Source: Phycisphaeraceae bacterium (GTDB lineage Bacteria > Planctomycetota > Phycisphaerae > Phycisphaerales > Phycisphaeraceae). From it: a stretch of DNA of 64,000 nucleotides. Shown here piece by piece: positions 1 through 64,000 of the stretch. Position numbers and translations under genes: made by a program. The DNA is taken from NCBI GenBank assembly GCA_963674705.1, contig OY771506.1, positions 2,592,001-2,656,000 on the forward strand, read 5' to 3'. Below the pieces are notes generated by a model. It ran no database searches. It had not been told where the DNA came from and was given only the letters and a program-made list of their open reading frames with translations. Position 1 is the first letter of the stretch. Every line of letters starts with the position of its first letter.

Positions 1-266
1 CGCCGTATTATCGGCCTCAGGATCATCTTGGCCGACTATTCGCCAACCCAAATCAGATACTGCCTGATTGAGGCGTTCAGCCTTCAATCGCTGTTGTTAT
101 CAGTCGCCCTTGCGCCTGTTCGCTGTTGCATAGGGATATGACGGTTGTAACGATTGTGCGGATTATGACGGTTATGACAATTGTGACAATTTTCTTGTCT
201 GGGTAGTTAAGTCGCCCCCGCAGTATGACGATCCGGTGTGTAACGCATCAGTGTAAGGATGAGCCC

Positions 267-1217
267 ATGCTGCAGAACATCGCCAATAGCCTTCCTCGCA
301 TCACCGTCATCACGCCCAGCCTTAACCAGGCTGAGTACCTTGAACGCACGATCTGCAGCGTGCTGGATCAAGGCTACGAGAACCTTGAATACATCGTCAT
401 GGATGGCGGCTCATGCGACGGCAGCGTGGAGATCATCAAGCTGTACGAGGACGATCTTACCTACTGGCAGAGTGAGTCTGATTCCGGGCCGGCTCACGCG
501 GTTAACCAGGCGCTGGACCGTGCGACGGGCGACATCATCGCGATCCTGAATGCTGATGATCTTTACCTGCCGGGCACACTTCACGAAGTTGCAGCACGAT
601 TCCAGAAACAGGACGCTCCCGCTTGGATCATGGGACACTGTCTTCGCATCGGTGAGATGGATGAGCAACTCGGCCAGATCACAGCGGTGCAGCCGAAGAA
701 TCTAGCAGGCTTCCTGATGGACGATGTCGGACACATTCCAATGGCGGCGTCGTTCTATCGTAAATCAATCTTTGAAGCCTACGGCCGATTCGATGCCGAT
801 CTGCAGTTTGCCTGGGGCTATGAAATGAGCTGCCGTCTGATTGCTCAGGATCAGATGCCGGCACTTTTGCCGCAGATCGTTTCAGCTCATCGTGAGTATG
901 CCTACAGCAAGATCGCTCAGAACACACTCAGTTGTGGTCCGGAATTCAGTGACGCAGCCGCACGTTATGCAGATCGTTTGCCGTTCGAGCGGCGTGCAGC
1001 GTTGTGGGAAGGCATCGAGCAGCGCAGGCAGATCTTCGAGCTTGCGAAGATCGAAGTTGCGTCCCATCCATCGCGTCGGCAGTTATGGAACCAGTTATTA
1101 CGCCGACCCTGGTGGCTGGCGAACGACCGGTACCGACAGACTTTACTTCGGGGCATCACGCATCCCGAGTGTCCGGCTCTTGATAAGAGCAGACAGCCTT
1201 TGCGAAAAGCGGCATAA
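267..1217 (+). CDS. Glycosyltransferase family 2 (GT-A fold)
   Basis: ITVITPSLNQ, MDGGSCDGS and LNADD (DxD) motifs. ATG at 267 chosen over the track start of 225 because AAGGA lies just upstream. Confidence 0.9.
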   Translation: MLQNIANSLPRITVITPSLNQAEYLERTICSVLDQGYENLEYIVMDGGSCDGSVEIIKLYEDDLTYWQSESDSGPAHAVNQALDRATGDIIAILNADDLYLPGTLHEVAARFQKQDAPAWIMGHCLRIGEMDEQLGQITAVQPKNLAGFLMDDVGHIPMAASFYRKSIFEAYGRFDADLQFAWGYEMSCRLIAQDQMPALLPQIVSAHREYAYSKIAQNTLSCGPEFSDAAARYADRLPFERRAALWEGIEQRRQIFELAKIEVASHPSRRQLWNQLLRRPWWLANDRYRQTLLRGITHPECPALDKSRQPLRKAA

Positions 1218-1251
1218 ACGGAGCAACAACAGACGTATGTTCCACTTGAAG

Positions 1252-1280
1252 AAGAGCCTCATGGAAGAGGCTCTTTTTAT
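1252..1280 (+). terminator. Rho-independent terminator
   Basis: AAGAGCCTC-atggaa-GAGGCTCTT followed by TTTAT, just after the GT2 stop. Confidence 0.8.
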
Positions 1281-1364
1281 TGCGCATTGTGCATAAGCTC
1301 GGTGGCTGTTATTCCTTCTGTTTCAGGACTGGCCAGCAGGCATTAATCGACCTATTGTATCGGC

Positions 1365-1952
1365 ATGAAAGCCAAGTTGACTCCCGTTGTCATCTTTGTC
1401 CTTATCGCGGTGATGGCCGTGCCGCTGTTCACGGGCCTGATTTCTTCCAGGAACATTGATCCGATTGAACTTGCCAGTCTGGACGTCGGCCCCGGTCGCG
1501 TGATACGGATCACTGTTGAGCAAAACTCTCAGCAGACGCTATCATTGCATTATTACGTTGAAGCTGATGGGCAAACTGTGATCGATCATGCTTTCTTCGG
1601 CACACTGCCGAGAACCGCTACGCCACCGTCCTTTGTGGTATATACCCCGGCCTCTGGAAGTGGGGGGATTGTCGGCATCGCGCAGGTAACGGTGCCTGAT
1701 CGCATCGTCATACTTCACGACTTTGATTCAGGCGAGAGTTATCCGTATCGCAATGCCACATACAAAGATACCGATCCGGATCATCTTTATCCTTACTACG
1801 AAGAGCAGGAATCGATCGAAGCCAGAGGCGAAACATTGTTTGTGCGTTTGCAGGAAGCACTGCCGGATACGGAGCTAGACCTGCTGCGTACTATGGGACT
1901 GCGGCCGCTTACATTGCCCGATGTCCAGCCAGAAGCCGAAGGTGCCGAGTAA
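1365..1952 (+). CDS. Hypothetical protein with N-terminal membrane anchor/signal
   Basis: 195 aa ORF with a hydrophobic N-terminus. No recognised motif. Confidence 0.7.
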   Translation: MKAKLTPVVIFVLIAVMAVPLFTGLISSRNIDPIELASLDVGPGRVIRITVEQNSQQTLSLHYYVEADGQTVIDHAFFGTLPRTATPPSFVVYTPASGSGGIVGIAQVTVPDRIVILHDFDSGESYPYRNATYKDTDPDHLYPYYEEQESIEARGETLFVRLQEALPDTELDLLRTMGLRPLTLPDVQPEAEGAE

Positions 1953-1975
1953 ATCAAATGCTGTAAGGATCACAC

Positions 1976-3904
1976 TCAACTGATCCCACGCGCTTCCAGT
2001 TCACGCACTTCACGCGACCAGGCATCACGCTGTTCATCCGTAACATCGGGATCGGGCAACAGCGAGCGGCGTGTGCAATTTATCATCGCCTGAAGCGTCT
2101 GATACCGACGGGTCGAGGCAATATCCGGCGGGAGCTGGTCGTGTATCACCGCACTGATGTCATCGAAAGCCAACGGCTTTGATATGGACCGTGCTTTAAG
2201 GTTGGAACGCAGTGAGGCAAACGCCGCGGCTGAGTAACCTTGTGTCAGTTCATCGATGCGCTTGATCTGTCCATCGTTGAGTGTTTCTTTTAATACGCTT
2301 GATAGCACCCAACGGATAAACGCCGCTCGGTCTTCATCTTCAGGATCGAGCACGGGGATAATCAGGTCGCCGACACGCCCGGGGCGACGGATATCGGGGC
2401 TGAGAAGGTGGATGCGTGCGGTCATGAGAAGCCAGATGACGTGGCCGCGCAATGCCGGGTCGGACATCATTTGCTGCACTTTGCCTGTCAAGCGACGTTC
2501 GGTCGCGTGTGCATCCGGACCGACGCCACCGAATTGTGTGTCCGCTTCATCGACGAAGATGACGACCTTGTCGAGAGCCTGAAGCACCCGGCGGAGTTTC
2601 TCGAAGATGACATCGGTTTGCCCGAACCATTGGCTGCGGATGTTTTTCAGTTCGAGGACGGGCAGGTCAAGCGCGGCCGCAACCGCTTCAAAGATAAATG
2701 TCTTGCCGCCACCGATAGGACCAGCCACGGCAGCACCGGGCAAAGCGTCCGCCCCCGTCGATCGGAAGCGGGGCAGCAGTTCATCACGCACGAAGTTTTT
2801 CAGTTGAGTAAATCCGATCACATTATCCAGCGAGTGTTCCGGCTTCTTGAACGCAACGACATCTTCGCCAAGCTGCGTCTGGATGAACGATTCAACCTTG
2901 GCAATCACATCCTGCTGGCGCAACGGCCTGCCTGAATGAGCGGACGCGATCAGCATCTGACGCAACGCATGGATCGAAAGGCCTGCGGAGAATCGTGCAA
3001 GGTCATCGATCGATCCCCAGAGTTCGACCGAATGACCTGAACCGGTCGCGGCCTTGGGCTGGCGCATAAACCAGTCGATGTAATGCTTGCGGTTGTCATA
3101 ATCAGGTGCGCCGACATCGACGCTAAGAACGCTCGGTAGCTTTGATACACGCGGATGCACCAGGCCGACGGATTCACTCAGAAGCAACACGGTGTCGTCA
3201 CCGTTGGTAAAACCGGGATCGGAGAACCAGTCCTGCGCGATACCGATGCGGTGGCGGTCAGGCGAGCCGAGGTTCGCGATGTCGCCGTTGCCGGCAGGCA
3301 GTGCAAGGTCCGCCGCTTCGATCACGATCAACAGGTTGTCACGGATAAACGATTTACCTGATGCGTCTGTCGAACGCGAGCACAACGTCAACTGCCGAAG
3401 AAACTCAAGCGCGAAGGTAGGCCGACCTACGACCTCGCGCAGATTGCGATCGAAGTCCTGCTCCCAGTGTTGCCGTTCACTTGCGCGGTTTTTGTCGGTT
3501 AATGCCTGCAGCACAAGCGTGTCATGGTCAACGCCCGCCTTCCACGAGACCCAGCCCTGGCGCAGCATGTCCCAGCCTTTGTTCGCGCCCATCGTGCTCT
3601 GCAAACGGACCGGGCCGTTCTGTTCGTATACAAGAATCGTCAAGCCATCCATCCGGCAACGGTCGCAGATGTAATCGACCAACGGAACGTACGAGCCGGT
3701 GCTGTCGGCGGTGGGGCTGAAGAACAGGTCATGCACTTCGCCGGCAAGGATGATGCTACGCGATTGTCCAGCATTCACGATACCCGCGAGTTTATTGAAA
3801 AACCTCTTAGCGGAGACATTCGGATCAACCGCGTTAGTCGCTGGCCTGGGTTTCTCCGAACCTTCATCGGGGAGCATCGGCGAATCGTGTTTGGCTGTAC
3901 TCAT
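1976..3904 (-). CDS. AAA+ ATPase (C-terminal classical AAA domain, N-terminal degenerate AAA-like region)
   Basis: Walker A GPIGGGKT, pore loop WFGQTD, Walker B IFVDEAD, arginine finger IRRPGR. Start overlaps the upstream stop (3901-3904). Confidence 0.9.
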   Translation of the reverse strand: MSTAKHDSPMLPDEGSEKPRPATNAVDPNVSAKRFFNKLAGIVNAGQSRSIILAGEVHDLFFSPTADSTGSYVPLVDYICDRCRMDGLTILVYEQNGPVRLQSTMGANKGWDMLRQGWVSWKAGVDHDTLVLQALTDKNRASERQHWEQDFDRNLREVVGRPTFALEFLRQLTLCSRSTDASGKSFIRDNLLIVIEAADLALPAGNGDIANLGSPDRHRIGIAQDWFSDPGFTNGDDTVLLLSESVGLVHPRVSKLPSVLSVDVGAPDYDNRKHYIDWFMRQPKAATGSGHSVELWGSIDDLARFSAGLSIHALRQMLIASAHSGRPLRQQDVIAKVESFIQTQLGEDVVAFKKPEHSLDNVIGFTQLKNFVRDELLPRFRSTGADALPGAAVAGPIGGGKTFIFEAVAAALDLPVLELKNIRSQWFGQTDVIFEKLRRVLQALDKVVIFVDEADTQFGGVGPDAHATERRLTGKVQQMMSDPALRGHVIWLLMTARIHLLSPDIRRPGRVGDLIIPVLDPEDEDRAAFIRWVLSSVLKETLNDGQIKRIDELTQGYSAAAFASLRSNLKARSISKPLAFDDISAVIHDQLPPDIASTRRYQTLQAMINCTRRSLLPDPDVTDEQRDAWSREVRELEARGIS

Positions 3905-4839
3905 ACATTCACACTGCCCGCGGTTTGCCGGCGGGTCCAGAAGTCACGATGTGTTTCAGGATCAGGTGGATTCTCGGGTTCGAACACGATGTTGCGAATT
4001 TCATCACGCTGTGCGACAAACTGCTCAAATTCGCGCGGTGTGTTCGGCTCAAACGTGGGCGCTGCACGGTCGTACACAATCGTCGCTCCGGGGCAGCTAT
4101 CATGGCCCGCGCCTTGATAGTTCCAATACTGGCTTAAACCCAGCACACGGTCACAGATGTACAGCGCTTCGTTCAATTCATGTGTCACCAGCAGGATCGT
4201 ATGCGGCGGAGGCTTGCCTTCGATCTTCGCCCGTGTGTTTTCCTGGTATAGGGTCAGGACCATCCGCTGAAGGTCTTCGCGTGTGGCTTCGTCCAATGCG
4301 CCGAAAGGTTCATCCAATAGCAGAAGCTTCGGCCGCATTACCAATGCCTGTGCGATCGCGACACGCTGGCACATCCCGCCTGACATCTCCGCGGGGTACT
4401 TATCCATCGCATTACCAAGCCCGACTTTTACCAGCAGCTCTTCCGCTTGCCTGATGTGATCCTTCTTCATCATCCGCCACGTTCCCCACTTGAAAACGCG
4501 GAAGGGGATCGTCGTGTGGCGAAGCATCAGGCCGAAGGCGACGTTCTCACGGGCGGTCATGAATTCATACAACGAGTAGCGCTGGTAGACGATCCCGCGG
4601 TCAAAACCCGGGCTCGTTACGACCTTGCCGTCCATCAACACACTGCCGGCTTTCGGCGGGTGTGTTCCCAGGATTGCACGCAACAGAGTTGATTTACCGC
4701 AGCCCGACGGGCCCACGACCGCCACCATCTGACCCCGCTCGATGCTCAAGTTCAGATTGTGCAGCACACGGTTCGTCCCGAACCAATGGCTCAGGCCGTC
4801 CAGGCGGATCACGATGTCGCTGCCGTCGGGTGGATTCAT
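3901..4839 (-). CDS. ABC transporter ATP-binding protein (TauB/SsuB/NrtD type)
   Basis: GPSGCGKST, MSGGM signature, LLLDEPFGALD, VTH. Confidence 0.95.
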   Translation of the reverse strand: MNPPDGSDIVIRLDGLSHWFGTNRVLHNLNLSIERGQMVAVVGPSGCGKSTLLRAILGTHPPKAGSVLMDGKVVTSPGFDRGIVYQRYSLYEFMTARENVAFGLMLRHTTIPFRVFKWGTWRMMKKDHIRQAEELLVKVGLGNAMDKYPAEMSGGMCQRVAIAQALVMRPKLLLLDEPFGALDEATREDLQRMVLTLYQENTRAKIEGKPPPHTILLVTHELNEALYICDRVLGLSQYWNYQGAGHDSCPGATIVYDRAAPTFEPNTPREFEQFVAQRDEIRNIVFEPENPPDPETHRDFWTRRQTAGSVNV

Positions 4840-4847
4840 TTAGCTTC

Positions 4848-5648
4848 TTACCGCCCAAACCAGGGGCACAGTTTTCGACGGGCCGTCAACAAGGCATAAT
4901 CGATCAGGAACCCGCTCGCGCCGAGCAGGCCCAGGTAAAAGTACACGATATTGAAGTTAACCTTTCGTCCTTCCAATCGCAGGCGATACCCGAAGCCCAC
5001 ATCTGCGACGACATACTCAGCTGCGATCAGGAACACCATCGCCGGGCCGATCTGCAATCGCACCGATTCGATCAACCTTGGTAATACCTGCTTGAAGACG
5101 ACATTCCAGATCTGTTCACCCTGCGAAGCGCCGAGCGTCGCCGCTTTATTAAGTAACTCCTCCGGCACATCCTTCTTCGCGGATTGATAGATCGCCTGAG
5201 CCAGCGTCGGTGTGACGCCGAAGACGATCATCGCGATGAAGAAACCCTGGTTGATCCCGACGAGTACGAAGAACACTGCAAGCATTGCGGTGGGGGGGAT
5301 CTTTGCTGCTATGGATAACGGCGTTTGCAGCACCGCTTCCACCGGCGCGTAACACCCCATCGCGATACCGAATACCAACGCCGCGCCGACCGCAATGAAC
5401 AACCCTTCAAATAGCCGGACATAAGTCGCAACACCATCCTCCCACAGGATGATCTCACCGCTACCGGGCTGCGGCGTCACTGACTTTTTGATCCCCTCGC
5501 CGATCTGGCTCCACGTGGGGATCGTGGTGTCGTTGGGGTTCTTATGGTGCTGCCTTACCGACAGCAACGTATAGATGCCGCACAATACCAGCACCGACAC
5601 GATCGCCAGTGTAATCCGCGTGCCGGGCTTGATCGGCCGACGGATCAT
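4848..5648 (-). CDS. ABC transporter permease (TauC/SsuC type)
   Basis: Multiple TM helices, EAA-like loop KAATLGAS, LIAAEY..GFGY motif. Confidence 0.92.
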   Translation of the reverse strand: MIRRPIKPGTRITLAIVSVLVLCGIYTLLSVRQHHKNPNDTTIPTWSQIGEGIKKSVTPQPGSGEIILWEDGVATYVRLFEGLFIAVGAALVFGIAMGCYAPVEAVLQTPLSIAAKIPPTAMLAVFFVLVGINQGFFIAMIVFGVTPTLAQAIYQSAKKDVPEELLNKAATLGASQGEQIWNVVFKQVLPRLIESVRLQIGPAMVFLIAAEYVVADVGFGYRLRLEGRKVNFNIVYFYLGLLGASGFLIDYALLTARRKLCPWFGR

Positions 5649-6766
5649 TCGCCGGCTTCCATGACAGCATCGATATACTGGCTGGTGAAGGTCAGCGGCT
5701 CATCTTTACTACCGCCGTACGCGATCGCGGGTACTTTTTCGATGATCTTGTAGTCCTTGCAGAAGCCGGTGACCTTATCCATCGTTGTGTGAAGTTCCTG
5801 GCTGTCGAACAAAGCTTTAGCCTCGGCCGGCGTCTTGTAGAACTTGGTCTGCTCCACGACGACCTTCATCTTTTCGAGGCCCAGGCTGGAGAACTTCGAG
5901 CCCAGCGCGACGAGCGTCTCATCGCCGGTTTCCGGATCTGCCAGCATTTCGTTGAGTTGATAGAAGGTATCGATCACCGCTTCTGCGAAGCGATCACCAC
6001 CCGGCTTATCCAGTGAATCCTTGGCGGCGACGACCATGTCGATGATTTCACCGGGGATCTTCGTTGAATCGAAGAGCACTTTCGCGTCACTCCGCTGCTT
6101 AAGCGTTTCGAGCACGAACGGGTTCCAGACGACGATAGCGTCATAACCCGCCTGCTGCGTGATCATTGCCTGCGCAGCGGCGGCAGGGTCCATATTCGAG
6201 AAGATATAGTCGGCAGGATTCTCGCCCGCGATTTCAAGGTTGCGCACGAACGTGTACTGCGACACGCTGGCTTCCAGGCCGTAGGCTTTCTTGCCTTTCA
6301 GGTCCTGGATCGTGTCGATCCCCGTGACGATGCAGGCATCGGCGCCGAAGGATGTCGAGGTCGGCAGGATCGCAACCGCGGTTCGGCCCATGGATGGATT
6401 GAGGATGTCCATGTTCGTGATGCAGACCGCATCGACCGCGCCGTTGGCGTACATGTTGATGCACGTGTCGTAATCGGTTTCGTTCAGGACGATGTCGACG
6501 TTCCACTTCTTCTCGACCGGGCCGAGTTCACCTTCCTTGCCGTTGATCAGGCCCTTCATCTCTGCGACGCCGAAGACCGACCATGATGGATATTCGCTCC
6601 AGGCCAGGCTGAAGACCGGCGGAGCTTCATCACCCGCATTCGTTGTGCTGCCGGCTGAACTTTCCGATGGCGAAGATGAGTTGTCGCAACCGCTGGTTAA
6701 AGCAAATGCGCCGACCGTCAGAGCGGCCGCACAAGTTGTAAACAGTTTCGTGGTTCGTGAGTTCAT
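5645..6766 (-). CDS. ABC substrate-binding lipoprotein (NMT1/THI5/TauA-like)
   Basis: Lipobox LTSGC. S.GADA, DLKGKK, WNPF and IPGEIID motifs of PBP-II SBPs. 4-bp overlap with the permease. Confidence 0.88.
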   Translation of the reverse strand: MNSRTTKLFTTCAAALTVGAFALTSGCDNSSSPSESSAGSTTNAGDEAPPVFSLAWSEYPSWSVFGVAEMKGLINGKEGELGPVEKKWNVDIVLNETDYDTCINMYANGAVDAVCITNMDILNPSMGRTAVAILPTSTSFGADACIVTGIDTIQDLKGKKAYGLEASVSQYTFVRNLEIAGENPADYIFSNMDPAAAAQAMITQQAGYDAIVVWNPFVLETLKQRSDAKVLFDSTKIPGEIIDMVVAAKDSLDKPGGDRFAEAVIDTFYQLNEMLADPETGDETLVALGSKFSSLGLEKMKVVVEQTKFYKTPAEAKALFDSQELHTTMDKVTGFCKDYKIIEKVPAIAYGGSKDEPLTFTSQYIDAVMEAGE

Positions 6767-6822
6767 GGTATGGATTCCCGAAAAGTATTCTTTGGGTATT
6801 CAGTGCACGTCTAATTGGTGGC

Positions 6823-7665
6823 TCAGCCCTCGGGCAGTTTGGTTTCCGGCTTATCGATCATTTCGTTCGGCATCTCGGCCGATTCCTTGCTGTCGGTTTC
6901 ACCGGCCAGACCGATCAACTTGTTGAACTCGTCGGTCGCGACGTTGGTGCGGGCGTATTCGAGGAACTCGGCTTCCTGTTGCAACGTATCTGTGCCCGCC
7001 ATCTCGCGGGAGATCCTCGCTTCGGCCTTCTGTTGCTGACGTAAGTCACGCAGTTCCTGCAACTCCTGCGAGGTGCGGTCCTGGCTGATCCCGCTGATCA
7101 TGTCGGCGACCTCTTCCTCTTCTTTCGCGGTAATCATGTCCGCTACTGCTGAGGAGGATTCTTCCTTCAGCTTGTCCAGATCACGCAGCAGTTGCTGCAA
7201 CTGAACCTTATGCCCGCCGATCGTGTTGGTCAGTTCAGCGACATCGCTTTCCAGTTCGCTGATCCGGTCGCTCTTCTCCGCGATTGTGGAAGTAAAGTCA
7301 TTGAACGCGGTCATGCATTTGAGGTATTCCTCGTTCTGCTTGATCTGCTCAAGCGACATACCCTGACCCTTGAGCTGCTCGACGACCTTCCTGGCTTTCG
7401 CGGCCGCGCCTTCCTTGAGCTTCTCAAGATGCGATACCTCCTGGCTGAGCGATTTGACCTTGGCCGCCTTCTTCTCCTGCTGACCGATCATGCGGGAGAC
7501 CGCTTCCTTATATTGATGGATGCGGTCGCGCTTCTCGCGGATGATCCGGTCGTAGCTGGCCTGCACGACGTAAGGGTTCTTGCTCAGTTCCTGACGTGCG
7601 CGGTCGATCCGCCCGGTGACGAGGTAACCCAGGGCCCGAATGTATCTGCCGATGGCTCTAAACAC
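6823..7665 (-). CDS. PspA/IM30 (Vipp1)-like coiled-coil protein
   Basis: Amphipathic N-terminal helix (MFRAIGRYIRAL), Pro after the first helix (KNP), long heptad coiled coil, 280 aa. Confidence 0.7.
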   Translation of the reverse strand: MFRAIGRYIRALGYLVTGRIDRARQELSKNPYVVQASYDRIIREKRDRIHQYKEAVSRMIGQQEKKAAKVKSLSQEVSHLEKLKEGAAAKARKVVEQLKGQGMSLEQIKQNEEYLKCMTAFNDFTSTIAEKSDRISELESDVAELTNTIGGHKVQLQQLLRDLDKLKEESSSAVADMITAKEEEEVADMISGISQDRTSQELQELRDLRQQQKAEARISREMAGTDTLQQEAEFLEYARTNVATDEFNKLIGLAGETDSKESAEMPNEMIDKPETKLPEG

Positions 7666-7712
7666 GTTTACGCTCCTATCGGTGGGGGGCGGTCGTCCGC
7701 CCGGTGTTCTAG

Positions 7713-8459
7713 CTACTCGCTATCTCTGATGCTCGGATTCAGTTCCGTTTCCAGTTCGTTCATCCGCCGTTCAACGCGCCGTGCGACGTTGAGGTTTTCT
7801 TCCAGCTCTTGCCGCATGCTCGCCAGGTCCGCGCCGGGTGTGGTTGTATCCAGCCCCAGCGTGTGCAGGCCGTCGATTGTCTTGGCGATCTGCGTGATGC
7901 TCTTGTCTACCTCGACTAATACTTTCTCTCGCTTTTCCAACACCTCGCGTCTTGCCGCTTCTGTCAATACTTTTTGTGACGTCTCCCACAGCTTGTACGA
8001 ACCCTTAAGCGACTGATACGACGAATCCAACAACCTCTGTACTGTACCAGCGATCTCGACCGGTGGGGTGCGCGGCGTCTTGCTCGGGTCCATCAGGTCC
8101 CTGAACCGATCCGCCAACACCCGCAGCGTTTTCAGAGCCTGTCCCGTCCACGGGTCCTCGTCTTTCTCCAGCTGCGCCGCTAGTTCGTCCAGTTCACGTT
8201 CCTTTTGGGCAGCCATCTGTTCGTGTGCCCGAAGAAACACACGCTTGGCGATCTTGTCCCTGCTTATGATCCATCGTGTGACCAATGCTCCGGAGCCGGC
8301 CAGCAGGCTCATCACACCCGCGAAAGCAAGCAATTGTGTCGCTGCGCCTACCGCCCATGAAACCAGTAATAACGTCAAACCCAACGCGGCGGGCAACAGC
8401 ACAAACGGCGACATCGCCAGATCGAGCAAGACCTGTTTTCGGAAGCTCGATCCGTCCAT
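7713..8459 (-). CDS. Membrane protein with two N-terminal TM helices and a helical cytoplasmic domain
   Basis: 248 aa, two hydrophobic segments then charged helices. GAGGAG RBS. Confidence 0.8.
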   Translation of the reverse strand: MDGSSFRKQVLLDLAMSPFVLLPAALGLTLLLVSWAVGAATQLLAFAGVMSLLAGSGALVTRWIISRDKIAKRVFLRAHEQMAAQKERELDELAAQLEKDEDPWTGQALKTLRVLADRFRDLMDPSKTPRTPPVEIAGTVQRLLDSSYQSLKGSYKLWETSQKVLTEAARREVLEKREKVLVEVDKSITQIAKTIDGLHTLGLDTTTPGADLASMRQELEENLNVARRVERRMNELETELNPSIRDSE

Positions 8460-8472
8460 AACTCCTCAATGA

Positions 8473-10167
8473 TCAGTAGGGTGTTTGTCCAAGAATAAAA
8501 CGAACGGTCTGGGCTTCACCGCCCTCGGCCTCGGGCTCTGTCCCGATCGCACGCACACGCTCGACGGCGATGCCTTTCTCGATCAGGTACGCCGCTGCCG
8601 CCTCGGCCCGGCTCATCGCCAGCGCCCGGTTGGCTTCCGCATCCCCTTCGACCCGCGCCGATCCACGTATCGACACGTAGTAATGAGGCCAGGTATGCAG
8701 CGATTCGGCCAGCCGATCGAGCTCGAACTTGCTCTGCCGGGTCAGTATAGCGGTGCCCCGCGCGAACACAATCGGTCTGACACGCAGCGTGCCCACCGGA
8801 CGCAGCTGTTCCCATTGCTTGTCATTGAGCGCTTCAACCTTGAACGATCTCGCCTCGCCCGCATCCACATCACCGGGCTGGCGGACCAGCGACGGGTGGA
8901 AGTCGCTATCGCGCATCGTTTTCAGGATGCCGTCGTAGTACAACACGCTCGGATTACTCACCGAAGACGCCGAGTCGATCGCCCCCGTCTTCAGCAGCAC
9001 CGATGCAATGTTCCGGATCACTTCATCCAGGGGCTGAATCTCGCTGGCCTGTCCGCTAGACGTCAGACCCATATGTGCGTAGTTTTCCTGTGTGGTTTTC
9101 CACCACACCCCTTCGACCAGCTTATCAGCTTGTTTGGCGGTCAGCGGTTCACCGCTTTGTTTCGCGTCTTCCCGAACCGCTTGCGCCAATCCGCCACCAG
9201 CTCGACGCTGGTCATACAGCGTCCGCAGGTAGGTCTCGACGACCGCACGGACTGTGTCTTCATGCTCCAGTAAAAACTCACGGCTGACGACCAGCGTATC
9301 CACGATGTATCCGCGGAATCGAGAACTGTCGATCAGGATATGAGCGCCGTCTTTTTCCAGGGCTTTGCTGACGTAAGGCTCCCACAAGACATAGGCGGCC
9401 TTCTGTGATCGATCCGCCTTCTCAAAGCGTCGCAGCACATCGGCTGCGCCATCCGCCCGGACGAACGGATCGCTCGGTAGCTTGTCCAGTTGGAAACTCG
9501 CCATCACGACTTGCGCCAGTGTCGTGCTGGGCGATTCGGGGGTGGCGATGATCTTCGCGGTGGGGGAGTTCAGGGCATCGATATTCGGGACAGCTGATTC
9601 GTAGGCAACCATGGCATCCGCGCCGGTGGTTTCATCAATAATCATGACCGCGGTCACAGGCGCTTCACCCAGTTTAGCGGTCGCTTTTACAAGGCCGTCG
9701 AGTGTGAACACCGCCATCGGCGCTTCGCCGGTGCGCAGGGCTTTCATACGCTGGCTGTAGTCGGCCTGATCGTCTACTAAGTCAAGCTCGATGCCGCGCA
9801 GGGCGAGTTCTTCTTTAAATGCTTCGCTACGGAAAACCCAGTAGCCGGAAAAAGCGTCCAGCGATAAACGCAGCGTCAGTTTCTTGCCGCTATCGCTGAC
9901 CTTGACGCCGGTCAGACGCAGTTCCAGTTCCTGTGCCATCTGTCGGAGTGTCGCGGCGTCTGCGCCTTTGGGCGCTTCGTCGGGTGTGAGGCCGCGCTGC
10001 CGAGCCAGCTCGCATAGCTCTTCATAATCCTGCAATTGCTCTGCGACATCCTCACGCTCGTGCATCCAGGGCGAGACGATGAATTTATACGACACCGCCG
10101 CCAGCGCTACGATCACGATCCAGACGATCACAACTTTCAACAGACGCGCGGAGCCGCCACTACTCAT
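8473..10167 (-). CDS. Membrane-anchored NMT1-like substrate-binding domain fused to a C-terminal OmpA-like domain
   Basis: N-terminal TM, DETTGADA and LWEP SBP motifs, C-terminal F..G / NRALAMSRAEA OmpA-like motifs. ATG at 10167 overlaps the vWA stop (ATGA). Confidence 0.85.
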   Translation of the reverse strand: MSSGGSARLLKVVIVWIVIVALAAVSYKFIVSPWMHEREDVAEQLQDYEELCELARQRGLTPDEAPKGADAATLRQMAQELELRLTGVKVSDSGKKLTLRLSLDAFSGYWVFRSEAFKEELALRGIELDLVDDQADYSQRMKALRTGEAPMAVFTLDGLVKATAKLGEAPVTAVMIIDETTGADAMVAYESAVPNIDALNSPTAKIIATPESPSTTLAQVVMASFQLDKLPSDPFVRADGAADVLRRFEKADRSQKAAYVLWEPYVSKALEKDGAHILIDSSRFRGYIVDTLVVSREFLLEHEDTVRAVVETYLRTLYDQRRAGGGLAQAVREDAKQSGEPLTAKQADKLVEGVWWKTTQENYAHMGLTSSGQASEIQPLDEVIRNIASVLLKTGAIDSASSVSNPSVLYYDGILKTMRDSDFHPSLVRQPGDVDAGEARSFKVEALNDKQWEQLRPVGTLRVRPIVFARGTAILTRQSKFELDRLAESLHTWPHYYVSIRGSARVEGDAEANRALAMSRAEAAAAYLIEKGIAVERVRAIGTEPEAEGGEAQTVRFILGQTPY

Positions 10168-11150
10168 GATGACGCTTTCCTCACAATGGCCACAAAGATT
10201 TTCAGTGCTACCATCAGCACAACCACCCAGATGATAATGGCAAAAAACCAACTACCTGCACTCGTGCCGCCACCGCTGCTGTGATTGGTGGTTGTGGTAT
10301 GTGTTGCGGCGGCATGGTTCGTATTGTGGGTGTTGGAAGTAGCCGTGGGATTCGTCCAGGCTTTTGAACTTTTGATCGGCTCATTGTTGCTCGTGGTCAA
10401 AGCAGTCAGCAGGCCTTCCGCCATGTTGTCGGGCAAGGCGGCGATCAATTCGAAGCTTTCGTCGTCTGTGGCCGTGTCGTCTACAGCCGATCCGATCTCC
10501 GCGACCGATTCCATGATGGCTTCACGCAACGCCTCGGCGTCATTAGCCCGACGGTAGTTGTGAACGCGGGTCGCCAGGGCATGATCGCCATCCATCGCGA
10601 CACCGATCACATCGATGACGATGCCGCGCGATAGCGCATCGGGCGTGAACTGCTGCACCTTACCCGAATCGCTTGCCTGGCCGTCCGTCACAATCAACAG
10701 GCGGTACGTACCGTAACCGTGCTGTTCGGTCCGTTTTTCCAAGAGCCGATCGGCGCCGATCCGGATGTATTCGCCTAACGGTGTTCCGCCATCGGGCCCA
10801 AGCCGCATCAGGTCTTTGGAAAACGTGCTTTTATCCAAAGGCCCAAGCGGGTAGACCCAGTCGCTTTTCTTGTTATTTCCGCTGAATACAAGCAAGCCGA
10901 CGTGCGTCTTCGGCTCGACCTGTTCCATGACATTCAATAACGCTTCCTTGGCAACTTCCATCTTACGTTTGTTGCTGCCGGGCATCATTTCCGCCATCGA
11001 GCCCGAGGCGTCCAGGATCACCACGATGTTGTCCACAGCATCTTCGTCAGGTGTATCCTGACCAATAGCTGCTGTGTTAAACAACATCACAACCACGCAG
11101 GTAAATATCGCCCACAATCGGTTGTTCTTTTTCAAGAGCGTGCTCATCAT
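10164..11150 (-). CDS. Secreted von Willebrand factor A domain protein with C-terminal TM anchor
   Basis: MIDAS DASGS, GGTPL, IVTDG. Signal peptide, Thr/His-rich linker, C-terminal TM followed by RK. Confidence 0.9.
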   Translation of the reverse strand: MMSTLLKKNNRLWAIFTCVVVMLFNTAAIGQDTPDEDAVDNIVVILDASGSMAEMMPGSNKRKMEVAKEALLNVMEQVEPKTHVGLLVFSGNNKKSDWVYPLGPLDKSTFSKDLMRLGPDGGTPLGEYIRIGADRLLEKRTEQHGYGTYRLLIVTDGQASDSGKVQQFTPDALSRGIVIDVIGVAMDGDHALATRVHNYRRANDAEALREAIMESVAEIGSAVDDTATDDESFELIAALPDNMAEGLLTALTTSNNEPIKSSKAWTNPTATSNTHNTNHAAATHTTTTNHSSGGGTSAGSWFFAIIIWVVVLMVALKIFVAIVRKASS

Positions 11151-11180
11151 CCCGGATCCCTTCTTGTTGATGCACATCAA

Positions 11181-13007
11181 TTAGAAGTCGAAGTCACTCG
11201 GCCGAACCGCCTCGGCGGGCACCTTGATCAAGCGGAACTCGACTCGCATGTTCTGCTTGGCTTCGTTGAGATTCGTCGGCTTGGCGATCAACGGCTCGGA
11301 AACGCCCACACCCACCGGCTGGATCTGGCTGGCGTCCAGCGTCAGGCCCTGCGCCTTGGCGAAAGTCACGATCGCATCACGCACGGCTACCGCACGGGCC
11401 CGGGACAGGTTCAAAGCCGCCTGCATCGTTTCACGCGGATTATTCGAATCGCCATCGAATGCGCCGCTTTCAATCAGGTCGACAATCTTCTGGGTGTCCG
11501 TCAGATCGAGCGGGCGTTGATTGAAGTAATACTGCCAGTTCCCGCTTGAGCCGGACCGTTTGAGGATGCCTTTGCTAAGCCCCGCTTTCACCAGGTCAGA
11601 CAGTGTGCGCGTCGGATCGGAGTGGCCGCGGATCGCAATCACCGCGTTGCCGAACGTCGAGGCACTTTCCACCGCACGGCGGAACTCCGGCCCATAGACA
11701 TCCGCGCTGAACTCGTCCTGATTCGGCTCGAAGCTGATCGTAAACGCAACGATGACGTTCTCATCACCCTTGGCAAGATCGGGAAAATCTTCGACCGTCT
11801 CCGCCAGGATGCGGCCCTGTCCCGAACCGGTGACACGCTCAAGTCCGCCGAGTTTCGCGATCTTGTTGTAATCGAAGCTCGGTCCGAAGAAGCCCGCACG
11901 TTGCTTGGCATAACCCAGACTCACCGCCAGATCGAGTGCGGCACGCTGTTTGGCTTCGAAGCCCGACAGGTTGCCTTCATCTTCATAGAAAGAGATGTTA
12001 CCCGGCAGGCCGACAAACGTGCAGTCCAACAGCAGGCCGTGTGCATCGACTTCCAGCGTCGGCAGCACTTCTTCACCGAGGATCTGCTGTGCAAGTTTCA
12101 GCGTATCCATGTAGCCGTCTGCGCTGCCGGTTTCCTCGAACTTGTTACGCATCGCTACGAGCTGCTCGGCTCCTTTGAAGTAGCCGGCGACAAACTTCTC
12201 AACCAGCTCACGATTCGCATCGAAGTAATCTTTACGCACCGCATAGACATCCGCGATCGATCGACTCATCTGCGCGGTCGAGATCAGCACGTGTGCGCCT
12301 TTGATCGTGCCCTCCGCGCCGCTGCCGGTCTGTTCCAACCCACCGGTCAGGCCGATCATGTCCGGCGTGATCACGCAGCAGGCGTCGATCGACTTATCCT
12401 TACGCATCAACTCCGCCGGTCCGTTGGGTCCCGACAAATCGTCAACCCAGACAACTTCGATGTCGTCCCATGTCAATTGCGCAACACGCAACGCATCGTC
12501 CAGCATGCCAACGTGTGGCCCGCCCTGTTGCAGCGCGACCTTGGAACCTTTGAGTTGTTCGAGCCGTGTCAGGCCTTCACGTGACACGATGTGGTCACCC
12601 GCTGACCACGTCAGTTGCATAAAGACGACCGGCTTGGTCCGTGGATCGGAACCCAGCACTTCCGATGCCTGGCCGATCATGCGCAGCGTCCCCCGGAGGA
12701 ACGGCGTGTCACCTTGCCGGTATCGACGGACCTGCTCGATAAAGTCGTCGCCGTTGACCAGCTTGAGTTTCAGCCCGAGTTTGCCGTAGATGCTGTCGGA
12801 TGATGTGGTCACGCCGCCGTTGGCGTAGAACGTCGCCACGTCGCCGCCCCAGGTGATGAAAGGCACCTCGATGGTGTCGGTATTCTTGACCGAGCCCACC
12901 CGCACATCACCGACCAGATCGGAGAACGGCTGGGCGTTTGCCAGCGAACCGGTAATCAGGAATTGGACAGCGAGGCAGAGGACGACAAGCTGACGCACAA
13001 ATCGCAT
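11181..13007 (-). CDS. Secreted NMT1-like substrate-binding domain fused to an OmpA-like domain
   Basis: Signal peptide MRFVRQ..ANA, WSAGDH SBP region, RGHSD, NLSRARAVAV and NMRVEF OmpA motifs. GGAAAGGA RBS before ATG 13007. Confidence 0.87.
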   Translation of the reverse strand: MRFVRQLVVLCLAVQFLITGSLANAQPFSDLVGDVRVGSVKNTDTIEVPFITWGGDVATFYANGGVTTSSDSIYGKLGLKLKLVNGDDFIEQVRRYRQGDTPFLRGTLRMIGQASEVLGSDPRTKPVVFMQLTWSAGDHIVSREGLTRLEQLKGSKVALQQGGPHVGMLDDALRVAQLTWDDIEVVWVDDLSGPNGPAELMRKDKSIDACCVITPDMIGLTGGLEQTGSGAEGTIKGAHVLISTAQMSRSIADVYAVRKDYFDANRELVEKFVAGYFKGAEQLVAMRNKFEETGSADGYMDTLKLAQQILGEEVLPTLEVDAHGLLLDCTFVGLPGNISFYEDEGNLSGFEAKQRAALDLAVSLGYAKQRAGFFGPSFDYNKIAKLGGLERVTGSGQGRILAETVEDFPDLAKGDENVIVAFTISFEPNQDEFSADVYGPEFRRAVESASTFGNAVIAIRGHSDPTRTLSDLVKAGLSKGILKRSGSSGNWQYYFNQRPLDLTDTQKIVDLIESGAFDGDSNNPRETMQAALNLSRARAVAVRDAIVTFAKAQGLTLDASQIQPVGVGVSEPLIAKPTNLNEAKQNMRVEFRLIKVPAEAVRPSDFDF

Positions 13008-13251
13008 CGGTGTTTCCTTTCCCGCCGGGCGTTGGAATCCCCTTGTAAGTCGATATGGGTCCCGACGATCGGGCATCATTGTATCGGAACTGGGCAAGCT
13101 TTGAGGCTGCTTTCGCATGTCTAGAACACGACGGCCCGGTTTTGTCAGGAATGAGACGTCGATGCTGTAGCATTTCACGGAAGTGGCGATGCGACATCCC
13201 AAAATTGGACCAAAGCAGATACATAACCCGGAAACGGTTCTGGAACTGAAA

Positions 13252-13323
13252 AGCGGGTGAAGGGGCTCGAACCCTCAACATTCAGCTTGGGAAGCTGACA
13301 CTCTACCATTGAGTTACACCCGC
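13252..13323 (-). tRNA. tRNA-Gly (CCC)
   Basis: Reverse complement GCGGGTGTAACTCAATGGTAGAGTGTCAGCTTCCCAAGCTGAATGTTGAGGGTTCGAGCCCCTTCACCCGCT folds as a cloverleaf with anticodon CCC. CCA is not encoded. Confidence 0.97.
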
Positions 13324-13588
13324 ATGGCAGGGATGTGATTCTAGCACCTGTCATGGCGGGGACGCAAGGCTTATGTGTGCGGGTTTAATTATCGGGGGAA
13401 CGTGCTTTTGCTGTCACTGCCACGAAATCAGGCAGATTCTCCCCAAGTTATGGATTTTTCTGCCCGCAAGTTCAGCAGTTACTTGTGCTCGATGATGTCG
13501 GTCAGGAAGCTGAGATATCCGCCACTGATGTGAGGCATCAGGCAGTAGTCACAAGATCCTGGCAACGAAATGGCCGGGGATGTCGGCC

Positions 13589-14026
13589 TTACACCCAAAC
13601 GCTTATAAACAGCGCATCCTCGGTCCGCTTGCCGACCAATTGCCCGATCGATTGACTGACGAACTTCACTTCATATTCCGGGTGGTTGTCCAGCCAGTTG
13701 TTGACCTGTTCATCCAGGTGTTCGATCGCGTCCAACCGCAGCTTCGCGACAAAAGTCTTGACGTGAATCGCGCCGGTATTGGTTACATTCGGCGTGCGTT
13801 TCCAATGTTCGACATGCGGCTTGCGCGTGTCGAAGGTGCGGATCTTGTTTGATCCAACGATGCTGGAAGACTCGGTCGGCACTTCGTCCAACTCGATCGG
13901 CTCCATGGCGTCGGCATCGTGGTCCGTCGTGTCGTTCTCTTCCGCTTCGTTGATATCGATCGGGATCGCGTTAGCCAGTAATTGTTCCTCGCTGACGTGT
14001 TCTTGAGAATGGGACTGGTCAGTCAT
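13589..14026 (-). CDS. Hypothetical protein (acidic N-terminus, small C-terminal domain)
   Basis: 145 aa ORF with GGGAGG RBS. Confidence 0.8.
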   Translation of the reverse strand: MTDQSHSQEHVSEEQLLANAIPIDINEAEENDTTDHDADAMEPIELDEVPTESSSIVGSNKIRTFDTRKPHVEHWKRTPNVTNTGAIHVKTFVAKLRLDAIEHLDEQVNNWLDNHPEYEVKFVSQSIGQLVGKRTEDALFISVWV

Positions 14027-14154
14027 CGGAACCTCCCTTGAGTTGAATCTATCCGAAAAAGAGGTGCTCTATGGCGACTTGCACCTTTACTCTATCCCCA
14101 ACCAAGGCCGCCTACAAGCATTAATCGTGTTTCCAGACCGTTTTACAACAAAGA

Positions 14155-14538
14155 TCAAAAGACCACACGCCCGCGCCAGTTCATATCCGTCTTCTGCATC
14201 AATTCGGTCTGTCCATCAAAGCCCTGCATGTGCACATCCAGCAGCATCCGGCCATCGCGCCAGAGTCTGATTACCACACTACCTTGATCAACGCGTATCA
14301 CCGATCCACGATTTCCACTGATCGGCCCTTGATATGACAAATACGCACGCCGATGGGTTGGCAACTCCATCAGGTCGAATTTTTCAGCCCTCCGCCATGA
14401 CCTGCTTGGTAGTCCAACCCTCGCGGTCCACAGACCGCTAGCCGGATCACACACATAGCCCGGACTGCCGATCAGCCAGTCGTAATGGCTGCCGGAGCGT
14501 GTCGTGTGCATCAGCAGGGCGGTAGGGACGGTGAGCAT
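14155..14538 (-). CDS. Stand-alone LigD-type 3'-phosphoesterase-like domain protein
   Basis: H..HYDW, HR..YL.YQG.I and G.V...D.G resemble the LigD PE domain. Confidence 0.65.
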   Translation of the reverse strand: MLTVPTALLMHTTRSGSHYDWLIGSPGYVCDPASGLWTARVGLPSRSWRRAEKFDLMELPTHRRAYLSYQGPISGNRGSVIRVDQGSVVIRLWRDGRMLLDVHMQGFDGQTELMQKTDMNWRGRVVF

Positions 14539-14705
14539 ATCCGTGGATCGTCCGGCAAGCAGGTCCTGCGGTCAATCTCAGGCCCGATAGCTCGCGTGGC
14601 TTGCCTAAAACGTGTAGAACGGCGATCTTATTCAGCATCTGCCGATACTATTAGTCATCGGCTGCTCGAAATACGCTACGAACCTTCCTCTAGAAGGGAT
14701 TATTC

Positions 14706-15413
14706 ATGACGATCAGGGAAAAGAAGACCATTCACGCCACACGCCTCACCGCGATTCTCAGCCTCTGCCTTGGGCTGCTGCTTATTACCGGCTGTCGCAC
14801 CGCCTTGGATATCCGCAATGAGGGCGTCGCCGCCCTGAATCGAGGCCAGAACGAGCTGGCTGTGCAGAAGTTCACCGAGGCTGTGGAACGTGATCCCAGT
14901 AGCGCCCGCAACCACTATCAGCTTGGTCGGGGTTATTTAGCCGTAAACGAGAACGTCAAGGCCCAGTATGAGCTGGAAAAAGCCCTCGCCTTACGCCCGA
15001 ATGAACCCGAGTTGACCCCCGACATCCTCGATAGCCTGGCAGAGGCCATTTATCGCCAGGATATGACCGCCAATCTCTACGCCTTCCTCGAAAAGCAGGT
15101 CAAGGACTTCGGCACCACCCGCGATTACCTGCGTCAGGGTAAGTATCTAGCCAAGGCAGGCGATCCGGACGCCGCACGCCTGGCCTTCCGTAAGGGGGCA
15201 TACTTCGCCGCCCCGAACGACCCCGAGCCCTACATCGCCATCGCTGACTTCTACACCGCCATAGGAGACCAGCCCGAGGCCGTTACCGCCCTGCGATACG
15301 CCAACTACGTCGATCCCGGCAACCGGGATGTCGCCGAGCGACTGCGCCAATTCGGCATCGTCCCCGGCCCCACGGTGACCGAGGCCCCGCCGAAGCCGGA
15401 CCTGCTGAAGTAG
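14706..15413 (+). CDS. TPR-repeat lipoprotein
   Basis: Lipobox LITGC and TPR-like helices (A...P patterns). Confidence 0.85.
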   Translation: MTIREKKTIHATRLTAILSLCLGLLLITGCRTALDIRNEGVAALNRGQNELAVQKFTEAVERDPSSARNHYQLGRGYLAVNENVKAQYELEKALALRPNEPELTPDILDSLAEAIYRQDMTANLYAFLEKQVKDFGTTRDYLRQGKYLAKAGDPDAARLAFRKGAYFAAPNDPEPYIAIADFYTAIGDQPEAVTALRYANYVDPGNRDVAERLRQFGIVPGPTVTEAPPKPDLLK

Positions 15414-15418
15414 GTTTT

Positions 15419-15518
15419 GGGCCTCGTCTGCGTTGCGGACGGGCTGTTGTGTTGAAATTGTACATTTTTCGGACAGTGTTCTACTTCAAAGTATTAGCCC
15501 GTCCGCAACGCGGACGAA
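15419..15518. repeat. REPIN-like unit A1 (inverted pair of palindromic REPs)
   Basis: GCCTCGTCTGCGTTGCGGACGGGCT ... TAGCCCGTCCGCAACGCGGACGA. Nearly identical to 16021-16122. Confidence 0.9.
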
Positions 15519-15537
15519 GTTATGAATAGGGGGGCAC

Positions 15538-16020
15538 ATGCCGGTATATCTGTTTACTTACCATGCATATGGTTCGTGGTTACCGGACCGTAAACGTGGC
15601 TATACGCGCAAGAAAGAAGGCGTTCTCCCGCCCGATCCGGTTATGGCTAAGCACTACCGTGAAAAGATGTCCCAGTCTCCGGCCAGTTTCTCAACCAGTA
15701 TTCAAAAGATTCAAATCGAGGAATTGATCATTGCCTGTGATTGTCAATGCTACGAATTGAGAGCGGTTGCGACCGACTCAAGCCACCTGCATGTTCTGGC
15801 CAGTTGGCGTACGACCCGTTCCTGGCGACGTGTTCGTTCGGGCTTACAGCATTCACTGAGCCGTCGCTTGAATCAAGATGTCTGTAAACGTACATGGTTC
15901 GTGGCTCATCCAAGCCGTAAGCGTGTCAAGGACAGGCAGCACTACAATTATCTGCTGAGTACGTATTTACCTGACCACCGAGGCTGGAAGTGGGATCGCA
16001 GGCGTGGGGCTTATCGTTAG
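15538..16020 (+). CDS. Short HUH (Y1) tyrosine transposase, RAYT/IS200-like
   Basis: N-terminal YLFTYHAYGSWLP, HUH motif HLH, W..(F) and C-terminal Tyr. Flanked by REPIN-like repeats. Confidence 0.8.
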   Translation: MPVYLFTYHAYGSWLPDRKRGYTRKKEGVLPPDPVMAKHYREKMSQSPASFSTSIQKIQIEELIIACDCQCYELRAVATDSSHLHVLASWRTTRSWRRVRSGLQHSLSRRLNQDVCKRTWFVAHPSRKRVKDRQHYNYLLSTYLPDHRGWKWDRRRGAYR

Positions 16021-16122
16021 GGGCCTCGTCCGCGTTGCGGACGGGCTATTGTGTTGAAATGGTACATTTTTCGGACAGTGTTCTACTTCAAAGTATTAGC
16101 CCGTCCGCAACGCGGACGAGGC
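16021..16122. repeat. REPIN-like unit A2
   Basis: Direct repeat of A1, arms and spacer included, with only a few substitutions. Confidence 0.9.
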
Positions 16123-16303
16123 GATTGTAATAAACTGCAAGATTATATAACCGCATGAACCTGAAAGGTTTAAAGCGAAAACTATTTATATATTGTCCGC
16201 GGCGGTTCGCCGCGCGTTTGACGAAGGGCTACCATACCGGCTTGTGGATCGGCTCACGGATGGGCCGCCGGGAATCCTTTAGACCTGGGCTTGAAGCGGT
16301 TTC

Positions 16304-17647
16304 ATGAATATCGTCATCTGTGGAGCGGGTGAGGTCGGTCGGCACTGTGCCGAGGTCCTCGCCGCACAAGGCCACAACATTACCGTCATCGATCAGCTCA
16401 ACGAGAAACTCGAAGAGCTCGACGAAATCCTCGATGTCCGCAACCTCGAAGGCAACGCGGTCCACGCTGATATCCTTCTGGAGGCCGGCGCCGCCAAGGC
16501 CGACCTCGTCATCGCCGCCATGGACAGCGATGAGTTGAACCTGCTCTCCGCTTCCATCGCCAAGGCCCTCGGCGCCGCCAAGGTCATCGCCCGTATCCAT
16601 CACTCCGCCTACTTTGAACGGCGTGGCATGGACTATGCCCGCCACTTCGGGATCGACCACGTCGTCTGCCCCGAGTTCTCTACCGCCTTGGCCATCGCCT
16701 CCACTCTCCGCAGCCCCGGCTCTCTCGCGATCGAGCAGTTCGCACGTGGGCAGGTCGAGATGCAGCAGTTCCCCGTCTCCGACAGCGCCAAAGCGATCGG
16801 TAACAAACTGGCATCCCTGAAGCTGCCCGCCTCATCCCGCCTCGCCGCGGTTGAACGGCAGGGCCAGGCCTTCCTGCCCAGCGCGGACACCATGATCGAA
16901 AAAGGCGACATCGTCACGCTCATCGGTGAGGCCTCCGGCTTCGACAAGGCCCGGAAGATCTTCGACACCGAAACCAGCAACAACCGACGCGTCATGATCC
17001 TGGGCGGCACCTCCCAGTGTGTCTGGGTCTGCCGAGCCCTCAAGGACCGTGGTTTCTCGATCCGTGTTTTTGAAACCAATGAAGCACGGGCCGAGGTGCT
17101 TGCTGAGAAGCTCGACTGGTGCACCATCCTGCACACCGACGCGATCAACACCGACGCCTTGATGGATGAGCGTGTCGACCTGGCCGACGTCTTCATCGCG
17201 CTGACCGAAGACGAGGAGCGAAATATCCTCGCCGCCGCCCGCGCCAAGAGCATGGGCGTTAAGAGTGCGGTGGCCCTGCTGCAGCGCCCGACTTACCAGC
17301 ACCTGCTGGGACACATCGGCATCGACAAGTCCTTTAGCCCGCGCAGCAGTGCGGTGACCGAAGTCCTGCGTCTGATGGAGACAGGGCCGATCAAGCACCT
17401 GGCGACCATGGCCGAGAAAATCGCGGAAGTGTACGAATTGAAAGTCCCGGCCGGGGAAGGCAAAGCCGTCAACCGCCCGCTCAAAGAGATCAAACTACCC
17501 GCCAACACGATGCTTGCCGCGGTTCAACGTGACGACGAGGTTTTCATCCCCGGAGCCGACAGCCAGATCGAGCCCGGTGACACCGTCATCGCCATCGCCC
17601 CCGCCGCCGCCAAGAAAGAACTACGCAAACTTTTCATCGGCAAGTAG
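16304..17647 (+). CDS. trkA: Trk potassium uptake NAD-binding subunit
   Basis: MNIVICGAGEVG Rossmann motif, two RCK_N/RCK_C pairs, 447 aa. Confidence 0.95.
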   Translation: MNIVICGAGEVGRHCAEVLAAQGHNITVIDQLNEKLEELDEILDVRNLEGNAVHADILLEAGAAKADLVIAAMDSDELNLLSASIAKALGAAKVIARIHHSAYFERRGMDYARHFGIDHVVCPEFSTALAIASTLRSPGSLAIEQFARGQVEMQQFPVSDSAKAIGNKLASLKLPASSRLAAVERQGQAFLPSADTMIEKGDIVTLIGEASGFDKARKIFDTETSNNRRVMILGGTSQCVWVCRALKDRGFSIRVFETNEARAEVLAEKLDWCTILHTDAINTDALMDERVDLADVFIALTEDEERNILAAARAKSMGVKSAVALLQRPTYQHLLGHIGIDKSFSPRSSAVTEVLRLMETGPIKHLATMAEKIAEVYELKVPAGEGKAVNRPLKEIKLPANTMLAAVQRDDEVFIPGADSQIEPGDTVIAIAPAAAKKELRKLFIGK

Positions 17648-17659
17648 AGACACAAAGCA

Positions 17660-17720
17660 GTTAGCCATCAGCCCTTAGCTAATGGCTTCTGTCTACACCC
17701 TACACCCTAAACCCTACACC
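17660..17720. repeat. Short heptamer repeat patch (TTAGCCA-like plus CCCTACA-like)
   Basis: ttagccatcagcccttagctaatggct followed by ctacaccctacaccctaaaccctacaccct. Confidence 0.7.
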
Positions 17721-17727
17721 CTGCCCC

Positions 17728-19269
17728 ATGAACATCCGTTACGTCATCCGTGAACTCGGCCTGGTCATGATCGTGCTGTGCCTTTGCATGATCGCGGTCA
17801 TGGGCTGGTCTGCATGGGAGTGGGCGGGGGGCAACTCAGAAGAAAAAGTCGCAACACTTTCGATGCTGATGGGCGCAGCGCTGGGTGCGGTGCTGGGTTT
17901 GTTCTGTTGGCTGTTCGGCAGTCGAAGCGGTAAGGATTATCTCGGACAGCGAGAGGCTTTGCTCCTGGTGACGACATCCTGGTTTCTCGCCGCGGCCGTT
18001 GCCTGTCTGCCGTATTACCTGTGGGCATGGCTCGAAGAAGGCGCCGGGGCAAGCCACCCCTTCGCTTCGTTTATCTCCTGTTACTTCGAGTCAGTGAGTG
18101 GCCTGACAACCACCGGAGCAACCATCCTCAGCGATGTCGACATGATTCCCAAGAGCCTGCTGCTCTGGCGTGCAACGACGCACTGGCTGGGCGGGCTTGG
18201 CATCGTCGTGTTATTCGTCGCGATCCTGCCTACGTTGGGTGTCAGTGGTAAACGACTGTTTCAGGCGGAAGTCCCCGGACCGCAGCAGGACGGCGTACGC
18301 CCACGCATCCGTGAAACCGCTCGCATCCTCTGGCTGATCTACCTCGGCCTGACTATCGTGCAGGTCCTGATGTTGAAAGTTGCCGGCATGAACTGGTTCG
18401 ACTCGATCTGCCACACCTTCGCTACACTCGCCACCGGCGGCTTCGGCACACACAACGCCAGTGTCGGCTATTACGACAACTGGAAGATCGAGATGATCAT
18501 CTTTGTCTTTATGGTGATCGCGGGCATCAACTTCGGTTTGTATTACAACCTCGTCCGGGGTCGCTGGCGCATGGCGGTGCGCGACCCGCAGATGATTGTC
18601 TACCTCTGCATGCTGGGCGTATCCATCGCGGTGATCGCCGGGTATCTCTACGGCCATACCATCACACTTACCACCGGCCAGGAACGTGAGGTCGGCGTGC
18701 TCGGTGCACTGCGTTACAGCTCGTTCCAGGTCGGCTCGATCCATAGTGATTGCGGCTTCGCGACCGCGGATTACGATCAATGGTCTTACCTGCCGAAAAC
18801 CATTCTCATGCTGGGTATGTTCTTCGGCGGTTGTGCCGGTTCAACCAGCGGCGGACTGAAAATCAGCAGGCTTATCGTGCTGTTCAAACTCATCGCGGCG
18901 GATATCGAGCGTGCGTTTAGGCCGAGTGTGGTTAGAACCGTCCGGGTCGGCGATGATGTGGTAGACCAGGCTGAACGTCAATCGGTTTTGATGTACACCG
19001 TTCTGACAATCTTGGTGCTCGGTATCGCAACCATTGTGGTTCGAGTGGTCGAAGATAGTGCAGGGCTCAGCCTGACCGAATCCGGCTCAGCGGTATTAGC
19101 CTGCTTCACCAATTGCGGGCCGGGGTTGGGTATCGTTGGACCGACGGGGAACTTCGGTGTACTGCATTTATTCACTCAGGCATTACTCTGTATCGTGATG
19201 GTGTTGGGTCGACTCGAAGTCTATGCGGTACTGGTCCTGCTCAGGCCCGCATTTTGGCTGGCTGACTGA
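17728..19269 (+). CDS. trkH: TrkH potassium uptake membrane protein, paralogue 1 (divergent pore motifs)
   Basis: FESVSGLTTTGAT, WLGGLGI, ATGGF and GSTSGGLK motifs. Confidence 0.92.
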   Translation: MNIRYVIRELGLVMIVLCLCMIAVMGWSAWEWAGGNSEEKVATLSMLMGAALGAVLGLFCWLFGSRSGKDYLGQREALLLVTTSWFLAAAVACLPYYLWAWLEEGAGASHPFASFISCYFESVSGLTTTGATILSDVDMIPKSLLLWRATTHWLGGLGIVVLFVAILPTLGVSGKRLFQAEVPGPQQDGVRPRIRETARILWLIYLGLTIVQVLMLKVAGMNWFDSICHTFATLATGGFGTHNASVGYYDNWKIEMIIFVFMVIAGINFGLYYNLVRGRWRMAVRDPQMIVYLCMLGVSIAVIAGYLYGHTITLTTGQEREVGVLGALRYSSFQVGSIHSDCGFATADYDQWSYLPKTILMLGMFFGGCAGSTSGGLKISRLIVLFKLIAADIERAFRPSVVRTVRVGDDVVDQAERQSVLMYTVLTILVLGIATIVVRVVEDSAGLSLTESGSAVLACFTNCGPGLGIVGPTGNFGVLHLFTQALLCIVMVLGRLEVYAVLVLLRPAFWLAD

Positions 19270-19303
19270 TTACGAACGAATCATAAAGTCTTAGCTTAAA
19301 TAT

Positions 19304-20845
19304 ATGAACATCCGTTACGTTATCCGAGAACTTGGTTTGGTTCTGATCGTGCTGTGCTTGTGCATGGTTGCGGTGATGGGCTGGGCGGCCTGGCAGTGGG
19401 CGGATGGCAACGCGGATGAACGCCTGGCCATGCTCTCGCTTTTGATGAGCACCGCCGCCGGCGCGATCCTCGGTTTATTCTGCTGGCTGTTCGGCAGCCG
19501 AAGCGGCACGGACTTTCTAGGCAAACGTGAAGCCTTACTGCTGGTCGCCCTCTGTTGGCTCATCGGCGCTGCCGTCGCGGGCCTGCCTTATTACCTCTGG
19601 GCATGGATGGAGCAATCCAAGCTCGCCGAGCACGCCTTCGGCTCATTCAGCTCCTGTTACTTCGAATCCATGAGCGGCCTGACCACCACCGGGGCGACCG
19701 TCCTCAGCGATGTCGACTCCATCCCCAAGGGGTTACTGCTCTGGCGCGCGACGACGCACTGGCTGGGTGGTCTGGGTATCGTCGTCTTATTCGTAGCCGT
19801 GTTGCCTACTCTCGGTGTCGGCGGCAAGAAGCTTTTCCATGTCGAAGCCCCAGGCCCGCAGCAGCAGGGCGTGCGTCCGCGCATCAAGGAAACCGCACGA
19901 ATCCTCTGGCTCATCTACCTCATGCTCACCATCATCCAGACCGTGTCACTGCGCTTGGCAGGCATGGACTGGTTTGATGCCGTCTGCCACACGTTCGCAA
20001 CGCTCGCAACGGGCGGATTCAGTACACACAACGCCAGCATCGGCGGTTACAACAGTTGGATGATCGATATTATCACGATCGTCTTCATGATCCTGGCTGG
20101 TGTGAACTTCGGCCTTTATTACCAACTCGCTCGCCGCCGGTTCGACATGATCTGGAAAGACCCGGAGCTGCGCGTCTACCTGGGCATCATCTTCGTAGCG
20201 ACCGTACTGATCTCGGTCAGCATCTACGGCAAAACCACCACGTTCATGGACGGCTCCAAACACGAACTGGGCGTCGCCGAATCTGTCCGCCATAGCGCCT
20301 TCCAGGTCGCTTCCATCCAGACCACGACCGGCTTCTCCACAGCCGACTTCGATCTCTGGGGCTTCGTCCCGCAGGCGGTACTCGTCACGCTCATGTTCAT
20401 CGGCGCTTCGGCGGGTTCGACCGGCGGCGGCATCAAGGTCATCCGTATCATCATCGCCGCCAAGGTCATGTACGCGGAGTTGGAACGCGTCTTCAGACCG
20501 AATGTCGTGCGTACGATCCGCATCGGGAAAAGCGCGATCGATCCCGAATTGAAGCAGGGCGTTCTGGTTTATGTGCTGCTGATCCTGCTGCTGTTCCTGG
20601 GCGGGACGGTCGGGTTGATGCTCATCGAGCCGGCGGGATCGCTGGACTTCGGCTCCGCCGCCACTGCCAGCGCCGCGACGCTCAACAACATCGGCCCCGG
20701 TTTGAGCAAGGTCGGGGCAACGCAGAACTACGGCTTCTTCAGCGCGCCGGCCAAGATACTTTTGAGCATGCTCATGGTCCTGGGCCGGCTTGAAGTCTAT
20801 GCCGTCCTCGTGCTGTTGCGTCTGGCTTTCTGGACGGGTGATTAG
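19304..20845 (+). CDS. trkH: TrkH potassium uptake membrane protein, paralogue 2 (canonical)
   Basis: TTTGAT, ATGGFS, TTTGF, GSTGGGIK, NNIGPG and GRLE motifs. Confidence 0.95.
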   Translation: MNIRYVIRELGLVLIVLCLCMVAVMGWAAWQWADGNADERLAMLSLLMSTAAGAILGLFCWLFGSRSGTDFLGKREALLLVALCWLIGAAVAGLPYYLWAWMEQSKLAEHAFGSFSSCYFESMSGLTTTGATVLSDVDSIPKGLLLWRATTHWLGGLGIVVLFVAVLPTLGVGGKKLFHVEAPGPQQQGVRPRIKETARILWLIYLMLTIIQTVSLRLAGMDWFDAVCHTFATLATGGFSTHNASIGGYNSWMIDIITIVFMILAGVNFGLYYQLARRRFDMIWKDPELRVYLGIIFVATVLISVSIYGKTTTFMDGSKHELGVAESVRHSAFQVASIQTTTGFSTADFDLWGFVPQAVLVTLMFIGASAGSTGGGIKVIRIIIAAKVMYAELERVFRPNVVRTIRIGKSAIDPELKQGVLVYVLLILLLFLGGTVGLMLIEPAGSLDFGSAATASAATLNNIGPGLSKVGATQNYGFFSAPAKILLSMLMVLGRLEVYAVLVLLRLAFWTGD

Positions 20846-20949
20846 TCTGCCACCCTTCGACAAGCCCTCAAATCATTTACAGCAAATAGTTGACGTGCTC
20901 TGCCCGGCGAAGGATACTTCCTGCAATCTTTAGCCGAGGGTTCTACCTT

Positions 20950-21264
20950 ATGATCATCGTCAATACCGAAACCATCCCCGGCCGCGAGGTCTCGCATATC
21001 CTCGGGCTGGTTCAAGGCAACACCATCCGTGCTAAGCACCTGGGCCGCGACATCGCTGCGGGTTTCAAGAACCTGGTCGGTGGTGAACTCAAGGGTTACA
21101 CGGAACTGCTTACCGAAGCCCGTCGAGAAGCGGTCCAGCGCATGATGGCACAGGCCGAACAACTCGGCGCCGACGCCATCGTCAACGTACGTTTCACGAC
21201 CAGCGCCGTCGCGCAAGGTGCAGCAGAACTCTACGCCTACGGCACCGCGGTAAAACTCGTCTAA
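20950..21264 (+). CDS. ybjQ: YbjQ/UPF0145 family protein
   Basis: GLVQG..RD..AG.KN.VGGEL.GY, AR.EA..RM, GADAIV and AYGTAV motifs. Confidence 0.92.
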   Translation: MIIVNTETIPGREVSHILGLVQGNTIRAKHLGRDIAAGFKNLVGGELKGYTELLTEARREAVQRMMAQAEQLGADAIVNVRFTTSAVAQGAAELYAYGTAVKLV

Positions 21265-21282
21265 ACCTATACGGGAACAATC

Positions 21283-21765
21283 GTGGACACCCTCATCGCA
21301 CTCATCTGGCAACTGATCGCACTACCGACAGCGTTCTTCATCGGACGTTTCACGGAAAGACGCCACCTGCGAGACCTCGATGAACGCGAGAGCCGGTCCG
21401 GCGACATCATCGTGACGAACCTCAAGACCATTGCCGATCCCGCTTCCGTGGAAGGGGGGCGGATGGTGATCGGCCACGTCGTGATTGCGACCGACTACTG
21501 GAAAAGCTTTGCAACACGGATGCGCAACCTCGTCGGCGGGGAAATGAAGTCCGCGCAGTCGCTGATGATCCGTGGCCGGCGCGAAGCCCTGATGCGCCTT
21601 ATTGAAAACGCCCGTGAATACGGCGCGACCGAGGTCTACAACGTCCGCTACCAATTCTCCAACATCAGCATGATGCGCGGCAGCAAGGGTGGGGCGATGC
21701 AGGTTGAAATCTTAGCTTACGGCACAGCCATCGTACGTCGGTCCCAACAGATCGCCTCCCCGTGA
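21283..21765 (+). CDS. YbjQ-family protein with N-terminal membrane anchor
   Basis: RNLVGGE, RREAL.R and AYGTA motifs plus an N-terminal TM. Confidence 0.88.
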   Translation: MDTLIALIWQLIALPTAFFIGRFTERRHLRDLDERESRSGDIIVTNLKTIADPASVEGGRMVIGHVVIATDYWKSFATRMRNLVGGEMKSAQSLMIRGRREALMRLIENAREYGATEVYNVRYQFSNISMMRGSKGGAMQVEILAYGTAIVRRSQQIASP

Positions 21766-22622
21766 CCAGACCCGAACACGATCCCGGTATCGAGTTTGAG
21801 CCGCACCTGAACGCCGGCCACTCACATACACCCGATCCATCCGAATCCAAGGCTGAACAAACCATCGAGCGTGAAGCACGCCGCGGCGGCTTCGAACGGC
21901 TCGCCGCCATGCACGCCGTGACCGAAGAGCCATTTGTCCTGAAGCCTACGGACGAAGCAAAAAAGTTCAGTGCAGGCTCATTCTGTGCTCAATGTGGTTA
22001 CGACATGCGCGGAAGCGCACACACCGCCTGCCCTGAATGCGGTTTCGACCCGTCAGGCGGGTTCGGCCCCTATCTGAAAAAGCGTATCGAGCAGACTCCC
22101 CCGGGTACGCAGTGGCTGGTCTTCTTGATCGCCCTGGCGACCGGCGGCATCCTTTCAGTGCTCGGTTCACTGTTCGGGCAGTTGATCCTCAATTCCGATG
22201 TCGGCCTCGTTGCCTATGCGGTCACGACACCGATTTACGAAGAATTCATGAAGGTCATCTTCATCCTCATGCTCATCGAGCTTCGGCCGTGGGTCTTCAA
22301 GCATGCCTGGGCGATCTGGGTCGCCGCCATCGGTAGCGCCGCCACCTTCGCCACCCTCGAGAACCTGCTCTACCTGAACGTCTATATCCCCAATCCCACC
22401 CCCGGCATCATCCTCTGGCGGTGGACCGTCTGCTCTGCATTGCACATCGGTTGCACCACCACCGTTACCTTCGGCCTTATCCGTATGTGGCGAAGCAGCA
22501 TCACTCGCCTGCGTCCTCCGGCCGTGTCCGATGCCTACCCCTTCATTGTCGCCGCCATCGTCGTCCACGGCACTTACAACGGCATCGTGCTGCTCTTAGA
22601 GGTCTTCGGCTTCAGCTTCTGA
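21762..22622 (+). CDS. PrsW-family intramembrane protease with N-terminal zinc ribbon
   Basis: EE..K, FATLEN, H and HG.YN motifs. CAQC...CPEC ribbon. Confidence 0.85.
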   Translation: MTRPEHDPGIEFEPHLNAGHSHTPDPSESKAEQTIEREARRGGFERLAAMHAVTEEPFVLKPTDEAKKFSAGSFCAQCGYDMRGSAHTACPECGFDPSGGFGPYLKKRIEQTPPGTQWLVFLIALATGGILSVLGSLFGQLILNSDVGLVAYAVTTPIYEEFMKVIFILMLIELRPWVFKHAWAIWVAAIGSAATFATLENLLYLNVYIPNPTPGIILWRWTVCSALHIGCTTTVTFGLIRMWRSSITRLRPPAVSDAYPFIVAAIVVHGTYNGIVLLLEVFGFSF

Positions 22623-22717
22623 TCAATCCGTACCCCGCCGCTTGACCCCGGCACGTCTTCGCTGAACAATGCTCTAAACCAGAACCAGAACCTCGATATA
22701 AGACCATAGACACCGAT

Positions 22718-23263
22718 ATGCCCATAGCTGACCAGGACATCGTCAACGTCGATATGCCCAAGCTGACCCCGGCTCAGGCCTTCTACCTGCCCGAAGTCTT
22801 CAAGGGATTGGGCACCACCATCAAGCACGTCGCCAAGGCCGTCGCTCGGGGTAAGGGCAACCTGGCCATGGCCTACCCCGAAGAACGCCGCGAGCACCTG
22901 CCCGTCGAGAAGGGCGGTATTAACGTCGGCAACTTCCGTGGCGTTCACCGACTCAACCGTGACGAACAGGGCCGCGTCCGCTGCGTCGCCTGCTTCATGT
23001 GCTCCACCGCCTGCCCCGCCCATTGCATCCATATCGAGGCCAGTGAAGCACCCTGGGACGACCGCGAAAAGTATCCCGCTAAGTTCGACCTCGACGAGCT
23101 ACGCTGCATCTATTGCGGCATGTGTGAAGAAGCCTGCCCCGTCGACGCCATCGAACTCACCCAGACCTACGATATCGTCGGCCTCAGCCGTCAGGAAATG
23201 ATCTTCGATAAGCAGAAGCTGTTGGCCGTCTACGACGCTACGATCGAAGGTAAACCAATGTGA
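22718..23263 (+). CDS. nuoI: NADH-quinone oxidoreductase subunit I (2x[4Fe-4S])
   Basis: YPEE, FRG.H.L, CVACFMCSTACP and RCIYCGMCEEACP. Confidence 0.92.
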   Translation: MPIADQDIVNVDMPKLTPAQAFYLPEVFKGLGTTIKHVAKAVARGKGNLAMAYPEERREHLPVEKGGINVGNFRGVHRLNRDEQGRVRCVACFMCSTACPAHCIHIEASEAPWDDREKYPAKFDLDELRCIYCGMCEEACPVDAIELTQTYDIVGLSRQEMIFDKQKLLAVYDATIEGKPM

Positions 23264-24681
23264 TGTCTTGTATCAGATCCATCAAGCCGGGTTTTAATAT
23301 TTTTAAGCAGCGGGTGTGGGTCACTCATATCCGATTCTGGATCATCATTGTGATGCTGCTCATAGGCTTCATGGTGACAGGTTGTGCATCCCCCAGTTCA
23401 GGCAAAAACGCCGTCGGTACAGCCCGCCTCACCGAGGCTGAACTGGCCGATCAACTCAACGAGTTCTCTGACCGTTTCACGACTCAGATCACTTCCACCG
23501 CCAATAGGATCAGCCGGGATAGCGAAGACCGGGCTATCCAAAAGATATGTTTGCTCTGGAAAATCCGTTCCTCGACCATGATCCAGGACGCAATCTTAGC
23601 TAATCACCCGCAAAAAGCTTTTCTTGACGCGGCAACGCTGACCGTGCAGATGCGCAAGTTCCTGGAGAACCCGAATTCCACCGGCGCTACTCTCCTCGGC
23701 GATCACCAACAGGCAGCGCTCGATACCGCGGTTCGGCTTGAAAACGACATCTTTCAGATCGGCGGCCTGTTCCTGAACGCGGAGCAACTCGAAAATCTCA
23801 AGCAAGATATTGATACTTACACCGACGAAAACCCAATGGCAGGCACGTTCAATTTAGCTGCGGTCAGGTCTGGCAAAGCTCAATCATCTCAGATCCAGAT
23901 GTTCGACTGGGTGACCGCGATCCCCATGGCGCCCTTCCGTGCCCTGGAAGGTATCGATTCCGGCGCTCAGGCCATCAGCGCGTTTAACGTGATCGCCAGC
24001 CAGTTCTCACGGATCGTCGAAGACATGCCCGAGCAGACACGTTGGCACGCTGAGTTGCTTTTGTATGAACTCGAAGAACGCCAATTCACGGTTGATGCGC
24101 TTGACAGCTTCAACAAGGTTGCACTCAGCGCAGAATCTTTATCCAAGACAGCCCAAACCTTGCCCGCCGATCTGCGCAAAGAAGTCACACTCGCCTTACA
24201 GGATTTTGAAAACCAGCAACAACAGTTGCAGCAAACGCTCAACACGCTGGACGGCACGATCGAGCGCGCGACACTCATGCTCGATTCGGTCTACGCCGCC
24301 GGAGACAACGTCGCTCAGGCCGGCGAATCCTGGCGAGAGGTATTCCAGGCGATCGGTGCGATGGGCGGGGATAAGTCTTCTAAAGATCCTTCCGAACCCT
24401 CCCGCCCGTTCGATATCCGCGAATACACCGCAACCGCCGAGCGCCTCACCGAAGCCGCCACCGAGTTACGTTCGCTGGTCAACGAAATCAATCAGACACT
24501 CCAGAACGAAAAAGTCAGCACGCTGCCCGCTCAGGCATTACAGGACGCCGAGGCACGCGGCCGCAGCGTTACCGACCACGCCGCCTGGCGCGTGCTGCAA
24601 CTGATGGCTGCCGCGTTCATGCTGATGATCATCTACCGGCTGATCAGCCACCGCCTGATCGGGCGTAAACCATCGGCCTGA
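23260..24681 (+). CDS. Hypothetical lipoprotein-like coiled-coil protein with C-terminal TM
   Basis: Lipobox-like MVTGC, long helical body, C-terminal hydrophobic segment. True start uncertain. Confidence 0.75.
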   Translation: MMSCIRSIKPGFNIFKQRVWVTHIRFWIIIVMLLIGFMVTGCASPSSGKNAVGTARLTEAELADQLNEFSDRFTTQITSTANRISRDSEDRAIQKICLLWKIRSSTMIQDAILANHPQKAFLDAATLTVQMRKFLENPNSTGATLLGDHQQAALDTAVRLENDIFQIGGLFLNAEQLENLKQDIDTYTDENPMAGTFNLAAVRSGKAQSSQIQMFDWVTAIPMAPFRALEGIDSGAQAISAFNVIASQFSRIVEDMPEQTRWHAELLLYELEERQFTVDALDSFNKVALSAESLSKTAQTLPADLRKEVTLALQDFENQQQQLQQTLNTLDGTIERATLMLDSVYAAGDNVAQAGESWREVFQAIGAMGGDKSSKDPSEPSRPFDIREYTATAERLTEAATELRSLVNEINQTLQNEKVSTLPAQALQDAEARGRSVTDHAAWRVLQLMAAAFMLMIIYRLISHRLIGRKPSA

Positions 24682-24755
24682 ACCCCGCATTCTCTGACAA
24701 ATACTTTGTCAATCGATGTCTCGTGGTAAGATGTGTCTTCTGCAGGAGAATCCAC

Positions 24756-25559
24756 TTGACTTCACCCATCGACGCCCGTGCACCACGCCCCAACCGCCTT
24801 TCCATCGCGCGCGATTGGCTGCCTCGCTATACCGGCATGCCTATCGACCGCTTCGGCGACTACATCCTCCTGACCAACTTCCGCAGCTACCTGCACAACT
24901 TCGCAGATCGTTTCAACTGCGATATCGTCGGCGAGGAACGACCCATGCAGGCCGCGACCAACAACAACGGCCTGAGCATGATCAACTTCGGCATCGGTTC
25001 GGCTAACGCCGCCACCATCATGGACCTGCTCAGTGCGCGTCAGCCCAAGGCCGTGCTCTTCCTTGGTAAGTGCGGCGGGCTTAAACACTCCACCGAAATC
25101 GGACACTTCGTCCTGCCCATCGCCGCCATCCGTGGCGAAGGCACAAGCGACGACTACTTCCCGCCCGAGGTCCCCGCGCTACCCTCGTTCAAACTGCACA
25201 AGTTCGTCTCTGACAAGATCGTCGCGCGTGGTTATGAATACCGCACTGGTGTCGTCTTCACCACCAACCGCCGGATGTGGGAGCACGACCAGCGCTTCCT
25301 CGATCGACTGCATGCCGCCAGCGCACTGGCCATCGACATGGAGACCGCCACCATCTTCATCGTCGGCCACTACAACCAGATCGCCCGCGGCGCACTGCTG
25401 ATGGTTTCGGATGTCCCCAACACCCCCGAAGGTGTCAAGACCGAAGCCTCCGATATCAAGGTCACTACCGAGTGGGCACGACCGCACCTTGAACTGGGCA
25501 TCGAAGCCATGAGCGAGATCAGCGAAAAGGGCGAACACATCAAGCACTTTACTTACTAG
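24756..25559 (+). CDS. amn: AMP nucleosidase (short type)
   Basis: [35 protein letters not shown] and IDMETAT. TTG start inferred after GGAG. Confidence 0.9.
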
Positions 25560-25948
25560 GGTGTGGGGTTTGGGGTGTAGGGTGTGGGGTAAAAGGCAAA
25601 GACCATTGGTACAGGATCTTTACCGCGAAGCCCACGTTCGCCGAACGTGGGCTCTTGCACATGGGGGGAGAAAACAGAAAACGCAGAAAAGCAGAAAATA
25701 AAATCCCCAATCCCCAATCCCCAATCCCCAATCCCCAATCCCCAATCCCCAATCCCCAATCCCCAATCCCCAATCCCCAATCCCCAATTCCAAAAATCCA
25801 TCCGGACCTTCGCTTCGCTCAGGACCGGCGTTGTGGGGGGGATCTGGAAATCTGGAAAACTAGATAGCTGGAAATCAGAAAAGCAGGAAATAGAATTCCT
25901 ACACCCTACACCCTACACCCTACACCCTACACCCTACACCCCACACCC
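25558..25948. repeat. Composite intergenic repeat cassette, copy 1
   Basis: GGGTGT(A/G)-like left arm, palindrome GAAGCCCACGTTCGCCGAACGTGGGC, (CCCCAAT)x12 at 25705-25788, CCGGACCTTCGCTTCGCTCAGGACCGG, and (CCTACAC)x6+ at 25898-25948. Confidence 0.92.
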
Positions 25949-26004
25949 ATATCAAATCCATGCCATAATCTCCCACAGCCAACGACTACCCCAAGGGGCG
26001 TACT

Positions 26005-27213
26005 ATGCACATGTATTCTGCGATCTTTGGTGCCGGGACGGTGGGGCCGTTTTCGTCTCGTGCGTTTGTACCCGCGTTTATCACGGCGCTTTTGCTGCGC
26101 TTCGCCCCGCAGTGGGCGTCGTGGATGCCTCAGGACATAGCCAGCATTGCCGACCAGGCCCCGACATGGTTTACATGCAATACGTCATTGATCATCTTCG
26201 GCCTCCTCGCCGCGCTCGAGATCGCTGCCACCAAGAGCCCTGACATCCGCGCTGCCTACCAGGAAGTCGACAAGTACGCCAAGTCGATCGTCGCCTTCAT
26301 CACCTACATGGGCATCGCCAGCGTGCAGGATGTGGGTTTCGTTGAAAACGCCACGAAGATGGCCGGCTGGGCCGACGGCTTGCCGGCGCTTTTGATCGGC
26401 GTGGGTGTGTTCTGGCTCGGCACGCTCAGGCAAAGCGCGCTATCTGTCATCACCGATGCTGATGAAGACGATGACATCGGCGTGCAGAACCTGTTCAGTT
26501 GGGCGGAGGATGTCTGGAGCAGCTTTGGCATCATCCTGCTTCTGATCGCCCCATTTATCATGCTCATCCTCGTCGGTATCGTCGCGGGCATTCTCGTCCT
26601 GCTTCGCCGACGTGCTGAGAAAAAGGAAGACCGCTCCAGGATCGCCTGTGCAAACTGCGGCCAGATGATCTACGGCTCAGCCGTCCAGTGTTTTGCATGC
26701 AAGACGCCCGTACAGACGCCGAACGCTATCGGCATCTTCGGCACGTCGTTAGATGTGCCTGCCACCGATCCCGCTTCGCATCCGTATAAACTCGTTCAGA
26801 AAAAACGATGCCCCGTCTGTGCGACCCGTCTTGAAAAACGTACGGTATATCAAACCTGCAAGGCCTGTGGCCACGAACTGTTTGCCGATGCCGCGTTCGC
26901 AGATGCCTACATCGCGCGACTCGATGCACGCCTGCCGATCGTGCTGCTGGTTTCCGCCGGCTTCAGCATGATCCCCGTCATCGGCCTGATCCCGGGTGTC
27001 ATCTATTACCGACTCACACTCATCGGCCCACTACGCCGGTATATCCCCCGCACGCGCACGATCCTGCTGCGTTGGCTCGTTCGCATCGCGATCTTCCTGC
27101 TCATCATGCTCCAGTGGATCCCCGTCGCCGGTATTTTTGCCGTTCCAGCCATGGCGTTACTCAATTACAGCGTTTATCGCTCTGCTTTTCGCGGCATGCT
27201 CAAATCCGCTTGA
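26005..27213 (+). CDS. Membrane protein (DUF4126-like N-terminus) with two double zinc ribbons
   Basis: Multiple TM helices, LE..A.K.P and S..ED motifs, CANC/CFAC and CPVC/CKAC pairs. Confidence 0.75.
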   Translation: MHMYSAIFGAGTVGPFSSRAFVPAFITALLLRFAPQWASWMPQDIASIADQAPTWFTCNTSLIIFGLLAALEIAATKSPDIRAAYQEVDKYAKSIVAFITYMGIASVQDVGFVENATKMAGWADGLPALLIGVGVFWLGTLRQSALSVITDADEDDDIGVQNLFSWAEDVWSSFGIILLLIAPFIMLILVGIVAGILVLLRRRAEKKEDRSRIACANCGQMIYGSAVQCFACKTPVQTPNAIGIFGTSLDVPATDPASHPYKLVQKKRCPVCATRLEKRTVYQTCKACGHELFADAAFADAYIARLDARLPIVLLVSAGFSMIPVIGLIPGVIYYRLTLIGPLRRYIPRTRTILLRWLVRIAIFLLIMLQWIPVAGIFAVPAMALLNYSVYRSAFRGMLKSA

Positions 27214-27335
27214 CTGGCGTGCTATGATCTGCAGAAGCGGGCATTGAACGTTTATCCATGGACCGCATGCAATGTGGATGCGGTGTGTTCGTTTTTGTAT
27301 TGAGTGACATTCGTTCTCACTGATCGGGACGCCTG

Positions 27336-28550
27336 ATGCCAAGTAGGCCGATGAGCTTCGCCTCTGCCATGAGCGATGTGGTTTCCACCACGGATGCGCT
27401 CAATGAGGTGCTGTACCTGCTCTGCGATCAACTCGGTGATTCGCGACCGGACCTTTTGGTGATCTTCGCAACCATGCATCATCAATTGGAGTTCCGACGG
27501 ATCTGCCAGGAACTTGACGACTCTTTAAAGCCGCGCGTCATGATCGGCTGCACGTGCAGCGGCGTCATCGGCATCCGCCATGAACAGCAGCAAGGCCCCG
27601 GCTTGTCCGTGCTGGCGGGGGTGATGCCCGGTGTCGCGTTGCAGGGTTTCAGCTACGAGCAGTTCGACTGGCCTGCGATTATCGATGCGCCATCAGCGAT
27701 GCACGACACGATCGATCTCTCAAACGATCCCCGACATCCAACTGATGAGCCTGCAGCGATCATTTTACTGGCCGATCCTTTCAGCACACCGATGATCAAA
27801 CTCCTGCCGACGTTTGCCGCGGCATTCGGGCCGATCCCCGTGATCGGTGGGATGGCCAGCGGCGCACGCGCGGCCGGGCAGAACCAGCTCACGCTCAACG
27901 GTTCTGTGATGAGCGAGGGCGCGGTTGGCGTCGCAATCGGTGGGGCGGTCGACCTGCAAACCACGGTCAGCCAGGGGTGCCGGGCCGTCGGCGAACCCAT
28001 GCTCATCACCAAGAGCCATCGGCATATCGTCCAGGAACTCGGCGGCAAGAATCCGTTGCTGGCGTTGCGCCAAGTCGCCACGAAACTATCCCAAGAAGAT
28101 CGTGCGTTGATCGAACAGAACGGCCTGCATATCGGGCGCGTCATCAACGAGTACAAATCACACTTCGGACGCGGCGACTTCCTGATCCGAAACATGGTCG
28201 GCGTCGATGCCGAGGAAGGTTACATCGCCATCGGCGACCCGCGCGTACGCACCGGCCAAACCATCCAGTTTCATCTACGCGATGCCCAAAGTGCCGAAGA
28301 CGATCTTCGCATGATGCTCGATGCGCAGCAGGTTCACGGCGACGCCAAGGCGGTGCTGCTGTTCAGTTGTAACGGTCGGGGTGTCAACCTCTTCGATCAT
28401 CCGCACGCGGATGCAATGATGGTGCATGATGCACTGGGCAACGTACCACTTGCAGGCTGCTTCTGCGCCGGCGAGATCGGCCCCGTCGGCGACCAAAGCC
28501 ACCTCCACGGCCACACCGCATGTCTGGCAGTGTTTAGGGAAAGGGTGTAG
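27336..28550 (+). CDS. FIST (FIST_N + FIST_C) sensory domain protein
   Basis: IGC..SG, LLADPF, GG.ASG, VSQGC, FSCNGRG and GEIGP..LHGHT motifs. Confidence 0.92.
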   Translation: MPSRPMSFASAMSDVVSTTDALNEVLYLLCDQLGDSRPDLLVIFATMHHQLEFRRICQELDDSLKPRVMIGCTCSGVIGIRHEQQQGPGLSVLAGVMPGVALQGFSYEQFDWPAIIDAPSAMHDTIDLSNDPRHPTDEPAAIILLADPFSTPMIKLLPTFAAAFGPIPVIGGMASGARAAGQNQLTLNGSVMSEGAVGVAIGGAVDLQTTVSQGCRAVGEPMLITKSHRHIVQELGGKNPLLALRQVATKLSQEDRALIEQNGLHIGRVINEYKSHFGRGDFLIRNMVGVDAEEGYIAIGDPRVRTGQTIQFHLRDAQSAEDDLRMMLDAQQVHGDAKAVLLFSCNGRGVNLFDHPHADAMMVHDALGNVPLAGCFCAGEIGPVGDQSHLHGHTACLAVFRERV

Positions 28551-28922
28551 GAAAGAATATTTTTGATTTCGGATTGATGATTTATGCTAAAGACTAGACT
28601 TTATTCGCGATTGTTTCATCAACGCCGGTACTGATCGCAGCGAAAGGCCGGGTATCTTCCGCCCGCGTTGACCAGACACACACCGTGATCAAAACATCCA
28701 CGAGTGCCACCCATGTGGCATGCTTGAAACCTCTATCACAAAACGGCAGAAGGTCAAGAAAAAGACGACTCTATACGTAAAAAAAGGCAAAAAAATACGA
28801 TAGTGGATAAGTCTACATTTTATCGGCTTGCAGGATTTTACTTGGAATCCGCGAACCATCTCGGCATAATGGGTGTATTAGCTTGTGTCAACGTTTCCTT
28901 TTTTCAGAATCGGAGTCGACGC

Positions 28923-29276
28923 ATGCAGATCAAAGTAGTTGGCGATCACCTGGACGTCACCCCTTCACTGGCCGAATACGCCAAACACCGAATCGAGCTC
29001 AGCCTGGATCGTTTTGCGGATCACATCCGCGATGTCACCGTTCGTCTCGATGACATCAGCGGACCGCACGGCCCCGGCACGAAGCGATGCCACATGGAAG
29101 TCACCCTCTTCCATCGTGACCCCGTTATCGTCGAGCAGAAGCACGCCGATATCTACACCGCGATAGATAAGGCAGGCTCACGGACCAAGCGGACCGTTCG
29201 TCGGCACATCAATCGTGTTCGTGATGCTCGTCGTTCTTCTACCCAACGGGCGATTCACCGCGCTGCGGTCGCCTGA
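28923..29276 (+). CDS. hpf: Ribosome hibernation factor HPF/RaiA family
   Basis: MQIKV.G.H...T..L..Y and D.Y.AID.A motifs. GGAG RBS. Confidence 0.85.
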   Translation: MQIKVVGDHLDVTPSLAEYAKHRIELSLDRFADHIRDVTVRLDDISGPHGPGTKRCHMEVTLFHRDPVIVEQKHADIYTAIDKAGSRTKRTVRRHINRVRDARRSSTQRAIHRAAVA

Positions 29277-30121
29277 CTTGGCCGGGTTTGCCCGGCATAT
29301 CTACATAGTTTCAGCTTAAAAACCCGGATCGGTTGCAGGCGCTGTACCCCCCGCGAGGGTGAATCAGACCTGAGACTTAGCACTCTTTGGCTTATGCCGA
29401 ATGTGTGGCGCTACGTTTGCGACGGATCGACTTGTTTAACTTGCTTGATCGTAGCAACGATCGGCCCATGATCCGTCTTGGGTGTTGGTGCTTATCTATC
29501 GATCTATCATGAAGCAGTGTCAATCGTGGCACATGCGGTGCATACGGATCGGCAGGGCAGTTGCTGGCAAGATGTGCCAGCAGCCAGGTGGTATGCCGCG
29601 ATTGTGATGGCTCCAGCCGGCATAGACCATCCACAATTTGCTCACTGAGTAAATCGGCCCCGACAACGGTCCCGCCCGCCAGCCTCTCAATCGATTCGCG
29701 GATCAGATGCTGAATCCGATCAAGACCACCCTCTGACCCCAGCACCAATGTGACTCGACGCTGCGGCCCGTCCGGCACTCCATCTGATCGTCCCGCGCGT
29801 ACGCTGTCTCTTTGAAAAGGTCGACACAACAGGACAAGTTGAATGGTCCGAGTCAGTGACTTCATAGTTTAAATAAGAGGACACCGGCCCGGCCCTGATC
29901 GAGTGCGGCCAAACGCCCGTGTCCATAGGGATAAGAATAAGGGTCCGATATTAACAGGATTCAAACAAAATCCAAGGGTTAAAATGGGCAAAATGGAAAA
30001 AAGAATAAAATTCTTATGACTTCTGGCAGGTTCGGGCCTGCGCGGGTGGGGCGGTGATTTCATACCCACGACAAATCGTTTACCCTCTTGGGATTAACAA
30101 TCACTTTGAGGGTGACACATC

Positions 30122-31663
30122 ATGTTCAAGCCTGCCTGCTTCGGCCTTCTGATCGCTTCTGCCTTGTCGATATTCGCAATGCCCGCTCAATCGCAGCCGG
30201 TCCAACGCCAGCAGCCGAACATCCTCTTCATCTTTACCGACGACCACGCCAACGCCGCGATCAGCGCCTATGGCTCAGCCGTCAACAAGACCCCCAACAT
30301 CGACCGCATCGCCAACGAAGGCGTACGCTTCGACAACTGCCTGGTCACAAACTCGATCTGCGGCCCGAGCAGGGCGGTTATCCTCACCGGCAAGTACAGC
30401 CACATCAACGGATTCTGCACCAACAGCGACACCTTCGACGGCAGCCAGCCCACCTTCATCAAGATGCTCCACGACGCCGGTTACTCCACCGCCATCGTTG
30501 GCAAGTGGCACCTCGTGTCCGAACCCACCGGCTTCGACTACTGGAACGTCCTGGTCGGCCAAGGCACCTACTACAACCCCCGTTTGATCGACAACGGAAA
30601 GGATGTCCAACTCACCGGCTACACCACCGACCTGCTTACCGACATCTCCATCGACTGGCTCGAACACAAACGCGATAAATCAAAGCCCTTCGTCCTGATG
30701 TATCAGCACAAAGCCCCGCACCGTGCATGGGAACCCGCCCCGAAGTACCTGCATATGTATGACGACGTCACGATCCCCGAACCTGCTACGCTCTTCGACG
30801 ATTATGAAGGCCGTGGCACACCCGCTCGCACGCAGGAAATGACCATCGCCCACCACATGAATTCCAACGACCTGAAACTCACCGACAGCCGAGCAGGCCT
30901 CAACGAAGATCAACTCGCCACTTGGAAAGCCGCGTACGATCCGAAAAACGAAGCCTTCCGCAACGCCAACCTGCAAGGCGAAGACCTGGTCCACTGGAAG
31001 TATCAACGCTACATGAAGGATTATCTCCGCTGCGTAGCTTCAGTGGATGAGAACATCGGCCGTATGCTCGATTACCTTGATGAAGCGGGCCTCGCTGACA
31101 ACACCATCGTCGTCTACTCCTCCGATCAGGGCTGGTATCTGGGCGAGCACGGCTGGTTCGATAAACGCTGGATGTACGAGCAATCCCTCAAGACCCCGTT
31201 CCTCGTCCGCTGGCCCGGCGTCACCAAGCCCGGCACGATCAACAAGGATATTGTCTCCAACCTCGACTTCGCCGAGACATTCCTCGACGCCGCCGGCGTT
31301 CCGATCCCCGATGACATGCAGGGCCGAAGCCTCGTCCCCGTCCTCGAAGGCAACACCCCCGACGACTGGCGCGACAGCTTCTACTACCACTACTACGAAT
31401 ACCCCGGCTGGCACATGGTCCAACGGCACTACGGCGTCCGCACCGAACGCTACAAGCTGATCCACTTCTACCAGATCGACGAATGGGAAATGTACGATCT
31501 GCAAAAAGACCCCGACGAGATGCACAGCGTCTACGACGACCCCGCTTATGCAGACGTTCAGGCCAAACTCAAGAAGGAACTCAAACGCCTGCGCAAACAA
31601 TACAAGGTGACCGAAGACACCATCGAACTCAAAGATAGAGATGTCTACCACCAGCACCAGTAA
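30122..31663 (+). CDS. Sulfatase (S1, Cys-type), secreted
   Basis: [17 protein letters not shown] (CxPxR), GKWH, HKAPH and SDQG..GEHG motifs plus a signal peptide. Confidence 0.96.
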
Positions 31664-32089
31664 ATTCTCGGACTGACGCAAATTCAGCAGGTGATCTGAT
31701 ACACAAATATCCCGTCATATCCTGCGCTATCCGTGTGTACTGTTCGTGAATACCGATCAAACCAATCGTTACGGCTGTAACGATTCTCCGATCCCCTCCC
31801 ACCCCAATTCGCGGCGAACCTATCCCCCGGATTGGCCCCAACCCCTGTTGTGTTGTTTGTTTAGGCAGGCCCACGAACGGGCCACCTTGATAACCAGACT
31901 CCACGCTAGGCGGGCACGGATCGGTCGGGACGGTCTCGATCCTTCACGTTGTCAGCCAACCTTTTTCCCCTCCTAGTCGGCGTTCCTCCAATCGCCGCCG
32001 CCCTGCATGTGCAACCGGGCGGCGGCGGAACGCTGCTGCGCCCACTTACGCTCAACCCCACAACTCCCTCTCAACACACCAACTCCCCA

Positions 32090-32236
32090 CGAAGCCCACG
32101 TTCGCCGAACGTGGGCCGGTTGTTTTTAGTGATAAAGCAGAAAACGCAGAAAAGCAGAAAATAAAATCCCCAATCCCCAACCCCCCAAAATCCACCCGGA
32201 CCTTCGCTTCGCTCAGAACCGGCGTTGGGGGGGCAA
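32090..32236. repeat. Composite repeat cassette, copy 2, left part (interrupted by IS3)
   Basis: Same palindrome, CAGAAAACGCAGAAAAGCAGAAAATAAAAT, only about 2 CCCCAAT units, and CCGGACCTTCGCTTCGCTCAG as in copy 1. Confidence 0.9.
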
Positions 32237-33506
32237 AGAGCTGGTCCCCAAATCTTGGACAGCCGGTTAAAGTGGGCTGGTCTGCAGATTTGAAAGGACT
32301 TACTTGATGAGCAAGCGACGACGATTTACGGCTGAATTCAAGGCGAAGGTGGCGCTGGAGGCGCTGCGTGGCGAGTTGACGGTGGCGGAGATCGCCAAGA
32401 AGTACGACGTGCATCCGAACATGATCGGCGGGTGGAAGAAGCTGCTGGCACAGGAGGCGGCCCAGCTTTTTGCCCGTGGCGGCGGCAAGGACCCGCAGGC
32501 ATCCGACGAGCAGATCAAAGAGCTGCACGCGAAGATCGGCGAGCTGACCATCGAGAAGGACTTTTTAAAAAAAGGGTTGGGGCTTTGAGCCACGGCCGCC
32601 GCTGCGACATGGTCGAACCCAAGCACCCCGAGCTGAGCATCGTGCGTCAGTGTGGGCTGGTGTCGATCAGCCGATCGTCGTTTTACTTTTCAGGCAAAGG
32701 CGAGAGCCCGTTGAACCTGAAGCTGATGCGTCTGATCGACCGACAGTTCCTGTGCACGCCGTTCTACGGCAGCCGGCAGATGATGCGTTGGTTGCGTCGG
32801 CTTGGCTACAACGTCGGCCGCAAGCGTGTGCGTCGATTGATGCGCCAGATGGGTTTGACGCCGATCTACCAGGCCCCGAAGACCAGCGTCAAATGCCTTG
32901 AAAACAAGGTGTATCCGTACCTGCTGCGGAATCTGAAGATTGATCAGCCGGGTCATGTGTGGTGCGCCGACATCACATACATCCCGATGCGACGCGGCTT
33001 TTTGTACCTCGTTGCGGTCATGGACTGGCACAGCAGGAAGGTGCTGGCCTGGCGATTGAGCAACACGATGGAAGCGTCATTCTGCGTCGAGGCGTTGGAA
33101 GAAGCGCTGAGCAAGCACGGCCCGCCGCAGATCATCAACACCGATCAGGGCAGCCAGTTCACCGGCCTGGAATGGACCGAAACAGTGAAGAGCGCGGGCG
33201 CGAAGGTATCGATGGACGGCAAAGGCCGATGGATGGACAACGTGTTCATCGAACGTCTGTGGCGGAGCCTGAAGTACGAATGCGTGTACCTGCACGCGTG
33301 GGACAGAGGCAGCGAAGCTCGCGCCGGGATCAATGAATGGCTGCGGTTCTACAACACCGAGCGTCCGCACTCGACACTCGCTGGACGGACGCCGGACGAA
33401 GCGTATGATGGAAAACCTATAACCGGACCGCCGCTGGCCGCGGCATAAACCCGTTGGCCCACCTTATTCAGGCCAACCGGCTGTCCAAGATTTGGGGACC
33501 AGCTCT
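32237..33506 (+). mobile_element. IS3-family insertion sequence, 1270 bp
   Basis: Perfect 32-bp terminal inverted repeats AGAGCTGGTCCCCAAATCTTGGACAGCCGGTT, CAA duplicated on both sides, orfA/orfB organisation. Confidence 0.95.
32307..33448 (+). CDS. IS3 transposase OrfAB (-1 programmed frameshift)
   Basis: OrfA HTH (RRRFTAEFKAKV, 32307-32588). A7G slippery site at 32567-32574. OrfB in the -1 frame with WCADITY, NTDQGSQF and IERLW DDE motifs. Confidence 0.93.
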
Positions 33507-33660
33507 CAAAGCCATTAGCCTTTAGCAATTAGCCATTAGCAATACAATTCCTACACCCTACACCCTACACCCTACACCCTACACCCTACACCCTACACCC
33601 TACACCCTACACCCCACACCCCACACCCCTCGCAAGCCTCACTTCTCAAGCCTCGAGCCT
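33507..33660. repeat. Composite repeat cassette, copy 2, right part
   Basis: TTAGCCA-like heptamers, (CCTACAC)x9 at 33550-33612 plus 2 degenerate units, CAAGCCT-like units. Confidence 0.88.
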
Positions 33661-33707
33661 TTTCCCTATACTGCTTTTCTCAGCCATCCACTTTGGAGTC
33701 CCACACC

Positions 33708-34232
33708 ATGCGCGCCTCGCTCGTCCTCACCATCCTCGGCCCGGACCGCACCGGACTCGTCGGAGCTATCGCCGACACCGTCGCTCAACACGACGCCAAC
33801 TGGCTCGAATCCAGCATGGCAAGATTGGCCGGCAAGTTCGCCGGCGTTCTTCGCGTCGATGCGCCGATCGAAAACATCCAGCCTCTCACCGATGCGCTCA
33901 ATAAACTCCGCGCTCAAGGCCTCACCGTCGTCGTCGAATCAACCGACGATCAAACCGCCGACGCCGAAGCACGCGTACTCAACCTCCACCTCATCGGCCA
34001 CGACCGCCCGGGCATCGTCCGCGATATCTCCCGTGCACTCGTCCAGCGCGGCGTCAACGTCATCGACTTCCACACCGAAGTCATCAGCGCTCCCATGACA
34101 GGCGAACCGCTTTTCCAGGCCGACGCCATCCTCCACGCCAACCCCGACACACCCCTCGACGACCTGCGCGACTCCCTCGACCGCATCGCCAACGAACTCG
34201 ACCTCGACCTGCACCTCGAAGAAGCCGACTGA
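33708..34232 (+). CDS. Double ACT-domain protein, GcvR-like
   Basis: G.DRTGLV...NW.ES.MA.LAG.F and GHDRPGIV ACT motifs. Confidence 0.9.
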   Translation: MRASLVLTILGPDRTGLVGAIADTVAQHDANWLESSMARLAGKFAGVLRVDAPIENIQPLTDALNKLRAQGLTVVVESTDDQTADAEARVLNLHLIGHDRPGIVRDISRALVQRGVNVIDFHTEVISAPMTGEPLFQADAILHANPDTPLDDLRDSLDRIANELDLDLHLEEAD

Positions 34233-34524
34233 TTGAAGTTCCACAACACAACACACAACAAAGTCCACCCACATCCCCGTGGACTTTTTTCATGCGCACA
34301 ACCTCCACAACTCACCACCCCCGAAGCCCACGTTCGCCGAACGTGGGCCTTCCCCTGCAACAACCACACAATCCACCTTCCCGATGCGCACAACCTCGTC
34401 CACATCCCCATCAATAGAACCTATTCACCAACCACCACAACACCCCCCCCCAAAAAAAAAACACCACGCAAAATCCCACCAACACCCTTGTTCAACCAAA
34501 GCTGTTGTCTGTACCCTACACCTC

Positions 34525-35004
34525 ATGCCCTGTTATCTCTTCACCTTCCACGCATACCTGTCGTGGCTCCCTGATCGTAAACAAGGCTACGTCCAGCGCC
34601 ACAAAGGCATCCTCCCACCCGATCCCGGCAAGGCCGATCAATATCGGCGCAACGCCAAAGACAGCCCCGTCTGCTTCAATGCAACCATTCAACGCATCAT
34701 ACTCGCCGAAACGCATCGCTCCGTCGAACGCAGCCGCTTCCGTCTCCACGCCATCGCCCTCGATCCTTCCCACGCCCACATCCTCATCAGTTGGAACGAC
34801 ACCCGGCCAGTCAAATCGGTCCGATCAAACCTGAAGTCTTCTTTGTCACGCAGATTGAATAAAGACCTGGGTAAACGCCAATGGTTCGTCGCCAACGCAA
34901 GCCAGAAACGCATCAAAGACCAGACACACTTCGACCACCTGGTCCACACCTACCTGCCCGATCATCGAGGCCTGTTCTGGTCTGAAGGCAAACAAAAGTC
35001 TTGA
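34525..35004 (+). CDS. Short HUH tyrosine transposase, RAYT/IS200-like (paralogue of 15538-16020)
   Basis: MPCYLFTFHAYLSWLPDRK.GY, HAH, SLSRRLN and TYLPDHRG shared with the first copy. Confidence 0.8.
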   Translation: MPCYLFTFHAYLSWLPDRKQGYVQRHKGILPPDPGKADQYRRNAKDSPVCFNATIQRIILAETHRSVERSRFRLHAIALDPSHAHILISWNDTRPVKSVRSNLKSSLSRRLNKDLGKRQWFVANASQKRIKDQTHFDHLVHTYLPDHRGLFWSEGKQKS

Positions 35005-35015
35005 CGACACAAAAA

Positions 35016-35342
35016 CCGTCGCGTGTGACGCGACGGCTATTTAAATATTGCATATTCACTTCACCCGCAATTAGACTTCACCCCCTGCAAGTTCTTCCAT
35101 TCACCCCCCGCATCACCCCTTAGACCGTTTTCAAACCAGGTGTAGCGTTCCATGAACCGTGTATCATCCCCTTGCTATGACAAGCACTGCTATTGATCCT
35201 TTGCATAAACAAGTACCATCATCCACGCGCCCAATGAATCCCCGGACGTGGATCCCCGCGTGCGCGGGGATGACATCAAACAGGGCGGTCAAACGATACA
35301 GTTGGATTGAAAACGCTATAGCCGCCGCGTCACACGCGGCGG
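35016..35342. repeat. Inverted pair of REP-like palindromes (family B) enclosing another palindrome
   Basis: CCGTCGCGTGTGACGCGACGGCTAT (35016-35040) and ATAGCCGCCGCGTCACACGCGGCGG (35318-35342), with GGATCCCCGCGTGCGCGGGGATGAC at 35250-35274 inside. Confidence 0.8.
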
Positions 35343-35459
35343 ACATGTCATACGCGACGGACTCCCCCAACTTCCCCGAACCCAACCCCACCCCAATCTC
35401 CACTTCCCCAACTCACCCGCGAGCCGCGACGTGCCGTCGCGGTCTTTATCTGCGATACA

Positions 35460-36119
35460 TCACAACACTCGTCGCCGCAGCAGGGCTGGGACAACAAACG
35501 TTAATAGCGAAAATGACGTAGGTTCGGGGATGGTGAACTTGGCTAGGAAGGCATCGTGGCCTCCCGCGTTGGTCCCGCCGAGGTTGCCGTAGGTTTGCCC
35601 ACTGATGTAGACGTTACCTAATGTGTCCACATCCACAGAAAAGCTGTTATCGAAACTCGCCGAACCGATCTGCGTGGACCACAGCTCAGTTCCCGACGGA
35701 TCATATTTGACCAGGAAGGCGTCACTGCCCGACGAGCCGGAGCCGCCAAGGATGCCGGCGGTCCACCCGCTGATGTACGCGTTACCTGTTGGGTCTACGG
35801 CCACGGCATAGCTGCCATCAGGTTGTGTCGAGCCGATCTGAGCAGACCACAACTCCGTCCCTGATGGGTCGAACTTGGTCAGGAAAGCGTCCACGTCTCC
35901 CGTGTTAGTCCCGCCCAGACTCCCTTCGGTGTACCCGGTGATAAAAGCGTTGCCTGCCGAGTCCACGGATACAGAATAGCAGTTGTCATAACTTGGCGTG
36001 CCGACCTGCGCAGTCCACTCGACTTGATACGGCTGTTCTGTGGCATTGGCGTGCGACATCGTACCCAACCACAGGACCAGGCAGGTGCCGACGATTAACA
36101 AGCCCCGTGTCATATTCAT
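35460..36119 (-). CDS. PEP-CTERM protein with SBBP-like beta-propeller repeats
   Basis: Signal peptide, three VD..GN.YI.G.T.G.LGG...G..DAFL.K repeats, IPEP-TM-RRR tail. Confidence 0.88.
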   Translation of the reverse strand: MNMTRGLLIVGTCLVLWLGTMSHANATEQPYQVEWTAQVGTPSYDNCYSVSVDSAGNAFITGYTEGSLGGTNTGDVDAFLTKFDPSGTELWSAQIGSTQPDGSYAVAVDPTGNAYISGWTAGILGGSGSSGSDAFLVKYDPSGTELWSTQIGSASFDNSFSVDVDTLGNVYISGQTYGNLGGTNAGGHDAFLAKFTIPEPTSFSLLTFVVPALLRRRVL

Positions 36120-36343
36120 CCTGTTTTCCCCGCATCAATAAGTAGATGTACTTCCGTCAAGTGGATTCACTTAATCCTTAGATTAGAACATGTTAGGCCG
36201 AAATACTATGGTTTATTGTTGCTCGTGTTATTCTGATTGAGTGAAACTGGGTAAACCACTGCACCACGTGATGAGTTTATATCCCTGATACCTCACTCTG
36301 ACAGCCCTCGAAGCCCACTTTCATCGAAGGTTGGCCTCAAAAA

Positions 36344-36422
36344 ACCGCGGCGACACGCCGCGTCTCGCAGGTGAGTATGTTTGCGTGTGTATGCAATGCG
36401 AGCCGCGACGTGTCGTCGCGGT
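36344..36422. repeat. REPIN-like unit C1
   Basis: ACCGCGGCGACACGCCGCGTCTCGC ... GCGAGCCGCGACGTGTCGTCGCGGT inverted arms. Confidence 0.88.
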
Positions 36423-36467
36423 GTGATCATTTACACCCCTCACGTCAATGAATAAAATGTCCCCATC

Positions 36468-36983
36468 ATGAAACAGCACCTCGATCCGGCGAGGACCACC
36501 TGGCACATCACCTTTGGTACTTACGGCACACGTCTACATGGCGATATCCGCCCAACCGTCGACCGCAACCACAACAAGCCCGGCCAACCCTTCATCCATC
36601 ACGACCCCGGCCGCGCCAAAGACGAACGTGACAAAATGAGCGGCGATCCGATCCACCTCACTGCACCCCAGCGTGCCGTCATCGAAACCATCATCCCCGA
36701 AATCTGTAAACGCGGTGGCTGGACCTACCGCATCTGCGCTGCACCCAACGAGGCCGATCACGTTCATGTTTTGCTTGATGCCGAGCGTTCAATAGACCCG
36801 GATCGAATCATGATGTGGCTTAAACGCTGGCTCGGTGAAGCACTCACCAACCGCTGGTCCAAACCCCTCAGCGGCACCTGGTGGGCCAAAGGCGGATCAA
36901 CACCGCCGGTTAAAGACCAACAATATCTCAACAACGCCTACCACTACATCCGCCGCCAACGCACCCTCCCGCAATCCGAATAA
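36468..36983 (+). CDS. Short HUH tyrosine transposase, RAYT/IS200-like (third, distinct subtype)
   Basis: WHITFGTYGTRLHGD, HVH, WW..G and C-terminal YIRRQ. Confidence 0.82.
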   Translation: MKQHLDPARTTWHITFGTYGTRLHGDIRPTVDRNHNKPGQPFIHHDPGRAKDERDKMSGDPIHLTAPQRAVIETIIPEICKRGGWTYRICAAPNEADHVHVLLDAERSIDPDRIMMWLKRWLGEALTNRWSKPLSGTWWAKGGSTPPVKDQQYLNNAYHYIRRQRTLPQSE

Positions 36984-37007
36984 ATCGCCTCAACGCATCA
37001 CCACAAC

Positions 37008-37082
37008 ACCGCGGCGACACGCCGCGTCTCGCGGGAAAACATATGTCTGCACGTAATGCGAGCCGCGACGTGTCGTCGCGGT
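37008..37082. repeat. REPIN-like unit C2
   Basis: Both arms identical to C1, spacer diverged. Single arms also at 35419-35443 and 37194-37218. Confidence 0.88.
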
Positions 37083-37160
37083 CTTCTGCCTTCAATCGGC
37101 TTGTGATTTTCAAATGAAAATGCCCGAACTGAGGAAGTGGGGCGGCAATACCATTTTTTA

Positions 37161-37194
37161 CACCCGACACCCGACACCCGACACCCGACACCCG
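37161..37194. repeat. Heptamer tandem (CACCCGA)x~5
   Basis: Read directly from the sequence. Confidence 0.85.
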
Positions 37195-37389
37195 CGAGCC
37201 GCGGCGTGCCGCCGCGGTCTTTGCCCTCACCACACTCTCCCCCTCACCGCGTCCCCCGCCTCCCACGCTTCTTACCCACCCCCAGCGGCGCCACCAGCTT
37301 TTCATACAACCCAAACAAATACTCAAACCGTCTCCGCTCATCCGGAAAATCTAATATCGCATGTGAATTTATCAGGTTATACTCAAGCT

Positions 37390-38721
37390 ATGATCAACAA
37401 GCCGCCTCACTTCATCGTTGATGAAAACGATCCGTTCGACGGAGACCCGCTTGATCGGAAGTTATGTGCAGAAAACCTGACGCGATTGATCGCTGGTAGC
37501 GAGACACCTTTGGTGATGTCTGTCAGCGCACCCTGGGGACAAGGCAAGACCACTTTCATCAAGATGTGGCAAGCACACCTAAAACTCCAGGGATATACAA
37601 CGATCTATTTTGACGCGTGGGAAAATGATTTTGCCGATGACCCGCTGATCTCATTCATAGGCGCGTTGGATGATTTGGTTGAACAGGCAGGCGATGGGCC
37701 AACGGTCATTAAAGCGGCGTATGACAAGGTCAAAAAGGGGATCGTTAAAGTTGTCAAAGCCTCTCCAAAAGTTGCTTTAAATTGGGCACTCAAAGGAGGG
37801 ATGCATTACATCACGGACGACGATCCTAACGCGGCCGATGAGATTGAGGCGGTATCAAGTCTGGCCGCCAATATGATGGTGGCAGAGTTAAATAAGCAGA
37901 AGTCTGTTCGCAAGCAAATAGACGACTTCAAAAAAAGCCTCGCCGAGTTTGCTGCGGTCGCATCATCCAATGGCAAGCCACTCGTTGTATTCATTGACGA
38001 ATTGGACCGCTGCCGGCCGGATTACACAATCGAACTACTCGAGCGAATCAAGCACCTGTTTTCAGTCGAAGGCGTCATCTTCATTCTTTCGGTTGACCGT
38101 GACCGCCTCGGTTGCGCTGCAGCGAGCCAGATCGGATTCAGTAACGCTGACGGTGGGGCGGATGCTGACGGGTATCTCAGGCGATTTATAGATTTGGATT
38201 ACTATTTACCTGAACCTAGAAGCGCACAGTATTTCAGCTACTGTGGTGACAATATTGCACTTAGTGATTGTTACAAGGGCTATTTTTTAGAGGACTGGAA
38301 ATTCTATGGCTTGTTTGCAAATTATCTTGGCTTGAGTCTTCGTGTTCAGCAACAAATCGTTGGGCAACTGAAGGTTGTTTCAGATGCCTATCCTGATATA
38401 GGTGAGTTGTATGCTAAGACGGTACTATTATATTTGCTCATTTCTACGCAAAATCGGGGGCTTGCCTACGATGCTTTGCATGATCGAAATAACGGTTTAT
38501 CAAGAGTCGATGATATGTTGAACAAGTTCATTAAATCATTTGCCGAGGACACGCGAGATAGGGCGGGCGCTGAGTGGATAAAGTACACGAATGATCGAGT
38601 GATTAAAGGCGAGGCCGGGGATAAGGAGGTTGTTCTGATGCCAATACGTCCACAAAAACTCGCCAATACACGAGAGATGCTATGGCGAATGATAGACTTC
38701 AGTGAGCAATTTCGATTGTAA
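37390..38721 (+). CDS. KAP-family P-loop NTPase
   Basis: D.L.R, APWGQGKT, FDAWEND, VFIDELDRC.P, ERIKHLF and YL.RFID motifs. The N-terminal extension in the ORF track is read-through of repeats. Confidence 0.92.
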   Translation: MINKPPHFIVDENDPFDGDPLDRKLCAENLTRLIAGSETPLVMSVSAPWGQGKTTFIKMWQAHLKLQGYTTIYFDAWENDFADDPLISFIGALDDLVEQAGDGPTVIKAAYDKVKKGIVKVVKASPKVALNWALKGGMHYITDDDPNAADEIEAVSSLAANMMVAELNKQKSVRKQIDDFKKSLAEFAAVASSNGKPLVVFIDELDRCRPDYTIELLERIKHLFSVEGVIFILSVDRDRLGCAAASQIGFSNADGGADADGYLRRFIDLDYYLPEPRSAQYFSYCGDNIALSDCYKGYFLEDWKFYGLFANYLGLSLRVQQQIVGQLKVVSDAYPDIGELYAKTVLLYLLISTQNRGLAYDALHDRNNGLSRVDDMLNKFIKSFAEDTRDRAGAEWIKYTNDRVIKGEAGDKEVVLMPIRPQKLANTREMLWRMIDFSEQFRL

Positions 38722-39053
38722 TTGTCTGTCTTTGTGGGTAAGGATTGCTTGGATCAAACCTAATCGCTTACATACACCCCGCACCCGCGCATAAAAAAAC
38801 GACAACCTCGCTGTGGGCGGCAAGGCTGCCGATAGGGGGAATGATTTGCCTGGAAGGGGGTTCCAAGCGGCCCGGAAGATTTTGGGGAGGGAGGGATTCG
38901 GTAGGGGGGGTATCCGGGGGGGATGGATCCCTGACAGGTGAACAGTTGGGTACTTTCGCATCATGTTGCCATGGTGCTATCCGGCGAGGCCGGTTAAGAA
39001 TGCGTTGACAGATTCGTGTCACAGATCGCTCTGTGAGCACGATCTAAGGTATC

Positions 39054-40569
<1,516 letters not shown>

Positions 40570-40925
40570 ATTATCGTTGACACCCGCTTACGCGGGGAGG
40601 TCTTCGAATAGAAGGTTTGGTCCGAAAATCCTGATAAATCAGGACCGGTCCAGACATACCTGGATAAACCAGGTACGCCGTCCATCGGCGGCAAACCGAT
40701 GGTTGTTCGTCCGATCCTCAATATGCTTTGCAGCATTCACAAGGGATCAGACATGCCTGCCGGGTGAAGACCGACAGACATTGGGGGTTTTAACCTCACG
40801 ACCTGGCATGTGAGCACCAGGCCCTAAGGCCACATTCTTACAGCATTCCCAACTGTTCACTTGTCAAAGATCGATCCGTCGTCGTTACGACGACTGGCCC
40901 TTGTCTTACGACTTGAGGGCCGCGT

Positions 40926-40953
40926 AGTTTAGACATCTTTTTCAAGCTGTCAA
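40926..40953 (-). promoter_or_regulatory. rRNA promoter P2 (sigma70-like)
   Basis: TTGACA-16 bp-TAAACT on the minus strand. Confidence 0.7.
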
Positions 40954-41039
40954 GGCCAGATCGTTGCCGGGCGGCAACTTTCGGCAGTGCCATCGGATAC
41001 GTGTCCTCCAAGCGGGGCACCGTCCAAGGCAGAAAGACT

Positions 41040-41068
41040 ATTAGAACACGGTTCAGATGACGTGTCAA
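41040..41068 (-). promoter_or_regulatory. rRNA promoter P1 (sigma70-like, extended -10)
   Basis: TTGACA-17 bp-TCTAAT preceded by TG, with an AT-rich tract upstream. Confidence 0.6.
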
Positions 41069-41313
41069 GTCGGTCAAGACGCCATAAACCCGCATGATTA
41101 AAGATGTGTATAAACCCGCCGCGTGGCATATAATTTATTATAAATTAAGTATTTAAATGCAATTAAGCGTGTGCTGAAATGCGCCGCCCTTAATCACGGA
41201 CAGATTATCGGCTTCACCCACGATTCGATTCCAGATAAATGCATGATTTGAAGCTGATTTTTTTTAAGGTCTTTGACTTCCGCATGACCATGCTTCGAAA
41301 ACAACATAAACAC

Positions 41314-41346
41314 AAAAAACCGGCCAAAGCATGAGCTTGGCCGGTT
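41314..41346 (-). terminator. Rho-independent terminator of the glycosidase gene
   Basis: AACCGGCCAAG..CTTTGGCCGG followed by a T-tract on the minus strand. Confidence 0.75.
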
Positions 41347-41377
41347 CGTGTCTTAAAAGCTGCCGCAGGGCTTATCG

Positions 41378-44300
41378 TTACTTCGTGGTTTTGTACTCAA
41401 AAGCATCAACGATGATCTCGGTGCCCGACGATCGATCGTGCTTGTCACCGCGTACGCGGATCATCAGTGTGTGTTCGCCGTGCGGCAATTCTTCGGATTC
41501 ATACACCAGCGTATCGTAGCCCGTGTAGTCGCTGAAGCAGTCCGCGGTATGCACGAGCTTGCCATCAAGCAGGATGTCGACTTTGCCCAGGTCGTTTCGC
41601 TGATAGCCGAAGTAACGTATCTGGCTGCCGGTGAAGGTGAACGTGGCGGTAGCGTCCTTGCTTTCGCTGTAGTGTTCGGAATAGTTATAGCTTGGGTTTT
41701 GCGTATAGGTTCCCCACGTGCCTTCGTAGACCACGCTCTTGTCGGTATCATCGACTTTGATCCACTTGCCGGGCGAGGTGGTGATGAATGGGGTCATTTC
41801 ACTTCTATTGCCTGCCGCATCGCGTGAGGTGATCGCGTAGGTATAGTGCTTGCCGACCTCAACGTCTTTGTCGATATATTGTGTATCTGTAATCCCGGTA
41901 GCAACCGCGTTAAACACATCATCATTCTCAACTGCGCGGAACACGTCATAACCAGCCAGATCGATCTCGTTGCTGCCGGTCCATGTCACTTTGATCTGAT
42001 CCAGATCTGTCTCGACAGCTACGCCACCAGGTGCAGCAGGCGGAGTCTTGTCCGGCTCATCTGATAGCACCTCAAACACATCGATAATCCCCCGTGCATC
42101 AAAAGCCTTGGGATTTTTTCGACCGGTCAGTTTGACGGTGATCGTGTGCTCGCCGTCCGACAAATCGGTTGCTTCAAACAATCGCATGTGTCTGCGCAAG
42201 CTGCCGTGATACGCATCGACCTCCGCGACGGGTTTGCCGTCGAGCGAAACCTCGAGGATGCCCATCGTGTCACGGATGAAGCCGTAGTAGCGGATGCCCC
42301 GCCCTGTAAACGTCAGGCTCGCTTCGCTGCCCGGCGTCTGGCTGACATATTCCAGCCAGCGGTCGCGCGGGTCGGTGCGCCACTCGCCCGAGTATTCAAT
42401 CGCATCATCACGGCTGGAAACCCGCACCCAGTTAGCCGGGAAAGCGGTCTCTTCATTGCTGAATGCGCTCTTGTTACCGGCCATGTCAACGCTGCGGACG
42501 ACGTAGTAATAACGCGTTTGTTTCTCGACCGTGCTGTCCGAGTACGTGAAGGTTTTAACGCCGTCGGCGATCAATTCATAAGGCCCGCCTTCCTTTGTGC
42601 TTCGGTGGATCTCGTAATGATCGAAGTCGGACTCCGGACCGGTGCTCTTCCAGTCCAAGCGGACGATGCCTTCCGCTTCGCGCGCACGCAGCCAGAACGG
42701 CGCATCGGGCGCCATGTTGTCCGTCTCGCCGACTTCCGCGCCCGGCAGATAAGGTTTGATTACACGCCACTGCACATCGGCGCTTGGCTCGCCCGGTGTT
42801 GCCAGCGTGAGTTGTTCGTCGCGCTGGTTGAAGCAAAGTCGTTTCCCGCTGGCTGGATTCTCAAGGAAAAACCAGCCGTGCTCATGCGGCGTGAAGACCC
42901 ATTCAACACTTCGACCACGTGCATCCTTCGGGAACATAGCCGGTGCATCACCCTTAACACCAAGCCGCTTATCGCCGTCACGTGAAACAATGTAATACCG
43001 TTCGCTGCCCGCATGCACCAGATACCAGTTCGTGTCCGGATGAATGTCCGTGATCGTTGTCATGCCTGGTTCGCCATCGGTCACGTTGAGTCTTTGATTG
43101 CTGGCCTTGTTGTGCAGGTAATACCACATGCCGGGGTGTATCCCCGTGTCCGCATCCCATGCGCCATACAGCCTGCCAAGCGGGCGCAGTGTCAGTCGAT
43201 CGATCTCCCACGGCGCGCCCGGTTTGCCGTTCGGCCAATCCACCGCGAAGGGGAAGAAGAAGTAACGATCGATATGTTCAGCGTTCTCCATGCGGTACAC
43301 GACTTCAGACATCCACGTATACACCTGTTCGTCAGTCCACGGCGCGGGCCCGCCCCAGTTGACGATGTTCCACTCCGTCAGCCAGATCGGTTTGTGATAA
43401 CGATCGTATGCCCCACGGACATGGTTCATGAACTGGTTGGCGAATGGTCCGCTTGTGATGTAGTAATGCACTGCGGTGATATCAAAACGGTAGTGGTTTT
43501 GTTCAGCCGGCGTAAACCACTGATTCGCCCAGCCGTTGTTCCAGTTCGATGGACAGAGACTCGCCAGCGGTAAGTCAATCGCTTCAAGCGCGCTCCACAT
43601 CTGCAGCGTCCGCTGAACCGATAAATCAGACTGGTCCGTATGGTCCGGCTCATTGAAGCCCATCAAGTAAACCGGCTCAGCGGTAGAGTACCACTCAGCT
43701 TGGCGCAGCGCCATCTGCTCCCAGTGATTGTTGCCCCAGAGCATCGGCTGATGTTGTAGGTTCGGCGGATTGTCCCCGGCCGGCTCAAGCCCCCAGTTGT
43801 AAACACTCGCCGCACGCATACTGTTGATGTGCGGGCCCGCCCCTTGCTCAGCAAGACCCTTCTTCGGATAGTGATTGTAGTAGACGATCTTCCACGTGTT
43901 CTTTTTGTCTTTCTTAACCGGTTTCTGTACGAGCCTCTTGCCGGACCCATCGACCGCTAGCGCCAGGCCACTGTGAACATTGACCAGTTGTTTTAATTCG
44001 TTGTCCGCATCCTTAATTGTCCATAGCTGATAATCAAGTGCGTGGTATTTACCTTCACGAATCGCCGCGCCCGACTTCATGGAAGCATCCGCAACCTCCA
44101 GGCATTGATTGGTGCCACGATTGACAATGCGGTAGTAGTCAGTGCCAATCAGGTTAAGCAGATGGTACTGCTGATTCTCCTTGCCTTGAGATGCATCTAG
44201 CACCAGCTTGTCGTCACTGAAGCTGATGATCTTTCCGCTCTTCGGTTGTGTAATCAGATAAAGGTCATCATCGAAAGTGCTGTATCGTGTCTGGCTTGGC

Positions 44301-45271
44301 GGAGTGACGGAAACTTCCGTACCCGCCGGATAACCATCACCATTATTCGGCGGCAGCAGAACCAGTTCCTGAACCTTCACGCTGCCATCATCATCAATCA
44401 CAAGACGGATGCCTGTCGTCTGAATCGGATCGAACGCAAGTTGGACGACGTCTTGTTCATTGTTGGCAACTTCGGTATTCGGCACCATCTTCCATTGCTC
44501 GTTCTCCAGATATTCCAGATGGAAGTTATGCAGCGCATCATCATTTTTACCGGCATAGACGTGCGCGTAGCCAACGCTGCGATCGCTCTGGAATTTGACT
44601 TCCAGCCAATGTGGATCATCACTCGCTTCGCTGACCCATTGCGAAGCCGGATCGACAATCCCGTCGGTTGCCAGGAACGGCCGGTGATCGCCGGGCAGTT
44701 GAGAGCTTGCCGTGACGAACGGAACAAGGCCGACCTCAAGTTCAACCGCATTATCGATCGGGTAGTTATCACCCTCATTGACAGGGAATACCGCGAGTTC
44801 CGCCACACTGATCGGCCCATCATCATCGCAGACAAGCCGGACGCGATCTGTCGTGACGGGCTTATCGAATGAGATACGGAGTTGTGTCTTGGCGTTGTTT
44901 TCGATCTTTGCACCCGGGATGGTCTGCCAGTCGTCGCCGTCTCGGTATTCAAGCGAGAAGTTGGCGACCGCATCTTTGCCGAAGTTACCGGTGAAGACAT
45001 GGGCGCTACCGATCTCGAATCGCCCCGGAAGTTCGACTTCAAGCCAGTGGGGGCCTTGCTTGCTGACCCATCGTGAAATCGGGCTGACCATCCCGTCGGT
45101 AGCAAGATCGGCAGGGTAGTCGGCCTGCTGTCCGCTGGCTGTGGTCGGCATGTAGCGCGTGAGGTTCATGCCTTGCGCGCAGGCGTGATCGATAGTCAGC
45201 AACAGTGTCAAGAGCAGGGCCACGCACAGGCCGAGGGCGGTGCAGCATGGATGAACGCTTCGCTTGGTCAT
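41378..45271 (-). CDS. Secreted multimodular glycoside hydrolase (GH128-like) with F5/8 (CBM32-like), ricin-B, FN3 and CBM-like modules
   Basis: Catalytic YNW..PMLWG, GFNEPD and KPIWLTEW. Two ATDG..W discoidin repeats, QxW ricin repeats, two FN3-like YYYVV.SVD.AGN.S units. Confidence 0.85.
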   Translation of the reverse strand: MTKRSVHPCCTALGLCVALLLTLLLTIDHACAQGMNLTRYMPTTASGQQADYPADLATDGMVSPISRWVSKQGPHWLEVELPGRFEIGSAHVFTGNFGKDAVANFSLEYRDGDDWQTIPGAKIENNAKTQLRISFDKPVTTDRVRLVCDDDGPISVAELAVFPVNEGDNYPIDNAVELEVGLVPFVTASSQLPGDHRPFLATDGIVDPASQWVSEASDDPHWLEVKFQSDRSVGYAHVYAGKNDDALHNFHLEYLENEQWKMVPNTEVANNEQDVVQLAFDPIQTTGIRLVIDDDGSVKVQELVLLPPNNGDGYPAGTEVSVTPPSQTRYSTFDDDLYLITQPKSGKIISFSDDKLVLDASQGKENQQYHLLNLIGTDYYRIVNRGTNQCLEVADASMKSGAAIREGKYHALDYQLWTIKDADNELKQLVNVHSGLALAVDGSGKRLVQKPVKKDKKNTWKIVYYNHYPKKGLAEQGAGPHINSMRAASVYNWGLEPAGDNPPNLQHQPMLWGNNHWEQMALRQAEWYSTAEPVYLMGFNEPDHTDQSDLSVQRTLQMWSALEAIDLPLASLCPSNWNNGWANQWFTPAEQNHYRFDITAVHYYITSGPFANQFMNHVRGAYDRYHKPIWLTEWNIVNWGGPAPWTDEQVYTWMSEVVYRMENAEHIDRYFFFPFAVDWPNGKPGAPWEIDRLTLRPLGRLYGAWDADTGIHPGMWYYLHNKASNQRLNVTDGEPGMTTITDIHPDTNWYLVHAGSERYYIVSRDGDKRLGVKGDAPAMFPKDARGRSVEWVFTPHEHGWFFLENPASGKRLCFNQRDEQLTLATPGEPSADVQWRVIKPYLPGAEVGETDNMAPDAPFWLRAREAEGIVRLDWKSTGPESDFDHYEIHRSTKEGGPYELIADGVKTFTYSDSTVEKQTRYYYVVRSVDMAGNKSAFSNEETAFPANWVRVSSRDDAIEYSGEWRTDPRDRWLEYVSQTPGSEASLTFTGRGIRYYGFIRDTMGILEVSLDGKPVAEVDAYHGSLRRHMRLFEATDLSDGEHTITVKLTGRKNPKAFDARGIIDVFEVLSDEPDKTPPAAPGGVAVETDLDQIKVTWTGSNEIDLAGYDVFRAVENDDVFNAVATGITDTQYIDKDVEVGKHYTYAITSRDAAGNRSEMTPFITTSPGKWIKVDDTDKSVVYEGTWGTYTQNPSYNYSEHYSESKDATATFTFTGSQIRYFGYQRNDLGKVDILLDGKLVHTADCFSDYTGYDTLVYESEELPHGEHTLMIRVRGDKHDRSSGTEIIVDAFEYKTTK

Positions 45272-45532
45272 AATTTCCTCACAAGTAATCCTGGATTCCT
45301 GATCGACGATCAAAAATGTAAAGTGTCGCCTTGTCGCTTCTTTTTAAGGCCAAAACGAAGCAACCGCGCGTATGATATCAGACGAAGTTTGCATCGGGAC
45401 ACCCGAATCGATGTAATAGGTATTTACATTGCTCCATCAGCCCCCATGATCTGATCCTGCAATGTGGGCGTGTAACCTGATCGGTCTTTTCAAGTAAACA
45501 GCACGGCAAACATAATGAAGGAAGGCATCATC

Positions 45533-46009
45533 ATGCGGAGATTCAATGGCTGGACAAAGACATGCGTTGTCTGTCTCGTGACGTGTCTGGGGCTGACGAT
45601 AACGGGTTGCTCGAAAGAAGAAAACAAAACGCCGCAAGACACGGTTAAAAATGCGACTGTGAAGGTAGATGTCTACCACCTGCGAGGCCGGCTCGTTTCG
45701 CTGCCCGATCCCGACAACCCGGCAAGCGAGTTGAAGATCCATCACGAAGCGATCGACGACTTCAAGATGGGCGATGGCGAAGCCGCGCCGATGAATTCAA
45801 TGACGATGCCTTTCACGCCCGGCGAAGATGTTTCATTTGATGATTTAGCGGTAGGTGATGCGGTCGAGTTCACGTTTGAAATGCAGTGGGAGCCCGCCGC
45901 CGAGATGCGCGCCGTTGACTTCAAGAAGCTGCCCGCCGACACGCAACTATCTTTCGAGAATAAAGACGACGAAGCCGGTGATGATCAGCACATGCATGGC
46001 GGACATTAA
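45533..46009 (+). CDS. CusF-like copper-binding lipoprotein
   Basis: Lipobox ITGC, IHHEAI..M.SMTMPF, L.VGD.V.F and a His-rich tail. Confidence 0.82.
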   Translation: MRRFNGWTKTCVVCLVTCLGLTITGCSKEENKTPQDTVKNATVKVDVYHLRGRLVSLPDPDNPASELKIHHEAIDDFKMGDGEAAPMNSMTMPFTPGEDVSFDDLAVGDAVEFTFEMQWEPAAEMRAVDFKKLPADTQLSFENKDDEAGDDQHMHGGH

Positions 46010-46021
46010 GCCCGGCGCGTT

Positions 46022-47080
46022 TTAAAACCCATGCGTCGCCGACAGCATCAGGGCGCCGAAGCTGTGGTAGCCGTCCTGATCTTCGAACTGGCTGGTAATG
46101 AAAGTCTGCGAGTAATTGGCTTGCAGGTCCCAGCCCTTGAATCGGCCGTAAACCGCGAAACCTGCCTGGGCCTCGCCCACAAGCGGCTCGGTATCGACGC
46201 TGTGGCTGTCCTTGTAGGTATTGCCTTCCAGGAAAAGGTCGTGCTCAACCACGCGGCCTGAAACACGAACGAAAGCATACGCGCCGCCCTGTTCTGACTG
46301 TATTACTGTGGCGTCGGCAACATCTTCAAGCCGGCCCGGGCCGAAGTCGTCGGGCATATGGACGCCGACGCGGTAGGTCGCGCCGAGCGCGATGTTACGG
46401 TACACCGTACCAAGCGCCAGGTCTGCCTGGCTGATGATCTGCTGATCCAACGTGTGATTCCAAAGCTCAAGCGTGCTCATCTCATGCCGCCACTTGCGAC
46501 GAAGCGAAAGCTGAGCCGTGAATTCATCGTGCAGTTGATTGTCCCAGCCACGCGGTTCATCCGCACGGAATGTGCTATGGATGCTGTATTGGAAGTGGTC
46601 TGCCTGTGATGCCGGGCCGGTCGTACCTAGATCGAGTTGGATGTGATCGAAAGTGTTATCATTCGATCGCTGAAGGTACATCCCGCCGAACAGGTACCCG
46701 GCGTAAGGCCGATCATCGTCGAGCAGCCTGCGGGCTCTTATGTTTTCAGGTGTAAAAAACTGTTGAGCGAAGATATAGCCGGCCGCCGTATCGTCAAATA
46801 CTTCACCCAACGTAACCGTGTCGGCAAAACCATCAGCCCAGTCAGGCTGATGGGCAATCGTTGCCGCCAATCCGTTTGTGTAGTAGCGATCGGTAGCACG
46901 GTTGGGCTTCAGAAATGAACTGTCGTTCTCCCAGTACACCGCGAACGTAAACGGATGAGTTTGCTCGGTCTGTTCATCAAACGCTGTTGTATCCTGACTC
47001 TCCGCTTGCAACGCAGGCTGACCGACGCCGATCATCAAGCCAAAACAACTCATGATCGCAACGATTGTGTTGGTTCTCAT
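46022..47080 (-). CDS. Lipid A deacylase LpxR-family outer membrane protein
   Basis: END, DRYYTNG, FTP, DRPYAG, GP.S..Q..H, GWDNQL and a C-terminal Phe. Confidence 0.88.
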   Translation of the reverse strand: MRTNTIVAIMSCFGLMIGVGQPALQAESQDTTAFDEQTEQTHPFTFAVYWENDSSFLKPNRATDRYYTNGLAATIAHQPDWADGFADTVTLGEVFDDTAAGYIFAQQFFTPENIRARRLLDDDRPYAGYLFGGMYLQRSNDNTFDHIQLDLGTTGPASQADHFQYSIHSTFRADEPRGWDNQLHDEFTAQLSLRRKWRHEMSTLELWNHTLDQQIISQADLALGTVYRNIALGATYRVGVHMPDDFGPGRLEDVADATVIQSEQGGAYAFVRVSGRVVEHDLFLEGNTYKDSHSVDTEPLVGEAQAGFAVYGRFKGWDLQANYSQTFITSQFEDQDGYHSFGALMLSATHGF

Positions 47081-47166
47081 CGGTTTTACACCACACAAGA
47101 CGCACAGGCGTCTGGTTACATTCAGGGTATTCAGTCACGGCAAGTCTTACTGTATCAGATTGTGAC

Positions 47167-47814
47167 TCAACCGGGTTGCCGTGCCACTGTTGCCATCTCA
47201 GTATCCGCCAGTGATCGGGGTTCATGATTGTGAGATTTGACGTATTGGATCAGTTGGGGGAAGAACTCATCAAAGTCATCCGCAAGCGCTTCGTTTAGTT
47301 CGGGTAGATCATCCACCGCACTCACCAGGTCGACCGGCCTACCCAGACGCTCCGAGAATCGTCCGGACATCATCCCGAGCACAACCGCCATCCCCTCCGC
47401 CGTGGCATAACACCGAAGCCAGCCTTGCTCGATCAGCCTGCCGATGATCGGCCGCATCGGCTCGGGCATCAGGTCGTAGTGCTGAGCCAACTCGTCATGA
47501 ACCAGGTCGATAAACGTATCCAACGGCTCGTCATGGTAACGCTCCCACGAACGTGCCAGTATGTGGTCATAAAACAGGTCTGTCAGGATGCCGCTGAATC
47601 GGCCGTGACGCTCACGAAAACGGCCGCGGCTGCGCAGGAACACGGGGTGGGTATCGGTGAACGCATCAATACGTTTGTGGTTTTTCGCCCCTGCCACAAC
47701 AACGGGATGAAGCCCGTCCGACAACGGCCCCGGGGCCATGTCAGGCAGCAGGTTCCCGATCCGCGAAGCGGCAGTCGGTTCGGCTAAATACAGGTGGGCA
47801 AGAAAGTTCACCAT
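47167..47814 (-). CDS. acpH: ACP phosphodiesterase
   Basis: NFLAHLYL, GN...D, H.RID.FTD.HP, D..YDH.LA and FFP.L motifs. Confidence 0.92.
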   Translation of the reverse strand: MVNFLAHLYLAEPTAASRIGNLLPDMAPGPLSDGLHPVVVAGAKNHKRIDAFTDTHPVFLRSRGRFRERHGRFSGILTDLFYDHILARSWERYHDEPLDTFIDLVHDELAQHYDLMPEPMRPIIGRLIEQGWLRCYATAEGMAVVLGMMSGRFSERLGRPVDLVSAVDDLPELNEALADDFDEFFPQLIQYVKSHNHEPRSLADTEMATVARQPG

Positions 47815-47972
47815 GGGAGTGTGGCGAAGCTAGGCGGGGATTGCAAACATGGTTGGTGCTGGAACACTGTCAAGCCAACTGTAGCGGGTGCCCTGTTTTG
47901 ACCGCGCAGCGGCAAAGCAGGTAAAGCAGCTCTACGGAATCAAGACGGCTCGCAGCGGTTTATACTTTATGG

Positions 47973-48653
47973 ATGCATGGAGAGACAGAGATCAGCAAGG
48001 CGCCACGGATCAGTTGGGGGATCGCGCATGCCCTGTTGGTATTGCTTGCCGGCTTGCTTTACACCCAGGCGGGGTCGCAGTGGTGGGGCGGTTTTTGGGG
48101 TATCGAGCGCGCGGGTGATGAGTTGCGCCGGCTTGTGCTCTGGTTATTCGGAGTAACGCTCTGGCTGCGGATGACCTTCACCGGGCTGTACTTGCTGCGT
48201 CGGCGTTTTGGTTGGGATGAGTTCTGGCCGGTGCTTTTCGCTTCCGCGATCTATCAGCTTGGATTTGCCTTGCTGGGCACGACTGATCCCAAACCCTTAG
48301 GTATGCTCGATGCACTGGGTATCGGTTTGTACTTGTTGGGCAGTTTCCTGAATACTTATTCAGAGTTGCAGCGCAAGCGGTTCAAGGATCGGCCGGAAAA
48401 TCAGGGCAGGCTGTTTGTCGGGGGATTGTTCAGCCGAATCCGCCATGTCAATTACCTGGGCGATTCGCTTTGGGCGCTTGGCTGGGCGATCCTGACCGGC
48501 AGCGTGTGGGCCCTGATCGTACCCCTGCTGTTGACCGTCGGCTTTATCTTCTACTTCATCCCCACACTCTCCAAACACCTGCAATCCAAATACGGCGAAC
48601 CCTACAAACAGTGGGTAAAACGCTCTTGGGCCCTCATCCCATTTATCTATTGA
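47973..48653 (+). CDS. DUF1295 / steroid 5-alpha-reductase-like membrane protein
   Basis: E.Q...FK..PEN.G.L..GGLF...RH.NY.G and C-terminal IPFIY. Confidence 0.85.
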   Translation: MHGETEISKAPRISWGIAHALLVLLAGLLYTQAGSQWWGGFWGIERAGDELRRLVLWLFGVTLWLRMTFTGLYLLRRRFGWDEFWPVLFASAIYQLGFALLGTTDPKPLGMLDALGIGLYLLGSFLNTYSELQRKRFKDRPENQGRLFVGGLFSRIRHVNYLGDSLWALGWAILTGSVWALIVPLLLTVGFIFYFIPTLSKHLQSKYGEPYKQWVKRSWALIPFIY

Positions 48654-48761
48654 GGCTTGGATTAAGAAGCACCTTGCATGTGTGCGGGGCGAACTAACGA
48701 GGCCTGAATTCGCGTTCAGACGATGTTGGGTGCGCCCGGTTAAGCATTACAAGAAGATAAG

Positions 48762-48936
48762 TAGCCACAGATGAACACGGATAAACACAGATGAAAGAGT
48801 TATCCACAGATTACGCAGATTGCGCAGATTTTCGAATACGAAAAGCGATTGAATCTTAAATCTGTGTCATCTGCGTAATCTGTGGATACTTCTTGTCTTC
48901 TTCTTATCTGTGTTTATCCGTGTTCATCTGTGGCTA
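48762..48936. repeat. Nested inverted repeats made of 9-mer (CACAGATxx) units
   Basis: Outer arms TAGCCACAGATGAACACGGATAAACACAGAT / ATCTGTGTTTATCCGTGTTCATCTGTGGCTA. Inner arms TATCCACAGATTACGCAGAT / ATCTGCGTAATCTGTGGATA. Confidence 0.9.
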
Positions 48937-49383
48937 AATATTGTCTGATTGCAGGCTGCGCTGCGCTCGGCACGGGTCTCCCGCCCCGCCGTGGTCGCTG
49001 ACCGCAGGTCTCCCAGGTTTTCAGGCCAAGCTCTAAAGCACTCACATCAACCATTGCCCGTTTTTTTACGCCTGTGAGGGGGGGACACCAGGCGGCGCGG
49101 CTGCGAATGATGCAAATGGTTTTAAGGCGCTCGCCGGCGCGGCTCAGTGATCGGTAGCCGCGCCGACGAGGCCGAACAAGGAGCATAAAGGCTGCGACCC
49201 CTTGGCCGACTGGCGAAGAATCCGTTTCCCGCTTGCGGGCCACCCACCCTTCTCCTCCGGAACAGTCCTCCCCGGAACAGTCCTCCCCGGATTCACCGGA
49301 CCTGCCACCCGGAACCGGAACTGTCCGCAGACATGCCCCTCGGATCTGACCCCGTGTCTACTCCCGGTACAGCTCCGCCCCGC

Positions 49384-49480
49384 ACTTACCCCCGGACTTA
49401 CCCCCGGACTTACCCCCGGACTTACCCCCGGACTTACCCCCGGACTTACCCCCCGGACTTACCTCCGGATTTACCCTCGG
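49384..49480. repeat. 12-bp tandem repeat (ACTTACCCCCGG)x5 plus 3 degenerate units
   Basis: Read directly from the sequence. Confidence 0.92.
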
Positions 49481-49775
49481 ATCCAGCTTCCTGATTGGCT
49501 GCACTTGGATCAATCACCCCCGATAGCTTGTCTCCGGCCCGATTTCTTAACTGTTTTGTTCCGATCTTGGCTGGCCCTCCTGGCTGTGATCCTGCCCCCG
49601 GACTTCCAATAATCCATCAAGCACTCCCCGGTGGCTGTAAGCTATTCAAATCCTTTTGGATATTGGTTTTATGATTATCTGTCCTGTTTGAGATCGCACC
49701 TGGTCCATGAGCCTGAACCGATCAATTCGCCACCCATCCTCGGGTCATTTTTTTAAAAAGACCGATCCGGCAAGA

Positions 49776-50414
49776 TCATGCGGCGATGGCCTCGCAGGCC
49801 GGGCTGTAGGTCTCGCGGGTCGGGTCGTCCAGGCTGGCCATGTGGTAGAGCTGGGCTGTGTCCTCATCCAGGCGGTCGGCCCGTTCGTCGAACCAGGTCA
49901 TCAACTCGGCAAACCGGATGCTCTCGCGGAACTGGGGCAGCCGGGCCAGTAGAAACAGGACAAAAGCGCTGGTCAGTGCCCGGTCCTGCTCGGTGCGGTC
50001 GTCGCTGTGTCTGAAGAGTCCCTCGTCATCCTGCATCGCTGAAAGGCCTACAAAGGCCCGATCCAGTGCCTCAGCCGATGGGCTCTGCATATCCGCCTGA
50101 TGTTCCCTCAGCGACGCAGCCAAGCCCGCCGCCGCAGCAGCCGTGGTCAGGGGGTCCCGGTCCACGCAGCCGGCAAATGTGCCATCAGGCAACTGGGACT
50201 GGATCAGCGTATCCACCATGGCTCGGCTGAGGGACGTCGGGCCGTAGATCAACTCACAGAGCCGACGCAGGCCCAGCCCGATGGCGGCGGCGGGCTGGCT
50301 CAGCCTTGCCTGCAACGGCAGAGGCAGGGCGGCCCCGTTCTGAGCCAGGCACCCGATCATCCGTCCGTGGTCGCCGCTATCAAAAAGCTTCTGGATGTGT
50401 GTTGCGCTGAGCAT
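49776..50414 (-). CDS. Hypothetical protein with prenyltransferase/QW-like repeats
   Basis: Q.PDGTF and QDDEGLF motifs in a helical context. GGAG RBS. Confidence 0.7.
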   Translation of the reverse strand: MLSATHIQKLFDSGDHGRMIGCLAQNGAALPLPLQARLSQPAAAIGLGLRRLCELIYGPTSLSRAMVDTLIQSQLPDGTFAGCVDRDPLTTAAAAAGLAASLREHQADMQSPSAEALDRAFVGLSAMQDDEGLFRHSDDRTEQDRALTSAFVLFLLARLPQFRESIRFAELMTWFDERADRLDEDTAQLYHMASLDDPTRETYSPACEAIAA

Positions 50415-50453
50415 ATCGGTCTCCGTTGTTGAATACGGTCTTTGTTAGGACCT

Positions 50454-50482
50454 AATATATGCCGAACAAGCGGGCGTGTCAA
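50454..50482 (-). promoter_or_regulatory. sigma70-like promoter
   Basis: TTGACA-17 bp-TATATT about 40 bp upstream of the 50414 start. Confidence 0.7.
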
Positions 50483-50645
50483 GCATTTTGTTGGGGTAAA
50501 GTTTGGGTTTGTTCGGTAGGTGAAATCCCGTCCGTCCGCCGTTTCCAACAGGTCCGATAGTTGCCGTGACACTCAGAGCGAGCCGTGCCCGGCCGGGCGA
50601 GAGAAGCCTGTCAATGGAAGGGGAGTATGGCTCGGTAAGGCGCAA

Positions 50646-50688
50646 GAAAAAACCTCCGCCACAGGGCTCCGATCCTGTGGGCGGAGGC
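50646..50688 (-). terminator. Rho-independent terminator
   Basis: CCTCCGCCCACAGG..CCTGTGGCGGAGG followed by TTTTTT on the minus strand. Confidence 0.75.
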
Positions 50689-50983
50689 GCGCCACGGCTA
50701 ACGGTTGAAAGCGTCAGACCGATCAATTTACCATCCGGCTCTTATCGTATCGGTTGGATTCGGCCTGTGTCAACGAAGGTTGTTGAGAAACGGTGGATTG
50801 TGTAAATCATTGATAAATAATCACATAATAATTTGACTCAGAATTGATACACCCGCTCGACACCTGTAACTTGCCTAGCGGAGCGAGTTTGTGATTGGCC
50901 GCTTAGAAACTGCGGTTTGTCAGAAATTTCTTATTTCGCATTACCGGTCCGGGTTCAACTGACCGCTGAACAAGCCGCCCTGT

Positions 50984-52537
50984 TCAAGCCTTATCGGTCC
51001 GTCGATGGCGAGCGAATCCCGCCCCCAACACGACCGCCAGACAGCACAGACTGCTCGGTTCAGGCACCTGCAAATCCGCGCCCGTCGGCGTCCCGTTGTT
51101 CCAATTACTCAGCACGATGTCCAGGTCATCCAATCCAACGAAGTTATCGCCGGTCGGATCGGCCGAAGGATCCATCTCAGGTGCAGAAAGGTTCCAATTG
51201 TTGAGCACCAGATCAAGATCATCTAATCCAACGAAACCATCACCGTTCAGATCACCCTCGGGGATCGAGATGATCGGTTCCAGCAACACGAACTGCAATG
51301 CCGTCAGCATCGGCGACTTAAGGATCGCAGCGATGTAACCGTCATCATTGATTGCATTGGCTTGTCTTAAGTCACTTGAGATGCTCCAGTCGATCAATTC
51401 ATCCAGGAACCGCATCCCCGAAACGCTGTCGTAAATAAAACCTCTGCGATCGGAACCCTCGTAATACGCGCCGACTGTTGTGCCGTGGTTGTTGATATCA
51501 AAAAGAAATGTCTTGCCCGTGACGGACCCGATCCCCGCCGCATTGCCGTGAAAACGCACGACCTCCTCCGAGCTTTCGTTGGATTCAAAGTAGCCGTTGC
51601 TGTTCGCATCGTCCCAATCGAAAGCGTTGTCGCCGTCAAGGTCGGTCCAGATGAATGCGACTTCGTTGTTGTTCTCGTTGCGCATCGTCCCGCAGACCTG
51701 TCCCAACTCATTGATGCCATACGCGGCACTGATGCTGCTGACCGCACTCATCGCCGGAACCTGCGTGATCTCGATCGCTTCAGCAGACCCGCTTGCATCC
51801 AGGTCTCGCCAGATATAGCCCGCATCCGATGTCTGGAAGATCACATCCCCCGCATCGTTGATCTTGGCGCTGAATACGCTCCCGCTGATGTACACGCGCG
51901 GCGCGGTTTCCGTCACGACGCCATCATTCAAACTAAGTGACGCCATATATAACCCGCTGTCGCCATCGATCAGTACCTGGCCGTTGTTGTTCACCGCGAT
52001 AGCAGACCCATAGCTCGCACCGGGATTCAATGCCAGCTCGTGCATTTCCCCGGCCGTTCGTGCGTTGTTGCCATCATCATCAAACCAAAGAAATGGCCGA
52101 TTATCACTGTCTTCAGTCGCGGTAGTCGTACTGCTTATGCCCACGACCCAGCCCAGATCGTTCAACCCCATGCCCTTGCTGATGTCATTGCGCGGCGACA
52201 CCGATTGATCCGCATAATCACCTGTCAGATCACCCAGATTCGCGACCGTTTGCCCAACCGGATCATAGAAGAACGGACGGGCATCCTGCCATAACTCGTC
52301 GATTCCTGCATCTCCCGTCCCGGTCATCTGGCCCGAAGCATTGATCGCACCAATACTCGGCCGACTCAGCGACAGGGCGGGGCGGCCCTGTGAGATGTCA
52401 TACGCGGGCTGGTCGGCATTGAATAACAACAGGGTGTTGTATTCAATATCAGCACAAGCCGGGTTCACAAACGACACACAGCCGATACCCAAACCCCAGA
52501 CGACCATGACGCGCGGTTGTAGATACTTGCCCCACAT
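50984..52537 (-). CDS. PEP-CTERM protein with HAF-like repeats and paired dockerin-like EF-hand module
   Basis: A.GIN..GQ repeats, GDLNGDGFVGLDDLD x2, VPEP-TM-RHRR tail. Confidence 0.88.
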   Translation of the reverse strand: MWGKYLQPRVMVVWGLGIGCVSFVNPACADIEYNTLLLFNADQPAYDISQGRPALSLSRPSIGAINASGQMTGTGDAGIDELWQDARPFFYDPVGQTVANLGDLTGDYADQSVSPRNDISKGMGLNDLGWVVGISSTTTATEDSDNRPFLWFDDDGNNARTAGEMHELALNPGASYGSAIAVNNNGQVLIDGDSGLYMASLSLNDGVVTETAPRVYISGSVFSAKINDAGDVIFQTSDAGYIWRDLDASGSAEAIEITQVPAMSAVSSISAAYGINELGQVCGTMRNENNNEVAFIWTDLDGDNAFDWDDANSNGYFESNESSEEVVRFHGNAAGIGSVTGKTFLFDINNHGTTVGAYYEGSDRRGFIYDSVSGMRFLDELIDWSISSDLRQANAINDDGYIAAILKSPMLTALQFVLLEPIISIPEGDLNGDGFVGLDDLDLVLNNWNLSAPEMDPSADPTGDNFVGLDDLDIVLSNWNNGTPTGADLQVPEPSSLCCLAVVLGAGFARHRRTDKA

Positions 52538-52634
52538 GGATTGGCATTGTAGTGAACACGCTCTTGTTTCTGAACCTTTTTTTTACAAATTAACAGGGAA
52601 TTCTCCTCAAACCTCATAGATATATCCGCGCATG

Positions 52635-52663
52635 AAAAAGGCCCGCCACGATCTGGCGAGCCT
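52635..52663 (-). terminator. Probable Rho-independent terminator
   Basis: AGGCTCGCCA..TGGCGGGCCT followed by TTTT downstream of the OmpA gene. Confidence 0.65.
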
Positions 52664-52695
52664 GGGTGGTCTGGGTGGTTTTCCAGCAATCGCGA

Positions 52696-53544
52696 TTATT
52701 TATAAATCGTCGGCGGCTGGGTGATGTCCGGTTTCGGCTCGGTCGTCGGCGCAGCCGGTGTATCGGCTGCCGGTGCGGCGGTTGCTTCCGGTGCAGCGCT
52801 CGGTGTGCTGCGTGCAACCAGGTACAACTCGACACGGCGGTTGGCTTCCGCGCCGCCTACGCCGTTGGGCACGACAGGCATGAACTCGCCGTAGCCCGCC
52901 ACGCTCATCCGCGTCTGCGGCACGCCCGCCTTCGCCAGCACTTCCATCACCGCGATCGCACGGTGCACCGACAGGTGCCAGTTCGTCGGGTGCTTCTCAC
53001 GGGTGCCCACGTTCTTGATCGGCACGTTATCCGTGTGCCCGACCACGCGGACCTCATACTGCGAAGCCGAAGGCGAATTAAAGATCCGGGCAAGGCTTCC
53101 CAGCGTGTTCGTAGCCCCGGCACTCACCTGGGCCGAACCCAACGCAAACGTCAGGTCGCTGCGGAGCTTGACCATGCCACGCTCTGCGTCGTAGCTCATG
53201 AGCTGCGGGTTCGCTTCCGCCAACCGGCTCAGGGCGTCGTCCAGTTCCGGCGGCAGAACCACCGCACTGGCGTTACGCAGGCGATCTTCAGCGTCATCCA
53301 GGGCCTTTCGCAGCCGGTCACGCTCGGCAATCGCCTGGGCCAAAGCGTCGGCCTCGCTGCCGGCATCGCCCTGCAACGCCGCAATACGGGCCTGGGCCTC
53401 CGCCAGCCTTTCCTGCAGTTCCACAACCTGCTCTTGACTGTTACGGTAAAGTGTCTTCAGGTCGTCGGCCTCACGTTGGGCCACGCAGCCCACGGCGACC
53501 ACTGCCAGCAGCGCGAGAATCGTCCATGTTTTCATCAGTCTCAT
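52696..53544 (-). CDS. OmpA/MotB-domain lipoprotein
   Basis: Lipobox AVGC, coiled coil, GHTDN.P, NWHLS..RA, GYGE..P and NRRVE motifs. Confidence 0.92.
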   Translation of the reverse strand: MRLMKTWTILALLAVVAVGCVAQREADDLKTLYRNSQEQVVELQERLAEAQARIAALQGDAGSEADALAQAIAERDRLRKALDDAEDRLRNASAVVLPPELDDALSRLAEANPQLMSYDAERGMVKLRSDLTFALGSAQVSAGATNTLGSLARIFNSPSASQYEVRVVGHTDNVPIKNVGTREKHPTNWHLSVHRAIAVMEVLAKAGVPQTRMSVAGYGEFMPVVPNGVGGAEANRRVELYLVARSTPSAAPEATAAPAADTPAAPTTEPKPDITQPPTIYK

Positions 53545-53666
53545 TGGGAGCCACTCCTTGTCTCGTTTTTTGTTAGGCCAAGCGGGATTGTAACGCGTCG
53601 GTTAAGGTGTGGGAAGTCTACACCAGCCCGTTACACTACCTGTCCTCGGGTTTTAAGGTCATCGGC

Positions 53667-54950
53667 ATGAAGCATGACAACGTCACAGTTTATCGGGCGG
53701 CCGCCATCCGTGACGCCCAGGGCACAAACGCCCGCCCAGGCGCCGTTGCCGTCAAACACGGCATGGTCGTCGCCTCCGGGCACCCTGATTCGCTCCCCAA
53801 ACGCCTCCTGCGCAACGCCACCTTCATCGATCGGCCCAGGGACCTGATCCTCCCCGCCTTCGTCAACGCCCATACCCACCTCGACCTGACCATCCTCGGC
53901 CCCATCCCGCATGCCGGCAGCTTCTCCGATTGGCTCAGCAGCGTCATCCAGAATCGCCCGATCGAGCCCAAGCGGATCATCGAGTCCGTCAGGAAGGGCC
54001 TTCGGCTCAGCCGCGAGGCAGCCACCGGACACCTCGGCGACATCGCCGGCTCCACCGCCGCCATCATGGCTCGTCGCCAGGCCCCCAACGAAGCCCTCAT
54101 CCCCGGCGTCAGCTATATGGAATGCTTCGGGCTCGGCGATCAGCAGAACGCCTCCATCGTCCGCGTCGAACGCGCCCTCAACGACCTGCCCTTCGAGACG
54201 CGCATCGACAACCACGACCGCGGCGCAGTGCTGGGCCTCGGCCCGCACGCGCCGTACTCCACAGGCATCGAGGTCTACAAGGCCGCACGACGTCTCAGCC
54301 ACACGCGCTTCTACCGCCTGACCACTCACCTCGCCGAGTCGCCCGAAGAGATCGAGTTCGTCCGCGACGCCACCGGCCCCTTCGCCGACCTGCTGCGCTC
54401 ATTAAACAAGTTCCCCGCCGACCACGAACCGTCAGGCCAACACCCCGTCCACTGGCTCGAACCCGTCCTCAAACACGCACGCTGGCTGCTCGCACACTGC
54501 AACTACGTCGAAGATGAACACATCGAGATCATCCAGCGCACCGGCACCAGCGTCGTCTACTGCCCCGTCGCCAGCGACTACTTCGGGCATCGTGACCACC
54601 GCTACCGCGACATGATCGACGCCGGCGTCAACGTCTGCCTCGGCACCGACTCCATCCTCTGCCAACCCCCCGACGAACCCCAACCCATGGGCATCCTCCC
54701 CCAGATGCGCCACCTCTTTAAGCGCGACGAAACCGACCCCAACCTGCTATTAAAGATGGCCACCACCAACGGCATGCTCGCCCTCGAATTCGCCGAAACC
54801 TCCGCCACGTTACAGAAACGAGCCCCCGCCAAGTTCGCCGCCATCAAGATCGACCCGAACGATCCACTCGATCCGCTGGTGCAGGCACTGACGGGGGATG
54901 AACAAGTTAGGTTGGTGGATGGGACGAAGGTGTTTAGCAATGAAGGATGA
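53667..54950 (+). CDS. Metal-dependent amidohydrolase (nucleoside deaminase-like)
   Basis: NAHTHLD, PHAPYS, HLAES, AHCN and LGTDS motifs. Confidence 0.9.
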   Translation: MKHDNVTVYRAAAIRDAQGTNARPGAVAVKHGMVVASGHPDSLPKRLLRNATFIDRPRDLILPAFVNAHTHLDLTILGPIPHAGSFSDWLSSVIQNRPIEPKRIIESVRKGLRLSREAATGHLGDIAGSTAAIMARRQAPNEALIPGVSYMECFGLGDQQNASIVRVERALNDLPFETRIDNHDRGAVLGLGPHAPYSTGIEVYKAARRLSHTRFYRLTTHLAESPEEIEFVRDATGPFADLLRSLNKFPADHEPSGQHPVHWLEPVLKHARWLLAHCNYVEDEHIEIIQRTGTSVVYCPVASDYFGHRDHRYRDMIDAGVNVCLGTDSILCQPPDEPQPMGILPQMRHLFKRDETDPNLLLKMATTNGMLALEFAETSATLQKRAPAKFAAIKIDPNDPLDPLVQALTGDEQVRLVDGTKVFSNEG

Positions 54951-55057
54951 ATTCTTAATGTGATAAGTATGATTTTCGCTTTGAATTCTTTGATATCCGA
55001 CATGAGACGATTTGAATTTTAGTTTTTTATGTAATCTCACCTAAGTAGGGGGTAACG

Positions 55058-56200
55058 ATGGCAAGTCACGTTGTACGGTTTTTCCTATGCGGGTTGGTGC
55101 TTCTTGCTACACACACGGTCTCATGTGCTGAAGAACCAGGCGGAACCATTCCCGCATTGCCTGAAAAGGCATTGTTGTCTGGCACTAACTTTGTGATTTG
55201 GATCGACACGCAAGCTTTAACCGGGAAGTCGATAGAAGACACCAAGGTCACATTAGAAGCGGTTGGATTAATTGATGCTGAAAAACTGACGCCTGAATCG
55301 GTGAAGCAATACGATGTATGGCTATCTGAATTCGTAAGTATTCAAGAAAATTTCGTTGATCAGGGTGTCAATAGTATTGTCATGTCTTTTGGGACTAAAG
55401 ACCTGCTGGTCGAGCCGGGTGTAATCATGCAAGAAGAATCGGCGGACGAAGATCCTGATGCTGAGGATAATGACAATTCAATCCAGCCGGCTCAATTGTT
55501 TTTTAATGTAAAACCGGGCTGTGATCCATCTCATCTGAAGGCCGTGATTATCAGGAGCGTTGAAGAGACCGGTGAAGCAGACGATGAAGCACTGGCTGAT
55601 CTGCGAGAAGCCGAATTCCATGCAATATCAGATCGATGGATAGTAATGGTCAATGACGACTTGTCCATGCCTTCGACGTCTGATGAAACCGCCAGTGAGG
55701 AAGTTGTGAAACATTTTCTTGATGTTCTTGTGCAAGAAGATGGCGCGGCTATTCGCATGGTATGGATAGTAAACGAAGCAGCTAAGCAACAGATCAACGA
55801 ACTACTGCTTGAACCGGAGGCATTTTTCATCTCAGGTTTATTACAACCTATGCGGTCGCTGGATTCAGGTACCATCGCACTGTGGCCGGGAATAAACCCG
55901 AAACTCAAAGTTTCAATGCGTTTCGCATCACCTGAATATGCCGAACAATTTCAGTCTGGTGTGAATGGCATTCTGATGTTTGTTTCAAATATGACAGCCT
56001 TGGCGGCTAATGCTGAAATGACCGAAGAGCAGAAGCTGGCCCAGCAACAGGCGCTAGAACAAACGAAAGTCATGATGACCTTGTTGATGTTTGATCGGAA
56101 CGATGCCGTACTATCGAAAACCGTAGATACGGTCATTTTAAAACGTATGGCTGAGGTGGGAATTACGTTTAACGGGACTGATTCTGAAACCAACGAGTAG
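55058..56200 (+). CDS. Hypothetical secreted acidic protein
   Basis: 380 aa ORF with a signal peptide and lower GC. Confidence 0.75.
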   Translation: MASHVVRFFLCGLVLLATHTVSCAEEPGGTIPALPEKALLSGTNFVIWIDTQALTGKSIEDTKVTLEAVGLIDAEKLTPESVKQYDVWLSEFVSIQENFVDQGVNSIVMSFGTKDLLVEPGVIMQEESADEDPDAEDNDNSIQPAQLFFNVKPGCDPSHLKAVIIRSVEETGEADDEALADLREAEFHAISDRWIVMVNDDLSMPSTSDETASEEVVKHFLDVLVQEDGAAIRMVWIVNEAAKQQINELLLEPEAFFISGLLQPMRSLDSGTIALWPGINPKLKVSMRFASPEYAEQFQSGVNGILMFVSNMTALAANAEMTEEQKLAQQQALEQTKVMMTLLMFDRNDAVLSKTVDTVILKRMAEVGITFNGTDSETNE

Positions 56201-56301
56201 CTTAGGTGCCACACTTTGACCCGCAGGGCAAAGTGTGTTGTCCCCACGCGTCCTTCATTAAACCGGCTGATGTGATGCGATGATGAATTTTCAAATATTA
56301 G

Positions 56302-56913
56302 ATGCGTAAGCTATTGGTGAACGTAATGCACGAAGCTTTTGCAACAATTAAGTTTGGCCCTTTTCATACGGAGTACCATCGTAGAGCGGTGGATAATGAG
56401 TTCAAAGAAGCATTTAGCAACTATCTTGAGACAGAATTACTGCCGCAAGTCGATGAAGCATATGAAACGACCGAGGGTGCAATAACCTCGCTTGTAAATG
56501 AGGAAAAATTCTGTGGCCCCAATAGCCTTGTTAAGGATGTCTATCAATTTGAATTTGCTTTCATCCGTCAAGGTTCACGAGATGAAGTCAAACTGGAGAT
56601 ACGTCGCGATCTTAAAAACGATGTGTTTATACCAAGGTATCGCCATCGCACACTTTATTTATGGACACAGCGAAGAAAGGAAGAACATGATCGCTTCTGC
56701 CAGGCCATAAATGATATGGTGAAGCGTATTCTCGAAGGCCAAGCTGGGCAGTGGCATTGTCCGGAGTGCAACGCGGCGCTTAGTCTTGTTGATGCCAAAG
56801 CCATGTTTGACCTGCGATGCCCCTCCGGCTGTTTCAACTATAATTACCATCGTAATCCGGAAACAGGCGGATTCTTGCACGGTCACTTTTTTGCTGATCC
56901 AAGCAGCAAGTAG
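56302..56913 (+). CDS. Hypothetical protein with C-terminal zinc-ribbon-like motif
   Basis: CPEC...CPSGC, lower GC. Confidence 0.65.
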   Translation: MRKLLVNVMHEAFATIKFGPFHTEYHRRAVDNEFKEAFSNYLETELLPQVDEAYETTEGAITSLVNEEKFCGPNSLVKDVYQFEFAFIRQGSRDEVKLEIRRDLKNDVFIPRYRHRTLYLWTQRRKEEHDRFCQAINDMVKRILEGQAGQWHCPECNAALSLVDAKAMFDLRCPSGCFNYNYHRNPETGGFLHGHFFADPSSK

Positions 56914-57003
56914 CCGGGGTGCCATCTATGAGAAAGCCGCCTTTGTCAAGCAAGTAGCATGGATCATCGCCCCGTAGCAAGTAGCATGGGTTCCCACTCC
57001 AAC

Positions 57004-57222
57004 GTAGGGTGCGGTTAAGCGCAGCGCAACCCACCACGGATACACATTTACTCTCACACTGCCATTCATTGCAAGCCAAACGCGCTGCTGCCAATTTACT
57101 TCGTTGATCATTCGTGGCAATTCAATAGCTTCCGGCACACGCCCCGTAACATCGCGGTAAATCTATATTTGTTCGCCACTGCTCAACTGTGGTGGGTTAC
57201 ACTTCGCTTATAGCCACCCTAC
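57004..57222. repeat. Inverted pair of GTAG-type REP-like elements
   Basis: GTAGGGTGCGGTTAAGCGCAGCGCAACCCACC (57004-57035) and GGTGGGTTACACTTCGCTTATAGCCACCCTAC (57191-57222). Confidence 0.7.
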
Positions 57223-57576
57223 AAACCACGAAGTCCTTTGGTTCGGACTTATGGGAAATCCAACTTTCTCACTCTCCCCCCGGGAGAGGGCCGGCGTCCT
57301 TATACGAACATTTTCAATAAACACACGAAATCAATCCAGCCCTCATCCCAGCTTTCTACCGAGGAAAGAAGGGGCCGGACAATGCGATTCACTTAGATGT
57401 TGCGGATTGGATAGAATGAGCGTGAGGCGGATGCAATACTGTTGGGAACACGAATCGACACTAATAACCATAAATCATCTTTTATGTGTTAATCAGCGAA
57501 GATGAGTGTTCCCTGTATCCTGTTACTACATACAAGGAAATCGATCAGGTATCATTGAACATTTTGAAAGCAGATT

Positions 57577-58617
57577 GTGACGAAGAAACAAATAAAATGG
57601 ACAATCAGGATCCCTTTGTTTGTGGGGACCTTCATCTCCTTGTTCTATGTGCCATGGATTCTGATCTGGGCATGGATCCTGCCGCTACCCGATACGGTGC
57701 AGCAGCAGGTGGATGATGCGATAGGTCTGGGTCTTGATGGGATCATTGTCTATGTGGACGAGGCGGGCAAACCGCCGGCGTTTTATGCGGCGGGCTGGCA
57801 CGACCGGGCGAACAAGATTCCCGCCGATCCACATGCGTTATTCAAGATCGCCAGCATCAGCAAGTTGTATGATGCGGTGGCGATCACCAGATTAGTCAGT
57901 GATGAACGTTTGTCTTTGGATAAAACGCTGGCCGATTACTTTCCCGAACTCGTGGGAAGGATCGAGAATGCTGACAGGATTACGTTGAGGATGATGGTGC
58001 AGCATCGAAGCGGCATCCCCAACCTGACGGACACGCCGAACTTCTGGGTTGATCCGCCGAAAAGCAGTGAAGAAGCGCTTCAGCTCGTGTTGGATATGCC
58101 CGCCAACTTCGAGCCGGGCGAAGACTATGAGTATTCAAATACGAATTATCTGCTGATCACCATGCTCATCGAAAAGACCGTGGGCACCAGCAAATTCCAA
58201 TACATCAAGGAAGAAGTGCTGACGCCGCTGAATCTGACACACACATACGGCTCGCTTAGCGAAGTAAATCTGGACGATCTGATGGGCGGCTACTACGTCG
58301 GTATCGAAGAAGACATCAAGACAACCGACTACGGCTCAATGATCGCCAGCGCAGAAGATGTAGGTATATTCCTGCGGGCATTAAACGATGGTTCATTATT
58401 GAATGAAGAAGAACAGACAATCTATTCTTCCATTTATAAGTTTGAGCATACAGGCCTGATCCCCGGCTACCAGAGCAGCGCGAAGTACTACAAAGACATC
58501 GACACGGTGGTCGTCGAATTCAACAACACAACAAACTTCGATGGCTACACCTGGAACCTGTTGGGTATCGTCAATAATCGTATCGTGAAGATACTGAGGC
58601 GTAGCAGAAACTCGTAA
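57577..58617 (+). CDS. Serine hydrolase, beta-lactamase/DD-peptidase family
   Basis: F.IASISK (SxxK), YSNTNY and HTG motifs plus an N-terminal TM. Confidence 0.92.
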   Translation: MTKKQIKWTIRIPLFVGTFISLFYVPWILIWAWILPLPDTVQQQVDDAIGLGLDGIIVYVDEAGKPPAFYAAGWHDRANKIPADPHALFKIASISKLYDAVAITRLVSDERLSLDKTLADYFPELVGRIENADRITLRMMVQHRSGIPNLTDTPNFWVDPPKSSEEALQLVLDMPANFEPGEDYEYSNTNYLLITMLIEKTVGTSKFQYIKEEVLTPLNLTHTYGSLSEVNLDDLMGGYYVGIEEDIKTTDYGSMIASAEDVGIFLRALNDGSLLNEEEQTIYSSIYKFEHTGLIPGYQSSAKYYKDIDTVVVEFNNTTNFDGYTWNLLGIVNNRIVKILRRSRNS

Positions 58618-58946
58618 TATACTGTCATGGCATTGCTGGTCCGAGCCGATTCGACCGCCCGACGATCTGATCATCTCGGTATGTTCTGCGGCTTTGCGCG
58701 CTGCTTGATCAAACGAACCGTACCCGTGCGCGCGCCGTCCAATCGCGACAGGGTCGTGCGCCCAAAAGGTGGTGGAAAACCGGTTGTTTGAAAGCCGCTG
58801 ATTTGCCCAGGCGGATCGGAACTGCTAGCCGGCACTTCAATCTCGCGCCACATTCTGCAAGCCAGTCAAGATTTGTCTTGACTACCCGGACAAACCGGTT
58901 AGGATCGACACATCAAAAGACTACACAAGATTATGAGAGGTTGGCT

Positions 58947-59822
58947 ATGAGGCGTTCGTTGTCTGTGCGATCGTTGCCGGCGGTGGTTGTCTGCGTGTTG
59001 AGTGTTGCGTGGAGCAGCGGGGCGTGTTGGGCTGAGTCGATCGTGCTTGAGTCTGCGCAACTCGGGACGACGGGGCACACTGGCGGCACGAGTATCACAG
59101 CCAATCAGCACGTCGGTTGGCGTTTTCATATCGACGAACCTTTGGTCGTCGATCAGGTTGGCGGACATCTGTTGGCGTATTCATCCATCCTCGGCGACAT
59201 CTATGCCGCGCTGATCCGTTTGCAATCGATCGACAGTTTCCCGCAGGGTAGTCCCTATACTGCAGAGGAAGTTGTCGCGGCGACAACCTTTCGGCCGGGA
59301 TTTCCCAGTGACGAATACTTCACTCCACTTTCAGCGTTGCTAATTCCCGGTGACTACGCGCTGGTGTTTGGTTCGAACGAGTTCGGCGCGACAGGTGAAG
59401 CGGCGATGCATAACGGTCTGGACCAACCCGACATCCCGCCGACGGACATCTCGTCATACATCTTCTGGGGCATCCCCGGGCCGAACAAACCGCCGACATG
59501 GCGGACCAACCTTGCGTATGGTTTGCGCTTCATCATTGAGGGACACAGCCCGATCGATGGCGATCTGAACGGCGATGGTTTCGTCGGCCTGGATGATGTG
59601 GATATCGTGTTGATCAACTGGAACCTGAACGTAACCGCAGGTGACTTGCTATCGGGCGATCCTTCCGGCGATGGTTATGTCGGTCTGGATGATCTGGACA
59701 TCGTATTGAACGATTGGAACGCGGGTACGCCAGCAGACGCAATCGTCTTTATCCCCGAGCCGACGACACTGATCCTGTTTGCTTTTATGGGTTTGATCGG
59801 GCTGGCAGGCCGATCATCGTAG
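58947..59822 (+). CDS. PEP-CTERM protein with paired dockerin-like EF-hand module
   Basis: Signal peptide, GDLNGDGFVGLDD / GDPSGDGYVGLDD, IPEP-TM tail. Confidence 0.85.
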   Translation: MRRSLSVRSLPAVVVCVLSVAWSSGACWAESIVLESAQLGTTGHTGGTSITANQHVGWRFHIDEPLVVDQVGGHLLAYSSILGDIYAALIRLQSIDSFPQGSPYTAEEVVAATTFRPGFPSDEYFTPLSALLIPGDYALVFGSNEFGATGEAAMHNGLDQPDIPPTDISSYIFWGIPGPNKPPTWRTNLAYGLRFIIEGHSPIDGDLNGDGFVGLDDVDIVLINWNLNVTAGDLLSGDPSGDGYVGLDDLDIVLNDWNAGTPADAIVFIPEPTTLILFAFMGLIGLAGRSS

Positions 59823-60167
59823 ATCAGTAAGAAGCAAGTACCATGACATGTTGCCGTAATTGGTTATGCGAATTGCAATTCATCGCGATAGTGCAAGCGA
59901 TACTCAAACCTTCAAACTGATGCACGCATTCGCAACAAGCGGGGCCGACCTTTCTGCTGCACGGGGATATTGCGGATAAGTAATCCGAACGGGTTTTTTA
60001 CAGCCTGGAGCAACGACTAAAGATATTTACTACTCTTTTCACTGTATGTACGAGCGAGCAATCTGCGAAAAAAGGTTGTAAGCTTGAGGCAGATACGATA
60101 GATTGCGTGTCACGCATGAGTATGCGATTGGGCAGGATATAAAAATCAACTGGCGGAGGAGAGAAAG

Positions 60168-60824
60168 ATGCGTCAATATTTATCAGCTAAGTTATGCGCC
60201 GCGCTGGTGGCGGGCCTAATGGTTTCGCAGGTGCAGGCGGATGTCATCAGCACATTTGATACGGATACCGACGGCTGGTTCAAACTGCCCGGTAGTGACG
60301 CCGGTTCGTCCGTGCAGTGGGTGTCCACCGGCGGCAATCCCGATGGGTTCTTGCAATATAACGAGGTGGGTTCCGGGTTCCTCGACTTTGTGGCTGCGCC
60401 TGCGAAGTTCCTGGGTAACAAGGCCGGGTACTACGGCGGCACCCTCAGCTTCGACATCAAAACCAACACGCTATCCAGCCCGACTAACCGCAACGACCAG
60501 GTCAAGCTCATCGGCGACGGCATCGAGCTGCGGTTTGAGCTGCCCAATCCTTCGCCATTGAACGAATGGCATGCACGCAGCATCGACCTTGTCGAGACGG
60601 CGGGCTGGATCAATACCGGTGACAATCAACCCCCGTCACAAACCGAGATGCTCAGTGTGTTAGGCAACCTGACCGCTTTGCACCTGCTGACCGATTATCG
60701 CAGCGGCACCGAGAAGCCGTCATACGACAATATTAAGCTGGTGCCCGAGCCGACCACGGCAGCACTGATCGGCATGGTCAGCCCGCTTGCATTGATACGT
60801 CGTCGCCGTCGCGCAAAGGCGTAG
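60168..60824 (+). CDS. PEP-CTERM protein with laminin-B (domain IV)-like domain
   Basis: STFDTD.DGW, AP.KFLGN...YGG.LSF, VL.NL..L and VPEP-TM-RRRRR. Confidence 0.85.
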   Translation: MRQYLSAKLCAALVAGLMVSQVQADVISTFDTDTDGWFKLPGSDAGSSVQWVSTGGNPDGFLQYNEVGSGFLDFVAAPAKFLGNKAGYYGGTLSFDIKTNTLSSPTNRNDQVKLIGDGIELRFELPNPSPLNEWHARSIDLVETAGWINTGDNQPPSQTEMLSVLGNLTALHLLTDYRSGTEKPSYDNIKLVPEPTTAALIGMVSPLALIRRRRRAKA

Positions 60825-60947
60825 CAATCAACATGGTTATTGTGGATTGCGTTTGGGCAAGCCACAAACCATCACGGCACGGCAGTCAGGATCGTAAATC
60901 AATGGAAGGCATTGTAAATCTGTGCCTGCACGGTTTGATCTGCGTTG

Positions 60948-62711
60948 TTATGGTTCGATCGTTGCGATGAACAGGCCCATGGTGCCGTCCGTGAAGGATA
61001 GCCGCATCAGCAAATCGCCGCGGTCATTAAAGCCGATCGGTTGGCCGTCTTCGCCACAGCCGCCGGGATACAAGTCGACTTTTGCCACGGTACGAAGATC
61101 CTCTACCTCCGGATCGTTATTCACATCGATCGAATCCCATTGACGGATGACCGGCGACCATGTTCCCTCTGCCGACCTGAACCAGACACCTCTGTCCGTG
61201 TCTAGCCACGTGTCTGGATCGTGTAGTTCGCACTGAATGACAAACTGATCGTTGTGGTTCATATACGCCAGAAGCGAATTCATCGAGTATGTCTTCGCTT
61301 GTTCGAGAGATTGTTTGTCAGTATCGAGCAAGATCGGCTCAAGTACGTTCGAGCCGGCTTCCAATCGCCAGATGCCGGGCAGGTACTTCTTACTTTGTGA
61401 CGCCGGGTCATGCATGGTTCCGACGATCACGATCCGTCCTTGGCTGTCAGACAATAGCTGGGTGCAAAACGACATCGAAAGTACTTGTTCGTCAGGCTCT
61501 TGGCCCAAGGTGAAGCGGTCGAACTGCTGTAGTGTCTCCCCGTTCCAATACCAGAGGATAAAATCCGGCGGATCGTTGTCCGGCTTAGTTACAAATGCCA
61601 GGTTGCCTTGGTTATCAATCGAAGTGCGACCTGGAACGGGCCTGATGAAGTAATCGTCAGGCATGCCGGGCACTATCTTCAGCGATTCACCATCCCATAC
61701 CCACATGCCTCTTCGATAGTCTTTATATTCCTGCGATTTGGCACCGGCCATTGCCTGAAACAGAACCTGCCCGGAACGTGTGATCATGGGAGCAACTTCA
61801 AATCCACGGAACTCGACTCCCTCGTCCATGCCCGGCGCCGGGCCACCGGTGCGAGCCAGCAACTTGACCTTGCCGTCCTTGATAAGCCAAATACCATCTA
61901 AGACTTCGCCCGAAGATATATCTTTAAAGCCGGCTTTACATGCGATCTGCCCTGAACGATTTATACTTAATGAATTGAATGCAACATCGGTATCACCGAG
62001 TATATTCCCCGGCCTTGAGTGAACACCCACAAACGACAAGTCCTTATAGCCCGGCACTGGCGCCCCCGACATACTGAGCATTGTCAGCCTGTCCCCGTCA
62101 ACCTGCCAGATCACATAGCCTTGGTATTCCTGTCCGGTATAACGATCCCTGTCTACAAAGCCCCCATATCCCGACACGTTAAGGCTCGCCGCATCGCTTT
62201 TGGGCTTCATCTTGCTCAACCCGCCCAAGAACATGACCTGTCCATCATCGGTCAGGTGCGGGACGCCGAAGCCTGCGCAATAACTCGAGAAGCGAAACTC
62301 GTCGGCGTAGCCTGCCGGTGTATGCCCGTTGAAAGCAATCAGACGGATACCTTGCTGCGGGTCCCAAAGCCAGATGCCATCATCGTCGATCGTAGCATTA
62401 TCGCTTTGTTGCCCCCATGCACTGCATAAAAACGCGCACTGTCCTTGGGCATTGAGCACAGCAAAGACATCCAGGTCGACACGCCCGTCGATTCCGCCGA
62501 ATCCGCCGCCGTATCCGCCGTGGCCGTATCCGCCGAACGGGCCATGCCCACCATATATCCACGTAGGATCGCCAAACACCCAGCCCTCCGGCGCCCCGGG
62601 GACCGGATCACTGAGCATGATGATTCTTCGGAAACGTACCTCTGCGTGTGAGAAAGTCGTAATGCCTAAGAGACAGATCACCGCAGCCAGCAAACCGTAC
62701 GATCGAAACAT
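60948..62711 (-). CDS. Secreted protein with NxxGxxAF-type tandem repeats
   Basis: LNAQGQCAF, INRSGQIA, DNQGNLAF and FNDRGD...L.F.DGT.G.F repeats, signal peptide. Confidence 0.8.
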   Translation of the reverse strand: MFRSYGLLAAVICLLGITTFSHAEVRFRRIIMLSDPVPGAPEGWVFGDPTWIYGGHGPFGGYGHGGYGGGFGGIDGRVDLDVFAVLNAQGQCAFLCSAWGQQSDNATIDDDGIWLWDPQQGIRLIAFNGHTPAGYADEFRFSSYCAGFGVPHLTDDGQVMFLGGLSKMKPKSDAASLNVSGYGGFVDRDRYTGQEYQGYVIWQVDGDRLTMLSMSGAPVPGYKDLSFVGVHSRPGNILGDTDVAFNSLSINRSGQIACKAGFKDISSGEVLDGIWLIKDGKVKLLARTGGPAPGMDEGVEFRGFEVAPMITRSGQVLFQAMAGAKSQEYKDYRRGMWVWDGESLKIVPGMPDDYFIRPVPGRTSIDNQGNLAFVTKPDNDPPDFILWYWNGETLQQFDRFTLGQEPDEQVLSMSFCTQLLSDSQGRIVIVGTMHDPASQSKKYLPGIWRLEAGSNVLEPILLDTDKQSLEQAKTYSMNSLLAYMNHNDQFVIQCELHDPDTWLDTDRGVWFRSAEGTWSPVIRQWDSIDVNNDPEVEDLRTVAKVDLYPGGCGEDGQPIGFNDRGDLLMRLSFTDGTMGLFIATIEP

Positions 62712-62997
62712 ATTGGCCCCCACGTCATTGTGTGCATACCCGGATTGATATTCCTTATTAGAGTGCAGATGCACAACAATTACAAGACATTTATGCTTCG
62801 GTGGAGTTGTTTTTTCCCTCGCGCCTCGACAGGGGCAGCGCAAAATCACTTACGGCCACCGTTGCGGCGGAGTCGGGCGACTCGCGCCGAGCGCAGCCAT
62901 ACAAATAGGTTTTGTTTACAGGGTTCCGTACGGATTAATTGCGCGTGCGGATCTTATTGAATGCGTTGCTGAGGCGCATTACCTACATGCATACGTG

Positions 62998-63201
62998 TTA
63001 AGAAAGACGTTTCCCGGCAGACCACCCGCATATCACAGCGCGGATGATTCCCCAACCGACGAACGCCGGGATCACTCCCAGAATGGGCGGCAGTGAGAAG
63101 TTTGCGTTGCAGCCGAAAAACAATCCCAGCCCGCCCAGTATGACAAACACAATAGCTAGGGCGAATGCGAGAACCGCACAGAACTTGTCGAATAGATTCA
63201 C
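62998..63201 (-). CDS. Small two-TM membrane protein
   Basis: 67 aa, two hydrophobic helices, GGAGG RBS before a GTG start. Confidence 0.7.
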   Translation of the reverse strand: MNLFDKFCAVLAFALAIVFVILGGLGLFFGCNANFSLPPILGVIPAFVGWGIIRAVICGWSAGKRLS

Positions 63202-63487
63202 TCTTTAAGCCTCCACTTGCCTGATGAATCACGGCACGGACGCCGGTCGGCCATAGCAGCAGGCTCCCAACCGGAACTGCTATTGTATGTTGTGAGTTTT
63301 GCGGATCAAACGCATCTGACTGAACCCGCGCCGAGCACAGCGTGCCAGTGGATTTCTACATATCCAGCAGCAAACAAGATAAAAAACTCTTGAAAATTTG
63401 GGTTTGTCGAGTTACATTCATAATCGACAAACACGGTGCCATATCCGGCACAGGAGCATGTGGCAAAAGAGGGATGGAGGGAAGACC

Positions 63488-64000
63488 ATGCGAAAATCTA
63501 TGATCCTGGCTGTCATGCTGACTGTGGTCAGTTTCTGGGCGGCTGCCGTCAGTGCATCGACGATCACCATCTACACAGATAAAACGCTTTGGGAAAACGC
63601 TCTGGCGGGGCTGGTGTTAACGGAGGACTTCACTGACGATGTACTCAACGATGGCGTCAGTTTCGTGTCCAGCGAATCCGGCCACATCAATACCGCGCTG
63701 GGTTACTATCACGATGTTTTAATGTCGACCAGCCAGAATGAACCGATGGTCACGTGGAGCTTTACGCCACAGATCGTCGCGTTTGGCGGGAACTGGACAT
63801 TGGCGGGCCCGGGCGGTTCGGGCAACAACCTGCAGGTTACTATCGTCGATGGTTCTGAGTATGTGGGATCCATCATCAGCAGTTACTACGGCGAGTTCTG
63901 GGGTTTCATCTCGGACACCCCGTTCACCTCGGTTCAGTGTGTCGGCGGACTGGGCACCCATCAGCAGAACTACAGTCTGGACGACATGGTCTATTCACCG
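63488..64000 (+). CDS. Secreted protein (probably PEP-CTERM type), truncated by window end
   Basis: GGAGGG RBS, MRKSMILAVMLTVVSFWAAAVSA signal peptide, frame open to the edge. Absent from the ORF track. Confidence 0.75.
   Translation, partial: MRKSMILAVMLTVVSFWAAAVSASTITIYTDKTLWENALAGLVLTEDFTDDVLNDGVSFVSSESGHINTALGYYHDVLMSTSQNEPMVTWSFTPQIVAFGGNWTLAGPGGSGNNLQVTIVDGSEYVGSIISSYYGEFWGFISDTPFTSVQCVGGLGTHQQNYSLDDMVYSP

Follow-up and report, generated by a model that had tools for sequence, protein, structure and literature searches.

A conserved nine-gene cassette joining a divergent PspA-family protein and a tandem AAA+ ATPase to an ABC importer in a Phycisphaeraceae bacterium

Results

In the current study, we characterized a nine-gene cassette within a 64,000-nucleotide stretch of the genome of a Phycisphaeraceae bacterium (contig OY771506.1), hereafter the window. 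All nine ORFs of the original prediction were found intact and co-oriented (genes A to I, Table 1). The intergenic gaps from A to I measure 30, -4, 13, 47, 56, -4, 8, and -4 nt, the first being counted to the probable ATG of gene B at 11150, and the three 4-bp overlaps are ATGA stop/start junctions at 10164-10167, 5645-5648, and 3901-3904, as had been described. Searches against Pfam and other domain models likewise bore out the predicted domains, with NMT1 and a weak OmpA in A, VWA in B, OmpA and a weak NMT1 in C, an NMT1/TIGR03427-like protein in F, BPD_transp_1 in G, ABC_tran in H, and AAA in I. A tRNA-Gly(CCC) gene lies 245 nt upstream of the operon; a partial copy of its 3′ end, the mark of an integrated element, was not found near the operon in the genome. 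No riboswitch was detected in the window or in 7 loci.

Table 1. Features of the cassette and its upstream flank, in window coordinates.
Feature	Position	Strand	Description
tRNA-Gly(CCC)	13252..13323	-	ARAGORN and Rfam; context, outside the conserved cassette
Gene A	11181..13007	-	608 aa; signal peptide, NMT1/SsuA-type binding domain, OmpA-like domain with long insertion
Gene B	10164..11150	-	~328 aa; signal peptide, vWA domain with intact MIDAS, C-terminal TM anchor
Gene C	8473..10167	-	564 aa; N-terminal TM anchor, NMT1-type binding domain, OmpA-like domain without canonical Asp
Gene D	7713..8459	-	248 aa; two N-terminal TM helices and compact cytoplasmic helical bundle (predicted)
Gene E	6823..7665	-	280 aa; divergent PspA/Vipp1 (ESCRT-III superfamily)
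Gene F	5645..6766	-	373 aa; lipoprotein solute-binding protein, NMT1/SsuA/TIGR03427-like group
Gene G	4848..5648	-	266 aa; TauC/SsuC-type ABC permease
Gene H	3901..4839	-	312 aa; TauB/NrtD-type ABC ATPase
Gene I	1976..3904	-	642 aa; tandem classical AAA+ ATPase, degenerate N-domain

Of the 45 well-flanked loci from relatives, 23 have the nine genes in unbroken order; they span Planctomycetota, Verrucomicrobiota, Desulfobacterota, and Acidobacteriota. Across phyla the cassette proteins share 28-76% identity (a range that excludes the near-identical locus L001), and the flanking and upstream genes differ among relatives. Since the order is kept at such divergence while the flanks vary, it goes beyond chance, and a nine-gene cassette with an order shared by several bacterial phyla is real. 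The co-occurrence of the ABC, PspA-like, and AAA genes in other genomes, on which the original prediction depended, was widespread. E was present in 10 of the 201 genomes sampled from the phylum, and a homologue of I at ≥35% identity was present in these 10 and in no others. Of the 56 loci flanked by ≥6 kb, 47 have I downstream of E. Where E has no adjacent I, an orthologue of I was found elsewhere in the genome (5 of 5 genomes tested). E and I are the fixed core of the cassette and are inherited together. More distant homologues also lie within 5 kb of Pfam-positive PspA genes, those of I in 3 of 7 genomes and those of A in 8 of 13.

Pfam PF04012 (PspA_IM30) at its gathering score matched neither E nor any other protein of the genome. 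Among close E homologues 24 of 84 matched at an E-value ≤0.1 (best 4e-4), and among distant ones 4 of 53 did so at ≤1e-4, the best reaching 30.5 of 33.9 bits. An hhalign comparison of 138 E sequences with 17 canonical, Pfam-positive PspAs gave a probability of 96.1% and an E-value of 3.4e-9 over 212 colinear columns, aligning residues 8-250 of E to 2-213 of PspA (reversed control, 0.039). Comparison with the PspAs of six-gene operons related to the cassette gave 6.5e-12 (reversed control, 0.026). Judged by these profiles, E is a member of the PspA family, and its predicted place in the PspA/ESCRT-III superfamily rests on them rather than on a Pfam match of its own. The modelled helices (2-16, 31-100, and 112-241) form an N-terminal helix 0 and a long hairpin, consistent with the original expectation, and the top Foldseek row for the model is Vipp1 (E-value 2.5e-3). 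Residues 1-16 rank first of 264 windows in hydrophobic moment, as for an amphipathic helix 0, and the hairpin tip carries an insertion of ~25 aa. At its C-terminus E ends in L-P-[E/Q] after a variable linker in 80 of 80 fetched loci; among 138 diverse representatives, 75 end in [LI]P[EQD]. KLRE is the C-terminus of the second E copy in the genome, a copy that has no I next to it. From this pattern, the L-P-E/Q tail is a candidate docking tag for ATPase I. The E group comprises 570 representatives at 50% identity. Since this genome has no Pfam-detectable PspA and yet two copies of the E clade, surveys based on PF04012 miss such proteins and undercount bacterial ESCRT-III proteins.

The N-terminal half of I aligns to its C-terminal half (E-value 3.2e-5; reversed control, 0.29), giving two AAA domains, of which the N-terminal is degenerate and the C-terminal has Walker A and B motifs, an aromatic pore loop, and arginine fingers. 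The motifs GPxG[GSA]GK[TS], [WY][FY]G, DEAD, and RPGR were present in 50 of 50 sequences; the pore loop reads WFG or YFG, and I has Ala at the sensor-1 position. I thus has the classical-clade AAA core, aromatic pore loop, and arginine fingers that the Vps4 class requires. Nevertheless, we rejected its identification as Vps4, since no MIT domain was matched in I, the AAA domains are tandem rather than single, and the closest solved structures are VAT and p97 (1e-20 to 1e-21, vs. 1e-8 for Vps4). Of the proposal that the PspA polymer has its own disassembly ATPase, a dedicated ATPase stands as the best reading and the Vps4 identity does not. A MoxR-vWA chaperone pair formed by I and B was also rejected: I matches classical AAA rather than MoxR models, and the signal-like segment and C-terminal TM of B put it in another compartment than a cytoplasmic vWA partner.

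The AlphaFold model of D is a compact bundle (pLDDT 85), for which a fold search returned no convincing match. Its nearest named Atlas cluster is Rv2743c/PspM, with a score of 0.88 (186 of 256 features; the family is assigned to 12% of cluster members), and the same cluster is nearest or near-nearest to the 2-TM partner of the six-gene operons (0.87). An HMM search of the genome with PF25587 did not list D, and profile comparison of D with the six-gene 2-TM partner gave no significant homology and failed its reversed control. D shares a TM-plus-helical layout with the membrane-anchored "Snf7" protein of those operons. Together, these observations point weakly to mycobacterial PspM rather than to Snf7, and by analogy D is likely a membrane anchor of E.

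Turning to the periplasmic genes, A has a Pfam NMT1 match of 20.6 bits and a weak OmpA match, and is 55-72% identical across phyla. Its OmpA motif, RGH[AST]DP, occurs in 33 of 33 rows and the LS..RA-type motif is kept; A is the sole cassette protein whose OmpA domain retains both the Asp and the Arg, which we take to be residues of the peptidoglycan-binding pocket. A is predicted to be periplasmic and wall-binding. In C (OmpA, 4.5e-11; NMT1, weak), the commonest variants read G[QHS][TA]R instead of GHxD (40 rows), the Asp being Arg in the window and the motif's Arg being kept. Peptidoglycan binding by the OmpA domains, as proposed, would accordingly be expected of A, and only weakly or not at all of C. 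B matches VWA at 4.9e-13, with DxSGS in 28 of 29 sequences (one gap) and TDG in 29 of 29; it has hydrophobic segments at 12-30 and 305-323 and is predicted to face the periplasm. The binding domains of A, C, and F are paralogous, with C a paralogue of F (hhalign E-value 4e-11). F scores 162 bits with TIGR03427, short of the equivalog cut-off of 334, and carries WSEYPSW in 42 of 42 rows, its motifs being common to stand-alone importers. G (BPD_transp_1, 8e-11; TauC, 4e-20) has five hydrophobic segments. In H (ABC_tran, 9e-33; ntrCD, 1e-52) the Walker A, Q-loop, signature, Walker B, and H-loop motifs can all be read from the translation. By these motifs, G and H constitute a complete importer core.

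E was also found in a second setting. In 17 of 80 loci, and at the genome's second E copy, it sits behind a gene for a DUF3686 giant AAA protein, and most of these loci also have YqiJ-like and flotillin-like genes. In Phycisphaerae, the E-I pair likewise occurs in YqiJ-flotillin-DUF3686 operons without a transporter. The flotillin operons form one well-supported clade (SH-aLRT 100) and are a second membrane-organizing context for E-I.

Discussion

The reading that we prefer, and to which we give about an even chance, is that E forms polymers recycled at the expense of ATP by I, which threads their C-terminal tail, and that D anchors E beside an importer served by wall-tethered binding proteins. 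E would bind the inner membrane through helix 0 and polymerize there; I would recycle the polymers as Vps4 does those of ESCRT-III, with its dead AAA ring or its pore reading the L-P-E tail; and D would keep E at the membrane in the manner of PspM in mycobacteria. In the periplasm, A, B, and C may assemble into a structure linked to peptidoglycan through A and to the inner membrane through B and C, from which a small solute would pass to G/H. Overall, the system would use ATP to maintain or reshape the inner membrane locally, at large assemblies of membrane proteins: the importer in the nine-gene cassette and flotillin complexes in the second context. We consider this the best explanation because of the E-I linkage, the tail motif, the flotillin context, the PspM lead for D, and the same hypothesis having been reached by Ravi et al.

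One alternative is that I is a p97-like segregase acting on membrane-protein clients such as the permease, D, or flotillin partners, with the PspA protein serving as scaffold or adaptor, marking the site and keeping the membrane sealed during extraction or assembly of the clients. The proximity of I to p97/VAT among solved structures and the large membrane complexes encoded in both gene contexts agree with such a role, the L-P-E tail could mark an adaptor instead of a substrate, and a role in membrane-complex assembly is also raised in the accessible text of Ravi et al. (PMC11237479). However, I follows E and not the transporter: 13 of 45 well-flanked loci hold E and I without the other seven genes, and A turned up in none of 5 genomes with E-I-only or D-E-only loci, although these are MAGs and may be incomplete. 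We regard the segregase as possible but unlikely. In another arrangement, monomeric E would inhibit I until membrane stress recruits E and frees I for a different target. Mutual restraint of PspA and the AAA+ protein PspF in Proteobacteria provides the model (described in the part of PMC7619361 available to us), but I has a translocating pore loop and no DNA-binding or sigma-54 activator domain, and we judge this logic highly improbable here.

It was also proposed that the cassette is more than a nutrient importer, with wall-tethered sensors. In such a scheme the binding-protein::OmpA fusions and the vWA protein would detect either a ligand or the envelope distance, and D or the ABC core would relay the signal that triggers PspA assembly, transport being secondary. 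BceAB-type sensing transporters are a precedent. Three binding domains for one permease, the conservation of A across phyla as strongly as E and I, and an architecture of C that reaches from membrane to wall are in keeping with this scheme. On the other hand, C lacks the OmpA Asp, the transporter has all its catalytic motifs and F, G, and H look like common stand-alone importers, the E-I pair is retained where the periplasmic genes are missing, and the cassette has no kinase or regulator. The sensor proposal thus found no direct support, and we think it quite unlikely. Alternatively, the cassette could consist of two loosely linked modules, an importer of a small solute and a PspA-ATPase pair for repair, placed under one promoter because they serve the same condition and with no physical coupling. 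The modules are indeed apart in some genomes, and F-like importers are common alone (TIGR03427 match in 34 of 201 genomes). Against this, E and D lie between transporter genes, the stop of the ABC ATPase gene overlaps the start of the AAA gene, gene order is kept in four phyla, and the six-gene type holds the same gene classes in another order, making uncoupled modules very unlikely in our view.

The closest known system is the six-gene PspA/tandem-AAA/ABC/PBPB-OmpA operon of Ravi et al. (2024; PMC11237479; example OGG56892.1), for which the available text proposes ATP-dependent membrane remodelling tied to transport and leaves the regulation of PspA assembly open. It has the same gene classes and proposed function as the nine-gene cassette, including the PspA, a two-domain AAA with an inactive N-terminal copy, an ABC ATPase, a permease, and a PBPB+OmpA protein. 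In operons of this layout (L116, L119, and L121), E, A, G, H, and I have homologues in the PspA, binding protein, permease, ABC ATPase, and tandem AAA, respectively; the AAA proteins share the motifs of I, including a non-Asn sensor-1, and the single binding-protein::OmpA fusion scores higher to A, its closest match, than to C. The claim that no characterized system has this full composition therefore does not make the cassette a new type, as a shorter form, predicted from genomes, and the same hypothesis are already in that paper. The cassette differs in having nine genes in a different order; the additions are a vWA protein with a membrane anchor, another binding-protein::OmpA fusion, and a lipoprotein that is itself a binding protein. 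Only these three, the vWA gene and the two additional binding-protein genes, are absent from the description available in PMC11237479, and the word "vWA" occurs in neither its text nor its supplement. E also differs from the six-gene PspA: it constitutes a separate clade that scores under the Pfam threshold, and it has the hairpin insertion and L-P-E tail. We found no experimental test of either system in the literature.

As in ESCRT-III/Vps4 of eukaryotes and CdvB/CdvC of archaea, a protein of the ESCRT-III superfamily is encoded beside a classical AAA+ with an aromatic pore loop, and E, like the ESCRT-III proteins, bears a short conserved motif at the C-terminal end of a flexible tail, in the latter a MIT-interacting motif. 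In contrast to Vps4/CdvC, I has no MIT or Vps4_C match, is a tandem AAA with a dead first domain, and scores 40 bits against a CdvC cut-off of 650. E-I is an analogue, not an orthologue, of ESCRT-III/Vps4. It is conceivable, although we hold it doubtful as a whole, that a bacterial ESCRT-III/Vps4 counterpart arose from a p97-like tandem AAA+ in which the dead ring replaces MIT and reads the E-clade L-P-E tail, while polymer formation is nucleated by a PspM-like protein and an assembly of vWA, binding-protein, and OmpA parts that spans the periplasm fastens the site to the wall, coupling membrane bending to cargo capture and uptake. Planctomycetes do show membrane pits or invaginations. According to the accessible part of a 2025 review, a Vps4-like ATPase is apparently absent from bacteria (PMC7619361). 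E and I offer a soluble, two-protein candidate for a bacterial PspA disassembly motor, with the L-P-E tail as a handle for a three-residue deletion, although their value is tempered by the prior publication of the operon type and hypothesis (PMC11237479).

Other systems resemble parts of the cassette. In the mycobacterial PspA-PspM pair (Rv2744c-Rv2743c), a 2-TM helical protein is encoded beside PspA, as D is beside E, and PspM holds a PspA species at the membrane, as stated in the available text of 10.64898/2026.09.09.750162. However, D has no HMM support as PspM, no ClgR is present, and the mycobacterial locus has no ATPase or transporter. F, G, and H belong to the transporter class of TauABC, SsuABC, NrtABCD, and the urea-carboxylase-linked TIGR03427 importers, but all scores fall under equivalog cut-offs and the cassette has three binding domains, two of them OmpA-fused. 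The neighbors of DUF3686-linked E loci are similar to those of the PspA/YqiJ/flotillin/beta-propeller-coiled-coil-AAA type of Ravi et al. (2024), although the PspA here is of the E clade and usually accompanied by the tandem AAA I. Finally, in the six-gene-layout operon L116, a vWA gene follows the AAA gene.

Results and Discussion

The nine-gene cassette (genes A to I, in reading order) is real and conserved. As originally noted, its nine co-oriented ORFs are all intact on the minus strand, with three 4-bp overlaps, each of the sequence ATGA; the gaps from A to I are 30, -4, 13, 47, 56, -4, 8, and -4 nt. Family scans identified NMT1 and OmpA in A and C, VWA in B, an NMT1/TIGR03427-like domain in F, a permease in G, an ABC ATPase in H, and AAA in I, and gave no meaningful match for D or E. 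A tRNA-Gly lies 245 nt upstream, and the genome shows no sign of an integrated element near it or the cassette. The closest named relative is a Phycisphaeraceae genome (97-100% identity). We see about an even chance that the PspA-like protein E would coat or bend the inner membrane, D would anchor it, and I would recycle it through its C-terminal tail, next to a predicted wall-tethered importer. What the data establish is homology, motifs, topology signals, and co-inheritance.

Gene E encodes a divergent PspA. The HMM check proposed with PspA_IM30 failed, as Pfam PspA gave no match. A family profile of 138 diverse members (137 of the 150 listed, selected by length, together with the window protein) aligned over residues 8-250 with one built from 17 Pfam-positive PspAs (probability 96.1%, E-value 3.4e-9; reversed control 0.039); a narrow profile of E was far weaker (5e-4, and 0.15 against a single sequence). 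The structural model has a short N-terminal helix (helix 0), which is strongly amphipathic, a long hairpin whose tip carries an insertion of ~25 residues, and a low-confidence tail. The profile alignment sustains the earlier reading of this ORF as a PspA/ESCRT-III-type protein. Foldseek ranked Vipp1 first (E-value 2.5e-3), and a wide search placed PspA level with unrelated coiled coils, so the fold by itself does not single out PspA. After a variable linker, E ends in L-P-[E/Q] at all 80 of the best 80 of 150 loci, this tail being absent from the scan patterns, and a looser pattern fits 75 of the 138 diverse members.

The N-terminal half of the tandem AAA+ protein I aligns with its own C-terminal half (E-value 3.2e-5; reversed control 0.29). 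Walker A and B are decayed in the former. In the latter, 50 of 50 rows retain both Walker motifs, the pore loop (WFG/YFG/WYG), and RPGR; all 50 also have Ala at what we take to be the sensor-1 position, where distant homologues have Cys, Ser, or Ala. The closest solved structures are VAT and p97 (1e-20 to 1e-21), with Vps4 at 1e-8, and the family scan found no MIT domain in I; on these grounds Vps4 proper was rejected as its identity. A segregase acting on membrane clients is the foremost alternative for I, though an unlikely one, and PspF-like inhibition is the least probable explanation considered. If I recycles E, as we favor, the cassette would resemble ESCRT-III/Vps4 in its working mode, with binding, polymerisation, and disassembly, but by family membership it falls outside the Vps4 systems.

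Among the periplasmic and transport genes, the OmpA Asp and Arg are both retained in A, which carries a signal-like segment, and C, with its TM anchor, is without this Asp. In B the MIDAS is intact and an anchor lies at the C-terminus. The lipoprotein F carries the motif WSEYPSW, which is invariant and in outline common to stand-alone importers; C and F are clear paralogues, and A is more distant. These proteins may have a ligand and, conceivably, take part in signalling; a sensor model for the cassette is decidedly unlikely. As for D, the putative anchor of E in the coating model, its predicted structure consists of a pair of TM helices plus a compact bundle, and fold searches gave no clear match for it. 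The nearest named Atlas cluster is Rv2743c/PspM (score 0.88), which the PspM HMM does not confirm. D was found elsewhere in one of four genomes having E without adjoining D.

Scanning one genome per species for relatives of E confirmed 150 stretches, of which the best 80 were kept; gene order was counted at the 45 loci with at least 6 kb on each side, and 35 shorter loci were excluded. A to I occur in order at 23 of the 45, many of the genomes being kin, so that locus counts are not independent events; the co-occurrence of ABC, PspA-like, and AAA genes in other genomes is borne out. E and I alone account for 13 loci, and the remainder are D-E (n = 3), A-F (n = 3), and single cases of A-E plus I, B-E, and A-H. 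Full cassettes come from records of Planctomycetota, Verrucomicrobiota, Desulfobacterota, and Acidobacteriota, with variable flanking genes. In an evenly drawn phylum sample of 201 genomes, E was present in 10, and I homologues of at least 35% identity in exactly these 10 and no others; seven additional genomes have homologues at 28-34%. A (at least 50%) was found in 7 genomes, and 6 of these also have E. All five genomes picked for E without adjoining I have an I orthologue elsewhere, and A was not found in five possibly incomplete assemblies picked for E without the transporter. The co-occurrence of E and I, with the transporter absent at some loci, indicates that E and I are the core, and the same distribution makes the periplasmic and transport genes a frequent but separable module. 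That such modules are co-regulated but uncoupled is very improbable.

Features of the window and of relative loci (L-numbers; G000 is the genome holding the window).
Feature	Location	Strand	Remarks
Genes A-I	13007 to 1976	minus	nine ORFs, free of stops and shifts
Gene E	6823-7665	minus	PspA-like
Second E copy with the genes before it	G000:C1:4619763-4629180 (L081), outside window		behind YqiJ-like, flotillin-like, and DUF3686 AAA genes
TrkA-like gene, then two tandem 513-aa TrkH-like genes	16304-20845		labels from translation reading
IS3-type integrase gene	32432-33448		stretch of lower GC
KAP-family P-loop NTPase	37114-38721		stretch of lower GC
1311-aa glycoside hydrolase	41378-45313		F5/8 and ricin-type lectin domains
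Another OmpA-like domain protein	52666-53670 (G000:C1:2644696-2645601, minus-strand frame)	minus	weak gene C profile match
Rearranged cassette	L089:7418-17687		I ahead of A; H on opposite strand
~140-aa gene	L061:12032-12448; L063, L068, L077, L080		between F and G in several Verrucomicrobiota cassettes; no Pfam match
D-E pair, then HEAT-repeat protein	L030:11355-12740; L037:10986-12233		I elsewhere in genome
Sister cluster F-G-H-A-B-C	L131:6632-17552		binding protein near TIGR03427 (286 bits); faint D-like gene; no adjacent PspA; PspA-AAA pair on other contig (L113)
I gene with single in-frame TAG	L088 (G005:C57:10240-12048)		in assembly
~320-aa ORF	L017:8912-9853; L025:8752-9750; L044:8889-9851		between DUF3686 and E at several loci of flotillin type; no Pfam match
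E-I pair divergent from flotillin-DUF3686 operon	L090:1-10945		other family; possibly a second pair-flotillin association

According to Ravi et al. (2024; PMC11237479), PspA occurs with an AAA protein of two domains, the first of them inactive, in an operon that also includes a TM 'Snf7' protein, an ABC ATPase, a permease, and a PBPB-OmpA protein, and ATP-dependent membrane remodelling coupled to transport was proposed; nine-gene cases may be in the accompanying web application. Operons of this six-gene layout were recovered from the phylum sample and carry homologues of E, A, G, H, and I, and the nine-gene cassette is a larger variant of the system predicted in 2024. The L-P-[E/Q] tail is missing from the PspAs of six-gene operons. 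The 2-TM partner in one of them has the same Atlas lead as D (Rv2743c/PspM, 0.87, second row), and alignment of the two families was not above control. A Vps4-like ATPase is described as seemingly absent from bacteria in a 2025 review (PMC7619361). Literature searches, mostly of papers free of subscription, returned no experimental study of the cassette system.

E also occurs in a second context. The second copy in the window's genome lies behind YqiJ-like and flotillin-like genes and a giant DUF3686 AAA of 1879 aa, has no adjacent tandem AAA I, and terminates in KLRE rather than LPE. At 17 of the best 80 of 150 loci, a DUF3686 gene precedes E and I comes after it; the flotillin label derives from a Band_7 match in a homologue of 57% identity. 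Makarova et al. (PMC10936438) describe archaeal ESCRT loci that include a binding protein as well as an SPFH protein. In a quick maximum-likelihood tree of E, rooted at the midpoint and made without a one-clade test, the 17 DUF3686 loci fall with the second copy into a single group (SH-aLRT 100), which lies among Phycisphaerae copies.
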